This document shows positions 1-64,000 of a DNA stretch of 64,000 nucleotides, one piece after another; positions within the stretch are counted from its first letter, which is position 1, and every line of letters starts with the position of its first letter. Source of the stretch: Candidatus Babeliales bacterium (GTDB lineage Bacteria; Babelota; Babeliae; Babelales; JANWKD01); NCBI GenBank assembly GCA_963701665.1, contig OY969622.1, forward strand, positions 800,001-864,000, written 5' to 3'. A model generated the notes under the pieces. It saw only the letters and a list, made by a program, of their open reading frames with translations, did not search any database and was not told the origin of the DNA. Both the position numbers and the translations under genes were made by a program.

Positions 1-18
1 GACAAAGAGATAGAACTC

Positions 19-954
19 ATGACACAAGAAACTGTTCATAAACTCATCATCCTTGGTGCTGGACCTGCGGGTTTAACAGCGGGTATTTATGCTGGACGTG
101 CCCTTCTTGCCCCACTCATTATTGAGGGAAAAAATCCGGGAGGCCAGCTCATGGGGACATCATATGTTGAAAATTGGCCAGGAGAAAAACATATTCTAGG
201 CCCTAAGCTCATGATTAACATTCAAGAACATGCTAAAGCGTCTGGCTGTTTATTTTTGCAAGAAGAAGTTGTGTCAGTTGATTTCAAGAAACGTCCGTTT
301 ACTATCGTTACGAATAAAAATAAAACATTATTGGCACATGCAATTATTATTGCGACGGGTGCAACCCCAAAACGCTTAGGATGCCCCGGTGAAGATACCT
401 ATTGGGGAAAAGGAGTATCAACCTGTGCAGTATGCGATGGGGCTTTTTATAAAGATCAACCTGTTGTCATTATTGGTGGTGGCGATACAGCCATGGAAGA
501 TGCATCTTTCATGAGCAATTTCACCAAAGATATAACCATTATTCATATTGGTGAAGCTTTCACGGCATCACCTGCAATGCAAGAACGCATCAAAAATATG
601 AATTTTATTAAAATTATATATCAAAGTACGGTCACTGAGATTAAGGGCGATGGTAATCACGTTACGAGTGTTATCGTTACTCACCAAAAAACGCACGAAA
701 AAACTACATTAAAAGTTGATGCTGCGTTCCTAGCTATTGGCTTAACGCCTAACACTGCGCCATTTAAAGGTCAAATTGATCTACTCAATAATGGTTATCT
801 CAAGGTTACTAACCACACCTATACATCGGTACCGGGTGTTTTTAGTGCTGGTGATGTTGCCGATTTTAGATATCGTCAAGCAATAACCTCTGCCGGGTCA
901 GGATGCATGGCAGCCTTAGATGCTGAACGCTATCTAAAAGAACAGCAAAAATAA
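19..954 (+). CDS. trxB: Thioredoxin-disulfide reductase
   Basis: FAD motif GAGPAG, active site CAVC (GVSTCAVCDG), NADPH motif GGGDTA, C-terminal RQAITSAG. Confidence 0.97.
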   Translation: MTQETVHKLIILGAGPAGLTAGIYAGRALLAPLIIEGKNPGGQLMGTSYVENWPGEKHILGPKLMINIQEHAKASGCLFLQEEVVSVDFKKRPFTIVTNKNKTLLAHAIIIATGATPKRLGCPGEDTYWGKGVSTCAVCDGAFYKDQPVVIIGGGDTAMEDASFMSNFTKDITIIHIGEAFTASPAMQERIKNMNFIKIIYQSTVTEIKGDGNHVTSVIVTHQKTHEKTTLKVDAAFLAIGLTPNTAPFKGQIDLLNNGYLKVTNHTYTSVPGVFSAGDVADFRYRQAITSAGSGCMAALDAERYLKEQQK

Positions 955-1020
955 AATTAATTCCTTTAAGGATGTATTAAAATTCTGGATCCCCACGGCG
1001 CTTCGCGCCTCGGGATGACA
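955..1020. repeat. Right half of the TGTCAT...ATGACA palindromic MITE/REP-like element
   Basis: AATTAATTCCTTTAAGGA...TTCTGGATCCCCACG..GCT.CGC.CCTCGGGATGACA matches the copies at 46111-46216 and 24173-24299. Confidence 0.75.
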
Positions 1021-1028
1021 ACTTAGGT

Positions 1029-1586
1029 TTATTTTATGCCTAAATAATATTTAATCGTGTCCCATAAAGAATATTGCATCATTGCATCTTGTTTTACTTC
1101 TTCTTTTGCTGGCAATAATTCCCATTCTTCTAGGCCTTTTTCAGTTTCATCGAGTGGGCTCTCAATGCACGCAACCTCTTTGTGTATAGTGCATAGATTG
1201 TCATACGCGGGCATCATGGCGCCATGATGCAATAAAAGATCAATGATATTAGATCCCTTGTTATGTTTTTTAGCGAATTCTAATGGACTCATCGAACTGA
1301 CATCAACGAGATTTGGATTCGCACCATGCTTTAATAACTCACGTATAACCATGGCCTCATGACCATTAGACTTATACAACGCTATCATCAAGGCTGTTTT
1401 ACCCTCATATGTTGCATTTGGATTCGCTCCTTCTTCAAGAAGCTTTTTTAAGGTAATGATATCGTTTCGCACAACTGCATCAAAAAGATCATAAGAAAGC
1501 GTTTCATCAAAGGTTTGATCAGAAACTGCACGCAATAAACATACGAAAAGACATAATATTGACGCATATTTTATCATAGGATTCAT
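1029..1586 (-). CDS. Secreted ankyrin-repeat protein
   Basis: N-terminal signal peptide; GANPN...GKTALMIA and GANPNLVD..MSPLEFA ankyrin repeats; paralog of 1610-2179. Confidence 0.88.
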   Translation of the reverse strand: MNPMIKYASILCLFVCLLRAVSDQTFDETLSYDLFDAVVRNDIITLKKLLEEGANPNATYEGKTALMIALYKSNGHEAMVIRELLKHGANPNLVDVSSMSPLEFAKKHNKGSNIIDLLLHHGAMMPAYDNLCTIHKEVACIESPLDETEKGLEEWELLPAKEEVKQDAMMQYSLWDTIKYYLGIK

Positions 1587-1609
1587 AGTTGATAATAGCT
1601 TTCGTTTAT

Positions 1610-2179
1610 TTAATACCCTAAATAATACTTAACAACATCCCATAGCGAACGTTGCTTTGATGCTTCTTCTTCCGCTATTTCTTCTTTCGTTGGTAAGAAT
1701 TCCCATTCTTTTAGCTCTTGCTCGGCTTGCTCATAAGGACATTCTTGAGGTGCAACTGCGCCGGGGGTATAACCAGCACTCGCGCGTGGCGTAATTTGAG
1801 CGCCATATTGCAACAAAAGATTAATAACTTTAGGATCTTTTTGATATTGAGTCGCATATTCTAATGGACTCATCAAGCTTGCATCAACAAGATTAGGATT
1901 AGCACCGTTTTTGAGTAATTCATCAACAATAACAACCTCATTGCCATTTGATGTATGGAGGGCCACCATCAATGGTGTTTTACCTTCATATTTTGCATTA
2001 AGATTAGCTCCTTGATTAATGAGCTTTTTCAACGTAACGCTATCATTTCGTTCGACGGCATTTAAAAGATCATATGAAAGCAGGTCATGAGTAACTTGTC
2101 GCGAAAAAGGGCGTTCTACTGCATGTAAAGCAACCATAAAAACGCTTAATACTAATACATATTTCATATTAAACTTCAT
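1610..2179 (-). CDS. Secreted ankyrin-repeat protein
   Basis: Signal peptide; GANLNAKYEGKTPLMVA and GANPNLVD ankyrin repeats; C-terminal SLWD..KYYLG shared with its neighbour. Confidence 0.88.
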   Translation of the reverse strand: MKFNMKYVLVLSVFMVALHAVERPFSRQVTHDLLSYDLLNAVERNDSVTLKKLINQGANLNAKYEGKTPLMVALHTSNGNEVVIVDELLKNGANPNLVDASLMSPLEYATQYQKDPKVINLLLQYGAQITPRASAGYTPGAVAPQECPYEQAEQELKEWEFLPTKEEIAEEEASKQRSLWDVVKYYLGY

Positions 2180-2723
2180 ATTTACCTCCTACTTCAATAA
2201 GTGTCCAATCTTCTTCTTCAGGATTGATCTCAATAAATTCCTTTTGCAATCTTGCTAATTCGCGTTCTTTTCTCTCTTTTTCTCGTTGCACACGATTTGT
2301 TGCAAGATAATCATCCATAGTTTTGCCATAGGCGTCTTTCACCTCGGAATCAGCACCTGCGGAAAGTAATAAATTCATAGGATCTGTATAGCCAAAATCA
2401 GCAGCAAAGGTTAATGCCGTCATGCCATTGCCGGCGATAAAATCTAATCCATTATTTTTTCGGGCCGTTTCCAATAAATATTCTAAAATACTCGCATCAA
2501 CGCGATCAGTAAAATTTTCAATTTGATGCATAATTGCAGTTTTTCCATCCCTTTGAGCATTAGGATTAGCCCCTAAAAGTAATAATGTTTCTACCATAGT
2601 AGGTCGATTAGAACCTCTTTGAAGAATTACATCAATTAATTGCTGATCCCGTTCAGAATTTGCATACATGGCTCCTGTTAAAAAAGCCAGTATTATCACT
2701 ACTATCTTTTTCATTACCCTCAC
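2169..2723 (-). CDS. Secreted ankyrin-repeat protein
   Basis: MKKIVVIILAFL signal peptide; GANPNAQRDGKTAIM and GMTALTFAA..LLSAGAD ankyrin repeats; charged C-terminal helix. Confidence 0.85.
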   Translation of the reverse strand: MRVMKKIVVIILAFLTGAMYANSERDQQLIDVILQRGSNRPTMVETLLLLGANPNAQRDGKTAIMHQIENFTDRVDASILEYLLETARKNNGLDFIAGNGMTALTFAADFGYTDPMNLLLSAGADSEVKDAYGKTMDDYLATNRVQREKERKERELARLQKEFIEINPEEEDWTLIEVGGKYEV

Positions 2724-2936
2724 TCCTTTTAAGGTAGCTACCTTCTTTTAATATTAACTGTATCAAAATATTATTTCACATTGCAATTAAATGTTTTATT
2801 TTTAAACAAAATCATTTCTTGGCCAAGGTTATTCCTACAAAACAGAAGGGATAATTTGAAAAAAAATCTTTTTAAACATATACTTTTAGTACAATTTAAC
2901 AAAAGAAACACCTGTTTTTGTAAGGATCTTTTAATC

Positions 2937-3071
2937 ATGTCAATTACCTACAAGCCAAGCCGCCGTAAACGAAGTAGAAAGCACGGATTTCGTAAAAGAA
3001 TGTCGACAAAAGATGGCAGAAAAATAGTTAATCGCCGTCGGTCAAAAGGAAGAAAACGTCTAACGGTTTAA
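2937..3071 (+). CDS. rpmH: 50S ribosomal protein L34
   Basis: [44 protein letters not shown]; the true ATG is at 2937, inside the track ORF 2781-3071. Confidence 0.97.
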
Positions 3072-3073
3072 TC

Positions 3074-3424
3074 GTGAACGAAAAACCTTCTTTTGGTATC
3101 CTGAGCAGTTTTAACAAGCAAGAAATAAAAAGATTGTTTAGAACTGCTCAAACGGTATATCAAACACCCGGCGTTATAATTAAAAAAGCACCTAAACTAG
3201 GCACTTTTGGCAGAATTTTAATAGTTACGCCTAAAAAAGCCGGTACTGCTCCTGTGCGCAATCTTATTCGACGTCGCCTAAAACATATTTTTTTTACCAA
3301 TCAGTTATATGAAAAGCCGTATGATATTATAGTGTTAGTAGCAGCACCTGCACAAACACTTTCATTCTCCACATTGCAAGAACTTCTCATCAACCTCTAT
3401 GACAAAAAAAACACCCCTCATTAA
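3074..3424 (+). CDS. rnpA: Ribonuclease P protein component
   Basis: KKAGTAPVRNLIRRRLK (RNR motif); follows rpmH. Confidence 0.92.
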   Translation: MNEKPSFGILSSFNKQEIKRLFRTAQTVYQTPGVIIKKAPKLGTFGRILIVTPKKAGTAPVRNLIRRRLKHIFFTNQLYEKPYDIIVLVAAPAQTLSFSTLQELLINLYDKKNTPH

Positions 3425-3608
3425 CAGTTTTTTCATTATCCTTTTTAAAACATTCCGCCCTTTTCTAGGCCCTGCTTACTGTACCTTTTACCTTTCCTGT
3501 GGCCATTTTGCATGCCAAGAGCTAGCAGAAAAGAATATTATTACTGCTGCATGGTCAATCACAAAACGCCTAGTCGCCTGTACATTCTCGTTTAAAAAAT
3601 CAGAGTAA
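3399..3608 (+). CDS. yidD: Membrane protein insertion efficiency factor YidD-like
   Basis: C-x-F-x-x-S-C...KRLVAC three-Cys pattern; rpmH-rnpA-yidD synteny. Confidence 0.7.
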   Translation: MTKKTPLINSFFIILFKTFRPFLGPAYCTFYLSCGHFACQELAEKNIITAAWSITKRLVACTFSFKKSE

Positions 3609-5027
3609 TCGACTTACAAGATTACTCAATTCACTACGTTCACTGCATTCAAGGAAGACCATGCCAAAAAGATGTTCCCCTTTAAATTTACTGCTAGCGA
3701 CAACAAGACCATTACTACTAAAATCTAAATATGGCGTATCAATCTGATAAGGGTCACCCGCTAAAACAATTTTACTTCCCTCGCCTACGCGACTGATTAA
3801 TGTTTTTACTTCATGCGGAGTTAGATTTTGTACTTCATCAAGCAAGATATACTGAAACGGTATTGATCGACCACGCATATAGGTGATTGCTTCGAGGCTA
3901 ATTTTTCCTTCACGAATAAGATGATCGAGTGAATCTAACGGCCTACTATGTTTTTTATTATGATGTTTTTGATGTTTTAAATGTTTTTCAAATTGCTTAC
4001 GATTCATACCCTTTTTACCCGAATAAAAAGGCTGCTCCTGATAATAGTGTTCTTCTTCATGCTGCGAAATATTAGCAGCGTAGCTACTAATAAATTCCAT
4101 ATTATCATACATTGGCTGCATCCAACTGCGTAATTTTTCCTCTATGGTTCCTGGCAAATAACCAATATCAGGACCTAATGGAATAACAGGACGAGAAATG
4201 AGCATCTTTTTATACTGATCACTCACAAGAATTTGCTGCAGCCCAGCTAGAAGCGCCAAAAATGTTTTTCCTGTTCCCGCAGGTCCGATGAGACTCACTA
4301 ACGGTATGGCAGGATCTAATAATAAATCTAATGCCATAGCTTGTTGGGGATTTCTCGCTTCCAATGGCCAGCGCAATGAAGGGGGTTGAAACCGTTTAAA
4401 ATTTTTACCACCAAGATACCGAAATAGTTTATAATTCATTGGATTGTTACGGCTTGTAACTAAAATAAATTCATTGTAGGTTAATGTTTTTTCTCTGGCT
4501 AACTCAAGGAGATCATCAGGAAATTCTTTTTTCAATTGCATGGCAGGAACTTCTAAATGGCGCCACCCCTTATAAATTTTTTCTTTAGAAACACCATTTT
4601 TTTCATAATCTAAACTTTTTAACCCTATAACATCAGCCTTCACGCGCGCGTTTAGATCTTTCGAAACAAAATAAACTTCATAACCCTGCTTTTTTAAACA
4701 AAGCCCGGTCATCAGGATTTCGTTATCGGCAATGTCCGTCTTGAGCGGCATGGGGCACGGTTCATCAGGCAAAAAAAGAACCTTTACAATACTCCCGTTT
4801 TCTAAATGAACACCCGTTCGTAAAGACCCTCGTTTACGCAATCCATCTAATCTACGGATAACTGCACGCGTTCCTGCTCCGCGCTCGGTACTTTCAACTT
4901 TAAACTTATCTAATTCTTCAAGCACAATAATTGAAATGCCCACTAATTCTTTCTCGAAGTTTAATAATGATTCTGGGTCATAAATCAACACACTGGTATC
5001 TAAAAGATATATTCTTTTTTCTGCCAT
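3600..5027 (-). CDS. PIN-domain PhoH family protein (PhoH2-like)
   Basis: N-terminal PIN (YLLDTSVL..D, DNEIL, SKDLNARVKA); Walker A GPAGTGKT; YMRGRS, DEVQN, GDPYQID. Confidence 0.92.
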   Translation of the reverse strand: MAEKRIYLLDTSVLIYDPESLLNFEKELVGISIIVLEELDKFKVESTERGAGTRAVIRRLDGLRKRGSLRTGVHLENGSIVKVLFLPDEPCPMPLKTDIADNEILMTGLCLKKQGYEVYFVSKDLNARVKADVIGLKSLDYEKNGVSKEKIYKGWRHLEVPAMQLKKEFPDDLLELAREKTLTYNEFILVTSRNNPMNYKLFRYLGGKNFKRFQPPSLRWPLEARNPQQAMALDLLLDPAIPLVSLIGPAGTGKTFLALLAGLQQILVSDQYKKMLISRPVIPLGPDIGYLPGTIEEKLRSWMQPMYDNMEFISSYAANISQHEEEHYYQEQPFYSGKKGMNRKQFEKHLKHQKHHNKKHSRPLDSLDHLIREGKISLEAITYMRGRSIPFQYILLDEVQNLTPHEVKTLISRVGEGSKIVLAGDPYQIDTPYLDFSSNGLVVASSKFKGEHLFGMVFLECSERSELSNLVSRLL

Positions 5028-5258
5028 TAGCTTCCTTAGTAACGTAGTAATTTCTCGTACCTGTGAACTCTACTACCTCCTCTTATACTTAAAAACAAGC
5101 ATACATGAGCTAAAGCTCTCCTTTTATTTATGTTGTACGTATTCCTGCATTGCCATTGCTGAATAAACTATCTTCCGATAAGAAAATCTACGTAATTTTG
5201 ATTATAAAATGCAATTGCCTGACATATAATTGAGCATTCAGCACGAAAAGTACGTTAA

Positions 5259-5287
5259 TTGACAAATTTTACTTAAACAACTATGCT
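5259..5287 (+). promoter_or_regulatory. Sigma70-like promoter upstream of the small ORF and thrS
   Basis: TTGACA (5259-5264), 17-nt spacer, TATGCT (5282-5287). Confidence 0.6.
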
Positions 5288-5330
5288 ATATTTATAGCTA
5301 AAACACCTTAAAAATACTTAAGGAGTCTCG

Positions 5331-5429
5331 ATGCAACGCCATACATTGCATGGTAATCTCTCTCTCATCTCATATATACTTAGCAAGACGTTCTTTTACG
5401 CTACTCCTAGAGCTCAAACAACTGCCTAA
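5331..5429 (+). CDS. Putative 32-aa small or leader peptide (MQRHTLHGNLSLISYILSKTFFYATPRAQTTA)
   Basis: AAGGAG RBS at 5320-5325 after a consensus promoter; ATG 5331, TAA 5427-5429; not in the ORF track. Confidence 0.4.
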   Translation: MQRHTLHGNLSLISYILSKTFFYATPRAQTTA

Positions 5430-5580
5430 GGCAGTACACTATTTTTAAAAAAATTATTATTCTTTAAGCACATACATATTTTGCTCGTTATCTAAGAAAA
5501 ATTGCCTCTACAATAGTACTAGCCGTATCTATAGATCAGCTGTTTAGTTCTATTAAAAAAATTATGTAAGGAATTTGACT

Positions 5581-7284
5581 ATGAGTTCTTCAGAAAAATT
5601 ACAGATATTACGTCACTCCACTGCACATCTTTTGGCACAAGCAATCCTTGAATTATACCCAAAAACAATATTAACAATTGGTCCGGCAACAAAGGATGGC
5701 TTTTTTTATGATGTTTTACCAGAACGAAACTTCAAAGAAGAAGATTTACCTATTCTTGAAGCACGAATGCACGAGCTTTCAAAGAAAAATTACCCAATTA
5801 CCCATAAAGAAATTTCAAAAGAAAAAGCACGAGAAATATTTAAAAATAACCCTTTTAAACTTGAACTGATCGATAGTATTCCTGGTGATACGGTTGGATT
5901 ATCACAACAAGGAGATTTTTATGATCTTTGTCGTGGAGGCCACGTTGCATCAACAGGCGATATAAAATATTTTAAATTACTCAATATTTCCGGTTCCTAT
6001 TGGCGTGCCGATAGAAGTAATCAAGCATTACAGCGTATTACTGGTACAGCATTTTTAACCCAACAAGATTTTGATGAGCATGAGCGATTAAAACAAGAAG
6101 CTGAAAAGTACGACCATCGCAGGCTTGGAAAACAGATGGATCTTTTCTCATTTCATGATGAAGGTGTTGGTTTTCCTTTCTTTCATCCAAAAGGCAAACT
6201 CGTTATTAATCTTTTGACTAACTTTCTCAAAAAAATTCTTGAGCAGTACGATTATAAAGAAATTGCAACACCCATCATGCTCAGCGATGATTTGTGGAAG
6301 CAATCAGGCCATTATGCCCACTACAAAGACAACATGTATTTTTGTTCCATTGATGAAAAAACATACGCAATTCGTCCTATGAATTGTCCTGGCGCTATTT
6401 TGACGTATAAAGAACGCCCTCGATCATATCGCGAATTACCGCTCAAACTTGCAGAATTCGGACTTGTCCATCGGCATGAGTTATCCGGCGTATTACATGG
6501 ATTATTCCGTGTACGAGCATTTACGCAGGATGACGCTCATGTTTTTTGCACCGTTGATCAATTGCATCATGAAGTTGCTTCGATGGTCGCTATGATTTTC
6601 GATGTATACAAAAAATTTGATTTTACGGCAGTAAAAGTAGCAATTTCAACCAAACCTGCTCATGCTATGGGAAGTAACGAACTTTGGGACAAAGCAACCA
6701 CTGCTCTTAAACATGCTCTTGATGAAGCCGGCATCTCATACTCTATCAAGGAAGGTGAAGGAGCATTCTATGGACCAAAAATTGAATTTATCATACAAGA
6801 TTCCATGGGACGTGAATGGCAATGCGGCACTATTCAAGTCGACTTTGCTCAGCCCGAGAACTTCGATCTAAGCTATATTTCTCCTCAAGGTATCAAAGAA
6901 CGTCCAGTTATGATACATCGTGCTATTTACGGTTCAATGGAAAGATTTTTTGGCATTCTCCTGGAACATTATAAAGGGCATTTGCCATTCTGGCTGGCTC
7001 CTGTGCAAATAAGAATTCTCACTATCACCGATGAACAGAAGGAATATGCTAATTCCATCCTGGTAAAGCTAAAAGAATATGGGGTACGTGCAGAGATTGA
7101 TCATTCATCTGATCCTATTTCAGGGCAGATTAAATCAGCACAGATAGAAAAAGTACCCTGGATGTTGGTTTTGGGTAAAAAAGAGATGGCCTCTAATACC
7201 ATCACATTGCGTTATTTTGATGGTAAACAAGAAATGGGTTTAACCTTTGAAGAATTAGTTGCCAAGATAAAAGCTCATTCTTAA
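5581..7284 (+). CDS. thrS: Threonine--tRNA ligase (short form lacking the N-terminal TGS domain)
   Basis: RHSTAHLLAQA and DLCRGGH editing domain, RPMNCP, RVRAFTQDDAH, GAFYGPK, HRAIYGS. Confidence 0.97.
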   Translation: MSSSEKLQILRHSTAHLLAQAILELYPKTILTIGPATKDGFFYDVLPERNFKEEDLPILEARMHELSKKNYPITHKEISKEKAREIFKNNPFKLELIDSIPGDTVGLSQQGDFYDLCRGGHVASTGDIKYFKLLNISGSYWRADRSNQALQRITGTAFLTQQDFDEHERLKQEAEKYDHRRLGKQMDLFSFHDEGVGFPFFHPKGKLVINLLTNFLKKILEQYDYKEIATPIMLSDDLWKQSGHYAHYKDNMYFCSIDEKTYAIRPMNCPGAILTYKERPRSYRELPLKLAEFGLVHRHELSGVLHGLFRVRAFTQDDAHVFCTVDQLHHEVASMVAMIFDVYKKFDFTAVKVAISTKPAHAMGSNELWDKATTALKHALDEAGISYSIKEGEGAFYGPKIEFIIQDSMGREWQCGTIQVDFAQPENFDLSYISPQGIKERPVMIHRAIYGSMERFFGILLEHYKGHLPFWLAPVQIRILTITDEQKEYANSILVKLKEYGVRAEIDHSSDPISGQIKSAQIEKVPWMLVLGKKEMASNTITLRYFDGKQEMGLTFEELVAKIKAHS

Positions 7285-7465
7285 AAAAGCCTTTATTTTA
7301 GCTGTTTTCTCACTCTATAAATTTTCTAAGTGGCATTATATTAGAAAACAAAAAAAAATAAATTTAAATTTGTTTTTGAAAAACCATTGACTTCACCTGG
7401 CTATACTGTTTACATTGAAAGTGTAGGTATGAAGTTGTAGTGTTAACATTTATCAAGGAGATACA

Positions 7466-7729
7466 ATGGTCGCAAAAAGAAAAAAAGCTGCATCAAAGAA
7501 AAAAAGAACAACAAAAAGAGCTACCAAACGTCGTGTAACAAAAAAACGTGCTGGCGCTAAGAGAAAAACAGCAAAAAGAGCTGGTGCAAAACGACGTACA
7601 GCTAAAAGAGCTGGTTCAAAACGCCGCGCATCAAAAAAACGCGCTGGTTCAAAAAGAAAAGTAGCTAAAAAAGCTAAAAGAAGACACAGCCATTTAAAAG
7701 TTGCGCTTAAAAACTTAATGGGTGCGTAA
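7466..7729 (+). CDS. Histone H1-like Lys/Arg/Ala-rich nucleoid protein
   Basis: 87 aa of KKRAGAKRKTAKRAG-type repeats; AAGGAG RBS. Confidence 0.8.
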   Translation: MVAKRKKAASKKKRTTKRATKRRVTKKRAGAKRKTAKRAGAKRRTAKRAGSKRRASKKRAGSKRKVAKKAKRRHSHLKVALKNLMGA

Positions 7730-7748
7730 TTCTTTCTGAAGCTTAATC

Positions 7749-7798
7749 AAAAAAAGATAAAAGGCGATATAAACTTTTATGTTGCCTTTTATTTTTTT
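7749..7798. terminator. Bidirectional rho-independent terminator
   Basis: ATAAAAGGCGATATAAA/TTTATGTTGCCTTTTAT hairpin with A and T tracts between convergent genes. Confidence 0.7.
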
Positions 7799-8459
7799 AT
7801 CTCATCTTTTTTACCCCATTCCGCTCACAGAGATCAAAAATAGTGCACTGAGAACAGAATGGCGAAACTGGCACACAAATATTTTGTCCCCACATGACCA
7901 ATAACTTATTCCATTCAATCCAATACTCTTCAGGTAAAATTTGTTTAAGTTCCTTTTCAGTATCCTCAGGTCTTTTAGTTTTCACTAACCCTAAACGATT
8001 TGAGATACGATGCACATGAATATCAACGCATATAGCTGGTATTTTAAAAGCCACGCCAAGCACTAAATTTGCCGTTTTTGGGCCAACACCTTTTATTGAG
8101 CGCAAATCCTTGTAGGTGCATGGCACCTTACCCCCAAATCGAGTAAGAAGTTCATGGCTCACCTCTTTTAATATTTGAGCTTTTCTTTTGTAAAAACCGA
8201 TAGGTCTAATTTCATTTTCAAGCTCTGATAGCGGCATTTCGAGCAATTCTTGAGGTGTTATTACTTTTTTAAATAATGACATACTCACTTTATAAGTCAT
8301 AACATCACGAGAACGTAAGCTCAATAAACAACTAATAAGTATAATAAAAGGATCATGGCCAAATTTTTGTGCTAAATCTTCACTCATAGGTAGAGCCATT
8401 CCTCGCGTAGCCTTACGCAACATATGAATTATGGCGAGTGCCTTCTCCGTTTTATTCAT
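7797..8459 (-). CDS. nth: Endonuclease III
   Basis: HhH motif IKGVGPKTANLVL, VDIHVHR, 4Fe-4S motif C-x6-C-x2-C-x5-C. Confidence 0.95.
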   Translation of the reverse strand: MNKTEKALAIIHMLRKATRGMALPMSEDLAQKFGHDPFIILISCLLSLRSRDVMTYKVSMSLFKKVITPQELLEMPLSELENEIRPIGFYKRKAQILKEVSHELLTRFGGKVPCTYKDLRSIKGVGPKTANLVLGVAFKIPAICVDIHVHRISNRLGLVKTKRPEDTEKELKQILPEEYWIEWNKLLVMWGQNICVPVSPFCSQCTIFDLCERNGVKKMR

Positions 8460-8573
8460 GCAAAGATCTTTCTTGCAACATATTTTATTTCTTTATACAT
8501 ATAGTATGCCCTTATGGCAAAAAAAGGTGTACTCTTTTAAAATAAACGATCAACCTATCTGCAGGAGATCATC

Positions 8574-9500
8574 ATGAACCTTATAGAATTTTTGCGACTA
8601 AAAGAAGAATTTCTTACCTATATTGATGTTGAAAAAAATCTTTCAGAAAATACCTACCGGGCTTATGAAAGTGATTTAGACCAATTTATACTTTTTTGGA
8701 AAACCATAGAGGATAATAAAAACCCTCAAGAAATCCCCCTCAGAAGGGCTTTAGAACGATTCCTTGTATCCCTTTATCATAAAAAGATAGATAAAAGCAG
8801 TATTGCGCGTAAATTATCCTGCTTACAATCATTTGAAAAATATGCCCAAAAACAAGGAATTTCCCTTAATTTAAACGTAAAACGCCCTCGCCTTGATAAG
8901 AAATTACCCCTTTATTTGAGTATTGATGAAATCACCTACTTGCTCGATGATATAAAAAACGAAGAATTACCGACAAAAAGCCCTTTTCGTGATAAAGCCA
9001 TTTTTGAGCTTCTCTATGCCACCGGCGTACGCTGCTCAGAACTTATTGCCATACGTTTAACTGATATTGATTTTGAACAAAAAATCATAAAGATCATGGG
9101 TAAAGGCAAGAAAGAACGCATTGTGCTCTTCGGCACAAAAGCATTAAAAAAAGTGCGCGATTATTTAGATTTTGAACGAAATATATACACACCAGAATCC
9201 CCTTTTCTATTTTTAAATAACAGAAACGAGCAGTTAACCAGCAGATCTGTCCAAAGGATTTTGGAAATGTTTAGAACATTTCTTAAAATTGAACGAAAAA
9301 TTACGCCACACAAAATCCGTCATTCTTTTGCAACACATTTATTACATCAGGGCGCCGATTTGCGCACGGTACAAGAACTTTTAGGACATAAAACTATTGC
9401 AAGCACAGAAAGATATACGCATCTTGGCACGCAAGAGCTCATTGATATGTGTGATACGATCCATCCATTACACTCGTTTGAAAACAATGACACTGAATAA
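8574..9500 (+). CDS. xerC: Tyrosine recombinase XerC/XerD family
   Basis: LYATGVRCSEL, GKGKKER, HKIRHSFATHLL, LLGH, TERY catalytic residues; XerC versus XerD is not resolved. Confidence 0.85.
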   Translation: MNLIEFLRLKEEFLTYIDVEKNLSENTYRAYESDLDQFILFWKTIEDNKNPQEIPLRRALERFLVSLYHKKIDKSSIARKLSCLQSFEKYAQKQGISLNLNVKRPRLDKKLPLYLSIDEITYLLDDIKNEELPTKSPFRDKAIFELLYATGVRCSELIAIRLTDIDFEQKIIKIMGKGKKERIVLFGTKALKKVRDYLDFERNIYTPESPFLFLNNRNEQLTSRSVQRILEMFRTFLKIERKITPHKIRHSFATHLLHQGADLRTVQELLGHKTIASTERYTHLGTQELIDMCDTIHPLHSFENNDTE

Positions 9501-11218
9501 TGAAATTATATAGTAATTATACTAAAAAAATTATTTCGCTGGCACACGGATTCATCTTTTTTTTGAGTATTATACTTGTACGCCTCGTATATTTACAAAT
9601 TATTTCCGCACACAGTTTTAACGCACTCAGTATTAAAAATTTTTTGCGTGTAGAATCAATTGCGTGCCCTCGAGGCAATATTCTTGATTGTAATGGCACA
9701 CTTTTGGCAACCAACCGTCCCGTAACAACAATTTATTGGCAAGGTTCAGGTAATAAAACATTTACCGAGCCACAATGCGTAATCATAGAAAAAGTAAGTG
9801 AAATACTTACTATCCCCGTTGAAAATCTTACTCGATCATTACACTATGCTGAAAAAACAGCAACCATTGCTACGATCGCCTCAGACGTCTCATTCAAAGA
9901 GCTAAGCCTTATTATTGAACAGTTTCCTATGACACAGAATATTTATATCGATACGAGTTATAAGCGATTTTATCCCTACAAAAATGTCGCAAGCCATATT
10001 CTTGGTCATTTAAATAAAATGGATAAAGATACACAGGGGAAAATGGGCTTAGAAAAAATTTTACATACACAGCTGCAAGGCCAAGAAGGTCAGCTACAAA
10101 AAACAATCAATTCCGTGGGCAGTAAAATTCAAGAAACAGAGTTGAAAAAAGCACTCGCCGGCGATGATATTATAACAACGATCGATCTCCCCCTACAATT
10201 ATTAGCAGAATCACTTTTTCCCGATGGCTACGCGGGCACACTCATTCTCATGAATCCAAAAGATGGTGCCATTAAGGCACTCGTTTCAAAACCAAATTTT
10301 GATCCGAGCCTCTTTTTAGATGGCATCAAGCTTCCTGATTGGCAAGATTTACAACAAGGAAAACCGTTTTTAAATCGAGCGTTTGATACCTGCTATCCGC
10401 CCGCGTCTACGTTCAAATTAATTACCATAAGCGCGGCACTCGAGCAAGGTATCGTAAAACCGGATGATTGTCTTTATTGCACCGGCTACTTCAATTTTTT
10501 CGGCAGACGGTATTATTGTGATAAACGCTCGGGCCATGGACAAATTTCAGTAAAAGAGGCTGTTGCAAAATCATGCAACATATTATTTTATTACATCGCG
10601 ACTAAAATTTCAGTTGATCTCCTGGCCCATTATGCACACATTTTCGGCTTTGGCTCAAAAACAAATATTATTTTCCCTGAAAAATCCGGCCTCGTTCCCT
10701 CGTGTGAATGGAAACTCAAGGAAAAAGGCGAACGTTGGTGGCAGGGAGAAACATTATCATGTGCCATTGGACAAAGCTATTTATTGGCAACACCAATTCA
10801 AATCATGCGCATGATTTCCAGCATTTTCGAAGGCTATTTAGTGACACCGCGGATTCTTGAACAGGAGCCTATTGCGCGCGATCCCCTTCAACTTCAAGAA
10901 TCTACGCGAAAATTTCTAAAAAAATACATGAAATTAGCAGTAAAAATCGGCACGTGCGCCAAGTTAAAATCACTTAATGGTTTAAAAATATTTGCAAAAA
11001 CAGGAACTGCACAAACGTGCAGTTTATCGCGCGCTAAAAATATGGGACCAAATTCGATTCCTCATGCATGGTTTGTTTGTTATTTTTATTATGAAAAGGA
11101 CGAACCGCTTACCCTCGTTATTCTCATTGAACACGCGGGCAGTTCACGCGTTGCAACTTCCGTTGCAAAAGAATTTCTCAATGGGTATTACGCACAAAAA
11201 ATTTCATTCAAACAATAA
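9500..11218 (+). CDS. mrdA: Penicillin-binding protein 2 (class B transpeptidase)
   Basis: N-terminal TM, PRGNILD, SxxK (ASTFK), SxN (SCN), KTG (KTGTAQ), HAWF. Confidence 0.92.
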   Translation: MKLYSNYTKKIISLAHGFIFFLSIILVRLVYLQIISAHSFNALSIKNFLRVESIACPRGNILDCNGTLLATNRPVTTIYWQGSGNKTFTEPQCVIIEKVSEILTIPVENLTRSLHYAEKTATIATIASDVSFKELSLIIEQFPMTQNIYIDTSYKRFYPYKNVASHILGHLNKMDKDTQGKMGLEKILHTQLQGQEGQLQKTINSVGSKIQETELKKALAGDDIITTIDLPLQLLAESLFPDGYAGTLILMNPKDGAIKALVSKPNFDPSLFLDGIKLPDWQDLQQGKPFLNRAFDTCYPPASTFKLITISAALEQGIVKPDDCLYCTGYFNFFGRRYYCDKRSGHGQISVKEAVAKSCNILFYYIATKISVDLLAHYAHIFGFGSKTNIIFPEKSGLVPSCEWKLKEKGERWWQGETLSCAIGQSYLLATPIQIMRMISSIFEGYLVTPRILEQEPIARDPLQLQESTRKFLKKYMKLAVKIGTCAKLKSLNGLKIFAKTGTAQTCSLSRAKNMGPNSIPHAWFVCYFYYEKDEPLTLVILIEHAGSSRVATSVAKEFLNGYYAQKISFKQ

Positions 11219-11286
11219 TCACTTCTCATGGATCATTTAAAAAAATTATACTTTGTACTAATAACATTAATTAGTGTGAGGTAGTT

Positions 11287-12324
11287 ATGAATAACATTTG
11301 CTTTGTTATGCACATTTTTTTATTGAATACAATCCTTTTACATGCGCAAGATAATGAAGGTAAAAACGTAACACGGCCAAGATCTGCATCAACTGATTAT
11401 GCATTCACATCAAACAAGTCTCCCAAACGTTTTAAAAATCCCCAATTACAACAAGAAGCAGAAAACTATAACAAAACAATAGAAGATGGCGAGTGCTTAC
11501 AATGGGTTTTAAAACAAAAGCAATCAAATACTATTAAGGATAAACGTGCTCAATTTAGATGTGCCTTAAGATTATTCACTCACTATCAAACAGGTAATCT
11601 CGATGCAATTAACGAAGAAATACTACCTGATTTTAAGAAGGGAGTTTATGGTTTAGGTGCCGATTATCATTATAATCTGGGGTTGTATCATGAAAAAAAA
11701 GCTTTACAACATTTGAAGAACTATGGAGAACAATCACCTCGAACAAAAGTCACCCATCAAGTATTACGTAAAGCAATAAGTCGATGTGAAAAGGCACGAT
11801 TGGCAATACACGATGCTCATAGTATGAATGACGATCCAATAATTAAAGAAAAATTACATGAGATAAATGCATTGTACTTTAGGTTAAGTAGCATGTTAGA
11901 AAAAACACCTGAATATCGACAAGGCATTGAAAAAGCCAAGCTCGCTTATAAGAAACAAGAATCAGGTAAAGACAGCCTCAAACGATCTCAAGCAAAGACA
12001 CTCCAACAAACTACTTATTTGGACCTATTGGGCGAGGCTAAAAAGAGTCTCTTTGCCGCTGCCGATAATTATTTGGATTCTGCTCAGCTTATCTTAGACA
12101 GACACACATTAAGGGCTGCAGAAAAAAATTTAGACCAAATTCTCGACATTGAGACGGAACTCTATGAATCAAATCCAAATACCTACACTACTGAGCCTAG
12201 AATAAAAAGAGTACAAGAAACATTGGCAACATTAAAAGCAAAACTTAAAGATCAAGAAATGGGCATAAGTAGCGTTGAAGATAGCCTTGAATTTCCCGTT
12301 GATCATGAAAAAAGAAACTCATAG
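11287..12324 (+). CDS. Hypothetical secreted helical protein
   Basis: 345-aa ORF with a signal-peptide-like N-terminus (LLHA|QD); no recognisable family. Confidence 0.7.
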   Translation: MNNICFVMHIFLLNTILLHAQDNEGKNVTRPRSASTDYAFTSNKSPKRFKNPQLQQEAENYNKTIEDGECLQWVLKQKQSNTIKDKRAQFRCALRLFTHYQTGNLDAINEEILPDFKKGVYGLGADYHYNLGLYHEKKALQHLKNYGEQSPRTKVTHQVLRKAISRCEKARLAIHDAHSMNDDPIIKEKLHEINALYFRLSSMLEKTPEYRQGIEKAKLAYKKQESGKDSLKRSQAKTLQQTTYLDLLGEAKKSLFAAADNYLDSAQLILDRHTLRAAEKNLDQILDIETELYESNPNTYTTEPRIKRVQETLATLKAKLKDQEMGISSVEDSLEFPVDHEKRNS

Positions 12325-12428
12325 ACAATGCATTTATTTCTTTAAATCATAAGATTATATTCATTTTTATCTGATAAAACGTGTAGTATCATTTCAGATT
12401 AATGTTGCTATTTAGGTAAAGGGAATAC

Positions 12429-13553
12429 ATGAAAAAAATTATTTTTATCTTTGTTGTATTTCTTAATTTTAGTATTTATCCCATGAAAGATGATGATAAA
12501 AATAATGACTCATCTCATGCGCACCAAGCACAATCATTGAGCAGAGGTGATAACTCTTTAGGTGAATTGAAGAGGCACAGAAGACGAAGATCTTTGACTG
12601 ATAGCACAGCTAAAAAAATTATAAAAAAAAAAGATCTCACTGTACCTGAAAATTTAGTTTACCCCAGAAAACACCCAAAAGATACAACGCCAACTTTTTT
12701 ACATCCTATACTCTATATGGTAGGAAAACGTCCCGGAGCTAGGGCGCAAGCGCAGGGATTACAAATTTTAAAATTTTTTATTGAAAAGTACGACGATCCA
12801 TATAAAAAAGAATGCCTTATAGAGATCACAGAATATTTCATACGTCTTCATAAAGTAAAATGTAATAAGTATCTAAAGGAAAGCGAACTCTACTTTAACG
12901 CAGAAAAAATCCCCAATGCAAGCACACGGCAAATACAATTACTCAAAGCACAACAAAAAACAAAACAAGCTTTAAAACATCTCCAATTGGAGGCAAATTT
13001 AAGGCAAGAAAAAGTTGAAAAATTGCCAGAATTCCAAGAAACAACTAACCAGATGCAACAAATACAAAAAGAATTGGGTTCAACGCCGAATTATACGATA
13101 ATATCTGAGCTTCAAGCTAAAGCTGAAGCAAAAGAAAGATTAGCCCAAGAACAGTTAAGGGCTGCTCTTGAAGCAAAAAGTGAATCAACATCCTATCCTG
13201 AGGCTGCAGAGTTATCAAAAAATAATAAATCAACGAAATCGGGAGTGCTCACGATCTTAGCGGATAAAAGGAAAAATTTAGAACTATTACGTGAAAAAAA
13301 AGGGGGATCATTAACTTCATTTTTGATGAGAAAACCCGAATCGCACGATAAAGAGGTCAGTGTAGTTTCACCGAATGTAGGTCAACATACATTTGATGCC
13401 TTTCCACCCAATCCACAAAAAAAAGTAAGGAAATTTCAAGTTACCCACGAACAATCACAAGGTAAGGCAGTTACTCTTGAACGAAAAGTACACCAAGGGG
13501 ATAAGAAAAAAGGACAGGAGAAAAACTCAAGTTCGGATGAGGAAAGCGCATAA
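12429..13553 (+). CDS. Hypothetical secreted, charged coiled-coil protein
   Basis: MKKIIFIFVVFLNFSIYP signal; basic cluster KRHRRRRS. Confidence 0.7.
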   Translation: MKKIIFIFVVFLNFSIYPMKDDDKNNDSSHAHQAQSLSRGDNSLGELKRHRRRRSLTDSTAKKIIKKKDLTVPENLVYPRKHPKDTTPTFLHPILYMVGKRPGARAQAQGLQILKFFIEKYDDPYKKECLIEITEYFIRLHKVKCNKYLKESELYFNAEKIPNASTRQIQLLKAQQKTKQALKHLQLEANLRQEKVEKLPEFQETTNQMQQIQKELGSTPNYTIISELQAKAEAKERLAQEQLRAALEAKSESTSYPEAAELSKNNKSTKSGVLTILADKRKNLELLREKKGGSLTSFLMRKPESHDKEVSVVSPNVGQHTFDAFPPNPQKKVRKFQVTHEQSQGKAVTLERKVHQGDKKKGQEKNSSSDEESA

Positions 13554-13588
13554 AAAAAAGGAGAATAACTATAATCGTTCTCCTTTTA
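13552..13588. terminator. Bidirectional terminator
   Basis: AAAAGGAGAA...TTCTCCTTTT hairpin between the convergent hypothetical gene and rpsT. Confidence 0.6.
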
Positions 13589-13595
13589 ACAACGC

Positions 13596-13868
13596 TTACT
13601 TTTTATTTGCAGCATTAATTTTTTTTGCAAGACGACTTACTTTTCGTGAAGCCGATTTAGGATGCAGCGTATTTTTACCTTTAGCGCGTGCCAACTTTGA
13701 TTCAGCATCTCTAAGAAGTGATTGCAAGGTAGTGCTATCTTCTTTGCTTTCGAGAGCCACTAACACTTTTTTAACTGCTGTTTTGAGAGATGTTTTGCGA
13801 ATGAGATTTTTCTGGCGACGAGTAATATTTTTTCGTGCCTGTTTTTTTGCTGATTTTGTATTTGCCAT
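13596..13868 (-). CDS. rpsT: 30S ribosomal protein S20
   Basis: MANTKSAKKQAR...LHPKSASRKVSRL. Confidence 0.96.
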   Translation of the reverse strand: MANTKSAKKQARKNITRRQKNLIRKTSLKTAVKKVLVALESKEDSTTLQSLLRDAESKLARAKGKNTLHPKSASRKVSRLAKKINAANKK

Positions 13869-13887
13869 TGTTTAGTGAACCCTATTT

Positions 13888-14085
13888 CTAAATTACTTTT
13901 TCAACTTTGCCCGCTTTGACACATTTAGTACATACTGCGCCACGTTTAACATTTTTAGTACCAGTCATGGTGAATGAAATTTTATGAACGTTTGGGTAGG
14001 TCCAACGTTTAACTCTATTTCGAGCATGACTGACTAAGTTGCCAACATGAGGGCGTTTCGTACATACAACACAAATTCTTGACAT
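13888..14085 (-). CDS. rpmB: 50S ribosomal protein L28 (Zn-ribbon form)
   Basis: MSRICVVC...GNLVSHARNRVKRWTYPNV...VCTKCVK. Confidence 0.95.
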   Translation of the reverse strand: MSRICVVCTKRPHVGNLVSHARNRVKRWTYPNVHKISFTMTGTKNVKRGAVCTKCVKAGKVEKVI

Positions 14086-14177
14086 GATGCCCAAAATCCT
14101 TTCATAGACTAATAAATCTTTATAAGTATAGCTTATATACCTATTTTTTCAACACACTAATTCCCGCATATAAGCTT

Positions 14178-16820
14178 TTAAGACAACTTAAAATCCTGAC
14201 GAGGTTCAATCCCAAGAAGGGCGTAAATTTCACTGGCAAATAATGTTTCTTTTTCATATAAAACGTTAGCCAACTTCTCGAGCTTATCACGATTGTTTTT
14301 CAAGAGTTGAATAACCTTTTGGTAAGAGCTTTCAAGCAACTTTTGTACCTCAGCATCGATACGTTCAGCTGTTTTTTGGGAGTATTGGTATTCACCCTGG
14401 TTTTGGGTATATACCACTGGCCCCATTTCCTCTGACATACCATAATGGCATACCATTTTACGCGCTATTTCAGTAGCTTTTTCAAAATCATTAGAAGCCC
14501 CGGTAGCAAGCACATTAAAGACTAATTCTTCAGCCGCTCGCCCGCCTAAGCATACCATGATTACCGCAAGCATTTCCTCCCTCGTTTGAGTATATTTGTC
14601 TTTCTCCGGTAGCGAGTGCGTTACTCCTAACGCTCGACCACGCGGAATAATAGTAACTTTATGGAGTGGGTCACTATGTTCTGGCATCAGTAATCTAACG
14701 AGCGCATGTCCTGATTCATGAAATGCGGTAATTTTTCGTTCTTCTGGGGAAAGTATAATAGTCTTAAGTGCTTTACCCAGCATCATTTTATCACTCGCTT
14801 CTTCAAAATCATGAACGGTAACAAATTCTTGTTGCGGATCTTTTGAAGCATTTAAAGCAGCTTCATTGACTAAATTAGCTAGATCAGCGCCCGAAAATCC
14901 TGGTGTTCCGCGAGCAATTTTGCTCAAGTCAACGGCAACATCTAATTTTACATTTTTAGCATGGAGCTTTAATATTTTTTCTCGACAGGTAATATCGGGA
15001 TAAGGAACTTCTACACGTCTATCAAATCTGCCCGGTCGTAAAAGTGCTTTATCGAGTGTTTCTGGTCTGTTTGTTGCAGCCATAACAATCACCGATGTTC
15101 CTTCAGTATCAAAGCCATCCATTTCTGTTAATAACTGATTGAGGGTTTGGTTACGTTCTTCATGGCCACCAATACCAGTCACCCGTTTAGCACCAACTGC
15201 ATCAATTTCATCAATGAATATGATACTTGGATTGTGCTTGCGCGCCTGGTTAAATAAATCACGCACGCGTGAAGCGCCAACACCAACATACATTTCAACA
15301 AATTCCGAAGCACTCACCGAAAAGAAAGGGCAATTTGCTTCGCCAGCAACTGCCTTTGCGAGCAATGTTTTACCATTACCCGGCTCACCGACAAGCAAAA
15401 TACCACGGGTGATTTTAGCACCAAGGCGCTTATAGCGTTCGGGATTCTTCAAAAAGTCGACGACATCTTTTAATTCTTCTTTTGCTTCTTCAACACCAGC
15501 TACATCAGCAAAGGTACATTTGACTTGAGATGGCATAAATAATTTTGCTTTTGCATTGCCTTTTGCTGCAGTACTAAGATTTGATGATTGATTTCTTTGC
15601 GATTCAAGCATAACTTTATGCGCTTCTTCAAGATCCTGCTGATCAACACATTCTTTATTTTTTTTAGAAGCATTAATTGCTGCTTTATTCATAAGATTTG
15701 CAAGATCAGCACCGCTAAAGCCTGCAGTTTCTTCAGCAACTTTTTTTAAGTTAACATCCGCACTCATCTTCAATGCTTGAGCGTTTATTGCTAAAATTTG
15801 TTCTCGGCTTGGCGTATCAGGAAATGAAACTTCAACACGGCGATCAAATCTTCCTGGTCGTAAAAGCGCTTTATCTAAAACATCAGGCATATTTGTTGCG
15901 GCAATAACAATGACTGAAGATCCAGCCGTATCAAAACCATCCATTTCAGTAAGTAATTGGTTGAGCGTTTGCTCACGTTCATCGTGACCCCCGCCAAAAC
16001 CACTCCCTCGTTGACGACCAATAGCATCTATTTCATCAATGAAAACAATACTTGGCGCGTGTTTACGAGCTTGTGCAAAAAGATCACGCACGCGTGCAGC
16101 ACCAACGCCAACAAAAACCTCGATAAAATCTGAACCAGTAATACTGAAAAACGGGCAATTTGCTTCGCCAGCGACTGCTTTTGCAAGTAAGGTTTTACCA
16201 TTCCCTGGCTCACCTATCAATAAAACACCGCGGGTAACTTTAGCCCCTAATCGCTTGTATTTTTCGGGATTTTTCAAGAAATCTACAACATCTTTAAGCT
16301 CTTCTTTTGCGTCGTGGGCACCTGCCACCGATTTAAAGGTAACTTTTATCGTAGAAGGCATAAACATTTTTGCTTTACTTTTGCCCATACTAAAGATATT
16401 ACTGCCGCCGCCTGAACCACGACTTTGTTTGAAGAAATACCAAAAACCAAGTGGCATAAGAAGGAAAGAAGCAATCAACAGTAAATGCCAGAAACTAAAC
16501 TGTGATGATAACGGCGCGACTGAGAATTGAACATTATGGTCACGCAAGAGATCAAGATTCTTTGGATTATCAGCAACGACGGTTTCAAAATGGGTATCAT
16601 CTTTCATGATGCCATACACATCTTGACCATTGATATGTACTGATTTTACTTCATTATTTTCAATTGCATCCAAATACTTTGAATAAGAAATATTTTTTAC
16701 TTGTCGCGTGTAATCAGTTAATTTAGTGAGTAACGCGATAGATATTACAAAGAAAAGGACTACAAAGACTAAGTGTTTAGGCCCGCGTGCAAAAGGATTA
16801 TTTTTTAATTTGTGTCTCAT
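14178..16820 (-). CDS. ftsH: ATP-dependent zinc metalloprotease FtsH with two tandem AAA+ modules
   Basis: Two TM helices, two complete AAA modules ([22 protein letters not shown] each twice), M41 HESGH and GASND; start probably MRHK at 16820. Confidence 0.93.
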
Positions 16821-16997
16821 AATACACCCATTCTTACTTAAATTTTCACATAAAATTGGAGCATAAGCCATTTCGTGACAGAATCATGAAATGGATCTGA
16901 TAATATATTCTAATTGTACTATAAAATATAAAAAATTGAAAGTTCTGAGTAATTATATTATAAAAGATGCGTACTGTCGATCTTTTCTGAAGAAAAA

Positions 16998-18305
16998 TTA
17001 GGCGAAAATACCTATATCAGCATACTTGCCGGACCAGGCAGGGTAACTACATTCTTCGCCCTCTTTTGTTAAGAAAAACCGTTCTTGGGTAATCATATTT
17101 TGGACAGCGATTCTGCTTTTCTGCCCTTCTTTATAGACATACGCAAGATAATTCCCACAGGGTGACCAGGTACATTCATCCTTACTCCCTCGGTCAAAAG
17201 TAAGCTGATAATGTTCATTGGTAGTCCTATTATACACGAAAATTTGCATATCGTTACCAATTAACTTTGAATAGGCCACTCTGCCTGTTTTATCACATAC
17301 TTGGGGCGAAGCACAATACCCCCCCTGGGTTATCCGCCTTATAAGGCCAGTATCATGGCTTAGAAGGTAAATTTGTGGGCTTTTGGTTTCATAATCAGAG
17401 CAAAAAATAATGTCCCCATTGGCACAAATGTTGGGGGAAGTATTATTTCCTTGGTTAAACGTTATACGCCGATTAACGCCCTTTCTTGATGTGGCATCTA
17501 TATAATAAAGGTATATCTGGCAACTATTTTTGTGCGAGGCACAATAGGCCACTTTTTGACCGTCGGGAGAAAAGTTGGCTAGCATAGTCAATCCATCACC
17601 ATTCGATATGATTTTCCTCTTGCCATCCAACTGAGCAGCCATCAATCTAATATTGGCTGGTGTTACTTCAGAATATAATACCGAAGGATTGTTATTATCT
17701 TTATTCCAACGGGGTCCTAATAGTTTACCACCCTGCACCAAGGTAACTGGTACATCATGAGCGCATGGATCTTGAATGACAATGTTCTTTAAACATTTTT
17801 TACCTTTTTTGACGGTAGTGCAATACGCAATCTTCGTTAAAAAAACACTTTCTTGTCCCGTTAATACCTGCCAGATTTGATCTGCAACACTATGAGCAGT
17901 TGCTTTTGCTGATTTTTGTAAACGCACTTTTTTGCCATCAAGCATGGTACCATTCTGAGTATCGTATATACGCCATTCAACAGTATCGCCACTATACGAA
18001 AGAAAAATTACTACCGAAAAGCCTTGGTCAAAAAAAGTTCGTATTGTTTTTTTTGTTGGTATTTTGGCTAGTACATCCCAATGAACATTAAACCCACTCA
18101 GTTTTTGCTCGGAACATGTTAAATCTTGTGCAACTTTTTTTACAATTGCGCCTAACTCTTGGGAAGTATCCAATGCGATAAGCAGCAATTTCATTTTTTC
18201 TTGCTGTTGACGTGTTGCATCAACTTTTATCGTTTGCTTTGGCATTTGCATAGCATGCACACACCAAATGCTTCCCGCCAACCAAATTAAATGCATCAAT
18301 TTCAT
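16998..18305 (-). CDS. tolB: TolB-like beta-propeller protein
   Basis: Signal peptide, TolB N-domain (AHSVADQI), PD40-like repeats (FSPDGQKVAY, WSPCGNYLAY); tol cluster context. Confidence 0.85.
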   Translation of the reverse strand: MKLMHLIWLAGSIWCVHAMQMPKQTIKVDATRQQQEKMKLLLIALDTSQELGAIVKKVAQDLTCSEQKLSGFNVHWDVLAKIPTKKTIRTFFDQGFSVVIFLSYSGDTVEWRIYDTQNGTMLDGKKVRLQKSAKATAHSVADQIWQVLTGQESVFLTKIAYCTTVKKGKKCLKNIVIQDPCAHDVPVTLVQGGKLLGPRWNKDNNNPSVLYSEVTPANIRLMAAQLDGKRKIISNGDGLTMLANFSPDGQKVAYCASHKNSCQIYLYYIDATSRKGVNRRITFNQGNNTSPNICANGDIIFCSDYETKSPQIYLLSHDTGLIRRITQGGYCASPQVCDKTGRVAYSKLIGNDMQIFVYNRTTNEHYQLTFDRGSKDECTWSPCGNYLAYVYKEGQKSRIAVQNMITQERFFLTKEGEECSYPAWSGKYADIGIFA

Positions 18306-18324
18306 AACGTTGCCCCTCGGATGA

Positions 18325-19113
18325 TTAAAAAATTAATTCAATTTCGGTATGCCATAACGCGCGCGGGAAAGGATATTGAGCGACAAAATTCTTTACCATA
18401 ATATCAAGAGCGAGCGCGTGCGATGACTTCACAATGGTCACCGTACGCTCGGTTTCAGAACGTACGCATACTTTTACATGACATTGTTCAGTCGAGGGTA
18501 TATTCGTCGGACGTCGCCATGTTTTTGCGATGCCCGCTTTTATTTCGTTACACAAGGTAATTAATGCTAAATCATAATGACCAACTTGCTGTAGAGTTGT
18601 TGTCGTTGTAGCAGTATCGATCATCGCAGGCATTTTCTGCGAGGGTTGAGCTCGAACTACCGGTTCGATTTTTTTAGTTTTTTCTTTTTTAATGTCAGGT
18701 TTTTTTTCTACTTCTTTTTTTACCGATTTTTGTGGTTCGGGTATCGGTAATTTTTTGGCAGGTTCCTCTTTTTTCTTTTGAGGCTCTTGAATTTTCTTTG
18801 GCTGTAATTCTTTTGCTATCTGCGTCGTTGGCTGTGCACTCGGAACTTTTTTTTGTGCACGCGTTTCTTTTACTGCCTGCGCACGCGTTTGTGCGTTTGG
18901 CGTAATAGTTTTTATAAGCGGCACTAAGACAACCGTTGTACCATCAGAAATATCATGCAAGCGCACTATGTGGGCCAATCGCCACGATTGCACCATCATA
19001 AGTGCAAGAAAAAAAATCAGATGTAAGGTTGCTGAAAAAAATACGAGCTTTGTAAGAAAGATTGTTTTTCTAGGCAGCTTTGGTAGCAAGCTTTTCAGTT
19101 GCAATGGCAACAT
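18325..19113 (-). CDS. TolA/TonB-like energy transducer
   Basis: TM with S-x-x-x-H (SATLH), Lys/Pro/Glu-rich linker, C-terminal IAKTWRRP domain; lies between tolR and tolB. Confidence 0.7.
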   Translation of the reverse strand: MLPLQLKSLLPKLPRKTIFLTKLVFFSATLHLIFFLALMMVQSWRLAHIVRLHDISDGTTVVLVPLIKTITPNAQTRAQAVKETRAQKKVPSAQPTTQIAKELQPKKIQEPQKKKEEPAKKLPIPEPQKSVKKEVEKKPDIKKEKTKKIEPVVRAQPSQKMPAMIDTATTTTTLQQVGHYDLALITLCNEIKAGIAKTWRRPTNIPSTEQCHVKVCVRSETERTVTIVKSSHALALDIMVKNFVAQYPFPRALWHTEIELIF

Positions 19114-19516
19114 CTTTCACTCCTCCAACTACCTTGATTTGATCAATGACGCTTATTAAGATATTTGCTGAACAGGATTGTTGACGATCAACACGCACCC
19201 ATACACGTTTTGACTGTGCAGGATTGCCCACTGCTGAAAGACATTGTTTGATTTCTTGCCCAATAGTTTCAAGCGTTACCGGCTTATTATTGCAATAAAT
19301 TTTTTCTTCTTTATCAATAGAGATAACAATTTCTTGTTGTTCTTTACCAGCTTCTTGCGCAGCTCCTTTTGGCAAATCAATTTTGATAGAATTCTGAAGC
19401 ATGGGCGTTGTAACCATAAAAATTATAAGCAAGGTCAATGCCGTATCGATCAACGGCGTCAGCGTAATTTCCAGTGAAGGTGAAAGAGATTTTTTTCTTC
19501 GTCTCAATGATTGCAT
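19070..19516 (-). CDS. tolR: TolR/ExbD family protein
   Basis: ITLTPLIDTALTLLIIFMVTTPM, IDLP. Confidence 0.88.
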   Translation of the reverse strand: MQSLRRRKKSLSPSLEITLTPLIDTALTLLIIFMVTTPMLQNSIKIDLPKGAAQEAGKEQQEIVISIDKEEKIYCNNKPVTLETIGQEIKQCLSAVGNPAQSKRVWVRVDRQQSCSANILISVIDQIKVVGGVKDVAIATEKLATKAA

Positions 19517-19520
19517 GCAA

Positions 19521-20228
19521 TCAATCTCCTTTCAATAATTCCTTGCGAACAAAAATTTTTTGGATAATCCAATGAAATTTATCAGCTACTTTATAGAGCT
19601 CGTGTTCAACAATGCGAATTTGCGCAATCAAAAAATGGTACATAACGAGCGCAGGAACTGCAACAAGCAAACCAGCGAGGGTGGTAATCAACGCTTCTGC
19701 AATACCGGGTGCTACCGTGGCGATGTCGGCTGATTGTTTTTCACTTATGCGAATGAACGCGTGTACTAATCCCCACACAGTACCGAACAATCCTAATAAT
19801 GGTGAAACTGATGCACTCGTAAATAAAAATGGTAAGTATGATTCTTCCGTACGCATTAAATCTTCGAGCGTTTCTTCAAGTTGTTGTCGTAAATAAGAAC
19901 ATTCTTGCTGCGTAAGATGTGTTTTGCCAGCATCATGCTCAAGAAGTGATTTTAAAATGATGAGATTTCTTTTTAAAAAATAACCGGGCAACGTATCGAT
20001 CATGGCTGAAGCAACCATTCTCATTTCTTCAAACGTTTGCACTTCCCGTAACCGTTCCAGCATCATTGAAAGTTGTCTTTTTTTCAGGCGTAACAAGATG
20101 ACTTTATAAAGAAAAATTGTCCAACAGATAATCGACATACACAAAAGTGTTAGCAGAACAAGCTTTGTTACAAAATCTGATTGAATTACTAATAACCATA
20201 GTGCATTGCCATTCAAATTATACCACAT
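19521..20228 (-). CDS. tolQ: TolQ/ExbB (MotA family) proton channel
   Basis: SPLLGLFGTVWG, VAPGIAEALITTLAGLLVAVPA. Confidence 0.9.
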   Translation of the reverse strand: MWYNLNGNALWLLVIQSDFVTKLVLLTLLCMSIICWTIFLYKVILLRLKKRQLSMMLERLREVQTFEEMRMVASAMIDTLPGYFLKRNLIILKSLLEHDAGKTHLTQQECSYLRQQLEETLEDLMRTEESYLPFLFTSASVSPLLGLFGTVWGLVHAFIRISEKQSADIATVAPGIAEALITTLAGLLVAVPALVMYHFLIAQIRIVEHELYKVADKFHWIIQKIFVRKELLKGD

Positions 20229-20302
20229 ATTTTTTAAATCCTTTTATTCAAGGGTAGTTTATGCATCTTAGTGTAACGCAGAGTGAGGGTTATTAACAAG
20301 AA

Positions 20303-21727
20303 TCATTTTTTTTCTTTTTTTAGACATTGTAGCACTCGTTTTTTAAGTACACTTTTATCATGAATATTTTCATCAAGTTGAATTTTGTACGCTTCTTTTA
20401 CTAATGTTCCCATGAGCGGCCCTGGCTCAATTTCCGGCATCAGATCTTTTCCTTGCAAAATTTTTGCTTCAACACCAAGATACGCGTGTGCCTTTTTTGC
20501 GTTACGAATAAACTCATCGACTTCAGGTAGCGCGTGTTTCAAAGGCCCATTTTTTTTTGGGTTGCGCGCTCGTTTATCAGCAACAACAAGTTTTGCGAGC
20601 GTTTCAAGTGTTATTTGAGGTGATAATGTCAATGCGAGGCGTTTATATGCTTTACTGCTTGCGTTTCCAGCAACAAGCTGCAAAGGATACATATGCGCAC
20701 GCACCAGCTTTGCAACCGATTGAATAATCACTTGTGTATTCATAATTCTTTTTAATAATTTTTTTGCCAAAGCAACACCGGCTATTTCATGCCGATAACT
20801 GGTAATAGCACCATCTTTGATAACGGTTGTTTTTGCTTTCCCCAAATCATGACATAACGCCGCATACATAATAATGAGTTTTTCTAGTTCAGAATCGTAG
20901 GAAAGCTCTGCTGCAGCATCTATTGCTTGCTTAGTATGTTCATAGACATCGCCTTCAGGATGCCATTTAGGGTTTTGTTTAACCCCTTTCAATGCAGCAA
21001 CCTCGGGAAGCACATCCGTTAATCGTTTAATCTTGTCTAACCAATCAAGCGCACGCGACGGATGCATTGATTTTAATAATAATTTTTTAAATTCACTTTC
21101 AATACGTTCGCGAGAAACTTTTGAAATATCCATTTTTTTGCATAATGCATTCAACATATGATCAGGCGACATTTCAAAACGTCCAACAAATTGCATAACA
21201 CGAAAAAAACGCAAAGGATCTTCGCCAAAAGTTTTTTTGTTGGTCGCTCGTAAAATACCTTTTTTTAAATCTTGTAAGCCATGAAATGGATCAACAAGCT
21301 CACATGTAATCAGATCGATACCCATTGCATTCATGGTAACATCACGACGCTCAAATGCTTTTTTAATATCCATGAGTGGATCAAGCGTTACTTGTGGCTT
21401 GCGCCCCGCTTTATCAGAACGAGGGATTGACCAATCAATGTCGAGCGTTTCCAAGCGAAGAACGCCGTACGCTTTGCCTACATAATTCACACGCCCAAAT
21501 TTTTGTAAAATTTTTTCAAGCTGCGCTAATTGAAGGCCATGAACTTCAATATCCAGATCTTTCACGGGTAAACCAAGCATAAGATCACGCACGGCACCGC
21601 CAACTAAATAAGATGCACCGCCAGCTTCATGAATATCTTGAATAATCGCCAAAAGAGATGCATGTTTGCTCAGGAGATTTTTTAATTTTTTTTGTATCGT
21701 TATACTAACTTTTGTAAACTTCACCAT
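20303..21727 (-). CDS. cca: CCA tRNA nucleotidyltransferase with HD domain
   Basis: VGGAVRD, DLDIE, RRDVTMNAM, EDPLR, HPEGDV, LCHDLGK. Confidence 0.92.
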   Translation of the reverse strand: MVKFTKVSITIQKKLKNLLSKHASLLAIIQDIHEAGGASYLVGGAVRDLMLGLPVKDLDIEVHGLQLAQLEKILQKFGRVNYVGKAYGVLRLETLDIDWSIPRSDKAGRKPQVTLDPLMDIKKAFERRDVTMNAMGIDLITCELVDPFHGLQDLKKGILRATNKKTFGEDPLRFFRVMQFVGRFEMSPDHMLNALCKKMDISKVSRERIESEFKKLLLKSMHPSRALDWLDKIKRLTDVLPEVAALKGVKQNPKWHPEGDVYEHTKQAIDAAAELSYDSELEKLIIMYAALCHDLGKAKTTVIKDGAITSYRHEIAGVALAKKLLKRIMNTQVIIQSVAKLVRAHMYPLQLVAGNASSKAYKRLALTLSPQITLETLAKLVVADKRARNPKKNGPLKHALPEVDEFIRNAKKAHAYLGVEAKILQGKDLMPEIEPGPLMGTLVKEAYKIQLDENIHDKSVLKKRVLQCLKKEKK

Positions 21728-21764
21728 GTATTCCTTTAACTAACCTTTTTTTAGAAAGTATGCT

Positions 21765-22553
21765 ATGAAATTAGGATTTTTTATACTGAGCGCATTATCA
21801 TTAAGTACCTACGTGCAGTATACACAAACTGTCGACTTTACTCTAAAAGGTATCACAACTTGGATTACGGGAATAAAAGAAGAACCTGTCATCAAAGAAT
21901 CATTTTTTGATTTTGATGGCACGGTCATCCTTGAAAATAATAATCAAGGAACCGTAACGGTAAAAACATGGAGTTTGCCAAAAATTGCACTCGAAGCAAT
22001 AAAAAAAGCGCCAGAAAAAGATCTTGAAGCTCTCGCAATCATCATGGATGTCCACAACAATAAAGCTACCATAACATCAACATTAAAGAACACTCGTTCT
22101 TCAATCGATTATCATCTCATGGTACCTTTCAAAACGAACGTTACCATTAAAAATAAAGGTCCTATAAAAATTAAAAATGTCGAGGGAAATATTATCGCAA
22201 CATCTTCTGAAAATGCACTCGTTATTCGCGGTGCTGCTGCTGATGTCACAGCGCGCGCTCAAGGAGAAGTTAACCTATCGTTCTTATCACTACCACTCGA
22301 CACGACAGTCAATGCAACGAGTTTAAAGAGTTCTATTACGCTTGGATTACCAAAAGATATTCATGCCAATGTGTACGCAAAAACAATGTATAATATGGTG
22401 CATTCAGATCATTATATTATGTTGAATCCTATAACAGTTTTGCTCAATAAACAAACATGGAATCGGTTACAGCGCGAGATAACAGGAATGATTGGCAATG
22501 GAGGCGCCCATCTTTTCTTGAACGCCTATAATGGGATCACCATAACGTGGTAA
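21765..22553 (+). CDS. Exported DUF4097-like beta-strand repeat protein
   Basis: Signal-like N-terminus; LENNNQGTVTVKTW, IDYHLMVP, GPIKIKNVEGNI pattern. Confidence 0.6.
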   Translation: MKLGFFILSALSLSTYVQYTQTVDFTLKGITTWITGIKEEPVIKESFFDFDGTVILENNNQGTVTVKTWSLPKIALEAIKKAPEKDLEALAIIMDVHNNKATITSTLKNTRSSIDYHLMVPFKTNVTIKNKGPIKIKNVEGNIIATSSENALVIRGAAADVTARAQGEVNLSFLSLPLDTTVNATSLKSSITLGLPKDIHANVYAKTMYNMVHSDHYIMLNPITVLLNKQTWNRLQREITGMIGNGGAHLFLNAYNGITITW

Positions 22554-22564
22554 AACGCAGTACC

Positions 22565-23872
22565 TTATGATACTGCGCACCATGTTGATGATTTTTCAGG
22601 AACAAGATAAGGCTGCAAAATAGCTGCTAATATGGGCTTATTCTGCATAAGATTCTTAACAGCTTCTTTAACAAGCGAAGGTGCTTTATTGAGTTGAACT
22701 TTTTCATCAATAGTTATCATCTCGAGCAACCATCGCAAGGTTAACGCATCTTCGATTGATAATTTTTGTATATCTGGTTGTAAATCTGGATTTGTTATAT
22801 GCCATTTTTCAACGATTCTTTGATAGGCCATAGTCTTATCACAGATCAACTGATTTTGACTGTCGTACCCTACTGCCTTCTGGGTAGTATACTTTTTAAT
22901 ATTTTCAAGTGAAGCAGCATCCCATATTTGTATTAACCATTTTTTTGTATCTAGTAATGATGATGTTACTAAGTTTGCACCATTTGGTGAGAATGAAACA
23001 GAATGTGCTGGCCCTTGTGAAGTAGCCAGCAATTGACACTTTTGTGTCGCTAAATTCCAAAGGCGTACAATTTTGTCTTCCGTTGCGACTGCTAATATCT
23101 TGTTAGAAGGGGAAAAACGTAATGCAGTAACACATTTTCTGCTTGCGAATTCCGCAATCATACTATCTTCTTGTATACTCCATACAACCACTTTAGAACA
23201 ATTATTCATAGCAAGCGCTATAAGTGATTTATCATCTGAGAAAACGAAGTGTGATGGCGAATTATTTTTTATTTCATCAATAAGTAATTTAGGTAATGTA
23301 TGACTAGCATTAAAACCGTATTTTTTTGCCATTGTTGAAGCAACAAACAAAGACATTTCTGCTGGCATCGTGTCTGAGGGTGGCGCAGTAAATGTTTGCG
23401 TAATTTTAAGCATTTTTTCAAGATGCGTAGTATTAAATTCTTTTATGAGAACATTACTCAACAAATCTGAAGCTATGTTCATAAGAGTACAACAGTCTAA
23501 ATAGTTAGCTGTATTTAATAAAGGTATCAGTGCGTTTAACGATAGTTTTTTTGCTGCGAGGAAAGCTTTGCATTTTTTAAGTATTTCTTCTTTAGATAAA
23601 GTTTTTGATTGTTGAACTAAAAAGTCACTTAATTCTTTAATAATAGACATCTCGCGTGAAGTAACAACATCTGATACTACCAAAGGATTTTGAGTTGTGT
23701 CATCACAGTCTGCGATCATATGAGTAAGTAGTTTTGATTCTTGTATGGTTTCATCGGTAAAGGTAAATTTTCCACCGTCTCGCGTTTCCACCACTATTTC
23801 CATAGCAGAAAGTGAGAATGCGGTATTTATGAGAAACAACATTAAATTTTTTATTACTTTTTTACTAAGCAT
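22565..23872 (-). CDS. Secreted Skp1/BTB-like + WD40 protein with C-terminal CaaX
   Basis: Signal peptide; Skp1-like IVVETRDGGKF...ESKLLTHMIAD...LLNTANYLD; WD40 repeats (VTALRFSP..LAVATEDKIVRLWN, SVSFSPNG..IQIWD); ends CAVS. Confidence 0.8.
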   Translation of the reverse strand: MLSKKVIKNLMLFLINTAFSLSAMEIVVETRDGGKFTFTDETIQESKLLTHMIADCDDTTQNPLVVSDVVTSREMSIIKELSDFLVQQSKTLSKEEILKKCKAFLAAKKLSLNALIPLLNTANYLDCCTLMNIASDLLSNVLIKEFNTTHLEKMLKITQTFTAPPSDTMPAEMSLFVASTMAKKYGFNASHTLPKLLIDEIKNNSPSHFVFSDDKSLIALAMNNCSKVVVWSIQEDSMIAEFASRKCVTALRFSPSNKILAVATEDKIVRLWNLATQKCQLLATSQGPAHSVSFSPNGANLVTSSLLDTKKWLIQIWDAASLENIKKYTTQKAVGYDSQNQLICDKTMAYQRIVEKWHITNPDLQPDIQKLSIEDALTLRWLLEMITIDEKVQLNKAPSLVKEAVKNLMQNKPILAAILQPYLVPEKSSTWCAVS

Positions 23873-24105
23873 TATATCTCCTTTTTATCTAATTTTTGCT
23901 TATCTCCCTAGCATCAAATAATGTCATAAATAAGCTTATCAAATACAGAAAATATGTCAATATGAAATTATTTCTACTGGTTTACAGGGATAAAATACCC
24001 TAAAATTCAATGCCATATTTATGCGTTTTTTATGAATAAATATAAATAAAATATGTAGAGTTGCTGCTCATTTGTTCATAGAATTATTTCAATTCACCCT
24101 GAACA

Positions 24106-24359
24106 TAATTAACGTGAATTCGATATATAAAAACATAAATTTAGCCTAAGAAAATAATGTTAAAATCAGAATTGTCATTGCGAACCTACGTAGCTTTTAG
24201 CGGAGTAGGTGTGGCAACCCAGATAATAAAATTAATTCATTAAAAAAGGAATTTATTAAAGTTCTGGGTCACCACGTCACTACGTTCCTCGTGATGACAT
24301 TTCGAGATATTTTTGTCGGTAATAAGTCGATAATTTTTTTATCGAATTCACGTTAATTA
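24106..24359. mobile_element. Non-autonomous MITE-like element with 20-bp terminal inverted repeats, containing a nested REP-like element
   Basis: TAATTAACGTGAATTCGATA (24106-24125) and its exact reverse complement (24340-24359); no transposase inside. Confidence 0.65.
24173..24299. repeat. TGTCAT...ATGACA palindromic element
   Basis: TGTCATTGCG...GGCAACCCAG, AT-rich core, CTGGGTCACCACGTC...CTCGTGATGACA. Confidence 0.8.
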
Positions 24360-24469
24360 GGATAAAAGGCGTATACTTCTTGCCGGTTCAAAATTCTGTT
24401 GCTATTTTTTTTATTAACCTTCTACTATATAAAAAAATTCGATGGAGTAAAAAATAGGAAAGGAACTTA

Positions 24470-27400
24470 ATGAAGCGATCCCCCGTTTTCTACATTATTA
24501 TATTGGGCGCTCTATTTTGCACTTCAGCGATTTCGGCTTCCACAGATATAATGCACCATCCAGATTTCAGTACTGATATTATAGTTGATAAAGACTGTAA
24601 ACAGTTTATCCAAGATATTATCAAAGAAGCACTCATTGATAATACGTATGAACAGCTTTCCGAGGGATTATTACATTGTTACGAAAGAATTCAATGCGAT
24701 CCTGAATGTTGCACATTACCCCTTAATGATCTTATAGATGCCTTCCCTGAATTAGTTGCAAAATTAAAAGAGAAGCTTAAAGCTCCCCGCCCTCCTCAGG
24801 GCAATCATGCTATTGTTGGCAGCAATACCATTGATTTTGGATCTCTTATAGCATTACTAATACGATTAGAATTTCTGATCAATCAACTAGCGCAACAACA
24901 AAGCTCTTGCTGTAGCCAGATACTCTCTGACTTTCAGCAAACATGGTCTATCCTTGATCATCTCTCATTTACTACTACGGTGGATCTTTCTTCCGTGTTT
25001 ACGGCGCTCAATGCATGCTGCTCAAATATAACCTCGGAATTCCAACAAACATGGACCATCCTTGATCATCTCTCACTTACTATTACGGCGGATCTTTCTT
25101 CTGTGTTTACGGCGCTCAATGCATGCTGCTCAAACATAAATTCTGAATTCCAACAAACATGGACTATTTTAGCCGGTCTTTCACTAACTGCTACCGTTGA
25201 TCTTTCTTCTGTGTTTACGGGGCTCAACGCATGCTGCTCAAACATAAATTCTGAATTCCAGCAAACATGGACTATGTTAGCCGCCGGGTTTAATGGTACC
25301 TTCAGTACACTTAATAGTTTTAATACCACTGTTACCACAGATTTTTCATCAACCTGGACAATTATCAATACCGGATTCAATGGAACTTTCTCTGCGCTCA
25401 ATGCATGCTGCTCAAACATAAATTCTGAATTCCAACAAACATGGACTATTTTAGCTGCTGATTTCAATGGCACATTCTCTGCAATTAATGCGATCAACAC
25501 TAATGCAAATAACACGTTCACCGTAATCGCAGATCTAAAAACTACGGTGACCAATGACTTTGCTGCAACATGGACAATTATTAATGCTGGATTCAATGGA
25601 ACCTTCTCTGCGCTCAATGCTTGTTGCACGAATATAAATTCTGAGTTTCAACAAACTTGGACGATCTTAGCTGCTGATTTCAATGGCACATTCTCCGCAA
25701 TCAATGCGATCAACACTAATGCAAATAACACGTTCACCGTAATCGCAGATCTAACAACTACGGTGACCAATGACTTTGCCGCAACATGGACAATTATTAA
25801 TGCCGGATTCAACGGCACCTTCTCTGCACTCAATGCTTGCTGCACGAATATAAATTCCGAATTTCAACAAACATGGACAATTTTAGCCGCTGATTTCAAT
25901 GGCACATTCTCCGCAATCAATGCGATCAACACTAATGCAAATAACACATTCACCGTAATAGCAGATCTAACAACTACGGTGACCAATGACTTTGCTGCAA
26001 CATGGACAATTATTAATGCTGGATTCAATGGAACCTTCTCTGCACTTAATGCTTGCTGCAACAATATAAATTCCGAATTTCAACAAACATGGACTATCTT
26101 AGCTGCTGATTTCAATGGCACATTCTCTGCAATTAATGCGATCAACACTAATGCAAATAACACGTTCACCGTAATCGCAGATCTAAAAAACACTGTTACC
26201 AATGACTTTGCTGCAACATGGACAATTATTAATGCCGGATTTAATGGAACCTTTTCAGCGCTCAATGCTTGTTGCACGAATATAAATTCTGAGTTTCAAC
26301 AAACATGGACTATCTTAGCTGCTGATTTCAATGGCACATTCTCCGCAATCAATGCAATAAGCATAGATGCAAATGGCACCTTCTCTGCACTGGCAGATTT
26401 AAAAAATACAATCACCAATGACTTTGCTGCAACGTGGACAATTCTTAATGCTGGATTCAATGGAACTTTCTCTGCGCTCAATGCTTGCTGCACAACTATA
26501 AATTCTGAGTTTCAACAAACCTGGACTATCTTAGCTGCTGATTTCAATGGCACATTCTCCGCAATTAATGCGATCAACACCAATGCAAATAACACATTCA
26601 CCGTAATCGCAGATCTAACAACTACGGTGACCAATGACTTTGCTGCAACGTGGACAATTATTAATGCTGGATTCAACGGCACCTTCTCTGCACTCGATGC
26701 TTGTTGCAACAACATAAATTCTGAGTTTCAACAAACGTGGACTATCTTAGCTGCTGATTTCAATGGCACATTCTCTGCAATTAATGCGATCAACACTAAT
26801 GCAAATAACACGTTCACCGTAATCGCAGATCTAACAACTACGGTGACCAATGACTTTGCTGCAACGTGGACAATTATTAATGCTGGATTCAATGGCACGT
26901 TCTCTGCACTCAATGCCTGTTGCACAACTATAAATTCCGAATTTCAACAAACATGGACTATCTTAGCTGCTGATTTCAATGGCACATTCTCTGCAATTAA
27001 TGCGATCAACACTAATGCAAATAATACGTTCACCGTAATCGCAGATCTAAAAACTACGGTGACCAATGACTTTGCTGCAACATGGACAATTATTAATGCT
27101 GGATTTAATGGAACCTTCTCTGCACTCAATGCTTGTTGCAACAACATAAATTCTGAGTTTCAACAAACATGGACCATCTTAGCTGCTGATTTCAATGGCA
27201 CATTCAGTATGCTTTCAAATCTTTCTACTGCAGTGACCAATGACTTTGCTGCGACCTGGACCATTTTAGCTGCTGGCTTTAATGGAACCTTCAGCGCAAT
27301 TAATGCCATCACGCTTGATGCAAATGGCACCTTTAGCGCACTATTAGATTTGAAAAATACTATCACTAATGATTTTGCTGCAACGTGGACAATTTTAAAC

Positions 27401-29158
27401 GCTGAGTTCAATGGAACGTTCTCTGCACTCAATGCTTGTTGCACTAACATCAATTCTGAATTCCAACAAACATGGACTATCTTAGCTGCCGGATTTAATG
27501 GCACATTCAGCACACTCGCTACTATTCCTGGCGATTTTAACGCTACATGGACTATTTTGGCCTCTGGCTTTAATGGAACTTTCACAGCGCTCAATGCTTG
27601 TTGCACTAACATCAATTCCGAATTCCAACAAACTTGGACTATCTTAGGTGCTGGTTTCAATGGGACTTTCAGCACACTCGCTACTATTCTTGGCGATTTT
27701 AACGCTACGTGGACTATTTTAGCCTCTGGCTTTAACGGCACCTTCTCGGCACTCAACGCCTGTTGCACTAACATTACTTCTGAGTTCCAACAAACTTGGA
27801 CTATTTTAAATGTCTTAACCGAAAACCTTTCAAATCCGGTTATGATTACGCAAGCAAATTTTGGAACAGCAGGTGGAACGCCCTATATCATTTCAACGTC
27901 TGGCGTATATAGGTTGGGTAGCAATGTTGTTTTCACACCATCTATAACAACTACTGCTATACTTATTACGACAACCAACGTTGTCCTTGATCTACAACTC
28001 TTCACATTAAGCCAAGGAAATACCACCACGGGCGTGAATGCTATCGTCGTTAGTTCTGGTATGACCGATGTGTATATTCAAAATGGCACAATAAAAAACT
28101 TCACACGTTCTGCAATATCATTCCAAGGGAACAATCGAAGAGTAGGAATTGATCAAACCACCACCGTATCATGTGCGGTGCGCGGCATCGAGTTAATCTC
28201 ATCGAGCGCACCGAGCCAAAATGTTATCATTCAAAATTGCAATGTATACAATTGCTCAACAGCAGCAACCGCCGATAATGCATTAATTTTACAATCATGT
28301 AATAAAGGAATAATAAAGGATTGCACATTGAATGGTAATGGTGTTAATTCAAATACCATAAATGTACTTAATTTTAATAGCTGCATTGAATTTATTGTGT
28401 CAGATATCAGTATGTATGAAAATACTGCCTCTTCGCTCAACTGCATATCATTAGATAGCACGTCTTCACTTAATTACTTTGATAACTGTATCATGATGAA
28501 TAATCAATCCATTAATACTCTCAATGGGTTTACTATTTCTAGCAACGCCAATATTTTTAACAATTGCATCGTCAATGGAAATATAAGTTATTCGACAAAT
28601 ACCAGTCCTCTAAACGGATTCAATATAGCGGGATCTTTCAATACAATGACTAACTGCGCAGTATCCTTTAATCAAACACCAGTGCCGACAAGTTCGACGA
28701 CAGTTGCCCCTATTAATGCTTTTGACTTAAGCGGATCTGAAAACATCCTATCTAATTGTCAATCAATATTCAACCAGGCCAACAGTCGTTTTGAGGGATG
28801 TTTTATCTCTACTACGAGCAATATCATCGATCACTTTATAGCCGCTAATAATATAGGTTTCTTAGGTGTCTGTGCTGGCATTTTCATTAACAGCGCCTCA
28901 GCTGTTAACAATATAGTAAGGAATTGTTTATTCGTAAATAATCTTGGTTATACTACTGTGAGTGGACAACCCACCAATGGTTTCGGACTAGATAATGCGG
29001 CTACGGGATATTTAATCTATGACAATGTTGCGTATATAAATCAAACTACACAAATTTTTGGTGTCGCTGCAGGATCTTTAACAACGCCAACAGCACCAGC
29101 ATCACAAAACTTGGCAGCTGTTACAGGTGCCTGGACTAATTTAGCACTCGCTGCTTAA
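24470..29158 (+). CDS. Giant secreted repeat protein 1 (Cys-Cys coiled-coil-like stalk + beta-helix-like head)
   Basis: Signal peptide; 216-nt/72-aa repeats (NACC..INSEFQQTWTIL..FNGTF); Asn/Cys-rich beta-helix-like C-terminal domain; AAGGA RBS. Confidence 0.9.
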   Translation: MKRSPVFYIIILGALFCTSAISASTDIMHHPDFSTDIIVDKDCKQFIQDIIKEALIDNTYEQLSEGLLHCYERIQCDPECCTLPLNDLIDAFPELVAKLKEKLKAPRPPQGNHAIVGSNTIDFGSLIALLIRLEFLINQLAQQQSSCCSQILSDFQQTWSILDHLSFTTTVDLSSVFTALNACCSNITSEFQQTWTILDHLSLTITADLSSVFTALNACCSNINSEFQQTWTILAGLSLTATVDLSSVFTGLNACCSNINSEFQQTWTMLAAGFNGTFSTLNSFNTTVTTDFSSTWTIINTGFNGTFSALNACCSNINSEFQQTWTILAADFNGTFSAINAINTNANNTFTVIADLKTTVTNDFAATWTIINAGFNGTFSALNACCTNINSEFQQTWTILAADFNGTFSAINAINTNANNTFTVIADLTTTVTNDFAATWTIINAGFNGTFSALNACCTNINSEFQQTWTILAADFNGTFSAINAINTNANNTFTVIADLTTTVTNDFAATWTIINAGFNGTFSALNACCNNINSEFQQTWTILAADFNGTFSAINAINTNANNTFTVIADLKNTVTNDFAATWTIINAGFNGTFSALNACCTNINSEFQQTWTILAADFNGTFSAINAISIDANGTFSALADLKNTITNDFAATWTILNAGFNGTFSALNACCTTINSEFQQTWTILAADFNGTFSAINAINTNANNTFTVIADLTTTVTNDFAATWTIINAGFNGTFSALDACCNNINSEFQQTWTILAADFNGTFSAINAINTNANNTFTVIADLTTTVTNDFAATWTIINAGFNGTFSALNACCTTINSEFQQTWTILAADFNGTFSAINAINTNANNTFTVIADLKTTVTNDFAATWTIINAGFNGTFSALNACCNNINSEFQQTWTILAADFNGTFSMLSNLSTAVTNDFAATWTILAAGFNGTFSAINAITLDANGTFSALLDLKNTITNDFAATWTILNAEFNGTFSALNACCTNINSEFQQTWTILAAGFNGTFSTLATIPGDFNATWTILASGFNGTFTALNACCTNINSEFQQTWTILGAGFNGTFSTLATILGDFNATWTILASGFNGTFSALNACCTNITSEFQQTWTILNVLTENLSNPVMITQANFGTAGGTPYIISTSGVYRLGSNVVFTPSITTTAILITTTNVVLDLQLFTLSQGNTTTGVNAIVVSSGMTDVYIQNGTIKNFTRSAISFQGNNRRVGIDQTTTVSCAVRGIELISSSAPSQNVIIQNCNVYNCSTAATADNALILQSCNKGIIKDCTLNGNGVNSNTINVLNFNSCIEFIVSDISMYENTASSLNCISLDSTSSLNYFDNCIMMNNQSINTLNGFTISSNANIFNNCIVNGNISYSTNTSPLNGFNIAGSFNTMTNCAVSFNQTPVPTSSTTVAPINAFDLSGSENILSNCQSIFNQANSRFEGCFISTTSNIIDHFIAANNIGFLGVCAGIFINSASAVNNIVRNCLFVNNLGYTTVSGQPTNGFGLDNAATGYLIYDNVAYINQTTQIFGVAAGSLTTPTAPASQNLAAVTGAWTNLALAA
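25430..27810 (+). repeat. Intragenic 216-bp tandem repeat (about 8 full units plus shorter variants); equivalent arrays in the three paralogs
   Basis: The period is visible directly and in antisense shadow ORF boundaries 25648, 25864, 26080, 26296, 26512, 26728, 26944, 27160. Confidence 0.95.
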
Positions 29159-29215
29159 AAGGAGATAAACACCATGGAACGTATTTCTCTTTTTAACATG
29201 TAGAAAAGGAACTTA

Positions 29216-32200
29216 ATGAAGCAATCCCTCGTTTTCTATACTATTATAATGGGTGCTCTATTTTGCACTTCAGCAATGCCAATTTCGATGGATATGCTGT
29301 ATCAGCAAGACTTTACTCCTGATATTATTATTGACAGCGAATGTAAAAAATTCATTCAAACTATTATTGAAGAAGCGCTCATTGAAAATACGCAGGAACA
29401 ACTTTCTGAGGGATTATTAAAATGTTACGCAACAATTCAACGAGACCCTGAATGTTGCACGTTACCGCTTAATGATCTCATAGACGCTTTCCCTGAATTA
29501 GTAGCAAAATTAGAAGATAAACTTAAAGCCCCTCGTCCACAACAAGGCGGTCATGCTATTGTTGGCGGCAACACCATTGATTTTGGACCCATTATAGCCT
29601 TATTACTACGGCTAGAATTTCTCATCAATCAAATAAACCAAAGCTCTTGTTGTAACCAGATACTTTCTGACTTTCAGCAAACATGGACAATCCTTAATCA
29701 TCTTTCATTTACAACTTCCGTTGATCTTTCTCCTGTATTTACCGCACTCAACGCATGCTGCTCAAACATAACCTCGGAATTCCAGCAAACATGGACTATT
29801 CTTGCTAATCTCTCAGTTACTGCTACCGTGGATCTTTCTCCCGTGTTTACGGCGCTTAATGCATGCTGCTCAAACATAACCTCGGAATTCCAACAAACAT
29901 GGACTATACTAGCCAATCTCTCGATTACTGCCACAGTGGATCTTTCTTCTGTGTTTACAGTACTCAATGCGTGCTGCTCAAATATAAATTCTGAATTTCA
30001 ACAAACATGGACTATCTTAGCCTCCGGATTTAATGGAACTTTTAGCATACTTTCAAATCTTACTACTAGTACTGCCGATTTTGCTGCAACATGGACAATT
30101 TTAAATGCCGGATTCAATGGAACTTTCTCTGCGCTCAACGCATGCTGCTCAAACATAAATTCTGAATTCCAACAAACATGGTCAATTTTAGCTGCTGATT
30201 TTAATGGAACTTTTAGCACTATCGCAAACATTAATGTCGAAACAAATGGTACTTTTACTGCAATTGCTGATTTAAAAAACACTATCACCACAGACTTTGC
30301 TGCAACGTGGACAATTTTAAACGCTGGTTTCAATGGAACCTTCTCCGCTCTCAATGCTTGTTGCACAACTATAAATTCTGAATTTCAACAAACATGGTCA
30401 ATTTTAGCTGCTGATTTCAATGGAACTTTCTCCGCAATCAATGCAATAAACACAGACGCAAATGGCACCTTTAGCGCAATTGCTGATTTAACAACTACTA
30501 TCACCAATGATTTTGCTGCAACGTGGACTATGCTTAACGCTGGTTTTAATGGCACCTTCTCTGCTCTCAGCGCATGTTGCACAACTATAAATTCAGAATT
30601 CCAACGAACATGGACTATTTTAGCCGCCGGCTTTAATGGAACTTTCTCTGCAATCAATGCAATTAATATTGATGCAAATGGCACCTTCACTGCCTTAGCA
30701 GATTTAACAACTACTATCACCAATGACTTTGCTGCAACGTGGACTATGCTTAACGCTGGTTTTAATGGCACCTTCAGCGCACTTAACGCATGCTGCACGA
30801 ATATAAACTCTGAGTTTCAACAAACATGGACTATTTTAGCTGCTGATTTCAATGGCACATTCTCTGCAATTAATGCCATCACTTTTGATGCAAATGGTAC
30901 CTTCTCTGCGATTGCTGATTTGAAAAACACTATCACCAATGATTTTGTTGGTACGTGGACTATTCTTAACGCTGGATTCAATGGAACCTTTTCTGCACTC
31001 AATGCTTGCTGTACAACTATAAATTCTGAATTCCAACAAACGTGGACTATCCTAGCTGCTGATTTCAATGGCACATTCTCTGCAATTAATGCCATCACTA
31101 TTGATGCAAATGGCACCTTCTCTGCAATTGCTGATTTGAAAAACACTATCACTAATGACTTTACTGCAACATGGACAATTCTTAATGCTGGATTCAATGG
31201 GACTTTCTCTGCGCTCAACGCCTGTTGCACAACTATAAATTCTGAATTTCAACAAACTTGGACTATCCTAGCCGCCGGGTTTAATGGTACATTCTCTGCA
31301 ATTAATGCCATCACTATTGATGCAAATGGCACTCTTACTGCGTTAGCAGATTTAAAAAATACTATCACTAATGATTTTGCTGCAACATGGACAATTCTTA
31401 ATGCTGGATTCAATGGAACCTTCTCTGCACTCAATGCTTGCTGTACAACTATAAATTCTGAATTCCAACAAACGTGGACTATCCTAGCTGCTGATTTCAA
31501 TGGCACCTTCAGCGCTATCGCAAACATTATTCCCGAAGCAAACGGTACTTTCACTGCATTAGCAGATTTAAAAAATACTATCACCAACGACTTTGCTGCA
31601 ACGTGGACAATTCTTAATGCCGGCTTTAATGGAACTTTCAGCGCACTCAATGCCTGCTGCACAACTATAAATTCTGAATTTCAACAAACATGGACAATTT
31701 TAGGCGCTGGTTTCAATGGAACTTTCAGCGCTATCGCAAACATTAATGCCGAAGCGAATGGTACTTTTACTGCGTTAGCAGATTTAACAACTACTATAAC
31801 CAATGACTTTGCCGCAACGTGGACAATTCTTAATGCTGGATTCAATGGAACTTTCTCTGCGCTCAATGCTTGTTGCACAACTATAAACTCCGAATTTCAA
31901 CAAACATGGACTATCTTAGCTGCTGGTTTTAATGGAACTTTTAGTATACTTTCAAATCTTACTACTACGGTGACCAATGATTTTGCTGCAACGTGGACTA
32001 TTTTAGCTGCTGGATTCAATGGAACTTTCAGCGTTATCGCAAACATTAATGCTCAAGCAAATGCTACTTTTACTGCCTTAGCAGATTTAAAAATTACTAT
32101 CACCAATGATTTTGCTGCAACATGGACAATTTTGGCTGCCGGTTTCAATGGAACTTTCTCTGCACTCAATGCCTGCTGCACGAATATAAATTCCGAATTC

Positions 32201-33865
32201 CAACAAACATGGACGATCTTAGCCGCCGGATTTAATGGCACCTTCAGCTCACTCCCTGCTTTTATGAGCGATTTTAACGCAACATGGACTATTTTAAATG
32301 CTGGTTTCAATGGCACATTCTCTGCTCTCAATGCTTGTTGCACGAATATAAATTCTGAATTCCAGCAAACATGGACTATCCTAGGTGCCGGCTTCAATGG
32401 AACTTTCAGCACATTCGCCACTATTATTTCAGATTTTAATGATACATGGTCTACTCTAGCAGCAGGCTTTAACGGAACAGCCTCGGCACTCAACGCCTGT
32501 TGTACCAACATTACTTCCGAATTTCAACAAACATGGACAATTTTAAATGTCTCAACTGAAAACCTTTCAAATCCAGTTATGATTACACAAGCAAATTTTG
32601 GAGCAACAGGTGGAACACAATACGTCATTTCAACATCTGGTGTCTATAGGTTGGGTAGTAACATTGTCTTTACACCAGCTACAGCAATACCCGCTATTCT
32701 TATTACAACAACCAATGTCGTTCTTGATTTACAACTCTTCACCTTAAGCCAGGGAAATAGTACCACGGGTGTGAATGCTATCCAAGTTAGTTCTGGTATG
32801 GCCAGTGTGTATATTCAAAATGGCATGATAGAAAATTTCACGCGAGCGGCAATATCATTCCAAGGAAATAATCAAGGAGTGGGAATTGATAATACCACCA
32901 CCCTATCATGTGCCGTGCGCGGTATCGAGTTCATTGCATCAGGAACTAGCCAAAACATTACCATTCAAAATTGCAAAGTATACAATTGCTCAACATCAGC
33001 GAGCGCTGATAATGCAATGATCTTACAAGCATGTAAAAAGGGAATAATAAAGAATTGTGCCTTGAACGGAAATGGCGTTGCTTCAAAAAACATAACGGCA
33101 CTTAATTTTAACGGCTGCATTGAATTTAATGTATCTGACATCAGTATGTATGAAAATCTTGGTTCAAGCTTCAATGGCGTACAATTAGATAGCACGTCAT
33201 CACTCAATAATTTTACTAATTGCATCATCATAAATAATCAAAGTTCAGGATCGTCCGGAACATGCGCAGGAATTAACCTTAACGGAAGCTCCTCTAATAC
33301 TTTTAATTCTTGTATCATTAATAATAATAACGCTAGCAACAGCGGAGCATTCAATGGCATTTGGCTTCAAGGTTCTGCCCCAAATAATAATACGTTTAAC
33401 TCATGTAAAGTATCTTTTAACACAGCGGCGTTGCTCTGTACTGCAATTTATGGCAACGCTGGTTCTTCTAATTCCTTTAACTTCTGCCAAACAAATGCAA
33501 ATACATCAACTTCTTCCTACGGATCAGGAATTACTATTAATTCCAACTCTAACACGCTTAACAATTGCATAGTACTCTCTAATAAAGGACCAGCCGTTCA
33601 AGGCTTTGGTATCACTACGACAGGAAATGATTGTGTGGTTAAGGATTGTCTGAGTGCATTTAACCTAGGATCCAGTGGCGGCAATGGCTTTGGGTTTAAT
33701 AATACCAGCAATGCAATTCTCTATTATAGGAATGTTGCTTATGATAATCCGGGTACGCAAGCTTTTGGTATAGCAGCTGGATCTTTAACGACGCCAACAG
33801 CACCAGCATCACAACACTTGGCAACCGTCACATCACCTTGGACTAATTTAGCACTCGCTGCTTAA
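29216..33865 (+). CDS. Giant secreted repeat protein 2
   Basis: Paralog of 24470-29158 with the same architecture; head is divergent. Confidence 0.9.
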   Translation: MKQSLVFYTIIMGALFCTSAMPISMDMLYQQDFTPDIIIDSECKKFIQTIIEEALIENTQEQLSEGLLKCYATIQRDPECCTLPLNDLIDAFPELVAKLEDKLKAPRPQQGGHAIVGGNTIDFGPIIALLLRLEFLINQINQSSCCNQILSDFQQTWTILNHLSFTTSVDLSPVFTALNACCSNITSEFQQTWTILANLSVTATVDLSPVFTALNACCSNITSEFQQTWTILANLSITATVDLSSVFTVLNACCSNINSEFQQTWTILASGFNGTFSILSNLTTSTADFAATWTILNAGFNGTFSALNACCSNINSEFQQTWSILAADFNGTFSTIANINVETNGTFTAIADLKNTITTDFAATWTILNAGFNGTFSALNACCTTINSEFQQTWSILAADFNGTFSAINAINTDANGTFSAIADLTTTITNDFAATWTMLNAGFNGTFSALSACCTTINSEFQRTWTILAAGFNGTFSAINAINIDANGTFTALADLTTTITNDFAATWTMLNAGFNGTFSALNACCTNINSEFQQTWTILAADFNGTFSAINAITFDANGTFSAIADLKNTITNDFVGTWTILNAGFNGTFSALNACCTTINSEFQQTWTILAADFNGTFSAINAITIDANGTFSAIADLKNTITNDFTATWTILNAGFNGTFSALNACCTTINSEFQQTWTILAAGFNGTFSAINAITIDANGTLTALADLKNTITNDFAATWTILNAGFNGTFSALNACCTTINSEFQQTWTILAADFNGTFSAIANIIPEANGTFTALADLKNTITNDFAATWTILNAGFNGTFSALNACCTTINSEFQQTWTILGAGFNGTFSAIANINAEANGTFTALADLTTTITNDFAATWTILNAGFNGTFSALNACCTTINSEFQQTWTILAAGFNGTFSILSNLTTTVTNDFAATWTILAAGFNGTFSVIANINAQANATFTALADLKITITNDFAATWTILAAGFNGTFSALNACCTNINSEFQQTWTILAAGFNGTFSSLPAFMSDFNATWTILNAGFNGTFSALNACCTNINSEFQQTWTILGAGFNGTFSTFATIISDFNDTWSTLAAGFNGTASALNACCTNITSEFQQTWTILNVSTENLSNPVMITQANFGATGGTQYVISTSGVYRLGSNIVFTPATAIPAILITTTNVVLDLQLFTLSQGNSTTGVNAIQVSSGMASVYIQNGMIENFTRAAISFQGNNQGVGIDNTTTLSCAVRGIEFIASGTSQNITIQNCKVYNCSTSASADNAMILQACKKGIIKNCALNGNGVASKNITALNFNGCIEFNVSDISMYENLGSSFNGVQLDSTSSLNNFTNCIIINNQSSGSSGTCAGINLNGSSSNTFNSCIINNNNASNSGAFNGIWLQGSAPNNNTFNSCKVSFNTAALLCTAIYGNAGSSNSFNFCQTNANTSTSSYGSGITINSNSNTLNNCIVLSNKGPAVQGFGITTTGNDCVVKDCLSAFNLGSSGGNGFGFNNTSNAILYYRNVAYDNPGTQAFGIAAGSLTTPTAPASQHLATVTSPWTNLALAA

Positions 33866-33922
33866 AAGGAGATAAACACCATGGAACGTATTCCTCTTTT
33901 TAACATATAGAAAAGGAACTTA

Positions 33923-36900
33923 ATGAAGCAATCCCTCGTTTTCTATACTATTGTATTGAGCATTCTGTTTTGCACTTCAGCAATCTCAGGTTCAATAGAT
34001 ATGCTACATCAGCCACGCTTTACTCCTGATATTGTCATCGACACAGCATGTAAAAAGTTTATTCAAGATATAATTGAAGAAGCGCTCACTGAAAATATGT
34101 ATGAACAACTTTCTGAGGGATTATTAACATGTTACGCAACGATTCAATGCGAACCCGAATGTTGCACATTGCCGCTTAATGATCTCATAGACGCTTTCCC
34201 AGAATTAGTAGCGAAATTAGAAGATAAGCTTAAAGCACCTCGCCCACAAGGCGGTCATGCTATTGTTGGCAGCAGTACCATAGATTTTGAATCTATTATA
34301 GCCTTCTTATTACGCTTAGAATTTCTCATCAATCAAATAAGTCAACAACAAACATTTTGCTGTAACCAAATACTCGCTGATTTTCAACAAACATGGACAA
34401 TTCTTGCCAATCTCTCAATTACTACTACAGTAGATCTTTCTCCTGTGTTTACCACACTCGATGCATGTTGTTCTAATATAACCTCGGAATTCCAGCAAAC
34501 ATGGACAATTCTTGCCAATCTTTCAATTACTGCTACGGCGGATCTTGCTCCTGTGTTTACCTCACTCGATGCATGTTGCTCTAACATAACCTCGGAGTTC
34601 CAGCAAACATGGACCATACTAGCCAATCTCTCAGTTACTGCCACGGCTGATCTTTCTTCCGTATTCACTGCACTTAATGCGTGCTGCTCAAACATAAATT
34701 CTGAATTTCAACAAACATGGACTATCTTAGCTGCTGGGTTTAATGGTACCTTCTCTGCTATCAATAGTTTCAATACCACTATTACTGCAGATTTTTCATC
34801 AACGTGGACTATTTTAAATGCTGGATTTAATGGAACCTTCAGCGCACTCAATACCTGCTGCACAAATATAAACTCGGAATTCCAACAAACATGGACTATC
34901 TTAGCTGCTGGTTTTAATGGTACATTCTCTGCGATTAATGCCATCACTATCGATACAAATGGTACTTTAACCGCAATTGTTGATTTAACAACTACTATCA
35001 CTAATGACTTTGCTGCAACATGGACTATTTTAAATGCCGGATTTAATGGAACTTTCTCTACGCTCAATACCTGCTGCACGAATATAAACTCGGAATTCCA
35101 ACAAACATGGACTATCTTAGCTGCTGGTTTTAATGGTACATTCTCTGCAATTAATGCCATCACTATCGATACAAATGGTACTTTAACCGCAATTGCTGAT
35201 TTAACAACTACTATCACTAATGACTTTGCTGCAACGTGGACAATTTTAAATGCCGGATTCAATGGAACCTTCAGCGTACTCAATGCTTGTTGCGCGAATA
35301 TAAATTCTGAGTTTCAACAGACGTGGACTATTTTAGCTGCTGATTTTAATGGTACATTCTCTGCAATTAATGCCATCACTATCGATACAAATAGTACTTT
35401 AACCGCAATTGCTGATTTAACAACTACTATCACTAATGACTTTGCTGCAACGTGGACAATTTTAAACGCTGGTTTCAATGGCACATTTTCTGCTCTCAAT
35501 GCTTGTTGCACAACTATAAACTCTGAATTCCAACAAACGTGGACTATCTTAGCTGCTGATTTTAATGGTACATTCTCTGCAATTAATGCCATCACTATCG
35601 ATACAAATGGTACTTTAACCGCAATTGCTGATTTAACAACTGCTATCACCAATGACTTTGCTGCAACGTGGACAATTCTTAATGCTGGATTCAATGGCAC
35701 TTTCTCCGCTCTCAATGCTTGCTGCACAACTATAAACTCTGAGTTTCAACAGACGTGGACTATGTTAGCCGCTGATTTCAATGGCACATTCTCTGTAATT
35801 AATGCGATCACTATTGATGCAAATGGTACTTTAACCGCAATTGCAGATTTAACAACTACTATCACTAATGATTTTGCTGCAACATGGACAATTATTAATG
35901 CTGGATTTAATGGAACTTTCAGCGTACTCAATGACTGTTGCACAACTATAAATTCCGAATTTCAACAAACATGGACCATTTTAGCTGCTGATTTCAATGG
36001 CACATTCTCTGCAATTAATGCAATTAATGAGTCGAATGGCACTTTTACTGCGTTAGCAGATTTAAAAACTACCATCACGAATGACTTTGCTGCAACATGG
36101 ACGATTCTTAATGCTGGATTCAATGGCACTTTCTCTGCTCTCAATGCTTGTTGCACGAATATAAATTCTGAATTTCAACAAACGTGGACCATTTTAGCCG
36201 CTGATTTCAATGGCACATTCTCTGTAATTAATGCGATCACTATTGATGCAAATGGTACTTTAACCGCAATTGCAGATTTAACAACTACTATCACTAATGA
36301 TTTTGCTGCAACGTGGACAATTCTTAATGCTGGATTCAATGGCACATTCTCCGCGCTCAATGCTTGCTGCACCAATATAAATTCAGAATTTCAACAAACA
36401 TGGACAATTCTTAATGCTGGATTCAATGGCACATTCTCCGCAATCAATGCAATAAATACGAATGCAAATAGCACTTTCACCGCCTTAGCAGATTTAAAAA
36501 CTACTATCACCAATGATTTTGCTGCAACATGGACTCTGTTAAATACTGGATTCAATGGCACTTTTTCCGCTCTCAATGCTTGTTGCACGAATATCAATTC
36601 CGAATTCCAACAAACGTGGACTATTTTAGCTACCGGGTTCAATGGCACCTTCAGTACACTCTCAAATCTTACTACTACGGTGACCAATGACTTTGCAGCA
36701 ACGTGGACCATTTTAGCTGCTGGTTTTAATGGAACTTTCAGCACTATCGCAAACATTAATGAAGCAAATGCTACTTTTACTGCATTAGCAGATTTAACAA
36801 CTACTATCACTAATGATTTTGCTGCAACATGGACTATTTTAGCCACTGGTTTCAATGGAACGTTCTCTGCGCTCAATGCTTGTTGCACAAATATAAATTC

Positions 36901-38587
36901 TGAATTCCAACAAACATGGACTATTTTAGCTGCCGGATTTAATGGCACTTTCAGCACACTCCCAAATCTTACTGCTGACTTTGCAGCAACATGGACAATT
37001 TTAGCTGCAGGCTTTAATGGGACATTCTCGGCACTCAACGCGTGTTGTACCAACATTACTTCCGAATTCCAACAAACATGGACTATCTTAGCTGCTGGAT
37101 TCAATGGAACTTTCAGCACGCTCGCCGCTATTCTTGGTGATTTTAACGCTACATGGACTATTCTAGCTGCAGGCTTTAATGGGACATTCTCGGCACTCAA
37201 CACCTGTTGTACCAACATCACTTCTGAGTTCCAACAAACCTGGACTATTTTAAATGTCTTAACCGAAAACCTTTCAAATCCGGTTATGATTACCCAAGCA
37301 AATTTTGGTGCAACGGGAGGAACTACCTATACCATTTCAACATCGGGTGTGTATAGATTAGGGAGTAACATCGTCTTTACCCCAGCAACAGCAATACCTG
37401 CTATTCTTATTACCACGACTGATGTCGTTCTTGATTTGCAGCTTTTCAACCTCACTCAAGGAAATGCCACTACCGGTGTAAATGCCATCCAAGTTAGTTC
37501 TGGTATGGCTGACGTTTACATTAAAAATGGTTTGATAGAAAATTTCACACGCGCAGCAATATCGTTTCAGGGAAGCAATCAAAGAGTTGGCATTGATACT
37601 ACAACCACCATATCATGTGCCGTAACTGGCATTGAATTCGTTTCAACAGGAACGCCTAGTCAAAACATTACTATTCAACATTGTAATATTTATAACTGCT
37701 CAACGGCATCAGGTGCCACTTTCCCACTGAATTTACAATTATGTAAAGAAGGAAAAATAAAAAATTGTAACTTTAATAGTAATGGTACTTCATCAAACAA
37801 CATAAATGTGCTTAATTTTAGCGGCTGTGTTGAATTTATTGTGAAAGATATCAGTGTGAAAGAAAATCTTGGTTCATTTCTCAATTGTGTATCATTAGAT
37901 AGCACATCTTCCCTTAATTATTTCAATAATTGCAGCATTCTCAATAATCAAAGCAATGGTAATACCCTCGATGGATTTGTCATGAATGGCAGCAACTCTA
38001 ATATTTTCAATAATTGTATTGTAAATGGAAACCAAGGCACCTCAAATGGCTCTTTTAATGGATTCATAATGCAAAGTGGCGCATATAACAACACATTTAA
38101 TAGTTGCACAGCTTCCTATAATACTACATCAGGAAGTACAGCAACTATTGTTGCGTTTAACTTAGGGGGACCTTATAACTTCGCATTTAATTGCGTAGCA
38201 GAGTCAAATATCTGCGGGGGTAACCAATGTTATGGCTGCCTTGTCAGTACATCCACCAATATAATCGATAACTTCGTAGCAGCCAATAATATGTCTGGAG
38301 GTACTTCTGATTGTTATGGCATCAATATTAATCAAGCAGCTGCTTATAACAATGTAATAAGCAATTGTTTGTGCTCGAATAATAACAGTGCTACAAACGG
38401 CGATACTGTTGGAATAAGCAATTCAAGTTTACAATATTTATTCTATCGTAATGTTTCCTACTCGAATAATGGAACACAAATTAGCGGTATAGCTTCCCCT
38501 GGATCGTTGACAACGCCAACAGCACCAGCATCACAGAACCTAGGAACTGTGACGGGCGCTTGGACTAATTTAGCTCTTGCAAGTTAA
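33923..38587 (+). CDS. Giant secreted repeat protein 3
   Basis: Paralog with the same architecture. Confidence 0.9.
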   Translation: MKQSLVFYTIVLSILFCTSAISGSIDMLHQPRFTPDIVIDTACKKFIQDIIEEALTENMYEQLSEGLLTCYATIQCEPECCTLPLNDLIDAFPELVAKLEDKLKAPRPQGGHAIVGSSTIDFESIIAFLLRLEFLINQISQQQTFCCNQILADFQQTWTILANLSITTTVDLSPVFTTLDACCSNITSEFQQTWTILANLSITATADLAPVFTSLDACCSNITSEFQQTWTILANLSVTATADLSSVFTALNACCSNINSEFQQTWTILAAGFNGTFSAINSFNTTITADFSSTWTILNAGFNGTFSALNTCCTNINSEFQQTWTILAAGFNGTFSAINAITIDTNGTLTAIVDLTTTITNDFAATWTILNAGFNGTFSTLNTCCTNINSEFQQTWTILAAGFNGTFSAINAITIDTNGTLTAIADLTTTITNDFAATWTILNAGFNGTFSVLNACCANINSEFQQTWTILAADFNGTFSAINAITIDTNSTLTAIADLTTTITNDFAATWTILNAGFNGTFSALNACCTTINSEFQQTWTILAADFNGTFSAINAITIDTNGTLTAIADLTTAITNDFAATWTILNAGFNGTFSALNACCTTINSEFQQTWTMLAADFNGTFSVINAITIDANGTLTAIADLTTTITNDFAATWTIINAGFNGTFSVLNDCCTTINSEFQQTWTILAADFNGTFSAINAINESNGTFTALADLKTTITNDFAATWTILNAGFNGTFSALNACCTNINSEFQQTWTILAADFNGTFSVINAITIDANGTLTAIADLTTTITNDFAATWTILNAGFNGTFSALNACCTNINSEFQQTWTILNAGFNGTFSAINAINTNANSTFTALADLKTTITNDFAATWTLLNTGFNGTFSALNACCTNINSEFQQTWTILATGFNGTFSTLSNLTTTVTNDFAATWTILAAGFNGTFSTIANINEANATFTALADLTTTITNDFAATWTILATGFNGTFSALNACCTNINSEFQQTWTILAAGFNGTFSTLPNLTADFAATWTILAAGFNGTFSALNACCTNITSEFQQTWTILAAGFNGTFSTLAAILGDFNATWTILAAGFNGTFSALNTCCTNITSEFQQTWTILNVLTENLSNPVMITQANFGATGGTTYTISTSGVYRLGSNIVFTPATAIPAILITTTDVVLDLQLFNLTQGNATTGVNAIQVSSGMADVYIKNGLIENFTRAAISFQGSNQRVGIDTTTTISCAVTGIEFVSTGTPSQNITIQHCNIYNCSTASGATFPLNLQLCKEGKIKNCNFNSNGTSSNNINVLNFSGCVEFIVKDISVKENLGSFLNCVSLDSTSSLNYFNNCSILNNQSNGNTLDGFVMNGSNSNIFNNCIVNGNQGTSNGSFNGFIMQSGAYNNTFNSCTASYNTTSGSTATIVAFNLGGPYNFAFNCVAESNICGGNQCYGCLVSTSTNIIDNFVAANNMSGGTSDCYGININQAAAYNNVISNCLCSNNNSATNGDTVGISNSSLQYLFYRNVSYSNNGTQISGIASPGSLTTPTAPASQNLGTVTGAWTNLALAS

Positions 38588-38600
38588 AAAGGAGATAAAT

Positions 38601-41600
38601 ATGGGGTACATCCCTCTTTTTAAAATATATAGTCGCGCCTTTATTTTTCTGATTTTATGCTCACATTATGCAACTCTACCATCAGAAAATGAAAATTTTC
38701 GGGCAACTACACCATGCTTGGTTGAAAATGCTTCAGCAATTCTCGATCAAGAATTTCCCATTACTGAAGCATTCAAAGTTTTCATAAAAAATAACGTTGA
38801 GAAAATACTTTTACAAAAAGAGGCTACACTTTCACCTGCATTGCAGAAATGTTATGAGATACTATGCGATAATCCGACATGCCTCTCGTTACCAACAAAA
38901 CATCTGCTTGGCGCATTTCCAGAACTGATAACAGCATTCCATACGAGCATAAAATATTCTCCACCTAACGTTGCTGCAAACAACCCACCTGAAGACGTAG
39001 AGTCTATTATTATTATATTATTGCGTTTGCAGGTTCTTTTAAATGAATTCAACCAACAACAAATTTCATGCTGCAACCAAATATTGGCTGATTTTCAACA
39101 AACGTGGACCATCCTTGCTCAGATTTCAGGTATCTCCCACGTTGATTTTTCTCCTGTCTTTACGGCACTCGATGCATGTTGCTCGAACATTACTTCAGAA
39201 TTCCAACAGACGTGGACTATTCTTTCAAGCATTACAACGCCCACGTTGACCGTTGATTTTTCTCCTGTATTCACTGCACTCGATGCATGTTGCTCGAATA
39301 TTACTTCAGAATTTCAACAGACGTGGACTATTCTTGGACACCTTTCAACAATGACGGCAGCAGTCGATTTTTCTTCTGTCTTTACAGCACTCAACGCATG
39401 CTGCTCAAACATAAATTCTGAATTCCAACAGACATGGACTATTTTAAATGCTGATTTCAATGGAACTTTCTCTTCTCTTGCTATGCCTACGATAGACTTT
39501 GCTGAAACATGGACCATTTTAAATGCCGGATTTAATGGAACCTTCTCCGCACTCAACGCATGCTGTAACAACATCAATTCTGAATTCCAACAAACATGGA
39601 CCATTTTAGCCGCCGATTTTAATGGAACTTTTACTGCACTTAGTGCAATCAGCACTGAACCTAATGGCACTTTCACGGTTATCGCAGATTTAACAACTAC
39701 TATTACTAACGACTTTGCTGCAACGTGGACAATTATTAATGCTGGATTCAATGGAACCTTCAGTGCACTCAACGCCTGCTGCATGAATATAAATTCCGAA
39801 TTCCAACAAACATGGACTATCCTAGCTGCTGATTTCAATGGTACATTCTCTGCAATCAATGCAATAAACATAGATGCAAATGGCACCTTCACCGCAATCG
39901 CAGATCTAACAACTACTATAACCAATGACTTTGCTGCAACATGGACAATTATTAACGCTGGATTCAATGGAACCTTCTCTGCCCTCAATGCTTGTTGCAC
40001 AACTATAAACTCTGAATTTCAACAAACATGGACTATCTTAGGCGCGGGTTTTAATGGAACCTTCAGCGCTATCGCAAACATTAATGCTGAAACAAACGGT
40101 ACTTTCACCGCGATAGCAGATTTAACAACTACGGTCACCAATGATTTTGCTGCAACATGGACAATTTTTAATGCTGGGTTCAATGGAACCTTCTCTGCTC
40201 TCAATGCTTGTTGCACAACTATAAACTCTGAATTTCAACAAACATGGTCAATTTTAGCTGCTGATTTCAATGGAACTTTCAGCACCATCGCAAACATTAA
40301 TGCTGAAACAAACGGTACTTTCACTGCGTTAGCAGATTTAACAACTACGGTAACCAATGACTTTGCTGCAACGTGGACAATTATTAATGCTGGATTTAAT
40401 GGCACTTTCTCTGCGCTCGATGCTTGTTGCACGAATATAAACTCTGAGTTTCAACAGACATGGACTATTCTAGCTGCTGGGTTTGATGGAACTTTCAGCG
40501 CCATCGCAAACATTAATGCCGAAACAAACGGTACTTTCACTGCGTTAGCAGATTTAACAACTACTATCACTAATGATTTTGCCGCAACATGGACAATTAT
40601 TAATGCTGGATTTAATGGAACTTTCAGCGCACTCAATGCCTGTTGCACAACTATAAATTCCGAATTTCAACAAACATGGACCATTTTAGCTGCTGATTTC
40701 AATGGTACATTCTCTGCAATTAATGCCATCACTATTGATTCAAATGGCACACTTACTGCAATCGCTGATCTAACAACTACTATAACCAATGACTTTGCTG
40801 CAACATGGACAATTCTTAATGCCGGATTCAATGGAACCTTCTCTGCGCTCAATGCTTGTTGCATAACTATAAACTCTGAATTTCAACAAACATGGACTAT
40901 TTTAGCTGCTGGGTTTAATGGCACCTTCTCCGCAATCAATGCAATAAACACAGATGTAAATAGCACTTTCACAGCAATTGCGGATTTAAAAAACACTATC
41001 ACCAATGACTTTGCTGCGACATGGACGATTCTTAATGCTGGATTCAATGGAACTTTCTCTGCGCTCAATGCTTGTTGCTCAAATATCAATTCTGAGTTTC
41101 AACAAACATGGTCAATTCTAGGGGCTGGTTTTAATGGCACATTCTCCGCAATTAATGCGATCAGCACCGAACCTAATGGCACTTTCACAGCAATTGCGGA
41201 TTTAAAAAACACTATCACCAATGACTTTGTTGCAACGTGGACCATTCTTAATGCTGGATTTAATGGAACTTTTTCTGCACTTAATGCATGTTGCACAACT
41301 ATAAATTCCGAATTTCAACAAACGTGGACTATTTTAAGTGCAGGTTTCAATGACACCTTCAGTACACTCTCAACTCTTACTACTCTTACAACTGACTTTT
41401 CTGCAACATGGACTATTTTAGCCGCCGGATTTAATGGCACCTTCTCTGCACTCAATGCCATCACTAGTGATGGAAATGGTACCTTTAGCGCAATTGCTGA
41501 CTTAAAAAATACTACTACTAATGATTTTGCAGCGACATGGACTATTTTAGCTGCTGGCTTTAATGGCACCTTCTCTGCCCTCAATGCCTGTTGCACTAAC

Positions 41601-43346
41601 ATCAATTCTGAATTCCAACAAACATGGTCCATCTTAGCCGCAGGCTTTAATGGCACATTTAGTACTGTTGCCAATCTTATCACTTTTACCACTGAATTCT
41701 TTCCCACATGGACTATTTTAGCTGCTGGATTTAACGGCACCTTCTCTGCCCTCAATGCCTGTTGCACTAACATCAATTCTGAATTTCAACAAACATGGTC
41801 TATCTTAGCCGCAGGCTTTAATGGCACGTTTAGTATTGTTTCTAATCTTAACACTACTATTGCCGCCGACCTTGCTTTCACAGCAACGATTATTAATGCC
41901 GGATTTAATGGAACCTTCTCTGCTCTCAATGCATGTTGTAATAATATAACGTCTGAATTTCAACAAACATGGACGATTTTAAACGTCTTAATTGAAAATC
42001 TTTCTAATCCAACCATGATTACGCAAGCAAATTTTGGAGTAGGAGGACAATCATCATATGCTATCTCCTCGCCGGGAGTATATCGATTGGGTGCTAATAT
42101 CACGTTCAACCCTACCGGGCCAGGATTTAATGCAATTTTTATCACAACTTCTAGTGTTATTCTCGACTTACAGGATTTCACGCTTACACAAGGCAATTCC
42201 CAAAGTAACACGTTTGGTGTTGCTGTTATTGCCGGTTCAAACTATGTCTATATTAAAAATGGTGCCATCTCAAACTTCAGTTCCTCAGCCATAGATTTCC
42301 AAGGCAACAATCAGTTCATAGGAGTTGACAACACAACCACTATATCGTGCGGAGGTTGTGGTATCGAAATCGATCCTTTTGGAAACCCTACCCTAGATTT
42401 TAGTATTCAAAATTGCAATATATATAATTGCGCAAGCGGTAGCACCCTCCCCTACGGCATGCGATTATGGAACTGTCAAAACGGTTCTGTGAAGAATTGC
42501 ACTATCTCCGGATGCGGTAATAGTGCAAATAATGTCACGGCACTCGATGTAATTGATTTTCTCTACAACGACGTATCTAATATCAACATTTATGAAAATT
42601 TTGGTTCTAGTGTAAATGGCATAGAATTTGATTATAGCTCTTCTTATAATAGGTTCACTAATTGTACTGTTATAAATAATCAAGCGGTATCATCAACGGG
42701 ACAATCTACGGGAATTAATATTTTTGGAGGCGCTTATAATATTTTTGATAACTGTACTGTTAACAACAATGGTGCGCCCACAAATGGAACCGTATATGGC
42801 ATTCTCACGCAAAATAATGGAGGGATACCAGGTAATGCTGCTTCTTATAACACCTTTCGTAATTGTTCTGCTTCATTTAACAATGCTGGAACAACAGCCG
42901 GCATTTATATAAGTGGCGGTTCTAACAACAACATAGTTAATTGTCAAACAATTGCAAATCTTGCAACAAATGGTCAGTGTGTAGGATGTTATCTTCTCAC
43001 CGGTTCCAATATAGTTGACACTTGTGTTACCTCGAGCAATGTAAGTACGACAGGTGCATGTTATGGCGTTTACGTTGGCAGTAATTCTTGTGTCATCAAG
43101 GATACTCTTTCTGCAAATAACAGTGGAACAGGTGCTACTGGTGGCGTAGGTTTTTTCAATGGGGGAACCTCAGTTTTGTTTTATAGAAACGTGGCTTATG
43201 ACAACTCAACAACTTCATCACAATGGATCTATACAGGAGGATTTGGAGGTTCTTTAACACCACCAACACCAGCAGTCACATCTCCTGTATCACAAAATTT
43301 AAATAGTGCTACATCGTGGTGGACCAATCTGAATGTTGCCAGTTAA
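38601..43346 (+). CDS. Giant secreted repeat protein 4 (most divergent N-domain and head)
   Basis: AAGGAG RBS before ATG 38601 (MGYIPLFK); same 72-aa repeats; ends WWTNLNVAS. Confidence 0.88.
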   Translation: MGYIPLFKIYSRAFIFLILCSHYATLPSENENFRATTPCLVENASAILDQEFPITEAFKVFIKNNVEKILLQKEATLSPALQKCYEILCDNPTCLSLPTKHLLGAFPELITAFHTSIKYSPPNVAANNPPEDVESIIIILLRLQVLLNEFNQQQISCCNQILADFQQTWTILAQISGISHVDFSPVFTALDACCSNITSEFQQTWTILSSITTPTLTVDFSPVFTALDACCSNITSEFQQTWTILGHLSTMTAAVDFSSVFTALNACCSNINSEFQQTWTILNADFNGTFSSLAMPTIDFAETWTILNAGFNGTFSALNACCNNINSEFQQTWTILAADFNGTFTALSAISTEPNGTFTVIADLTTTITNDFAATWTIINAGFNGTFSALNACCMNINSEFQQTWTILAADFNGTFSAINAINIDANGTFTAIADLTTTITNDFAATWTIINAGFNGTFSALNACCTTINSEFQQTWTILGAGFNGTFSAIANINAETNGTFTAIADLTTTVTNDFAATWTIFNAGFNGTFSALNACCTTINSEFQQTWSILAADFNGTFSTIANINAETNGTFTALADLTTTVTNDFAATWTIINAGFNGTFSALDACCTNINSEFQQTWTILAAGFDGTFSAIANINAETNGTFTALADLTTTITNDFAATWTIINAGFNGTFSALNACCTTINSEFQQTWTILAADFNGTFSAINAITIDSNGTLTAIADLTTTITNDFAATWTILNAGFNGTFSALNACCITINSEFQQTWTILAAGFNGTFSAINAINTDVNSTFTAIADLKNTITNDFAATWTILNAGFNGTFSALNACCSNINSEFQQTWSILGAGFNGTFSAINAISTEPNGTFTAIADLKNTITNDFVATWTILNAGFNGTFSALNACCTTINSEFQQTWTILSAGFNDTFSTLSTLTTLTTDFSATWTILAAGFNGTFSALNAITSDGNGTFSAIADLKNTTTNDFAATWTILAAGFNGTFSALNACCTNINSEFQQTWSILAAGFNGTFSTVANLITFTTEFFPTWTILAAGFNGTFSALNACCTNINSEFQQTWSILAAGFNGTFSIVSNLNTTIAADLAFTATIINAGFNGTFSALNACCNNITSEFQQTWTILNVLIENLSNPTMITQANFGVGGQSSYAISSPGVYRLGANITFNPTGPGFNAIFITTSSVILDLQDFTLTQGNSQSNTFGVAVIAGSNYVYIKNGAISNFSSSAIDFQGNNQFIGVDNTTTISCGGCGIEIDPFGNPTLDFSIQNCNIYNCASGSTLPYGMRLWNCQNGSVKNCTISGCGNSANNVTALDVIDFLYNDVSNINIYENFGSSVNGIEFDYSSSYNRFTNCTVINNQAVSSTGQSTGINIFGGAYNIFDNCTVNNNGAPTNGTVYGILTQNNGGIPGNAASYNTFRNCSASFNNAGTTAGIYISGGSNNNIVNCQTIANLATNGQCVGCYLLTGSNIVDTCVTSSNVSTTGACYGVYVGSNSCVIKDTLSANNSGTGATGGVGFFNGGTSVLFYRNVAYDNSTTSSQWIYTGGFGGSLTPPTPAVTSPVSQNLNSATSWWTNLNVAS

Positions 43347-43375
43347 AAATTAACTAAAAAGGATTATATTTTATT

Positions 43376-43585
43376 ATTGGATTCTTCTTCGTTAAAACTT
43401 CGAAGAACAGGTTCCCACGACCCTTCGAAGCTCTTTGAGCGGAGTAGGGTCGGAATAACGAATATGCGCCACTATGTCATTACGAGTACGAACAAAGTGA
43501 TACGTGGTAATCCAAACTTTATTCTTCCTTAACAAGCCATGTAAAGGTGGGCGTGGCAATCCAGATTATAAAAATTAATTCCTAT
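43376..43585. repeat. Cluster of palindromic REP-like fragments
   Basis: CTTCGTTAAAACTTCG..AGAACA.GTT and CCCTTCGAAGCTC...GAGTAGGGTC shared with 50240-50310; GTGGCAATCCAGATTATAAAAATTAATTCC shared with 24210-24240. Confidence 0.7.
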
Positions 43586-43630
43586 TTTTTTTCACAATTT
43601 TAATGCCACTATCGTACCATAACGATCTAA

Positions 43631-44119
43631 TTAAAGTTCCCCGGTGTCATCCGCTGGGGAATGTTTTCTTTGCACAGCATTTTGATCGTTACCGCAAAAA
43701 ACTGTCACCACTCTATATTTTTTTTTATCAGGAATTCTATTTGGCTCATATCTTGATGTTATTAATTTTTTTAATTCATCATTATCTTCCATACGCTCAA
43801 CAGCTTCGAGATGCCGACCTTCAACAACCGCACCATTGTTAAGCAATATTTCTGCACAGTTACAAGATTTGCACCTTATACATGTATCTAAAAAATCCCC
43901 TTTATCTAAATCATCGGGGAAATGTTTTCGCTCAAACATTTGTTGCAATAGCTCATGCTTATCAGTTCCACATAACTCCTCAAGAGAATCCGGATTAGAA
44001 AGTTTAAAGAATGGAAGATCACCTGCACCCTTGTATCGTGCACCCTCTCGCATTGCATTAATGAGAAAGTTAGCCTGTAACAACATAAATATAAAAAATA
44101 AATTACATAATTTCATCAT
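43631..44119 (-). CDS. Secreted hypothetical protein with a degenerate ankyrin-like segment
   Basis: MMKLCNLFFIFMLLQANFLINA|MRE signal; CAEILLNNGA ankyrin-like helix. Confidence 0.55.
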   Translation of the reverse strand: MMKLCNLFFIFMLLQANFLINAMREGARYKGAGDLPFFKLSNPDSLEELCGTDKHELLQQMFERKHFPDDLDKGDFLDTCIRCKSCNCAEILLNNGAVVEGRHLEAVERMEDNDELKKLITSRYEPNRIPDKKKYRVVTVFCGNDQNAVQRKHSPADDTGEL

Positions 44120-44279
44120 GGAACCCCTTATAAAAAACATTATTTTTTAACAGTATAATTATATACTTTAAAACATATCTTTAAAGACTATTTTTTTTCA
44201 CAATTTTTCATTATACTCACGCTTTGTACAAAGCAGATCACTACTACAATAAGCATATGAAAAATTAGATAGGGACCAC

Positions 44280-46046
44280 ATGATCAAACACCATTCTTTC
44301 ACACGACATGCACTCGCTGCACTTTGTTTATTCGCGCTCAACGCGCGCGCCGTACACATTTCATTTTCTTCAAAAGTTGTTGATCCTAAAACGCTCGACA
44401 TCTCAATACGCGCGCAGTTAGCACCTGAAGAATGGTTGTACAAAGATTTAATGTCATTTTCCGTTGATTCTCCCGATGTAGAATTAACGCAATGGCATGC
44501 ATCGCCATCTGCAAAAGCGGTGTATGATCCTGCGTTCAAGACAACGAAAAAAATATTCGAGGGTTTAGTGACGTTTTCTATGCAAGCACGCGCCAAACAA
44601 GAAACCTCGCCTGAGCAAACACGCGTTCATATTACTTTTTACCGCAATAAGCAGCAAAATCCCGAAGAAGTTACCTTTCCACTTTCATTTACACAACCCT
44701 CGCAGAGCCAAAAAGATATCGCACAAGAACCTCAAAAACTCGATACAGCTGCATCAAAACCAAAACAAGATCAACCGTTGCAAACACAAAATTATATAAC
44801 GCCATCGTTATCAGCGACTATTTCATCGATCGTAAAGCAAACTGAATCAACACCAATTCGTTTATTGCTCGTTTTCTTATTAGGAATTTTACTCAGCCTC
44901 ACGCCATGCATTTATCCAATGGTGCCAATCACCGCGGGCATTTTACAAGCACAAGGCAGCAAATCTTTGATCTATAATTTTTTGCTTTCATGTTCATATG
45001 CATTTGGTATGGCAACAACGTTTGCAATCTTTGGCTTACTTGCCGGATGCACTGGCCCATTATGCGGACGATTGCTCATGGAACCATTATTTATCGCCGG
45101 GCTCGTTGCTATTTTAGCCTACTTAGCACTCTCCATGTTCGGTTTTTATGAAATATATGTTCCCTCGTTTTTCAAACCCTCAACGAATGTTAAAAGCAGT
45201 TCCCTCGCTTCCACGTTTCTTTTTGGCGCAGCGAGCGGCACTATTGCTTCGCCGTGCGTTTCACCAGGACTTGCGCTGCTTTTAAGCATCGTAGCAACTC
45301 TAGGAAGCAGAATTTTAGGATTTATGTTGCTATTCACGTTCGGCCTTGGCTTGAGCATGCCACTTTTAATTATTGGTACTTTTTCTAGTTCCATTAATTT
45401 GTTACCACGAGCGGGTTCATGGATGATTGAAATTAAAAAAATGTTTGGCTTTATGATGCTTGGCATGTGCCTTTATTATATAAGTTATGTTGTCCCAGCC
45501 AATTTCATGATTTGGATCATCGTACTTTTCATATTCATTTGTGGCCTCTATTATCTTTATAACGGTGAAACTTACCGCTCTTCATTAGCAAAAAATAGTA
45601 ATCGCATTGTGGGCACAACATTAATCCTTGGAGCTTTTGTATTATCATTTTATGGCGTACGCAATTATTACCTACCTCATGAGGTTGTTGATAAAAATTG
45701 GCACACTGATTATCAAACTGCTCGTGATGAAGCAATCAAATCTCACAAAAAACTCTTTATCGATTTCTGGGCTACCTTCTGCCCTGTTTGCTTAGCAATC
45801 AATAAAACAGTATTAACAAAAGCAAACATCGCTCATGAACTTGCTGGTTTTGCAATGCTAAAAGTTGATGGCACACATGCGCATCATCAGCCGTATGCAA
45901 GATTACAACAAAAATTCACCATTACCGGATTTCCGACATTCCTTATTGTTGATCCTACTAATGAACAGATTGTTGCCAAATTCGGCGGTGAGATATATGA
46001 CATGTCTGAAGAAGCACTGATTGCCTTGCTACAACAATATAAATAA
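44280..46046 (+). CDS. dsbD: Thiol:disulfide interchange protein DsbD-like
   Basis: TM domain with LTPCIYPM and ASPCVSP, LPRAGSWM; thioredoxin domain DFWATFCPVC, ITGFPT. Confidence 0.9.
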   Translation: MIKHHSFTRHALAALCLFALNARAVHISFSSKVVDPKTLDISIRAQLAPEEWLYKDLMSFSVDSPDVELTQWHASPSAKAVYDPAFKTTKKIFEGLVTFSMQARAKQETSPEQTRVHITFYRNKQQNPEEVTFPLSFTQPSQSQKDIAQEPQKLDTAASKPKQDQPLQTQNYITPSLSATISSIVKQTESTPIRLLLVFLLGILLSLTPCIYPMVPITAGILQAQGSKSLIYNFLLSCSYAFGMATTFAIFGLLAGCTGPLCGRLLMEPLFIAGLVAILAYLALSMFGFYEIYVPSFFKPSTNVKSSSLASTFLFGAASGTIASPCVSPGLALLLSIVATLGSRILGFMLLFTFGLGLSMPLLIIGTFSSSINLLPRAGSWMIEIKKMFGFMMLGMCLYYISYVVPANFMIWIIVLFIFICGLYYLYNGETYRSSLAKNSNRIVGTTLILGAFVLSFYGVRNYYLPHEVVDKNWHTDYQTARDEAIKSHKKLFIDFWATFCPVCLAINKTVLTKANIAHELAGFAMLKVDGTHAHHQPYARLQQKFTITGFPTFLIVDPTNEQIVAKFGGEIYDMSEEALIALLQQYK

Positions 46047-46110
46047 ACAAAATAGGATGGCGTAAATCCAATGAGTGACTATACAGCATTAGATACATAT
46101 TGAAAACAAA

Positions 46111-46216
46111 ATGTCATTGCGAGCGTAAGCGCGGCAACCCAGCTTATAAAATTATTCCTTTAAGGAATTAATTAAAGTTCTGGATCCCCACGTCGCTACG
46201 CTCCTCGGGAAGACAT
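46111..46216. repeat. Complete ~105-bp TGTCAT...GACA palindromic element
   Basis: ATGTCATTGCGAGCGTAAGCGCGGCAACCCAG, TTCCTTTAAGGAA core, CTGGATCCCCACGTCGCTACGCTCCTCGGGAAGACAT. Confidence 0.8.
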
Positions 46217-46431
46217 TCTTGTTTTTATTACGTAAGTTTCATCGAATTTGCATTACATAAACAGATAGTTCTCTACAAAAAAATGCGTTATTTTTAGCCA
46301 TTTATGAATAACTATTCAATCTGTAATTCTATTGATTCAGAGAGGCTTTTTATGCTATTATTATAAAAACAGGGAGCCTGCCAAAAACAGTAATTTCCAG
46401 AAGCAAAATAGTATAAAAAAAAGGTTATAAA

Positions 46432-46842
46432 ATGAAGTTAAAAAATATATTATGTATTACCATTATTTTCGCCACATTGCAGCTACAAGCAGCCAGTAAT
46501 CAGTCATCCTACGACTTGTCTACATTGACTCGTTATTTGACGACAAATAACAATTCCTCACAAGAACAAACAAATACACAACAAAACAGTTTCGCTAATC
46601 AAAGTACACTCGCTACATTGAATACATTGTTAAATTCAACCCCAGATTCATTCAAAAGTACGGTTTTAGATAAAATACCAACCTCATGGAAAATATATCT
46701 CGTTAAGTTAATCGAATTTATAAAAACGTATTTGAATGATGAAAATAAACAAAATTTACAGAAAATTCAAAATATATTGCAGCAAAATATAGCCGCCACC
46801 CAGCAACAACACACTCCAGCTTTTGGCCAAACTGAACAATAA
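46432..46842 (+). CDS. Small secreted hypothetical protein
   Basis: Signal peptide; LATLNTLL...VLDKIP..WK.YL motif shared with the next genes. Confidence 0.7.
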   Translation: MKLKNILCITIIFATLQLQAASNQSSYDLSTLTRYLTTNNNSSQEQTNTQQNSFANQSTLATLNTLLNSTPDSFKSTVLDKIPTSWKIYLVKLIEFIKTYLNDENKQNLQKIQNILQQNIAATQQQHTPAFGQTEQ

Positions 46843-46856
46843 TTGGGAGTTAAAAA

Positions 46857-47372
46857 ATGAAGAATTTAAAATTAATTATCGCTATTGCAGCAATTGCAAT
46901 AGCGATAATCACCAACATATCCGCTATGGAACAACGGCCATCAGGGATGATGGAAGATTGGACAGGGATGATGGAAGATTGGATGGCAGAATACTCTGCC
47001 ACACTAGATCCGGAAGGATACGCAAGGGAACAGGCATCAAAACAGACGGAAGAACAAGGAGAAGAACAAGAAAAGGAAAAGAGACTACGAGAATTACAAC
47101 AGCTAGAACAAAGACGTGAAATGGAAAAAATGAAAATGAAGCCTGCTACAAAAATTTTCGGTATTTCTGTCTTAAACCAATTAATGGAACAAAAATCCGA
47201 TGAAGCACGAAATGCAACATTAAACACATTACCAACCGAAATAAAAGAATCTTTAATTTCGGTAATTGATGATCGAAGACAACTTTTAGATAGAAATCAA
47301 CCTGATCAAGCAGCTTTAGTAGAAGATTTAAATATGTTGCAAAAGCAAATTCAACAAAATTTAAGTCAATAA
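46857..47372 (+). CDS. Small secreted hypothetical protein
   Basis: MKNLKLIIAI...ISA|MEQ signal; internal 21-bp duplication (GMMEDW twice); ISVLNQLM...LNTLPTEIKESLI motif. Confidence 0.72.
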   Translation: MKNLKLIIAIAAIAIAIITNISAMEQRPSGMMEDWTGMMEDWMAEYSATLDPEGYAREQASKQTEEQGEEQEKEKRLRELQQLEQRREMEKMKMKPATKIFGISVLNQLMEQKSDEARNATLNTLPTEIKESLISVIDDRRQLLDRNQPDQAALVEDLNMLQKQIQQNLSQ

Positions 47373-47391
47373 TTACGATGAAAGAAAAAAA

Positions 47392-47775
47392 ATGAAGAAT
47401 TTAAAATTAATTATTCTCGTAATTACGATAGCATCCCCGATTACAAATGCGTTAGCAATGATTGAACCAAAAAAAACAGAAGACGTTTCTTATGGTTTTT
47501 ATGCTCCACGAGAACGTAGAATACGACTGGGAGAACATAAAATACAACTGCAGCAAAAACAAAAATTAAAAGAACAAAAGCAACGAAATACGGAAGCTGC
47601 GAAGCCCCTTTTAGCCGTAAGCAAAGAATTAAAACCAAAGATGATGGAAGAAAGTTACGATTCCAACTGGGATATTCCCGAGGAAGATGTAGGAATCAAG
47701 TCAGATTGGGCAAAATATAATATGGAATATCACCTGAGGAAAACATCTGCAAAAGCACGAGAACAAAAATATTAA
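47392..47775 (+). CDS. Small secreted hypothetical protein, probably a truncated paralog
   Basis: Same MKNLKLII start; an in-frame remnant AALVEDLNMLQKQIQQNLSQ lies beyond two stops (to 47903). Confidence 0.6.
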   Translation: MKNLKLIILVITIASPITNALAMIEPKKTEDVSYGFYAPRERRIRLGEHKIQLQQKQKLKEQKQRNTEAAKPLLAVSKELKPKMMEESYDSNWDIPEEDVGIKSDWAKYNMEYHLRKTSAKAREQKY

Positions 47776-47928
47776 GAAAAAGGCAACTAGTATCACTACT
47801 ATGCTATTAAATCAGTGTTATTGCTACAAGATTCCGATAAGGCAGCTTTAGTAGAAGATTTAAATATGTTGCAAAAACAAATTCAACAAAACTTGAGTCA
47901 ATAATTAAATTTATAAAGGAAAAATATT

Positions 47929-48321
47929 ATGAAAATAACAAAAATTTTATTCATTTTAATGTTAACGTTATGCGCACTATCTTCCAACGCAATACCAATA
48001 CCTAATCCGGAAGAGGAAGATATAGACTATGAATTAGAAAAGCGAAAAGCCTTAGAAAAAACAAGAATGAAATCGCTTACAGAAATCACTGCACTATCTA
48101 CATTGAAAAAATTACTAGCCGAACCTTCACGTGAAGAAAGAGAACAGGTTCTGAATAAACTACCAATTGAAATGCAAGAATATCTTATTCCAACCATTGA
48201 TAATCGTATAAGCCTCTTAGACACATCTATAGTAGATGAAGCGGAACAAGCAAAGAAATTGCAAGAATTAAAAGAAGAATTAACAGAAGAAATATTTATC
48301 AAGCAATTATTCGTAGAATAA
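47929..48321 (+). CDS. Small secreted hypothetical protein
   Basis: Signal peptide; LSTLKKLL...VLNKLPIEMQEYLIPTIDNRISLLD is homologous to the 46857 ORF. Confidence 0.72.
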   Translation: MKITKILFILMLTLCALSSNAIPIPNPEEEDIDYELEKRKALEKTRMKSLTEITALSTLKKLLAEPSREEREQVLNKLPIEMQEYLIPTIDNRISLLDTSIVDEAEQAKKLQELKEELTEEIFIKQLFVE

Positions 48322-48333
48322 ACTAATCAAACC

Positions 48334-48371
48334 TTAAAAAAGAGAGAGTAAAGTTACTCTCTCTTTTTTAA
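48334..48371. terminator. Bidirectional terminator (original hpf terminator)
   Basis: TTAAAAAAGAGAGAGTAA-AG-TTACTCTCTCTTTTTTAA perfect hairpin. Confidence 0.75.
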
Positions 48372-48491
48372 TCCCGTCTTTTGCTCATCAACGCGACGTT
48401 GTTTTTCTTTATGCAAACTCTCATACATAACATCAGCGACTTCATTGACAAGCTTATACATATCTGGACCCTCTTTATGAACATGAAGATC
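48341..48491 (-). repeat. Displaced duplicate of the hpf 3' end (att-like direct repeat of 49736-49887)
   Basis: Encodes DLHVHKEGPDMYKLVNEVADVMYESLHKEKQRRVDEQKTGLKKRE*, nearly identical to the hpf C-terminus. Confidence 0.9.
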
Positions 48492-48587
48492 AAGCTGATT
48501 TGACATAACATTTATGAAGATTAAGATTTTAATAAAGAAGATACTTTTGCCTGCTTGCCAGCAGCTTCAAAAAGATGAAAGATATCT

Positions 48588-49712
48588 ATGAAAAAAAAGA
48601 ATACCGTTCAAAAAAAAACTATGGAGCCTAAAAACTATGCTCAGTTTTTAGAACACATAAAAAAAGATATTCACCAAACACAACTTAAAGCTGCTTTATC
48701 CGTTACACAAAATCTAACATTGCTCTATTGGCGAATTGGAAAAGATCTTTCAGAGAAAATTAATATTGAAGGCTGGGGCGCAAAAGTTGTAGAAAAGTTA
48801 GCACATGATTTAGAAATAGCATTTCCCGGAATAACCGGATTTTCAAGAACAAATATATACAGAATGATCTCATTTTATACAGCTTATCCAATTTGTCCCA
48901 CAGCTGTGGGACAAATAGAAGATAATCCCCTTTTAATGCTGCCATGGGGCCATAACGCCGTTATCCTAGAAAAAATTCAGGATAATAAACAACGGCTTTG
49001 GTATGCCAAAAAAACCATTGAAAATGGCTGGAGCAGAAGTGTGCTTTCTATGTGGATCGAATCCGATTTATATAGCCGACAAGGCAAATCGATAACCAAT
49101 TTTAAAATCACTTTGCCTGAACCTAATTCTGATTTAGCGCAACAAACGCTAAAAGATCCTTATAATTTTGACTTTCTCACCATTGATGAAAAAGCACGAG
49201 AACGAGAAATTGAATTGGGCCTCATGGAACATATCCAAAAGTTTTTGTTAGAACTTGGACAAGGATTTGCTTTTATAGGAAGGCAATATCCTCTAAAAGT
49301 AGGCGCCAAAGAATTTTTTATTGACATGCTTTTTTATCATGTACAACTACGATGTTTTATTGTTGTTGAACTGAAAGCAGAAGAATTTGATGCCAGAGAT
49401 TTAGGCCAAATTAATTTATATTTAGCTGCAGTTGATAAGCTATTAAGGCATCAAGGAGATTTGCCCACCATAGGGCTATTACTTTGCAAATCAAAAGATA
49501 ATTTTGTAGCCGAATATGCGTTAAGCACAAGCAAACAACCCATTGGCATATCAAGTTATACAACCAAACTAGTTGAAACATTGCCAAAAGAATTTAAAGG
49601 CAAGTTACCTACCATAAAAGAAATTGAAGCAGAGCTAAGCAAGAGTGAAGTTTCAGAAAAAAAACAAGCACCAGAAAAAACAAAGAAACCTCGCAAAAAG
49701 AAAGCAAGCTAA
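48588..49712 (+). CDS. YhcG/DUF1016 PD-(D/E)XK nuclease family protein
   Basis: LYWRIG, GFSRTNIYRM, LPWGHN, NGWSRSVL, KDPYNFDFL, FLLELGQGFAFIGRQ, IDMLFYH..LRCFIVVELK, GQINLY, IGLLLC. Confidence 0.93.
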   Translation: MKKKNTVQKKTMEPKNYAQFLEHIKKDIHQTQLKAALSVTQNLTLLYWRIGKDLSEKINIEGWGAKVVEKLAHDLEIAFPGITGFSRTNIYRMISFYTAYPICPTAVGQIEDNPLLMLPWGHNAVILEKIQDNKQRLWYAKKTIENGWSRSVLSMWIESDLYSRQGKSITNFKITLPEPNSDLAQQTLKDPYNFDFLTIDEKAREREIELGLMEHIQKFLLELGQGFAFIGRQYPLKVGAKEFFIDMLFYHVQLRCFIVVELKAEEFDARDLGQINLYLAAVDKLLRHQGDLPTIGLLLCKSKDNFVAEYALSTSKQPIGISSYTTKLVETLPKEFKGKLPTIKEIEAELSKSEVSEKKQAPEKTKKPRKKKAS

Positions 49713-49749
49713 CTCGTCTTGTCAAAGAATTTGTTAGAGAGAGTAAAGT

Positions 49750-50085
49750 TTACTCTCTCTTTTTTATTCCTATCTTTTGCTCATCAACGCGGCGTTGTTT
49801 TTCTTTATGCAAGCTCTCATACATAACATCAGCAACTTCATTGACAAGCTTATACATATCTGGACCCTCTTTATGAACATGAATATCATAACGAGGTGAT
49901 TTTAAATTAAATTCGATTTTATGATGATGATGCGTTGTTTCTGCATCAAATGACATACGCATATAGATCGGATCACGTTCTTGCTCTTCTTGCAAGAAAA
50001 TTTCAATTTTTTTTATGTGTTCACGTGCATAGGTTTCAAGTGCGTTTGAATGCTCCATACCTTTGAAAGTAAATTGTTTGTTCAT
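49750..50085 (-). CDS. hpf: Ribosome hibernation promoting factor HPF/RaiA (short form)
   Basis: FTFKGMEHSNALETY...DMYKLVNEVAD; HPF-like pattern and size. Confidence 0.82.
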   Translation of the reverse strand: MNKQFTFKGMEHSNALETYAREHIKKIEIFLQEEQERDPIYMRMSFDAETTHHHHKIEFNLKSPRYDIHVHKEGPDMYKLVNEVADVMYESLHKEKQRRVDEQKIGIKKRE

Positions 50086-50107
50086 TGCTTAGCTCCTCAC
50101 CGAAGGG

Positions 50108-50316
50108 TGTCATCCCGACCCTACTTCGCTCTGCGAGCTCCGAAGGGGTTGTGGCGAACCTATCCTCCGAAGTCTTGATGCGGGAGGATCCAGAACTTTA
50201 ATACATTCCCTATTTTTAGGAACTAATTTTATTATCTGGCTTCTACTTCGTTAAAACTTCGTAGAACAAGTTGCTTACCCCTTCGAAGCTCTTAGCGAAG
50301 TAGGGTCACAATGACA
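50108..50316. repeat. Inverted copy of the TGTCAT...ATGACA element with nested palindromes
   Basis: TGTCATCCCG...GGATCCAGAACTTTAAT...TTATCTGG...CAATGACA; two CCCTACTTCGCT/CTTCGAAGCT inserts. Confidence 0.75.
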
Positions 50317-50419
50317 ACTGGTCTTTTATATTTATTTAGAAAAATATAATTCTCTTTTTTACATACTCACCTGGTAGCGTAGCATGCACGAGCAAAATTC
50401 TCTAGAGAAGAGGGTAACG

Positions 50420-51736
50420 TTAATCTGTTTTACGAGGGATAAAGGTCAATGGGACACCAACTAAATCATACTGTCCACGCATAACGTTCTCAAAGAATGC
50501 CAATTGGCTATCGCCAAACCATTTCGGTTCGTTCACTAATAATAAAAATGTCAGCGGCGCTTTTCTAATTTGTTTTACTTTGCGCACCAACAAACGATGT
50601 GAGCTTATATAAAGTGGGGTTTTCTCAAGAGCATTTTTAAATAATTCAGTCAGCTCTTGATTGGAAAATGATTGATTCGCGCGCTCCCATATTTTTTGAA
50701 CGAGTGGCAAAATCTTGCCACAATTTTTCTTCGTTTTGCAGGAAATAGTTAATACCGGAATCTTTTTTAAAAGATGTTTATATTTTTCACAATCGTAGGC
50801 AAAGTCGGCACGTTGCTGATCGGTAACTAGATCTTCTTTATTGACAAGCAATGCGAGTGATTTTTGATGCTCAAAAGCATAAAATGCTAATTTAAGTTCT
50901 TGATCGCTCAAATGCCCTTCAGTTCCCTCGATCATGAGTAAAATGATATCCGCATTATCGACCGCGCGAAAAGAAGATTTCACCATCAGTGTTTCAAGCA
51001 GTTCAGTAACCCCTCGTTTTCTGCGAATACCAGGCGTATCAGTTATTTGAATAGTCTCTTTATAAAAGCGTAAACGCTCGGAGATAGCTTCGCGCGTTGT
51101 TCCGGCGTGCGCATCAACAATCGAGCGTTCTTCTTCAAGAAGGAAATTCATGAGCGATGATTTGCCAACGTTCGGTTTGCCAATCAGTGCAATTGAAAAT
51201 GCGGGCGCTTCTTCCTCAAAATTCGATTCTTTTGTCGCAACTTTTTTTACAATTTCATCAAGAAGATCTCCTGACCCAGTACCATGCTGCGCAGAAAGTT
51301 CAACGGCGACATTATAGCCTAATTTTTCAAACTCGTAGCTTTTTTCCTGTGCTTCATGTGAATCAATTTTATTAATGGCAAGAATCACATCTTTATCATG
51401 TTTGCGCAGAAAATTATTAATGTCCCTATCTTCAGGTAGCAGCCCAACTTTTCCATCGCACACAAACACAATAAGGTCAGCCTTTTCTACAAGAGAAAGG
51501 GCAACCATCCTGACTTTTTCTGTTAACGAATCTTGTGATTTTTTAAAACTAATACCACCCGAATCGACCAGTTCAAATGCAATTCCTTTCCATGTTATGA
51601 CATCAGAAAGAAAATCGCGGGTGACACCGGCAAAATCCAAAGTAAGGCTTTTTACGTTGACTGATAAACGATTGAATAAGGTAGATTTCCCAACATTGGC
51701 TCTACCAACGATAACAACTTTTGGCAATTTACTCAT
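50420..51736 (-). CDS. der: Ribosome biogenesis GTPase Der (EngA)
   Basis: Two GTPase domains: GRANVGKS/GVTRD/DSGG/NKID and GKPNVGKS/GTTRE/DTPG/NKED. Confidence 0.95.
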   Translation of the reverse strand: MSKLPKVVIVGRANVGKSTLFNRLSVNVKSLTLDFAGVTRDFLSDVITWKGIAFELVDSGGISFKKSQDSLTEKVRMVALSLVEKADLIVFVCDGKVGLLPEDRDINNFLRKHDKDVILAINKIDSHEAQEKSYEFEKLGYNVAVELSAQHGTGSGDLLDEIVKKVATKESNFEEEAPAFSIALIGKPNVGKSSLMNFLLEEERSIVDAHAGTTREAISERLRFYKETIQITDTPGIRRKRGVTELLETLMVKSSFRAVDNADIILLMIEGTEGHLSDQELKLAFYAFEHQKSLALLVNKEDLVTDQQRADFAYDCEKYKHLLKKIPVLTISCKTKKNCGKILPLVQKIWERANQSFSNQELTELFKNALEKTPLYISSHRLLVRKVKQIRKAPLTFLLLVNEPKWFGDSQLAFFENVMRGQYDLVGVPLTFIPRKTD

Positions 51737-53432
51737 GAGAACTTTCTTTTACTTCGTGAACAGTACCCGGAAAATGCTGCAAAATAAGCGTTGCATTTTT
51801 CCATACTGATGCATCTGAAACATCAAATGATGATGTTTGTCTTGGCGCTATCTTGCGCGCACTAGAAGGATACACAGGTGTTGGTGTAGTTCGCGGTTGC
51901 GGTATTTGTTTAATAATTTTCTGTTCAGGTTGAGGACTCGGCGCTGCACTTTTTTGTTCAGATTGCATTGCTATAAAAACTGGTTTGCAGGTGACCTGAT
52001 TGCCAAATATTTTTTTGAGCAATGGCTGCCACGAAGCGTGCGTATTTTCTAACCACTCATTAAAAAAAATAAAATCTTTTGAAAAAGTTAAGGTAAGAAC
52101 GTGCGTAGTTTCATCTAATGCGAGTGTCTGCATCTGTGTAAATACTGAACTTAATAAAGGATCATTCAATTGCGCTATAGCATCTAAAAACTTTTGCCAA
52201 CGCTCGTTTGCAGCAACTGGCGCACGCGCTTCCTCATCCTCCTTAAGCATTACAGATTCTGGAACACTCGTTACGGAAGCTGTTTGTCGCGCAGGAGGTT
52301 CAGATTGCGGCTCACTTGGCGATATTGCCACACTTTTTCGATCTTGAAAACGAAGTAGCATAAGTTCTAGAAAAATATATTGATTGCGCACTTTTGAAAA
52401 GAGCAGTTCATTTTCATAGAGCATGGTTAACAACTGATGTATTTTTTCACGTGAATGCTGTTCAAAGATCTTTTTTAGTGATTCTTTGTAATCATTAAAA
52501 AAGGGCAATGCAAGTTCATAATGCGCTAATACTGTTGCGTGAGCAATCATGCACAGTGCTTGCCAAACTACATCAGCGGTAATGTTTTTTGCGGCAACAT
52601 CTTTCAACAGTCTCAACATAGTTTTTATAGATCCAGTCAAAACCGCTTCAAAAAGTGCAAAAACGAGTGCATCTTCTAAATGCCCGACAACCGTGCTCAC
52701 ACTTGAACGCGTGACAACAGGGACTGCAAACCTCGCTTGCTCTAAAAGATTTAATGCATCGCGCACGGATCCTTGTGATTCTTGCGCAATAAGCAGTAAT
52801 CCATCTTTTTCATACGCAATATGTTCCGTTTTACAAATATGTTCAAGATAATCTGCAAGCACTGCCGTAGGAACTGCTTTGAAAAATAATTGGAAACTGC
52901 GTGATTTCACGGTCTCAATAATTTTTTGAATTTCTGTCGTTGCTAAAATAAAAAGGACTGAAGCAGGCGGATCTTCCAAGACTTTTAAAAAAGCATTGAA
53001 CGCCGCTTTACTCAACATATGTGCTTCATCGATTAAATATATTTTTTTTCTACCCGTCAGCGGCATTAATGCAGCAGTATCGATAATATGTCTAACATTA
53101 TCCACGCCTGTATAGGAGGCACCATCAATCTCGATAAAATCAGGATGTTTACCCTCGCTCATGGAAACACATGAAGCGCACGTCAAACATGGCACTGAAA
53201 AATTTTTAGGATCTTTTTGAAACTGCGGCAAATTATGACAATTGAGCGCCGTTGCAAAAACGCGCGCCATGGTTGTCTTACCACACCCTCGTTGGCCGGA
53301 AAATAAATATAAAGGAAAACAGTGATTCACATAGAGACTATTCTTCAAAATGCGAACAGAAATATCTTGTCCAACAAGTTGATCGAATGTCTGTGAACGC
53401 CATTTTCTGGCAAAATTAAGTGGTGCATTCAT
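51729..53432 (-). CDS. dnaX: DNA polymerase III subunit gamma/tau
   Basis: ARKWRSQTF, GQRGCGKTT, EIDGAS, IDEAHML, FNAFLKVLEDPP. Confidence 0.95.
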   Translation of the reverse strand: MNAPLNFARKWRSQTFDQLVGQDISVRILKNSLYVNHCFPLYLFSGQRGCGKTTMARVFATALNCHNLPQFQKDPKNFSVPCLTCASCVSMSEGKHPDFIEIDGASYTGVDNVRHIIDTAALMPLTGRKKIYLIDEAHMLSKAAFNAFLKVLEDPPASVLFILATTEIQKIIETVKSRSFQLFFKAVPTAVLADYLEHICKTEHIAYEKDGLLLIAQESQGSVRDALNLLEQARFAVPVVTRSSVSTVVGHLEDALVFALFEAVLTGSIKTMLRLLKDVAAKNITADVVWQALCMIAHATVLAHYELALPFFNDYKESLKKIFEQHSREKIHQLLTMLYENELLFSKVRNQYIFLELMLLRFQDRKSVAISPSEPQSEPPARQTASVTSVPESVMLKEDEEARAPVAANERWQKFLDAIAQLNDPLLSSVFTQMQTLALDETTHVLTLTFSKDFIFFNEWLENTHASWQPLLKKIFGNQVTCKPVFIAMQSEQKSAAPSPQPEQKIIKQIPQPRTTPTPVYPSSARKIAPRQTSSFDVSDASVWKNATLILQHFPGTVHEVKESSHE

Positions 53433-53504
53433 GGTTACCCTAAATGGCCATCAACGGTATGGATTATTGCAATGAAAAGATAGTTGCTTTCCAACTATGA
53501 CCAG

Positions 53505-53842
53505 TCTTCGTTTATCCGGGGCCTTCAGGCTCGGCAAACTACGCCTGGCTTCGAAGTATTTAAGAAAAAGTATAGCAGAATTGCACAAAAGAAGAAGGGG
53601 AAGCGCATACAAAAACTGAGGTACCCGTGCTGCTTCTTTTCAGACCTGACACGTTAGATACAAGTTTTTTATACACTTCCCCAAAGTTATTAACATTGGC
53701 CTGTCAGTCCAGGCTACGCTTATCCACGCTTTCCAGCTTGGCAAGCTTCGCCGGACAGTCTTCGTTTTATTCTTATTACAATCTACCTACATGGCGAAGC
53801 CAGGCGTAGTTTGCCGAGCCTGAAGGCCCGGATAAACGAAGA
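53505..53842. repeat. 48/49-bp inverted repeat pair flanking the SRP RNA gene
   Basis: 53505-53553 and 53795-53842 are reverse complements except for one extra G. Confidence 0.85.
53597..53682 (-). ncRNA. ffs: Signal recognition particle 4.5S RNA
   Basis: Minus strand GGGGAAG...TGTCAGGTCTGAAAAGAAGCAGCA...CTTCCCC (domain IV motif, long hairpin); upstream of dnaX. Confidence 0.88.
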
Positions 53843-53992
53843 TAAGCCCGTCGTCGCTTTTTCTTTGATAAAGTCAATTGCTACGTTGGTTCATGCTATG
53901 CCGGGCAGTCTTCGCATCTGCCAATATTATTTTTTTAATTATAATACATTTAGTACTGGCCGCGCCAGGCGTAGCTCCAAAGGAGCGAAGAC

Positions 53993-54084
53993 TGGTGGAG
54001 AGAGAGGGATTCGAACCCTCGATGCCCCTTTCGGAACATACACGATTTCCAATCGTGCTCCTTCAACCACTCAGACACCTCTCC
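53993..54084 (-). tRNA. tRNA-Ser(GGA)
   Basis: GGAGAGG acceptor stem, CACGA-TTGGAAA-TCGTG anticodon arm, long variable arm, GGTTCGAATCC, encoded CCA. Confidence 0.95.
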
Positions 54085-54132
54085 GCTGAAATCACAACCC
54101 TTAATCTGGGTAAAGCGCAAGAGAGATTTGTC

Positions 54133-54999
54133 TTAACTCTTTTTGCCTGGCCCTTCAGATTTTTGTTTTACCGGCTCTTTAAATTTCTTAACTTTTGCCA
54201 TTTTCAGCGTATCAACAGATTGATCATCTTCTACAGATTCAAGAAGCACTGCAACATCATCTGTTTTTTCAGGAGCTTCAACAGCCACTTCTTGTGCTGC
54301 TTTCTTACCTTGTGTAGCAGCTTGTTGTTGTGCTTCCTTAACGGAATCTGCCAAATAATCAACAATAATTTTAATCGATTTTGGCGCATCATCGTTAGCA
54401 GGAATAACATATTGTACAAGCGAAGGATCACTGTTGGTATCAACTAATGCAACAACTGGAATACCAAGCCCTGCTGCTTCTTTAAGAGCCGCTTGTTCTT
54501 TTTTTACATCAACAATAACGAGCGCGCCTAATGGCCAGCGCAAATTGAGAATACCGCCAATATTTGCTTTAAGACGTAATTGCTTTTTTTGTAAGGTACT
54601 AATTTCTTTTTTGGTGTAATGCTCATGATCAGTTTTTGATAAGATATCATCATAATGAAGTAACTTGGTAACTGATTTTTTCACTTGAATAAAATTTGAT
54701 AGCGTACCACCAATCCAACGGTGAGCAACATAAGGACAGTTTAATGCTGATGCCGTTGCTTGAATAATATCACGAGCAGGCTTTTTAGTCCCAACCCACA
54801 AAATTGATTTTCCATCCATAATGATAGATTTCAAGAAATCAGCTGATTTCTGCATCTGATGTGCTGTTTTTGAAACATCAATCAAATACACCTTGTTTTT
54901 ATGACCCCAAATATAAGGAGCCATTTTTGGTGACCAGCTTGATGTTGGATGACCAAACGGGACACCCGCTTGAATCAATTTTCTTAAGTCGATTGACAT
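54133..54999 (-). CDS. rpsB: 30S ribosomal protein S2
   Basis: LIQAGVPFGH..WSPKM, LWVGTKK, RWIGGTLSN, VDTNSDP, IPANDD. Confidence 0.96.
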   Translation of the reverse strand: MSIDLRKLIQAGVPFGHPTSSWSPKMAPYIWGHKNKVYLIDVSKTAHQMQKSADFLKSIIMDGKSILWVGTKKPARDIIQATASALNCPYVAHRWIGGTLSNFIQVKKSVTKLLHYDDILSKTDHEHYTKKEISTLQKKQLRLKANIGGILNLRWPLGALVIVDVKKEQAALKEAAGLGIPVVALVDTNSDPSLVQYVIPANDDAPKSIKIIVDYLADSVKEAQQQAATQGKKAAQEVAVEAPEKTDDVAVLLESVEDDQSVDTLKMAKVKKFKEPVKQKSEGPGKKS

Positions 55000-55133
55000 G
55001 TATAAGACCTTTCTGGGTTTTCACCGTACTTTTTGGCATGCTCTTTAAGCATTTGCCACCCATAATAAAAAGTAAGGATTTTAGTATAAAATAACTTTAA
55101 ATAATGTAACAAAAATCACAAAAAATGCAATTC

Positions 55134-56537
55134 CTATGCTGAAACTGGCTCTAAACCAATGACCTCATTTTTAGCTATCGCTCTGTTATAACGATTACCA
55201 AGCAATAGTGCCGTCAATAACCAGCATCCAAAAATGAGAGCAAAGAAGACCGAATGCAGCGGTAAAAAGAGCGCCGGTCCAGCAGCTTCGGCAAAAACGA
55301 CAAATGTGGATCCTACACCCTTACCAAACCGTGAACCAAATGAATCGATCCATGACTTAGATTTAAATTTAATGTCTTTAACTGTTGGGATGTATAAGCT
55401 TTCTCGTACTGGCTGCGCAAACGCATAATTAATTGCCTGCAATAAAATAATGCTCACAATCACGGCAAATGGGGTATAGCTGAAAATAAAATAGGCAAGT
55501 ACACACCCCGTAATAATAGGGATTAGCATCAGACAAACTTTTTCGCCAAATAAATTTAATAAGGTGCGAGTGCCTAAAAATGAAATCAAAATACCAAAAA
55601 AGTGTTGTATGAATGCAACTTTAAAGAGAAACGCACTCACGCCAGAAATATCAGCAGAGTTTTCTTGAGCAACGCCCAAACGCTGATAGCTTAAAACGGT
55701 ACTTAAAATTTCGTAAAAAAAGAGCATCCCAAATATCCCTAAAATATACGGGTACCTCATAAGTAGGGTAAGGCCAGAGAATAAACTAATTTTTTCCTCA
55801 CCAGTTTTTTCTTTTGCTTTTTCAATTTTGTACACAGCTTCATAACCATGCAAGTTTTTTCGAGGAACCTTTGTCATCAAAAGGTACACTAAAAACGGAA
55901 CAAAAAGGCTTAAAAGTGAGAAAAGCCCTAACATGAATTGATGACTCTGAACATCATTGAGGCAATAAGTACCAAACGTACCGTGACAGGTAAAAAGTGC
56001 CCACGCTATCCCTGCCGTAAACATACCGCCAAACTTGGAACCAGACACCAGCAAAGCATAATTATGTTTTGCCGCTTCGGGGCTATAGACTGAATTTGCA
56101 AATGCCCAAAAGACACTAATAACAAAGGGAGAAAAGACTTCAATAAAAAAGTAAAATAACCAACCAAAAATTCTAAAAGGACTTGTCTCAGTATTTGCAA
56201 GACCAATCGTTGGATGACCTACTAAATACATACTGAGAAGTCCCATCAAGCCGTACGCTATGCTATAAATATATAAGAGCTGATGGCGACGCACCTTATC
56301 AACTAAAAATGAGTAAAACAAAACGCCAGGCACTAAAATTAACATAGCCGTCATTCTTGCCCACGGAATATATTCTTTTCCCACAGTGCTCATAAAAATA
56401 GAACTTTTAAGTTCACGCACTAACGTGTATGAGCCAATTACAAGAAAAAAAGACATTCCCAATAACAAAAGCTTTAATCGTTCTTCTCGCTCTATAGTAA
56501 AGAAAGATTTAAAAAATAATGTGAGCTTCGAACTCAT
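55134..56537 (-). CDS. NTT/TLC family nucleotide (ATP/ADP) translocase
   Basis: Multi-TM; LVRELKSS, FWAFAN, RESLYIPT..DIKFKSKSWID..GSRFGK. Confidence 0.88.
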   Translation of the reverse strand: MSSKLTLFFKSFFTIEREERLKLLLLGMSFFLVIGSYTLVRELKSSIFMSTVGKEYIPWARMTAMLILVPGVLFYSFLVDKVRRHQLLYIYSIAYGLMGLLSMYLVGHPTIGLANTETSPFRIFGWLFYFFIEVFSPFVISVFWAFANSVYSPEAAKHNYALLVSGSKFGGMFTAGIAWALFTCHGTFGTYCLNDVQSHQFMLGLFSLLSLFVPFLVYLLMTKVPRKNLHGYEAVYKIEKAKEKTGEEKISLFSGLTLLMRYPYILGIFGMLFFYEILSTVLSYQRLGVAQENSADISGVSAFLFKVAFIQHFFGILISFLGTRTLLNLFGEKVCLMLIPIITGCVLAYFIFSYTPFAVIVSIILLQAINYAFAQPVRESLYIPTVKDIKFKSKSWIDSFGSRFGKGVGSTFVVFAEAAGPALFLPLHSVFFALIFGCWLLTALLLGNRYNRAIAKNEVIGLEPVSA

Positions 56538-56589
56538 TGAGTCCCCCAGTATGTTATGATGAAATACGTGCCACGTTCTGACTTTTTAC

Positions 56590-56632
56590 TTAAAAAGCCT
56601 TCTTAACGATAGTTCATTAAGAAGGCTTTTTA
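56590..56632. terminator. Rho-independent terminator between the two NTT genes
   Basis: TAAAAAGCCTTCTTAA...TTAAGAAGGCTTTTTA hairpin. Confidence 0.75.
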
Positions 56633-56657
56633 ATTTCATATACTCACAATCATCTGA

Positions 56658-58004
56658 TTAACAAACAACTTGTTTAGCAGTAACTGCTTTCTTGTGTGTG
56701 CGTGCTAAATAGATAGCAGCATATAACCAAACACCAACCATGCCGAGTGAAGCTATGGTTGAGAATAAAATAAATGATTCTACTGCCATGAAACTCTTAA
56801 GCGCATTGATGCCTGAGCCCAACGCTTTTGAACCGCGTGAACCAAACATTTCCATGAAAGCTTTAACTTTATATTTTGTTTCAGGGGTTGTAGGAATGTA
56901 AAGCTGCTCTTTTGAAGGTTGGTTAAGAGCGTAGTTAAGACCTTTACAGAACACCATAATCCAGAATGCCGTAGTAAGCGTCGCAGCTGAAGCCAACACT
57001 AATGATGCAATTGCAATAACAATAGGCATAATAACGAGTGCAACGGTAAGACCTAATTTACGTCCAATGTTGTTAACGCCAACCGCAACACAGATCCACG
57101 CTACAATATTAGTATAGACACCAAACACACCCATATAGGCGGTATAGGCATTAGCACCAGTAATTTCAAGCGATGCATAATATTTTAGATAGAAATCAAA
57201 AATGGTCACAATAACTTCAAACAATGAAATTACGGCAAAAATACCAAGAAGATATGGTTGAGAAAGGAATAATTTCATATCACTAAAGAAACTTGTTTTT
57301 TCTTTAGGTTTTGAATGTGCACCAGCTGCTTGATAGCCAGCCAATTCTTCTTTTGGCGTTACACGCACAAAGTACCATACCAATACTGCGATACAAAGCA
57401 TTGCGATACTTGCAGAAATTAATAAGGTAGGAATCCCCAACCTATCAGCTTGGGTAGCAACAACAAGGGGCCCAAGAACACCGCCGGTTTGTGCACCAAA
57501 GGCAATAACTGCATAGCCCTTTTTTGCTGATTCTGGTGTTGTGGTATCTGCCGCAAATGCCCAGAAGAGCGCGACCATGATAGAACCAAAGCTTTCAACA
57601 AACACATAAGAAGTCCAGCCAATTAATCGGCCTAAAAAATGAGGATGGCCAAGTTTTGGTAACGCTTGATAAATGCCAAGTTCTGGATGTAACATGCAAA
57701 GAGCAAGGCCTAGTGAAATTAGGGCATAAATGACACTGAGCGCATAGAAAACACGCTGACGTGGAAATGCATCAACTAATTTGGAATAGATGACAATTAA
57801 GGGAATAACAACAGCCAGAGATACCCATTTTGCAAAGGGTATAAACTCTGCACCAACGTACGCATTAAAAACACCGTCCTTGATTGGTCTCAAGAGCCAA
57901 TAAACACCTATGGTAAAGCAAAATATTCCAGCTAGCAAAGAAAATTTCTTAAGCTCTTCCTTGGTGAATTCTCCCCACCAAGTTTTAATAGTCGCACCTT
58001 GCAT
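56658..58004 (-). CDS. NTT/TLC family nucleotide (ATP/ADP) translocase
   Basis: LLRPIKD, FWAFAAD, KGLNYALNQPSKEQLYIPT..KYKVKA. Confidence 0.9.
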   Translation of the reverse strand: MQGATIKTWWGEFTKEELKKFSLLAGIFCFTIGVYWLLRPIKDGVFNAYVGAEFIPFAKWVSLAVVIPLIVIYSKLVDAFPRQRVFYALSVIYALISLGLALCMLHPELGIYQALPKLGHPHFLGRLIGWTSYVFVESFGSIMVALFWAFAADTTTPESAKKGYAVIAFGAQTGGVLGPLVVATQADRLGIPTLLISASIAMLCIAVLVWYFVRVTPKEELAGYQAAGAHSKPKEKTSFFSDMKLFLSQPYLLGIFAVISLFEVIVTIFDFYLKYYASLEITGANAYTAYMGVFGVYTNIVAWICVAVGVNNIGRKLGLTVALVIMPIVIAIASLVLASAATLTTAFWIMVFCKGLNYALNQPSKEQLYIPTTPETKYKVKAFMEMFGSRGSKALGSGINALKSFMAVESFILFSTIASLGMVGVWLYAAIYLARTHKKAVTAKQVVC

Positions 58005-58382
58005 AATGCCCTCATAAAATTTGTTAAAATATGTATACTACCATCACACTTTAACAAAAGATTACTCATTTGTAAAAAAAAAGTACGGTTTTTTTCAGAA
58101 CATTAAAGATGCTATGTTACCCCTAGAAAATATACCCCCCCTCCCTTAGGAATACCGTCCTCCTTGGGGGGTCACCCCCCATATGTAGCCAACATTTACT
58201 AACTAATGACTCTTTGATAAACTAGCTATGAATAAAAAGGGCTAAAAAACCCTTTTAAATCTGGCACAAAAGCACTTTTTACTAATTTTTCTTGTATGGT
58301 GCGCTCACCATAACTAATGTGAATATTAATGCTTAAAAAGCAAAAAGCGTATTAAAAAAGTAACTGGAGGTAGGTTTACACT

Positions 58383-60812
58383 ATGAACTATGATGAAACA
58401 AAACACATAACCGATGGGCCTATGGAAAATAGCACTCATTTAGCATTATTACCCTTAAAAAATGTCATTATTTTACCTAAAAGCATCCTTCCTATTATTG
58501 TAGGCAGACCGATCTCAATTCAGGCGGTTGAATATGCTTTAAAACATGATAAGTCTATTTTTATATCAACGCAAAGAGATTCAACGGTAGAGAATCCTAC
58601 TGATCGGGATGTTTATCAAGTAGGTATTCGAGCAACTATTTTGCAAGTTATGCGCATGCCAAATGGCGCATTAAAAATTTTAGTTGAGGGCATCTGCCGC
58701 GCACAAATCAAAATTGTAGACCAATCTCATTCCTTTATATGTGTCTACGCGCAAGATCTAACATCACAATATTCGGAAAAGACCGTTGAAATTGAAGCAT
58801 TATGGCGTGCGTTAAAAGAGCATTATGAAGATTATGCTAAAATTAATGAAAAAATTCCTCACGATTTGATGTCATTGGCAAAAACAATCGAAGATATGGA
58901 TGCCATTGCTGATACGATCGCCGTCCATATAAATCTTTCTTTTGACGAGCGCCAAGCGATGCTTGAGACGCCCGATTTAAAAGAACGGCTCATCAAATTG
59001 AATGCCCTCCTTCAAAAAGAAATTCAAATTGCGCAAACTGAACAACGCATAAAAGGTCGCATCAAAAGTCAGTTTGAAAAAAGTCAGCGCGAATATTATT
59101 TACATGAACAAATTAAGGCTATTAATAAAGAACTAGGCCGCGAAGATCAAACAGCAGAAATTGCACAGATTAAAGCTAAAATAAAAACATTAGGATTATC
59201 AGATGAAGCGAGTGAAAAAGTTGATAAAGAATTAAAACGCCTTGAACAAATGCCACCATTTTCTTCTGAAGCTGTTGTATCACGTAATTACATTGATTGG
59301 ATCATTTCCATTCCGTGGAAAAAACAAAGCAAAGATACTATAAGTTTAGAACAAGCAGAAAAAATTCTTAATAAACAACATGCAGGATTGCATAAACCAA
59401 AAGAGCGTATCATTGAGTTCATTGCTGCAAAGAAATTTGCCAAAACGATGGAACGATCACCTATTATTTGTTTAGTAGGGCCTCCGGGCGTTGGTAAAAC
59501 ATCATTAGGTCAATCAATTGCAAAAAGTTTAGGCCGTGAATTTGTACGTATTTCACTAGGCGGTATTAAAGATGAGGCTGAAATTCGCGGGCATCGCCGT
59601 ACCTACATCGGTGCATTACCCGGAAAAATTATTCATGCTATGAAAAAAGCAAAAACGGTTAATCCACTTATTTTGCTTGATGAAATTGATAAAATTTCTC
59701 GCGATGTTCATGGGGATCCTTCTTCTGCCCTTTTAGAAGTATTGGATCCTGAACAAAACTAAACCTTTGTCGATCATTTCCTTGATGTTGAATATGATTT
59801 ATCAAAAGTCATGTTTATCGCAACAGCAAATATGATTGAAGGTATTCCTTATCCATTGTTCGACCGTATGGAAATTATTACGCTCTCGGGATACACAGAA
59901 GCTGAAAAACTTGCTATTGCTCGACATTTCTTACTACCAAAAGGATTAAAAGAATATCATTTATCAAAAACACAATTTCGCATTCCCGACGATATGTTGG
60001 AAAAAATTATCAGCGAATATACAAAAGAAGCGGGTGTTCGACAACTTGAACGCGTGCTTACTAAATTAATGCGCAAAGCAATTCAAAGTCTTTTAAAAGA
60101 GCCAAAACAAGCAACTATTGTCGTCACTCCTGATCGCATACAAGAATGGCTTGGCTATCCTAAATTCAAAAAGACGCCACTCGATTTACACAAAAAACGT
60201 ATTGGTATTGCAACAGGACTTGCGTGGACAGAAGTTGGCGGTGATATGCTTGAGATTGAAGCAACGGTACTTTCAGGAAAAGGTGGACTCACGCTCACTG
60301 GCCAACTTGGCGAAGTGATGCAAGAATCAGCCTATGCAGCATTAAGTTATATTCGCTCACGCGCAAAAGAACTAGGATTAAAGGAATCATTTTATTCTTC
60401 AAAAGATCTTCATATTCATATTCCCGAGGGTGCAACACCAAAAGATGGTCCATCAGCGGGTATTACGATTTGCACTGCACTCGTTTCAGCATTAACAAAA
60501 AATCCAACGCGCGCAGATATTGCTATGACGGGTGAAATTACGTTACGTGGACGCGTGTTCTCAATAGGTGGTCTCAAAGAAAAATTATTGGCAGCAAAAC
60601 AACACTCTATTAAGACCGTGTTAGTACCTAAAGAAAACAGCGACGATCTTGCTGAAATATTAAAAGAAGCACCTGATCTTGGGCTCAACATCATTTTTGT
60701 TGAATCAATGGACGAAGTACTGACATATGCCCTTGAAAAAGATCCATTTGCCCATAAAAATACCCACAACGGCAAAAAAACGAAATCTAAATCTGCTAAA
60801 AAGAAAAAATAA
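58383..60812 (+). pseudogene. lon: Lon protease (endopeptidase La) interrupted by an in-frame TAA at 59760-59762
   Basis: LON N-domain, [47 protein letters not shown] continuing in the same frame, KDGPSAG catalytic Ser, IGGLKEK. Confidence 0.9.
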
Positions 60813-60946
60813 ACTACGCCAACTACATTGACTCGCAACGACAATAAGATGTAGGTAATTTGTAAAACTTGCAATACCATGCTTTTTTTGATTACATTAT
60901 CTGCAGGTTTGATGTTCAATCTTTAAATCCCAAAAGGAGAATGGGT

Positions 60947-61345
60947 ATGAAAAAATTATTAGCGACATTATTATGCATCGGCGCCCTGGTCGGGCTTCCG
61001 GGTTGTGGTGGCAAGAAGTCCTACTACGACGAAAATCGCATGGAATGCCATGATGAAATGCAAGATGACGGCTCAATGAAAAGAGTTTGTTCAGATGGCA
61101 ACGTAGTTACCGTATACGAAGGTGTTGAAGGCAAGAGGGGTAAACATAGAGGTAAAGGCGAGAGAACAGTTCCTAATAAAGCTGTGATGGTAAACAAAAT
61201 GCTTCCAGAAGGAACACCGGTTAAACCTTGTGGTGGCGTCCCAGTATGGGAAGAAGTGGCAACAGAAGAAGTAAAACCGCAAAGAAGAGCATCACGCGGC
61301 CGCGCACCCCGTAAAGATATGATGCAAGAAATGGAAATGGAATAA
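60947..61345 (+). CDS. Putative lipoprotein
   Basis: AAGGAG RBS; MKKLLATLLCIGALVGLPG|C lipobox. Confidence 0.7.
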   Translation: MKKLLATLLCIGALVGLPGCGGKKSYYDENRMECHDEMQDDGSMKRVCSDGNVVTVYEGVEGKRGKHRGKGERTVPNKAVMVNKMLPEGTPVKPCGGVPVWEEVATEEVKPQRRASRGRAPRKDMMQEMEME

Positions 61346-61376
61346 CATCAGCTTAATTCATACTAAATTACCAATT

Positions 61377-61406
61377 GAGGAAGCGCTTATGCTTCCTCTT
61401 TTTTTT
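61377..61406 (+). terminator. Rho-independent terminator
   Basis: GAGGAAGC-GCTTAT-GCTTCCTC followed by a T8 run. Confidence 0.65.
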
Positions 61407-62070
61407 GCGCAATACGCTGCATAACCCATGCCAGCGTCTCTTCTCGTGTCATATGCGTTGTATCAAGAATAATTGCATCTTTGGGTACAACCAACGGGGA
61501 GTACTCTCTTTCTGAATCATTTTTATCACGTGTCTGCAAAAAATCTTTCGCTTCTTCTAATGAAAATCGAGCGCCAAGGTTGGCTTGATCGGCTTGCCAA
61601 CGTTGTGCGCGCACATCAAGAGAAGCGGTCACATAAAATTTGTAATCGGCATTAGGAAACGTCATCGAACCGCAATCACGCCCATCAATGGTGATCGATT
61701 TATATTTCTGTGCAAGTTCACGTATGTACTTGGTGATAGCAATGCGTGCTGCTTTATCGTTGCCTAGAAGTGATGAGGCTAAATCGATTTCTTTTGTTTT
61801 TAAACAATGCGTTATATCAACACTATTAAGAACAATAGTTACATTTCCTGTTAGAAGATCGTAGCAATAGGTGATTTGTTTAAAACAGTCTAAAAACTCT
61901 TCATCATACTGTAAGCGCTCGGGCAACACATGATAACGTTTCAATAAGCAGTAGGACAATCCTCTAAACAACATACCACTATTAATATAATAATAGCCCA
62001 AACGAACTGCTAACGCCTTTGCAAGAGTCGATTTACCACTTACTGATGGTCCATCAAACGTTATAATCAT
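61387..62070 (-). CDS. cmk: Cytidylate kinase
   Basis: ITFDGPSVSGKST, SGMLFR, DGRDCG, KFYVTAS..VRAQR, RDKNDSER..SPL. Confidence 0.93.
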   Translation of the reverse strand: MIITFDGPSVSGKSTLAKALAVRLGYYYINSGMLFRGLSYCLLKRYHVLPERLQYDEEFLDCFKQITYCYDLLTGNVTIVLNSVDITHCLKTKEIDLASSLLGNDKAARIAITKYIRELAQKYKSITIDGRDCGSMTFPNADYKFYVTASLDVRAQRWQADQANLGARFSLEEAKDFLQTRDKNDSEREYSPLVVPKDAIILDTTHMTREETLAWVMQRIAQKKEEA

Positions 62071-63806
62071 TATGCTCCTTGAGAATAAGCAATATCAACA
62101 CCCAACAGTTCAAGTGATACCATATCATTCCAATGATTTTCACTAACTTGTGCAGCTACTTTGAATGAGCGCTGTTCCCGCTCAAGCTGCATAAGTACCT
62201 CAAATAATTCAGGACGATTGAAAAAAATAAGTGGTTTAATGATACCGTGAGCAAATACTGAACATTTTACGTGCGCATCTTTTAACAATTGCGGTTTCTG
62301 CACGAGTGAAACATCGTCTAACAAAAATGTTGGTTGAGGGTTTTCACTGCCAAATGGCTGTAAATATTCGACATCTTTCATAAATTTGGTAGTCACGTCA
62401 GATAAATACAATCCTGCATCTATCGTTAATTTTTGTTTGAGATCTTCAGGCGTTAACAACGTTCTTATGCGTTGTTCGATATGGTGCTTAAGCGCGGGAA
62501 TATTATCAATGGGCAGTGAAAGTCCTGCTGCCACCGAGTGCCCACCAAATGTTGTTAATAAGTCGCGTGCATCATGTAAGGCATCAAACATATTGAAAGC
62601 AGAAATCGAGCGACATGAACCTTTTGCAATCCCATCACGCGTGATGTGTAACAAAATCGTCGGTTTTCCGTACGCACCAACAAGTCGTGATGCAACAAGC
62701 CCAATAACGCCCGGAGGCCATGAAGAACTCGCTGCAATAATACATAATTCATGATCAAGATCGATGCTCTTTTTTTCAATTTGCTCAACAACTTGTGTAA
62801 AAATAGAACGCTCAATATCTTTGCGCGCCTGATTGAGTTCGTAAAGCACTCGCCCTACTGAAGTTACTTCTTCAACATCAGTACCAATTAAAAATTTCAC
62901 ACCGTGTCGCGGATCTTCTAACCTACCTAATGCATTCAATTGCGGTGCCAACAAAAATCCAACATCCAACGATGATAACGTTGGTTTTTTGAAGTTGCCA
63001 TTCTGTTTGAGCACACGCAGTGAATTACTTTCTGTTCCATTCACATAGGTAAGGCCGTGACGCACCCAATATCTATTTTCGCCCGTAAGCGGCACAACAT
63101 CTGCCACCGTGCCCAATAAGAGTAGTTCATATGCTTTTGATGGCATTGGCAAACCAAGCTTTTCATATAACAACGTCATAAGCTTAAATCCAACGCCAAC
63201 ACCGGCAAATTTTTTATACGGATAAGGACAATCATGTTGATGAGGGTTAATAATGGCGTACGCATCAGGAACATGATCGTGCGGCCGATGGTGATCGGTA
63301 ATAATAAGATCTATTCCTAATTTTTTAGCGAGCGCAGCAGGCTCAAAAGCAGTAATGCCGTTATCAACGGTCATGATCACGCTATAGCCATTATCAAACG
63401 CGCGTTGCACAACTTTAGTCGAGAGTCCATAGCCATCATGCACGCGATGTGGCAGAAAAAAATTAACGCGCGCATCAAGTGGCGCTAAACAGATCATCAT
63501 TAATGCTGATGAGGTAATCCCATCAACATCATAATCTCCCGCGATTAATATTTTTTCTTTTTTGTGGATAGCCTCAATAATTCTTTCAACCGCGCGCGTT
63601 GCATCTTTAAGCATACTCGGATGTGCAACATGGTCCGGTGATGAAAATAAATAATTTTCAATCGCATCCGGCGTTGTATACCCTCGACCTACAAGGGTTG
63701 CAGCAACTGGTAATGAAAGATTATATTTTGCGGCAATCGTAAGGGCTTGTTGCTGATCAACGGAAGCGACACGCCATAGATATTTCGCACCTTGAATAGT
63801 GTTCAT
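62070..63806 (-). CDS. recJ: Single-stranded-DNA exonuclease RecJ
   Basis: GDYDVDG, TVDNG, TDHH, GTVADVV, GSCRS, GGHSVAAG; start probably MNTIQG at 63806. Confidence 0.95.
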   Translation of the reverse strand: MNTIQGAKYLWRVASVDQQQALTIAAKYNLSLPVAATLVGRGYTTPDAIENYLFSSPDHVAHPSMLKDATRAVERIIEAIHKKEKILIAGDYDVDGITSSALMMICLAPLDARVNFFLPHRVHDGYGLSTKVVQRAFDNGYSVIMTVDNGITAFEPAALAKKLGIDLIITDHHRPHDHVPDAYAIINPHQHDCPYPYKKFAGVGVGFKLMTLLYEKLGLPMPSKAYELLLLGTVADVVPLTGENRYWVRHGLTYVNGTESNSLRVLKQNGNFKKPTLSSLDVGFLLAPQLNALGRLEDPRHGVKFLIGTDVEEVTSVGRVLYELNQARKDIERSIFTQVVEQIEKKSIDLDHELCIIAASSSWPPGVIGLVASRLVGAYGKPTILLHITRDGIAKGSCRSISAFNMFDALHDARDLLTTFGGHSVAAGLSLPIDNIPALKHHIEQRIRTLLTPEDLKQKLTIDAGLYLSDVTTKFMKDVEYLQPFGSENPQPTFLLDDVSLVQKPQLLKDAHVKCSVFAHGIIKPLIFFNRPELFEVLMQLEREQRSFKVAAQVSENHWNDMVSLELLGVDIAYSQGA

Positions 63807-64000
63807 GTATTTGTTGTCTAATGTACGATGAGTAGTATTATATACTTTTTTAAGTGTACCGATGAACACAAAAAGTGCAATGAGCTCTGAGACGATTAAA
63901 ATTCAAATTCGATATCTTCTAGATTTGGCTTTTTGAATTCTTTTAATATAAAGTTCTCGATGAGCGGTTTATTTGCTTTTAAGTTAAATTCCGTAATACC

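Follow-up and report, generated by a model that had tools for sequence, protein, structure and literature searches.

The stretch of DNA analysed here (the window, 64,000 nucleotides) comprises bases 800001-864000 of the 1.34 Mb single-contig genome, G000, of a member of the Babeliales (Babelota/Dependentiae/TM6), a phylum of which every cultured member is described as infecting protists (PMC12172432). Close to one end of the window, three minus-strand genes lie head-to-tail, with a thioredoxin-reductase-like gene (19-954) on one side and the rnpA/phoH region on the other (Table 1). All three encoded proteins match Pfam ankyrin families above the cut-off, and ankyrin is the sole type of Pfam family found in them. 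Genes 1 and 2 share 51% amino acid identity and about 73% nucleotide identity, and gene 1 is 28% identical to gene 3. The end of the gene 3 reading frame extends over the start of gene 2 and its ribosome-binding site. Gene 3 itself most likely begins at ATG 2714 rather than at GTG 2723, because a purine-rich element lies upstream and the orthologues begin with MKK or MKR.

Table 1. Positions, in the window, of the three ankyrin genes and of the features of their products
Feature	Window position	Strand	Description
Gene 1 (P0001)	1029..1586	-	185 aa; N-terminus resembling a signal peptide, followed by about 3 ankyrin repeats and a tail that holds site 1 and the terminal SLW helix; subfamily B
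Gene 1 ankyrin module	1218..1487	-	Ank_2, residues 34-123
Gene 1 site 1	1101..1130	-	EE-WELL-PAKE; W155 = 0, E at +1, L at +3, E at +7
Gene 1 terminal segment	1041..1070	-	SLWDTIKYYL; helix-like; contains a non-acidic W-x-x-I core
Gene 2 (P0002)	1610..2179	-	189 aa; paralogue of gene 1 with the same layout; subfamily B
Gene 2 ankyrin module	1787..2068	-	Ank_2, residues 38-131
Gene 2 site 1	1682..1711	-	KE-WEFL-PTKE; W159
Gene 2 terminal segment	1619..1648	-	SLWDVVKYYL; modelled helix 179-187, pLDDT ~60
Gene 3 (P0003)	2169..2714	-	181 aa counted from ATG 2714; N-terminus resembling a signal peptide, then the ankyrin module, a long charged helix (141-159) and a predicted disordered tail with two motifs; subfamily A
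Gene 3 ankyrin module	2334..2609	-	Ank_2, residues 36-127
Gene 3 site 1	2226..2243	-	KE-FIEI; F160, directly after modelled helix
Gene 3 site 2	2196..2219	-	EEED-WTLI; W170; strongest LIR candidate; modelled coil, pLDDT ~42-55

Immediately downstream of gene 1 lies a short palindromic repeat (980-1024) that has 29 blastn hits in the genome; in G001, a genome of the same genus, a transposase-like ORF occupies this place. Further into the window, the minus strand encodes an FtsH of 897 aa (14178-16871) with two tandem AAA modules ahead of the M41 peptidase. On the plus strand, four giant proteins of about 1550 aa are encoded in tandem (24470-43346), with Cys-Cys/TWTIL repeats and differing C-terminal domains, for which Pfam yields scattered short hits only; giant TWTIL-repeat-like proteins are also found near the trio in G001 and in G003, a genome of the same family. 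Two TLC ATP/ADP translocases lie at 55134-58004. A Lon-like protease, its family named by inspection, appears as two ORFs (58383-59762 and 59811-60812, plus strand), which may reflect a frameshift or an assembly error. The plus strand at 7466-7729 encodes an 87-residue protein rich in Lys, Arg and Ala, which we take to resemble histone-like nucleoid proteins.

The first-pass annotation had described the three ankyrin proteins as secreted, and secretion is likely in that their N-termini are signal-peptide-like, as judged by a hydrophobicity heuristic of our own and by inspection. No lipobox was seen in the 15 N-termini inspected. The genome as a whole yields 41 ankyrin hits, 37 of them in signal-peptide classes. 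Secreted ankyrin proteins are very numerous in the Babelota, and their functions are described as unknown (PMC6561590): Babela massiliensis has 126 ankyrin-repeat proteins, 79 of which carry a signal peptide (PMC4378268), and Chromulinavorax destructans has 98 (PMC6561590). These proteins resemble the trio in combining ankyrin repeats with a signal peptide, putative in the trio, and the available text of the two sources assigns them no target or motif.

The annotation had furthermore read the C-terminal tails as carrying acidic motifs of the LIR/AIM type, by which the proteins would bind ATG8. The strings that it quoted (LEEWELL, LKEWEFL, KEFIEI and EEEDWTLI, as well as the terminal SLWDTIKYYLG and SLWDVVKYYLG) are all present in the minus-strand ORFs. 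LEEWELL and LKEWEFL align with KEFIEI of gene 3, at the position here called site 1, and not with EEEDWTLI, which constitutes site 2. LIR/AIM motifs are described as an aromatic-x-x-aliphatic core with upstream acids, disordered when free (PMC5025708). The core is present in all four quoted motifs. The SLW segment in the products of genes 1 and 2 lacks upstream acids, and site 1 is the sole acidic site of these two proteins. As genes 1 and 2 are close paralogues, the three motif-bearing proteins do not represent independent occurrences.

A more detailed pattern is provided by a proteome-wide screen with LC3B, which reports a preference for W at position 0, acids at -1 to -3 and E at both +1 and +7, and by a consensus peptide containing DDEEWEILD, which is reported to bind LC3B at ~60 nM (bioRxiv 10.64898/2026.01.05.697675). 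Tails were scored over their last 60 residues for six LC3B features (W at 0, acids at -1, -2 and -3, E at +1 and an acid at +7), which describe human LC3B and not a protist ATG8. Gene 1 scores 5 and genes 2 and 3 score 4. At least four of the six features are found in 22 of 24 members of the family described below, compared with 1 of 448 other signal-peptide proteins and 0 of 423 cytoplasmic ones in this genome. The acidic flanks and the E at +7 are partly a matter of composition, however, because 24-46% of the residues in the family's tails are D or E.

The acid at +7 also recalls the ligands that obey the 'LIR core + C-helix' rule, which is described as requiring an acid at +7 and a hydrophobic residue at +8 or +11 (PMC8727931). 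In giant ankyrin-G/B, FYCO1, FAM134B, SEC62 and Ede1, too, an acid at +7 and then a likely helix come after the core (PMC8727931). At site 1, the +7 acid is found in 10 of 11 subfamily B and 10 of 13 subfamily A proteins. Nevertheless, the trio is not placed in this subclass: a hydrophobic residue at +8 or +11 occurs in only 4 of the 11 subfamily B proteins, neither gene 1 nor gene 2 among them. These ligands are host proteins with their anchor at +8/+11, whereas the window proteins have theirs at +9 (V/I) and subfamily B has an invariant proline at +4.

Taken singly, the motif in any one of these sequences is not beyond chance. When the last 60 residues were shuffled, acidic W-x-x-[LIV] appeared in 21%, 12% and 11% of shuffles for genes 1, 2 and 3, respectively, and two motifs, as in the tail of gene 3, appeared in 1.1%. 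For the genome-wide comparison, 472 of 1237 proteins were placed in a signal-peptide class, defined with our own gene calls and the hydrophobicity heuristic as having a signal-peptide-like start without a further membrane helix. Enrichment of the motif among secreted proteins, which the annotation had offered as a test of its own reading, is absent: across the genome the core motif occurs at 1.02 times the shuffled frequency in the 472 signal-peptide proteins and at 0.95 times in 534 cytoplasmic proteins. Doubly acidic W motifs number 10 in the signal-peptide class, against 5.1 +/- 2.0 expected, and 5 in the cytoplasmic class, against 4.4 +/- 1.9. There are 319 xLIR hits where shuffling gives 216, yet the proteins with hits number 160 against 156, and the probable source of the excess of hits is the set of giant proteins at 24470-43346 with their TWTIL repeats.

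The relatives of the three proteins give a different picture. The family as collected comprises 25 members, of which 14 belong to subfamily A (gene 3 type) and 11 to subfamily B (genes 1/2 type). P0011, a duplicate of P0005, was removed before counting, and P0020-P0059 and P0066-P0175, which their E-values, lengths and coverage marked as generic ankyrin proteins, were set aside and served as controls. Because the tail was part of the profiles with which the relatives were gathered, look-alike tails are favoured and the following counts are biased upward; moreover, the members are kin, and the counts reflect selection on the motif rather than 25 independent events. Among 261 genomes of the phylum, with no more than 12 candidates scored in each, full-length profile matches were found only in G000, G001, where a trio lies at the same place, and G003, where three members lie at another place. 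In a profile search of 1.84 billion representatives, long ankyrin proteins dominated the result, and a single new member, P0254, stood among the 150 matches listed. A metagenome scan gave one generic locus out of 389 pattern matches, and a genome scan gave four loci, two of which are family members. A search of the ESM Atlas with the gene 3 tail reached a best score of 0.86, at the level of a lead only, in clusters without names. In a tree of 18 members, the median pairwise identity is 33%, 5 of 153 pairs exceed 60%, and subfamily B forms one supported clade.

In spite of this divergence, an acidic [W/F]-x-x-[L/I/V] tail motif is kept in 25 of 25 members, with exchanges between W and F. At site 1, which follows a long charged helix, the 18 members show an aromatic residue without exception, E at -1 in 17 and L/I/V at +3 in 17. 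Within subfamily A, this site has F in 13/13 and I/L at +3 in 12/13, while all 11 subfamily B proteins have E-[W/F]-x-x-[L/I/V]-P there (W in eight, F in three), with E at +7 in 10. Six of these 11 were found after the motif had been defined, and all six keep the site 1 core. In subfamily A, 4-11 residues separate site 2 from the C-terminus, and its spacing from site 1 is 10-46 residues; it has W in 13/13, I/V/L at +3 in 13/13, upstream acids in 13/13, T/E at +1 in 12/13 and E at -2 and -3 in 11/13; the late-found P0254, also of subfamily A, carries both sites. A core of the form [W/F/Y]-x-x-[L/I/V] is found at the site 2 position in 18/18 members, and P0007 and P0065 have a third copy of the motif.

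Acidic W-x-x-[LIV] lies within the last 40 residues of 18/18 members. In the control sets the figures are 14 of 448 for other signal-peptide proteins of the genome, 14 of 423 for its cytoplasmic proteins, 2 of 114 for further ankyrin ORFs and 2 of 150 for generic ankyrin hits. The two among the 114, L048 (G035) and L042 (G097), are ankyrin ORFs of other Babeliales families that end in EEWGEL and EEWNSL, and it is possible from their sequences that they carry independent LIR tails. Together, these comparisons bear on the suggestion that the motifs are chance resemblances in acidic tails, inherited among paralogues. Shuffle probabilities of 0.07-0.32 per sequence across the members, and the missing genome-wide excess, agree with that suggestion, but the aromatic and +3 positions are invariant in 25 of 25 relatives amid divergent tails of variable length, and we consider it very improbable. 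As judged by comparison of the sequences, the tail motif is conserved beyond chance across the relatives and is a real feature.

A conserved motif need not be read by ATG8, and the tail might instead be a true host-directed motif with another reader, such as the Atg11/FIP200 claw, SUMO or a protist adaptor. The Atg11/FIP200 claw has LIR-like specificity. In 5 of 18 members, gene 3 among them, site 2 is overlapped by a SIM-like pattern, which is thus not family-wide, and the +2 position is hydrophobic in 12 of 13 site 2 motifs of subfamily A. In addition, the invariant P at +4 in subfamily B does not appear among the LIR requirements described in the available text of the sources. SIMs, however, are not known to need an aromatic residue, whereas site 2 of subfamily A always has W and site 1 always has an aromatic residue. 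Patterns for other ligands, written from consensus sequences (kinesin W-acidic, AP-2 WxxF, clathrin box, W-box, FFAT and GAE), match 0 of 18 tails each, and the agreement with the LC3B preferences extends from -3 to +7. A reader other than ATG8 appears unlikely. A separate C-terminal feature was seen elsewhere in the genome, where two adjoining signal-peptide proteins (G000:C1:1135054-1137383, minus strand) have a common C-terminal WW-x-G-L-Y-V-A-V segment.

The conserved residues could also have a structural role, with site 1 as the hydrophobic face of a helix end and the tails packing on the ankyrin modules of their own or of a neighbouring protein, in a bacterial complex that is periplasmic or exposed at the surface and has no part in autophagy. 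Site 1 is compatible with such a role: L/I is found at -3 or -4 in 11 and 9 of 18 members, giving a -4/-3, 0, +3 hydrophobic periodicity that also fits a conserved helix face. In the model of gene 2, site 1 is drawn at a helix end that runs through W159, albeit with pLDDT below 50 over most of residues 133-177 and a shallow alignment of 5 rows. Members of both subfamilies cluster in three genomes, and P0014 with P0062, as well as P0017 with P0018 and P0064, are suggested to share contigs by the equal lengths of their longest contigs. Site 2 of subfamily A, on the other hand, is flanked by prolines and acids close to the C-terminus, and its place with respect to site 1 shifts by as much as 36 residues. 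For gene 3, the model is confident in the ankyrin fold and in helix 141-159, after which it shows coil over both motifs (residues 161-181, pLDDT 42-55; shallow alignment of 13 rows), and the third copies in P0007 and P0065 are as expected of modular motifs. With the CaaX signature of the host cytosol in the signal-peptide class (see below) also pointing away from it, a purely structural role seems improbable. The reading of the tails as LIR/AIM motifs is supported by their conservation, by the covariation of W/F at position 0 and L/I/V at +3, by the predicted disorder in gene 3 and by the fit to LC3B preferences, and it finds no backing in genome-wide enrichment.

The C-terminal end of genes 1 and 2 had been annotated as an amphipathic SLWD..KYYLG helix, possibly tethering the proteins to membranes. 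The segment is indeed present, and in gene 2 it is modelled as a helix at residues 179-187, but its amphipathicity is weak: ranked among the C-termini of this genome, the hydrophobic moment stands at the 54th percentile for gene 1 and at the 93rd for gene 2. Across the 11 subfamily B proteins, W175 and L182 (the near-invariance of which, like the modelled helix, would suit an anchor) are accompanied by W-x-x-[LIV] in 9; furthermore, the segment aligns with site 2 of subfamily A and reads DDEWEIL in P0065. Because of these last three features, the terminal segment may be a degenerate LIR as readily as a membrane tether. The moment exceeds the 85th percentile in 4 of the 11 proteins and falls to the 26th in P0060. 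The proposed tether, with a moment that is unremarkable in one of the two window proteins, has no specific support, and we regard as possible but doubtful the specific notion that the segment is a membrane anchor, which would be independent of ATG8 binding through site 1.

For the tails to meet ATG8, the proteins would have to reach the cytosol of the host. The genome encodes, above the cut-off, two secretins and two GspE/PilB ATPases. Among 464 signal-peptide proteins, Cys occupies position -4 in 18 where 6.5 are expected (binomial p = 1.4e-4; neighbouring positions, 3-10), and strict CaaX ends number 8 in signal-peptide proteins against 0 of 476 cytoplasmic ones. An example from the window is a Skp1/POZ-like and WD40 protein (22565-23872, minus strand) that ends in CAVS. 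The CaaX excess suggests host-prenylated effectors in Babelota. As prenylation is a eukaryotic cytosolic process, part of the signal-peptide class probably reaches the host cytosol. Type II is reported as the only secretion system of Babela massiliensis (PMC4378268), and two gspD copies were reported in all TM6 genomes then compared (PMC4776705). Chromulinavorax is described as replicating in the host cytoplasm (PMC6561590), while Babela massiliensis appears to grow inside a vacuole (PMC4378268), a setting in which secretion by type II would not necessarily deliver proteins to the cytosol.

We consider it probable that the trio represents exported, enzyme-free proteins whose tails bind host ATG8 and whose ankyrin modules bind a second partner, and with which the parasite would subvert or block host autophagy. 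From export onward, this mechanism goes beyond the observed genes, domains, motifs, conservation and clustering, and we infer its steps as follows. The signal-peptide-like N-termini, the secretins and the GspE/PilB ATPases point to Sec export followed by likely type II secretion, and the CaaX excess in the same protein class would indirectly place the proteins in the cytosol of a protist host. There, site 2 and site 1 are predicted to engage ATG8 through its two hydrophobic pockets, the prediction being strongest for EEED-WTLI, and the tandem sites of subfamily A would confer avidity. Neither Pfam, which reports ankyrin families only, nor the model of gene 3, which consists of ankyrin, helix and tail, reveals a catalytic or lipid-binding domain in the trio, and Foldseek returns generic ankyrin/DARPin hits. 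Since a catalytic domain is lacking, the effect would arise by bridging or by occupying ATG8. Bridging, in which the protein would act as a mimic of a selective-autophagy receptor and tie an ankyrin-bound client to the ATG8-coated membrane, is the version that we tentatively prefer, given that the surface of the ankyrin module is conserved and that its diversification has led to paralogues retained next to one another. Competition, in which ATG8 would be occupied and host receptors displaced, is the less probable version and seems fairly unlikely. No ATG8 was found above the cut-off in any of the 261 Babelota genomes. In a separate observation, 56 viral contigs (L061-L116), many of them labelled GVMAG, match the ATG8 pattern and hold ATG8-like ORFs, and the two that were scanned score far above the Pfam ATG8 cut-off.

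Two known effectors resemble the trio in part. PexRD54, an RXLR-WY effector of Phytophthora infestans, contacts ATG8 through the AIM D-W-E-I-V (residues 377-381), as described from a crystal structure (PMC5025708). It is a secreted, non-enzymatic repeat protein with an acidic W-x-x-aliphatic motif at a disordered C-terminus, a layout that is predicted for the trio too, and several relatives of the trio end almost as it does (P0008 in EEWEIIG, P0007 in EGWELVEE). The two differ in that PexRD54 is an oomycete protein with WY repeats, RXLR delivery, a single AIM and a plant host, whereas the trio family is bacterial, with ankyrin repeats, a putative Sec-type signal, two to three motifs and a presumed protist host. 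Membership of the RXLR-WY effectors is rejected, as the trio has ankyrin and not WY repeats, and the similarity is one of layout only. RavZ of Legionella pneumophila is likewise secreted by a bacterium that infects protists and is described as carrying several LIRs, two of them in tandem, but it is delivered by type IV secretion, has a PI3P-binding domain and, as an Ulp-like cysteine protease, severs ATG8 from its lipid (PMC8634866). The trio is not a deconjugase of the RavZ type, for neither an Ulp-like protease nor a PI3P-binding domain is apparent from Pfam or the model.

In the literature searched, made up largely of open-access main texts, no report on LIR motifs or autophagy in Babelota was found, and the string 'autophag' is absent from PMC4378268, PMC4776705, PMC6561590 and PMC12172432. 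If ATG8 binding by the tails is true, ATG8 mimicry would extend beyond RavZ and PexRD54 to a non-enzymatic bacterial adaptor exported by the Sec/type II route, substrates of this route would reach the host cytosol, and the 25 relatives would constitute natural tandem-LIR variants selected against protist ATG8. The family offers a sharp test of a named host target, in the form of a peptide and ATG8 with one residue changed. A still broader reading, which we hold to be somewhat unlikely, is that a Babelota lineage evolved selective-autophagy receptors of its own: co-secreted ankyrin adaptors with different clients, whose tandem high-affinity LIRs would route host cargo or membrane to ATG8-coated compartments, thereby feeding the parasite or building its niche. 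Were this receptor reading true, the trio would represent a bacterial, enzyme-free receptor mimic and would provide, within the literature searched, the first named host pathway for the hundreds of ankyrin proteins of the phylum.

Follow-up and report, generated by a model that had tools for sequence, protein, structure and literature searches.

The ftsH locus and its neighbours

The window analysed, a stretch of 64,000 nucleotides (positions 800,001 to 864,000 of contig OY969622.1) from a Candidatus Babeliales bacterium, contains on its minus strand (16820-14178) a single frame free of stop codons, read from the second ATG as an FtsH of 880 residues (P0001) on the basis of the open reading frame and of Pfam and TIGR01241 matches; translation from another in-frame ATG, at 16871, would yield 897 residues. 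Upstream of ftsH lies a tolB-like β-propeller gene (16998-18305, minus strand), recognized by its PD40 repeats in Pfam and by synteny, and downstream, on the same strand, follow an L28-like (13888-14085) and an S20-like (13596-13868) open reading frame, assigned to ribosomal proteins from sequence features and synteny and not from a family scan. The four genes upstream of ftsH (16998-20228, minus strand) look like a tolQ-tolR-tolA-tolB cluster, with a Pfam match in the tolB-like gene only; the names tolQ, tolR and tolA are tentative.

The tolB-like and ribosomal protein genes are conserved neighbours of ftsH in related genomes, and the tolB-like gene adjoins both single-module and double-module forms of the protease. 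Examined over short flanks, rpsT was found next to ftsH in 40 of 50 double-module loci and in 47 of 55 and 27 of 30 single-module loci, and tolB in 31 of 50 double-module loci and in 39 of 55 and 24 of 30 single-module loci. Since the two forms share a tolB-ftsH-rpsT locus, the double form is to be regarded as the housekeeping ortholog.

A tblastn search of the 1.34 Mb single-contig genome (G000) revealed no second FtsH, the next match being 28% identical and devoid of an HExxH motif. A 912-residue open frame at about 680800-683500 of the contig (G000:C1, minus strand) combines a degenerate Walker A and an FtsH-like C-terminal half with HQSGH in place of HExxH, and likely encodes an inactive FtsH-like protein, to judge by these motifs. 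Elsewhere in this single-contig assembly rpoB is split by a frameshift (G000:C1:398417-401693), probably a sequencing error, and within the window a 435-residue protein (22565-23872, minus strand) associates a weak Skp1/POZ-like N-terminus with WD40 repeats, an architecture of eukaryotic type in a bacterium that lives inside cells.

Domain organization of the protein

The N-terminal anchor consists of a first predicted transmembrane helix (residues 17-35; 16716-16772, on the minus strand like all features of the gene), detected in a hydropathy scan and modelled as a helix at 14-39, an extracellular or periplasmic FtsH domain (residues ~41-102; 16515-16700; PF06480 match at 19-102, E 2.6e-10), and a second predicted helix from the same scan (residues ~108-130; 16431-16499; model helix 110-133). 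The anchor is followed by a first AAA+ module, D1 (residues 149-408; 15597-16376), by a linker (residues ~409-423; 15552-15596) with pLDDT below 50 at 411-423 and a near-constant length among homologs, and by a second AAA+ module, D2 (residues 424-682; 14775-15551). Both modules were delimited from motif positions and alignment, and lie close to the segments of about 16390-15620 and 15560-14800 which an earlier note on this DNA had assigned to them. The M41 zinc protease domain (residues 689-867; 14220-14756; PF01434, E 3e-66) contains HESGH at 701-705 and D778 of a GASND motif, which is presumably the third zinc ligand of the FtsH protease.

That note had proposed a tandem duplication of the full AAA+ module in front of a single protease, and the Pfam annotation, in which AAA and AAA_lid_3 each match two stretches and FtsH_ext (19-102) and Peptidase_M41 (689-867) one each, bears this out. 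Residue by residue, each of the motifs listed is doubled, in D1 and D2 respectively: KAK.FMPS at 149 and 424, GEPGNGKT at 203 and 478, the pore loops FIEVFVGVG at 232 and FVEMYVGVG at 507, [VI]FIDE at 259 and 534, a 12-residue motif at 285 and 559, and LLRPGRFDR at 319 and 593, whereas HESGH occurs once, at 701. The Walker B motif does occur in both modules, but the D1 copy reads VFIDE and not IFIDE. In D1, the functional sites comprise Walker A (203-210), the FVG of pore loop 1 (F236), Walker B (D262/E263), sensor 1 (N310) and the arginine fingers (321/324); the corresponding sites of D2 are Walker A (478-485), YVG (Y511), D537/E538, N584 and 595/598. Pore loop 2 is canonical in D1, where it comprises a 16-residue motif, and diverged in D2; conversely, the lid end of D1 has diverged from the protease-joining motif and that of D2 is canonical (D677, G682) and runs into the protease.

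The protein displays the attributes of an FtsH, namely an anchor made of two transmembrane segments flanking an extracellular domain, a classic AAA+ module, here present twice, and a C-terminal M41 domain with HExxH and the conserved Asp. It departs from canonical FtsH, with exactly one AAA+ module per chain, in possessing two. Its score against the FtsH family model TIGR01241, summed over two stretches, is 1193 bits, above the cut-off of 600, and its score against NF008004, 943 bits, falls below the cut-off of 1008.

Conservation and specialization of the two modules

The copies share 181 of 259 aligned residues (70%), their DNA is 75, 86 and 51% identical at the first, second and third codon positions, and the longest exact DNA match between them measures 20 nt. 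The duplication is old and diverged, and a collapsed repeat is excluded. No sequencing run contained half of the sequence words sampled; the contigs of four runs yielded short pieces only, none of them across the whole junction, and were counted neither for nor against the architecture.

Conservation was assessed in an alignment of 111 sequences, biased towards close matches, made of the query and 110 of the 113 two-module proteins found in the homolog search (P0027, P0077 and P0119 were excluded). None of the 111 sequences varies, in either module, at the Walker A K/T, the Walker B D/E, the sensor-1 N, the DGF motif or the two arginine fingers, or at H701, E702, H705 and D778 of the protease, and an aromatic residue (F/Y) occupies pore loop 1 in 111/111 D1 and 111/111 D2 modules. 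The span from G367 to G478 varies between 106 and 115 residues overall and measures 110-113 residues in 102 of the 111. Estimates of dN/dS from 11 close pairs, rough because synonymous sites are close to saturation, amount to 0.027 for the large domain of D1, 0.033 for that of D2, 0.06 for M41, ~0.075 for each of the lids and 0.087 for the linker. As judged from sequence, both modules are intact and kept by purifying selection.

The consensus sequences of 45 D1, 45 D2 and 83 single-module FtsH reveal a division of ancestral features between the copies. D1 keeps the canonical FVG pore loop, with the same F as the single-module proteins (82 of 83), together with the 16-residue pore loop 2 motif; however, DFEEARDKxxLG, the motif by which the lid end passes into the protease, has been lost from D1, although its D and G occur in 83/83 single-module proteins and persist in D2 (D677 and G682, 111/111). 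In D1, TPG has in addition become TAG and the R after sensor 1 is replaced by M/I or a similar residue (111/111). D2 retains the lid end and TPG, carries YVG in 96/111 sequences and has a variable pore loop 2, in which the R equivalent to R269 subsists in 19/111 and the E equivalent to E283 in 9/111. With substrate-entry loops retained in D1 and the protease-joining lid end in D2, the copies have specialized, a pattern that would be expected if D1 faced the membrane and the substrate and D2 sat on the protease. The missing R after sensor 1 of D1 and the relaxed pore loop 2 of D2 suggest that the rings may differ in activity.

Distribution in Babelota (Dependentiae)

A homolog search with the junction region as the query gave, among the best 120 proteins listed, 113 two-module and 7 four-module proteins, the named homologs belonging to Candidatus Babeliales/Dependentiae. 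A junction profile covering the end of the D1 lid, the linker and the start of D2 (115 positions, 30 rows) was then searched in 261 genomes of the phylum and matched (nearly) full length, with E <= 1e-37, in 51 of them, about a fifth, distributed over 8 of 21 families (5 carriers in f1, 21 in f2, 2 in f8, 1 in f9, 9 in f12, 2 in f16, 6 in f19 and 5 in f21). Two further genomes, G061 and G079, contain divergent two-module paralogs and a third, G097, an apparent frameshifted carrier, bringing the range to 51-54 of 261. The search of related genomes that the earlier note had called for thus recovers the junction in 51 separate assemblies. Other profile matches span half of the profile, as ordinary FtsH should, and all 85 non-carrier loci inspected (55 + 30) are single-module genes; most genomes of the phylum carry an ordinary single-module FtsH.

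Various paralogs accompany these genes. Second two-module FtsH paralogs were encountered at L043 (G109:C1:208978-211146), L051 (G079) and L052 (G061); that of G109 has a short N-terminus, and that of G061, in which HExxH is no longer present, resembles a pseudoprotease derived from an independent duplication. Paralogs with a single AAA module, an M41 domain and unrelated N-termini comprise L055 (G042), L078 (G043), L104 (G094), L105 (G121), L106 (G120), P0158 and P0159. Several of them adjoin ftsH, and the origin of P0158 and of the G120 and G121 copies lies in the D2-M41 region of the double-module gene.

Evolutionary history within the phylum

On an RpoB tree of 85 genomes, carriers of the double form occur at about nine places among single-module relatives. 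A tree of the N-terminus plus M41, weak at its deep nodes, recovers several of the sister pairs seen with RpoB in which one member has the single form and the other the double form; this points to vertical inheritance and disfavours a horizontal spread of the whole gene. In the tree of modules, the D1s cluster (support 0.91, n=48) away from the D2s, with the single modules between them, and D1 is nearer to the D1 of other lineages than to its own D2 in all 13 lineages compared; on these grounds we reject concerted evolution between D1 and D2.

Thirteen independent duplications were rejected by an AU test on all 265 columns (p 3e-84) and were not rejected once position-specific columns had been removed (179 columns, p 0.054), both with fast searches. 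In the two best sister pairs of the reversion test, the single modules lean to D1 in their N-terminal part (z 1.2-1.3) and to D2 in the lid (z 1.6-2.0), with little lean overall, which weakly suggests that reversion has occurred by recombination. P0158, considered as a candidate revertant, was rejected as such, being a D2-M41 paralog with an unrelated N-terminus. The TPG to TAG change in the lid arose independently in non-final modules of Muribaculaceae FtsH, so that convergence is real. A single origin followed by repeated reversions has, in our estimation, somewhat better than an even chance of being correct, and repeated convergent duplication a substantial one, though less than even.

Multi-module FtsH outside Babelota

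FtsH with additional modules also occurs beyond Babelota. In a collection of species genomes, the best 10 of 75 loci contain a full-length four-module FtsH from Bacteroidales (Muribaculaceae, Sodaliphilus and similar), one of the ten with an internal stop; in this form, the first module has canonical loops and the middle modules are degenerate. Among the best 150 matches within 1.84 billion cluster representatives, 40 associate 2-4 AAA modules with one M41 domain (30, 9 and 1 proteins with two, three and four modules, respectively); at least one of these 40, P0162, seems to be a fragment, and in several the first module is dead. One three-module cluster belongs to Thermoleophilaceae, and proteins with 2-4 modules are also found in unnamed lineages. 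The four-module loci of Muribaculaceae/Bacteroidales are L259-L268, with a three-module relative, and other multi-module examples are P0123, P0124, P0130 and P0128.

On a tree of the last module plus M41, multi-module FtsH are dispersed over the FtsH family. They resemble the Babelota protein by their membrane anchor, tandem AAA modules and one M41 domain, by non-final lids that lose the proline of TPG and by canonical pore loops in the first module, but they differ in their separate origins on the tree and in middle modules which are often degenerate, as against two intact modules here.

Structural comparison with known AAA+ systems

Canonical bacterial FtsH (MEROPS M41; TIGR01241; PDB codes 7vhp, 7wi4, 7tdo, 2ce7, 3kds, 2dhr and 4ww0) and mitochondrial AFG3L2/YME1 (6nyy, 6az0) served as the comparison set. 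The Babelota protein shares with them two membrane helices and an extracellular domain, a classic AAA+ module with an SRH and an HExxH M41 domain, and with the single-module ftsH of the phylum the same locus; unlike canonical FtsH, it has a second complete AAA+ module between the membrane anchor and the protease. With the type II AAA+ proteins p97/VCP, Cdc48, VAT and NVL, it shares tandem classic-clade modules and a near-equal spacing from lid to next module. In contrast to p97/Cdc48/VAT, it lacks a p97-type N domain, its N-terminus being FtsH_ext, and carries a membrane anchor and a protease in the same chain; it scores 451 bits against the Cdc48 family model TIGR01243, below the cut-off of 803. 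Unlike the modules of p97, D1 and D2 both descend from the FtsH of their own lineage, with which they share G[ED]PGNGKT. The predicted organization, two ATPase tiers feeding a protease, is that of ClpAP/ClpCP. However, D1 and D2 are FtsH-type modules 70% identical to each other, whereas those of ClpA come from different AAA clades, as stated in the relevant passage of PMC7226402, and the protease is fused and membrane-bound, in contrast to the separate serine peptidase of the soluble ClpAP/ClpCP.

Against p97 (393-508), VAT (387-499) and plant CDC48A, the junction profile gives one continuous alignment, with lengths within 1-2 residues; every solved FtsH chain that it matched aligns in two pieces only. 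The p97 linker measures 22 residues (460-481) according to a passage of PMC4730245. AlphaFold models of single chains gave a pLDDT of 80 and a pTM of 0.51 for the full chain, and 81.5 and 0.54 for D1-D2 alone, with high confidence inside the domains and low confidence between them. The D1-D2 model superimposes on substrate-engaged p97/Cdc48 chains with a TM score of 0.64-0.69 over both modules (RMSD 6-9 Å), the ceiling from one module alone being ~0.5, and on NVL with 5.7 Å over 498 residues; the D2-M41 model fits substrate-bound AFG3L2 (6nyy) at 2.9-3.4 Å. The p97 likeness of the D1-D2 model may partly echo the training of the predictor on p97.

Proposed mode of action and alternative explanations

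The p97-like spacing of the junction and the single-chain model make a two-tier hexamer the likely form of the protein. We consider it probable that the chain assembles, as motifs and model suggest, into a hexamer in which a membrane anchor, the D1 ring, the D2 ring and the protease ring succeed each other, and that substrates pass through two motors in series. A double-ring membrane protease similar to p97 or ClpA, with two potentially active motors, is our best reading of these data, one we hold with good though by no means full confidence. The D1 ring would lie on the membrane side, stacked on the D2 ring, and recognize and engage the substrate by its FVG and GGGHDERE pore loops in the manner of a normal FtsH ring; D2, with its YVG, relaxed pore loop 2 and protease-joining lid, would pass the chain into the proteolytic chamber, both motors pulling at the expense of ATP. 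If the likeness to ClpA holds, the additional ring would improve grip and processivity, and would make stalling less frequent on substrates that are stable or embedded in the membrane. In ClpA, the pore loops of D1 engage the substrate and D2 drives unfolding (PMC8666677), and when D1 is inactive the enzyme stalls and slips back (10.1101/585554); a comparable gain for FtsH would follow from this likeness. Any such gain is non-essential, since most genomes of the phylum, including close sisters of the carriers, manage with one module; moreover, PMC9601784 disputes the view of ordinary FtsH as a weak unfoldase.

The second module could also bring no functional gain, having been fixed by drift in small populations of intracellular bacteria and kept as the copies split the ancestral roles. 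The complementary loss of ancestral features from D1 and D2, the patchy occurrence among single-module sisters and the description of Babelota as strictly intracellular (PMC12172432) agree with such a history. Against it, multi-module FtsH recurs in many separate parts of the FtsH tree, gut Muribaculaceae and Thermoleophilaceae included. Moreover, although a normal FtsH could be regained by deleting one module in frame, strong selection keeps the two of them. We regard drift as a rather unlikely explanation; it concerns why the double form exists and is compatible with the stacking of the rings.

It is less probable still that the rings are stacked with a single working motor, the other serving assembly or regulation through the binding or hydrolysis of ATP, or acting as a spacer. 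NSF-type and Pex1/6-type proteins provide a precedent for one working ring, and the variable pore loop 2 of D2, the lack of R after sensor 1 in D1 and the degenerate middle pore loops of the four-module Muribaculaceae form, by which passive modules are seen to arise, all point in that direction, but an aromatic pore loop 1 and all hydrolysis residues are present in both modules, the dN/dS values of which are near-equal.

An in-plane pseudo-hexamer, in which three chains would build one ring of alternating D1 and D2 with three proteases, like a fused hetero-hexamer, seems quite improbable. Trans-acting arginine fingers are kept in both modules, a flexible linker of ~15 residues could reach a neighbour, a protein with two whole AAA-M41 units does exist (P0128), and six is divisible by two or three modules per chain. 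Nevertheless, such an arrangement would leave three proteases and three anchors, although members of the family function as hexamers (PMC9601784, PMC7226402), the junction spacing matches that of the stacked p97/VAT, and the single-chain model is p97-like. Six is not divisible by four, so that the orthologous four-module forms of Muribaculaceae could not fill a hexameric ring in its plane but can be stacked, which again favours stacking. Finally, the double module might be an artefact of assembly, or a tandem duplication that is both recent and unstable, and the frameshifted rpoB could speak for this as a sign of some sequence errors in the genome. Such an origin has a vanishingly small probability and is refuted, as the earlier note had expected from the divergence of the copies, by third codon positions just 51% identical and by the recurrence of the same junction in 51 separately assembled genomes from 8 families and in 113 of the 120 best protein matches, from several sources.

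Proteolytic context and significance

Of the 261 Babelota genomes, 3 match ClpP strongly and 48 more do so weakly and in part, and neither ClpP nor ClpX was matched in the source genome, which is 93.6% complete; judging from these searches, ClpXP appears to have been lost from the phylum. Compensation for the loss of ClpP does not account for the patchy occurrence of the double form, since nearly the whole phylum, single-module genomes included, is devoid of ClpP. The source genome possesses two Lon genes, located at 58446-60731 (plus strand) of the window, where a TAA lies within the family match, and at G000:C1:1216126-1218405, together with a ClpB-like gene. With ClpP nearly absent from Babelota, ATP-dependent proteolysis would rest mainly on Lon and FtsH.

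Searches of the open full-text literature found no description of an FtsH with two AAA modules, so that prior documentation, which the earlier note had named as a ground for refutation, was not encountered there. In the same open texts, no paper pairing FtsH with Dependentiae and no mention of FtsH in the Babelota papers retrieved was found, and the terms for the architecture led to p97, Clp and general AAA papers only. FtsH is absent from the two-module AAA proteins surveyed in the relevant passages of PMC7226402 and PMC6176779. PMC7226402 and PMC9601784 present FtsH as a single AAA module joined to a single protease; double-ring motors are described as soluble unfoldases whose peptidase is separate or lacking.

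A housekeeping FtsH with two selected motors bridges this divide between single-ring membrane proteases and double-ring soluble unfoldases. The need for two rings in some AAA+ machines has so far been probed with ClpA or p97 in which one of the rings was disabled. One-ring and two-ring orthologs located at the same locus in sister species, with three or four modules elsewhere, make the gain per ring testable on natural proteins. In a wider sense, the motor of FtsH may be modular and stackable, AAA+ tiers having been repeatedly added and apparently removed by recombination between repeats to give from one to four rings; in Babelota both rings would be active, D1 engaging and D2 feeding, and the nested single-module forms would be D1/D2 chimeric revertants. 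We advance this broader scheme tentatively, its chances lying slightly below even. If true, the Babelota protein would be the first AAA protease of the membrane to have a double ring integrated covalently, and would offer a ready system to measure what each extra ring contributes to force, grip and the extraction of membrane proteins.

What the first reader, a model, noticed from the sequence alone, without database searches (positions are those of the whole stretch)
22565..23872. Candidate SCF-mimic effector: Skp1-like domain + WD40 repeats + CaaX prenylation box
Seen: after the signal peptide, MEIVVETRDGGKFTF...ESKLLTHMIAD...LIPLLNTANYLDCCTLMNIAS follows the eukaryotic Skp1 pattern (IKLQSSDGEIF...S.TIK.ML.D...LILAANYLDI). 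WD40 repeats follow, and the protein ends in CAVS. Established: Skp1 bridges Cullin1 to F-box/WD40 receptors; CaaX with X=S is a farnesyltransferase substrate; Legionella AnkB uses an F-box plus host farnesylation to anchor on the vacuole. Inference: a one-chain adaptor-plus-receptor that recruits a host cullin ligase at a membrane.
Basis: partly seen in the sequence, partly recalled or inferred. Interest (0 to 1): 0.75.

Follow-up and report, generated by a model that had tools for sequence, protein, structure and literature searches.

The report
Secreted Skp1-fusion protein with prenylation tail
A bacterium related to known parasites of protists encodes a protein that joins a domain of the eukaryotic ubiquitin-ligase adaptor Skp1 to a partial WD40 propeller and a conserved lipid-attachment motif; it is likely exported and likely plugs into the host's cullin-1 ligase at a membrane without host Skp1 or F-box proteins, and related Skp1 fusions occur in about a quarter of the phylum's genomes searched.

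Summary
ORF 22565-23872(-) (435 aa), in a Ca. Babelota genome, has a signal-peptide-like start, a Skp1-type BTB core, WD40 repeats and a CaaX end. The family profile hits Skp1 at E 3.5e-21 (ElonginC 2e-6), and the fold search agrees. CaaX-Ser is kept in 6 of 6 orthologues (23-80% identical to it) and in 0 of 32 other family members.

Four refinements:
1. The protein is one member of a phylum-wide family of Skp1-core fusions (61 of 261 genomes) carrying WD40, LRR or ankyrin repeats.
2. Skp1's F-box-binding tail is missing (PF01466 in 0 of 261 genomes). An LPxE helix resembling F-box helix 1 takes its place, and that evidence is weak.
3. The propeller has only about 3 blades, so it must oligomerise or is not a normal receptor.
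4. One Cul1-contact motif (NYLD) is kept; the other (PxPN) is degenerate in this clade.

Best reading: a farnesylated, one-chain Skp1/F-box substitute that recruits host CUL1 at a membrane (about 0.5). Cullin binding, export and prenylation are untested. My 10 literature searches found no description of the family, and five look-ups found no earlier scan report of it.

The parts
23878..23883 (-). Shine-Dalgarno-like AAGGAG, 5 nt before the ATG
   Evidence: sequence
22565..23872 (-). Whole ORF, 435 aa (P0001)
   Evidence: orthologues of 424-434 aa
23804..23872 (-). Predicted Sec-type signal peptide (residues 1-23; cleavage site inferred)
   Evidence: basic start plus hydrophobic core; junction motif enriched genome-wide, 167 vs 18 of 1148; no dedicated predictor run
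23429..23803 (-). Skp1-derived BTB/POZ core (residues ~24-148)
23669..23686 (-). Position of Skp1's PxPN Cul1-contact motif, degenerate here (residues 63-68)
   Evidence: among 6 orthologues first Pro 1/6, second Pro 3/6, Asn 0/6; other Babelota members 26/39, 19/39, 13/39; eukaryotic Skp1 100%
23492..23506 (-). NYLD(C) motif at the end of the BTB core, retained (residues 123-127)
   Evidence: Asn 6/6, aromatic 5/6, Leu 6/6, Asp/Asn 6/6; its role in cullin contact is recalled from the SCF structure, not from a call
23318..23368 (-). LPxE-type helix resembling F-box helix 1, where Skp1's F-box-binding tail would be (residues 169-185)
   Evidence: window at about the 98.5th percentile of controls; Pfam F-box only 1 of 18 segments at E 0.03; no PDB F-box hit
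22841..23251 (-). Partial WD40 propeller: three blades plus a hairpin (residues ~208-344)
22607..22828 (-). C-terminal helical domain (residues ~349-422), specific to the orthologue clade in my search
   Evidence: its profile hits only the orthologues among 35 family ORFs and only this gene among the genome's called ORFs
22568..22579 (-). CaaX box CAVS on a tail predicted with low confidence (pLDDT under 50)
   Evidence: (model residues 406-413)

Best explanation
This protein carries a Skp1-derived BTB core, an F-box-helix-like segment, a three-blade WD40 piece and a conserved CaaX-Ser tail, and is likely an exported effector that would be farnesylated by a protist host and would likely dock on host CUL1 in place of the Skp1/F-box pair, at a membrane. 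Steps: (1) Export through Sec, then a secretin channel or vesicles: inferred. (2) Host farnesyltransferase modifies the terminal cysteine and anchors the protein to the cytosolic face of a host membrane: motif and conservation shown, modification inferred. (3) The Skp1 core binds the CUL1 N-terminal repeat, with the cis LPxE helix standing in for F-box helix 1; lacking Skp1's F-box-binding tail, it would not load host F-box proteins: homology and loss of the tail shown, binding inferred. (4) The partial propeller, probably completed by oligomerisation, plus the C-terminal helices would present host membrane proteins for ubiquitination: inferred, and the weakest step.
For: Skp1 is the closest family by profile (E 3.5e-21 vs ElonginC 1.8e-6). 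A six-member subprofile finds 403 proteins at E<=1e-6; the best 120 all carry both Skp1 Pfam domains and are 28-43% identical to a family member. Fold agrees. NYLD is retained. The Skp1 C-terminal domain PF01466 is found in 0 of 261 genomes, and no cullin in 0 of 261 (neither search rang in its control genomes). The segment after the core scores above the 95th percentile of 3000 control windows against a Babelota F-box HMM in 15 of 41 members, mostly on helix 1. The same core is fused to WD40, LRR and ankyrin repeats across the phylum, as expected of interchangeable substrate receptors. CaaX-Ser is in 6 of 6 orthologues; X=Ser directs farnesylation (PMC9141697, passages). CaaX is enriched in signal-peptide-like ORFs of this genome: Cys at -4 in 17 of 490 vs 2-11 at other positions. 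The genome has two secretins and no VirB4 or FlhA/SctV match. Precedent: farnesylated F-box AnkB (PMC2916131, abstract).
Against: The PxPN motif, described as involved in Cul1 binding (PMC1257465, passages), is degenerate in this clade: Asn 0 of 6. The F-box likeness is weak: 1 of 18 segments at Pfam E 0.03 and none for the window protein, no PDB F-box match, and 26 of 41 members do not exceed the 95th percentile; the members are kin, so the test overstates. VIA ties ElonginC with Skp1. Three blades do not make the closed propeller surface that WD40 receptors use. A Sec signal only reaches the periplasm, so the route to the host cytosol is not shown. The host is unknown.
Confidence: 0.5

Rival explanations
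1. Membrane-anchored cullin decoy: it binds CUL1 through the Skp1 core but has no working receptor, so it sequesters CUL1-RBX1 and blocks host SCF ligases.
For: The propeller is truncated to about 3 blades while many relatives keep 6-7 WD repeats. It lacks the F-box-binding tail. A paralogue in the same genome also has only 1-2 WD40 repeats.
Against: The WD40 piece and C-terminal helices are conserved in length and at many invariant positions across orthologues, which a pure decoy would not need. Three-blade fragments can assemble into full propellers (PDB 6r5z, 118 of 119 residues aligned, rmsd 2.5).
Confidence: 0.18
2. The clade has lost cullin binding; the BTB core now serves as a self-association or scaffold domain in a prenylated effector that acts through other host partners.
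For: PxPN is degenerate, and the clade's domains are far from Skp1 (window E 6e-9, one orthologue only 0.22, against 1e-26 for the most Skp1-like members). Branches are long.
Against: NYLD and the Glu of the LPxE helix stay invariant or nearly so in the six orthologues.
Confidence: 0.17
3. It recruits a different cullin: CUL2/5 as an ElonginC-like module, or CUL3 like BTB-BACK adaptors.
For: VIA ranks ElonginC first, tied with Skp1 (Z 12.2 vs 12.0). BTB-3-box/BACK proteins align over 120-140 residues including the following helices at Z 7.5-8.8. The overall architecture resembles mimivirus BTB-WD40 proteins.
Against: Sequence profiles prefer Skp1 over ElonginC by 15 orders of magnitude and list no Cul3-type BTB. 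Pfam assigns Skp1_POZ in 16 of 17 members and lists no BTB family.
Confidence: 0.12
4. It is not delivered to the host; it stays in the periplasm or envelope and the CaaX is incidental.
For: Only a Sec-type signal is seen; no type III or IV marker matched.
Against: Skp1 domains and CaaX have no known bacterial partners (own knowledge). CaaX is conserved only in this clade and enriched only among signal-peptide-like ORFs.
Confidence: 0.03

Closest known systems
Eukaryotic Skp1 in SCF (CRL1) ligases
   Same: BTB core homologous by profile and fold; NYLD retained.
   Different: Skp1 consists almost only of the BTB fold plus two C-terminal helices that bind F-boxes (PMC1257465, passages). Here that tail is absent, and the core is fused to a signal peptide, repeats and CaaX.
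CUL3-type BTB adaptors, including chlamydial PEX1 BTB-LRR proteins and mimivirus BTB/POZ-WD40 proteins
   Same: One chain combining a BTB-fold cullin adaptor with repeat domains; expanded families in protist-associated bacteria (PMC4209131, passages) and giant viruses.
   Different: The domain here groups with Skp1/ElonginC, not with Cul3-type BTBs. Export signal is Sec-like rather than type III. A CaaX tail is present in this clade. That paper called Parachlamydiaceae the only prokaryotes known with BTB domains in 2014.
Legionella AnkB (F-box + ankyrin + CaaX)
   Same: SCF-directed effector anchored by host farnesylation (PMC2916131, abstract).
   Different: AnkB binds host Skp1 through an F-box; this protein brings its own Skp1 core and would bypass host Skp1. 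WD40 instead of ankyrin; no type IV marker found.
Prenylated eukaryotic F-box proteins FBXL2 and FBXO10
   Same: CaaX targets an SCF receptor to membranes (PMC9141697 passages; PMC11042265 search listing).
   Different: Separate F-box subunits, geranylgeranylated; need Skp1 in trans.
Babelota F-box, WD40, ankyrin and RING proteins
   Same: Same phylum, signal-peptide-bearing, ubiquitin-system-related (PMC4378268, PMC4776705, PMC6561590; passages).
   Different: In PMC4378268 'skp' occurs only in a reference title and 'prenyl' not at all. The other two were not searched for those words directly, but neither came up in the Skp1 co-occurrence searches. Supplements were not read.

Membership tests
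Skp1 family | BTB core of the Skp1/ElonginC branch (PF03931) | tested here: met
Skp1 family | C-terminal F-box-binding helices (PF01466) | tested here: not met
   Not conserved in the alignment with 120 eukaryotic Skp1; PF01466 not listed for any of 17 members and 0 of 261 genomes (no ringing control)
Skp1 family | PxPN motif in strand B3 | tested here: not met
   degenerate in the six orthologues, though partly kept in other family members
Skp1 family | Binds CUL1 | not testable with these tools
   No complex model was obtained; needs experiment
F-box proteins | Full ~40-residue three-helix F-box | tested here: not met
   matches cover only about profile positions 4-20
F-box proteins | LPxE helix 1 motif | tested here: inconclusive
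   26 of 39 members match a loose pattern vs 14% background, including a few at unlikely spacing; 15 of 41 above the 95th percentile
WD40 substrate receptors (Cdc4/Fbw7/beta-TrCP type) | Closed 7-8-bladed propeller in one chain | tested here: not met
   14 strands, about 150 residues aligned to ~300-residue propellers
CUL3-type BTB adaptors | BTB of the BTB-ZF/BBK/MATH type | tested here: inconclusive
   Fold shared at lower Z (<=10.8); no sequence-profile match listed
Host-prenylated bacterial effectors | C-terminal CaaX, conserved | tested here: met
Host-prenylated bacterial effectors | Translocation and actual prenylation in host | not testable with these tools
   needs experiment

The most novel reading that the evidence does not exclude
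Babelota captured eukaryotic Skp1, cut off its F-box-binding tail, fused an F-box first helix in cis and expanded the module into a phylum-wide library of secreted one-chain SCF receptors that bypass host Skp1. This clade adds host farnesylation and a split propeller that assembles by oligomerisation, giving a membrane-bound, multivalent CUL1 ligase, delivered by a Sec-plus-secretin or vesicle route.
Probability: 0.3. Interest if true: 0.85.

Novelty: new variant of a known kind. Interest (0 to 1): 0.64.

Why it matters
Known bacterial SCF hijackers use F-boxes and depend on host Skp1, while one-chain cullin adaptors are known for CUL3. A natural Skp1-based one-chain adaptor would be a third design, present in 61 of 261 genomes of a little-studied phylum of protist parasites. 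It gives direct, simple tests (cullin pull-down, CaaX mutant in yeast) of how Babelota remodel their hosts. The enrichment of CaaX among signal-peptide-bearing proteins is also indirect evidence that Sec-exported Babelota proteins reach the host cytosol, which is an open question. A compact CUL1-recruiting module could also serve as a protein-degradation tool.

Tried and rejected
Structural test of cullin binding: no model was produced for the N-domain with a CUL1 N-terminal domain, so binding is left open. Homo-oligomer of the partial propeller: not modelled.

Whole-protein fold searches were dominated by the propeller and said nothing on the N-domain, so it was folded alone.

F-box by Pfam (1 of 18) and by PDB profile (only a chance CagY match, E 1.8) was not supported as a full domain.

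Donor of the Skp1 domain: the tree of 45 bacterial and 38 sampled eukaryotic cores (82 of the 120 eukaryotic hits left out) puts the eukaryotic proteins on one side of a branch (98/94) and the six orthologues together with weak support (82/70). With 127 columns, long branches and no root it names no donor.

Relatives outside the phylum were not found with these queries. Viral contigs gave one 18-residue match and then none; plasmids none; the genome-contig scan gave two Babeliales loci plus four cyanobacterial WD40-only matches. These searches are of low sensitivity, so absence from Chlamydiae, Legionellales or giant viruses is not shown.

ESM Atlas: N-part nearest to Skp1 clusters at 0.82, full protein to BTB-propeller clusters at 0.79, both under the 0.9 lead threshold.

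No RNA holder was listed.

Neighbourhood: the same-genus relative keeps the tail-to-tail neighbour, the tRNA-nucleotidyltransferase and the tolQ/tolR-like genes; the same-family relative does not. No functional link to neighbours is inferred.

Five look-ups of earlier scan findings gave nothing relevant. A search for a recalled Skp1 mutant paper returned nothing.

Full report
Setting. The window lies in a 1.34 Mb, 37% GC single-contig genome. The two closest genomic relatives of the gene come from records titled Candidatus Babeliales, and five named protein relatives likewise. Babelota (Dependentiae, TM6) are intracellular parasites of protists with many signal-peptide proteins and eukaryote-like repeats (PMC4378268, PMC6561590, PMC4776705; passages read). 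The genome has two secretin matches and no match to VirB4 or FlhA/SctV, with controls ringing, at 93.6% completeness.

The ORF. AlphaFold2 on the six-sequence orthologue alignment gives mean pLDDT 86.9 and pTM 0.80. It shows a mixed alpha/beta N-domain, linker helices, 14 strands, a helical C-domain and a low-confidence tail.

The N-domain is Skp1-derived. The single sequence is marginal, so I gathered relatives: 9 of 201 genomes at E<=0.001. The resulting 17-row profile hits Skp1 structures at E 3.5e-21 and ElonginC at 1.8e-6; Pfam Skp1_POZ is found in 16 of 17 rows. A six-row subprofile retrieves 403 proteins among 4537 candidates; the best 120 all carry both Skp1 domains. The separately folded N-region (pLDDT 84.9, 42 rows) returns only chains of Skp1-containing entries in the listed Foldseek ranks (best E 3.6e-5, TM 0.54). 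VIA gives Z 12.2 (rmsd 2.4, 88 aligned) for ElonginC, 12.0 (5.8, 138) and 11.8 (3.0, 118) for Skp1, and at most 10.8 for other BTB families.

What is kept and lost. Against 120 eukaryotic Skp1 proteins, the core up to about Skp1 residue 125 is recognisable and the C-terminal F-box-binding tail is not. PF01466, the model for that tail, matched 0 of 261 genomes (no control rang, but all 120 listed eukaryotic hits carry it). Of two cullin-facing motifs, NYLD is kept in the six orthologues (Asn 6/6, aromatic 5/6, Leu 6/6, Asp or Asn 6/6; its contact role is recalled). PxPN, which PMC1257465 (passages) ties to Cul1 binding, is degenerate (Pro 1/6, Pro 3/6, Asn 0/6), while the other 39 bacterial members keep it better (26, 19 and 13 of 39). 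So the family looks like a cullin-1 binder more clearly than this member does.

An F-box-like helix in cis. After the core many members show L-P-x-E/D-L/I-x-x-x-aliphatic: a loose pattern matches in 26 of 39 against 14% background, a few at doubtful spacing, with three rows dropped for lack of an anchor. Against an HMM of 30 Babelota F-boxes, 15 of 41 unselected downstream segments exceed the 95th and 8 the 99th percentile of 3000 control windows, mostly on the first F-box helix; the window protein sits at about the 98.5th. Pfam finds an F-box in only 1 of 18 segments (E 0.03, not the window's) and the PDB profile search finds none. I read this as a helix-1-like motif, not an F-box domain. That F-box helix 1 touches CUL1 is recalled; PMC4403949 (passages) describes a supplementary receptor-cullin contact by an LPXP motif.

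The propeller is partial. Pfam covers about residues 203-346. About 150 residues align to ~300-residue propellers, and the model matches a three-blade fragment that assembles into a nine-bladed ring (6r5z, Z 15.3, 118 of 119 residues). All six orthologues are 424-435 aa long, so this is not a truncation artefact. Many other members have six or seven WD repeats, LRRs or ankyrins.

CaaX is selected. The six orthologues (23-80% identical to the window protein; one is a near copy) end CAVS, CAVS, CSIS, CAIS, CAIS and CVIS; Cys and Ser are among 33 invariant columns. None of 32 complete non-orthologous members has Cys at -4. X=Ser directs farnesylation (PMC9141697, passages). Genome-wide, Cys at -4 is found in 17 of 490 ORFs passing a crude signal-peptide filter (2-11 at the other 14 terminal positions) and 9 of 658 others. 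A stricter CaaX rule, set after I had seen the list, gives 7 of 490 against 0.87 expected and 0 of 658.

Range. The N-domain profile matches 61 of 261 genomes of the phylum at E<=1e-5 (42 of 189 high-quality ones), with up to 13 matches per genome, scoring being capped near that number and the profile's own source genomes included. The full-length CaaX clade is narrow: of 31 relatives searched, only this genome, one same-genus and one same-family genome match end to end, plus three metagenomic proteins. Its own genome has two more diverged members. No cullin was found in 261 genomes (no ringing control), so a cullin partner would be the host's.

Mechanism. I commit to a secreted, host-farnesylated, one-chain substitute for Skp1 plus F-box that recruits CUL1-RBX1 at a membrane (0.5). 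Shown: domain identities, loss of the Skp1 tail, CaaX conservation, family breadth. Inferred: export to the cytosol, prenylation, CUL1 binding, oligomerisation, substrates. Rivals are a CUL1-sequestering decoy (0.18), a scaffold that has lost cullin binding (0.17), another cullin (0.12) and no delivery (0.03). No complex model was obtained.

Comparison and novelty. It works like a cross of AnkB (PMC2916131, abstract) and the one-chain BTB adaptors of Parachlamydiaceae (PMC4209131, passages) and mimiviruses. It is not a member of the Skp1 family (tail and PxPN not met), not an F-box protein and not a complete WD40 receptor. [quoted passage not shown] Ten full-text searches listed no paper describing Skp1 fusions or CaaX effectors in Babelota. 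The library lacks most subscription papers, two of the searches were swamped by unrelated hits, and supplements were not read, so an annotation in a table may exist. Verdict: a real feature, a new variant of a known kind, interest 0.64.

Noticed in passing
G000 genome-wide, e.g. C1:187442-187801, 613653-614042, 785864-787234, 979061-979441, 1073296-1074159, 1287967-1288512: A set of signal-peptide-like ORFs ending in CaaX, several with basic or Ser/Trp-rich tails like eukaryotic prenylated proteins; most have no Pfam match, two carry ankyrins.
   Followed up: partly
G000:C1:410680-412089 and 1099180-1101006: Two further diverged Skp1-core proteins; the first has only 1-2 WD40 repeats and neither has CaaX.
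   Followed up: partly
G000:C1:50659-51879 (L050:1339-2559): Signal-peptide-like protein with a weak F-box match (E 3.5e-4) and ankyrin repeats, so conventional F-box effectors may coexist with the Skp1 fusions.
   Followed up: partly
window 24470-43346 (+): Four tandem ~1550-aa signal-peptide-like proteins; the two read in full are built of repeats rich in Thr/Asn/Phe/Trp with Cys-Cys pairs, and the one scanned has no credible Pfam family.
   Followed up: no
window 14178-16871 (-): FtsH with two AAA domains in tandem.
   Followed up: no
window 58383-60812 (+), stop near 59760: Lon protease interrupted by one in-frame stop inside the AAA domain; could be an assembly error or a real split.
   Followed up: partly
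window 55134-58004 (-): Two adjacent membrane-protein genes; the first matches the TLC ATP/ADP transporter family, typical of energy parasites; the second was not scanned.
   Followed up: partly
L044 (G130), L034 (G209), P0006: Family members with two Skp1-like cores in tandem (L044, P0006) or a long extension before the core (L034); tandem gene arrays in G138 and G232.
   Followed up: no
G173: 24 F-box-like matches and 10 Skp1-core matches in one 1.4 Mb genome.
   Followed up: no
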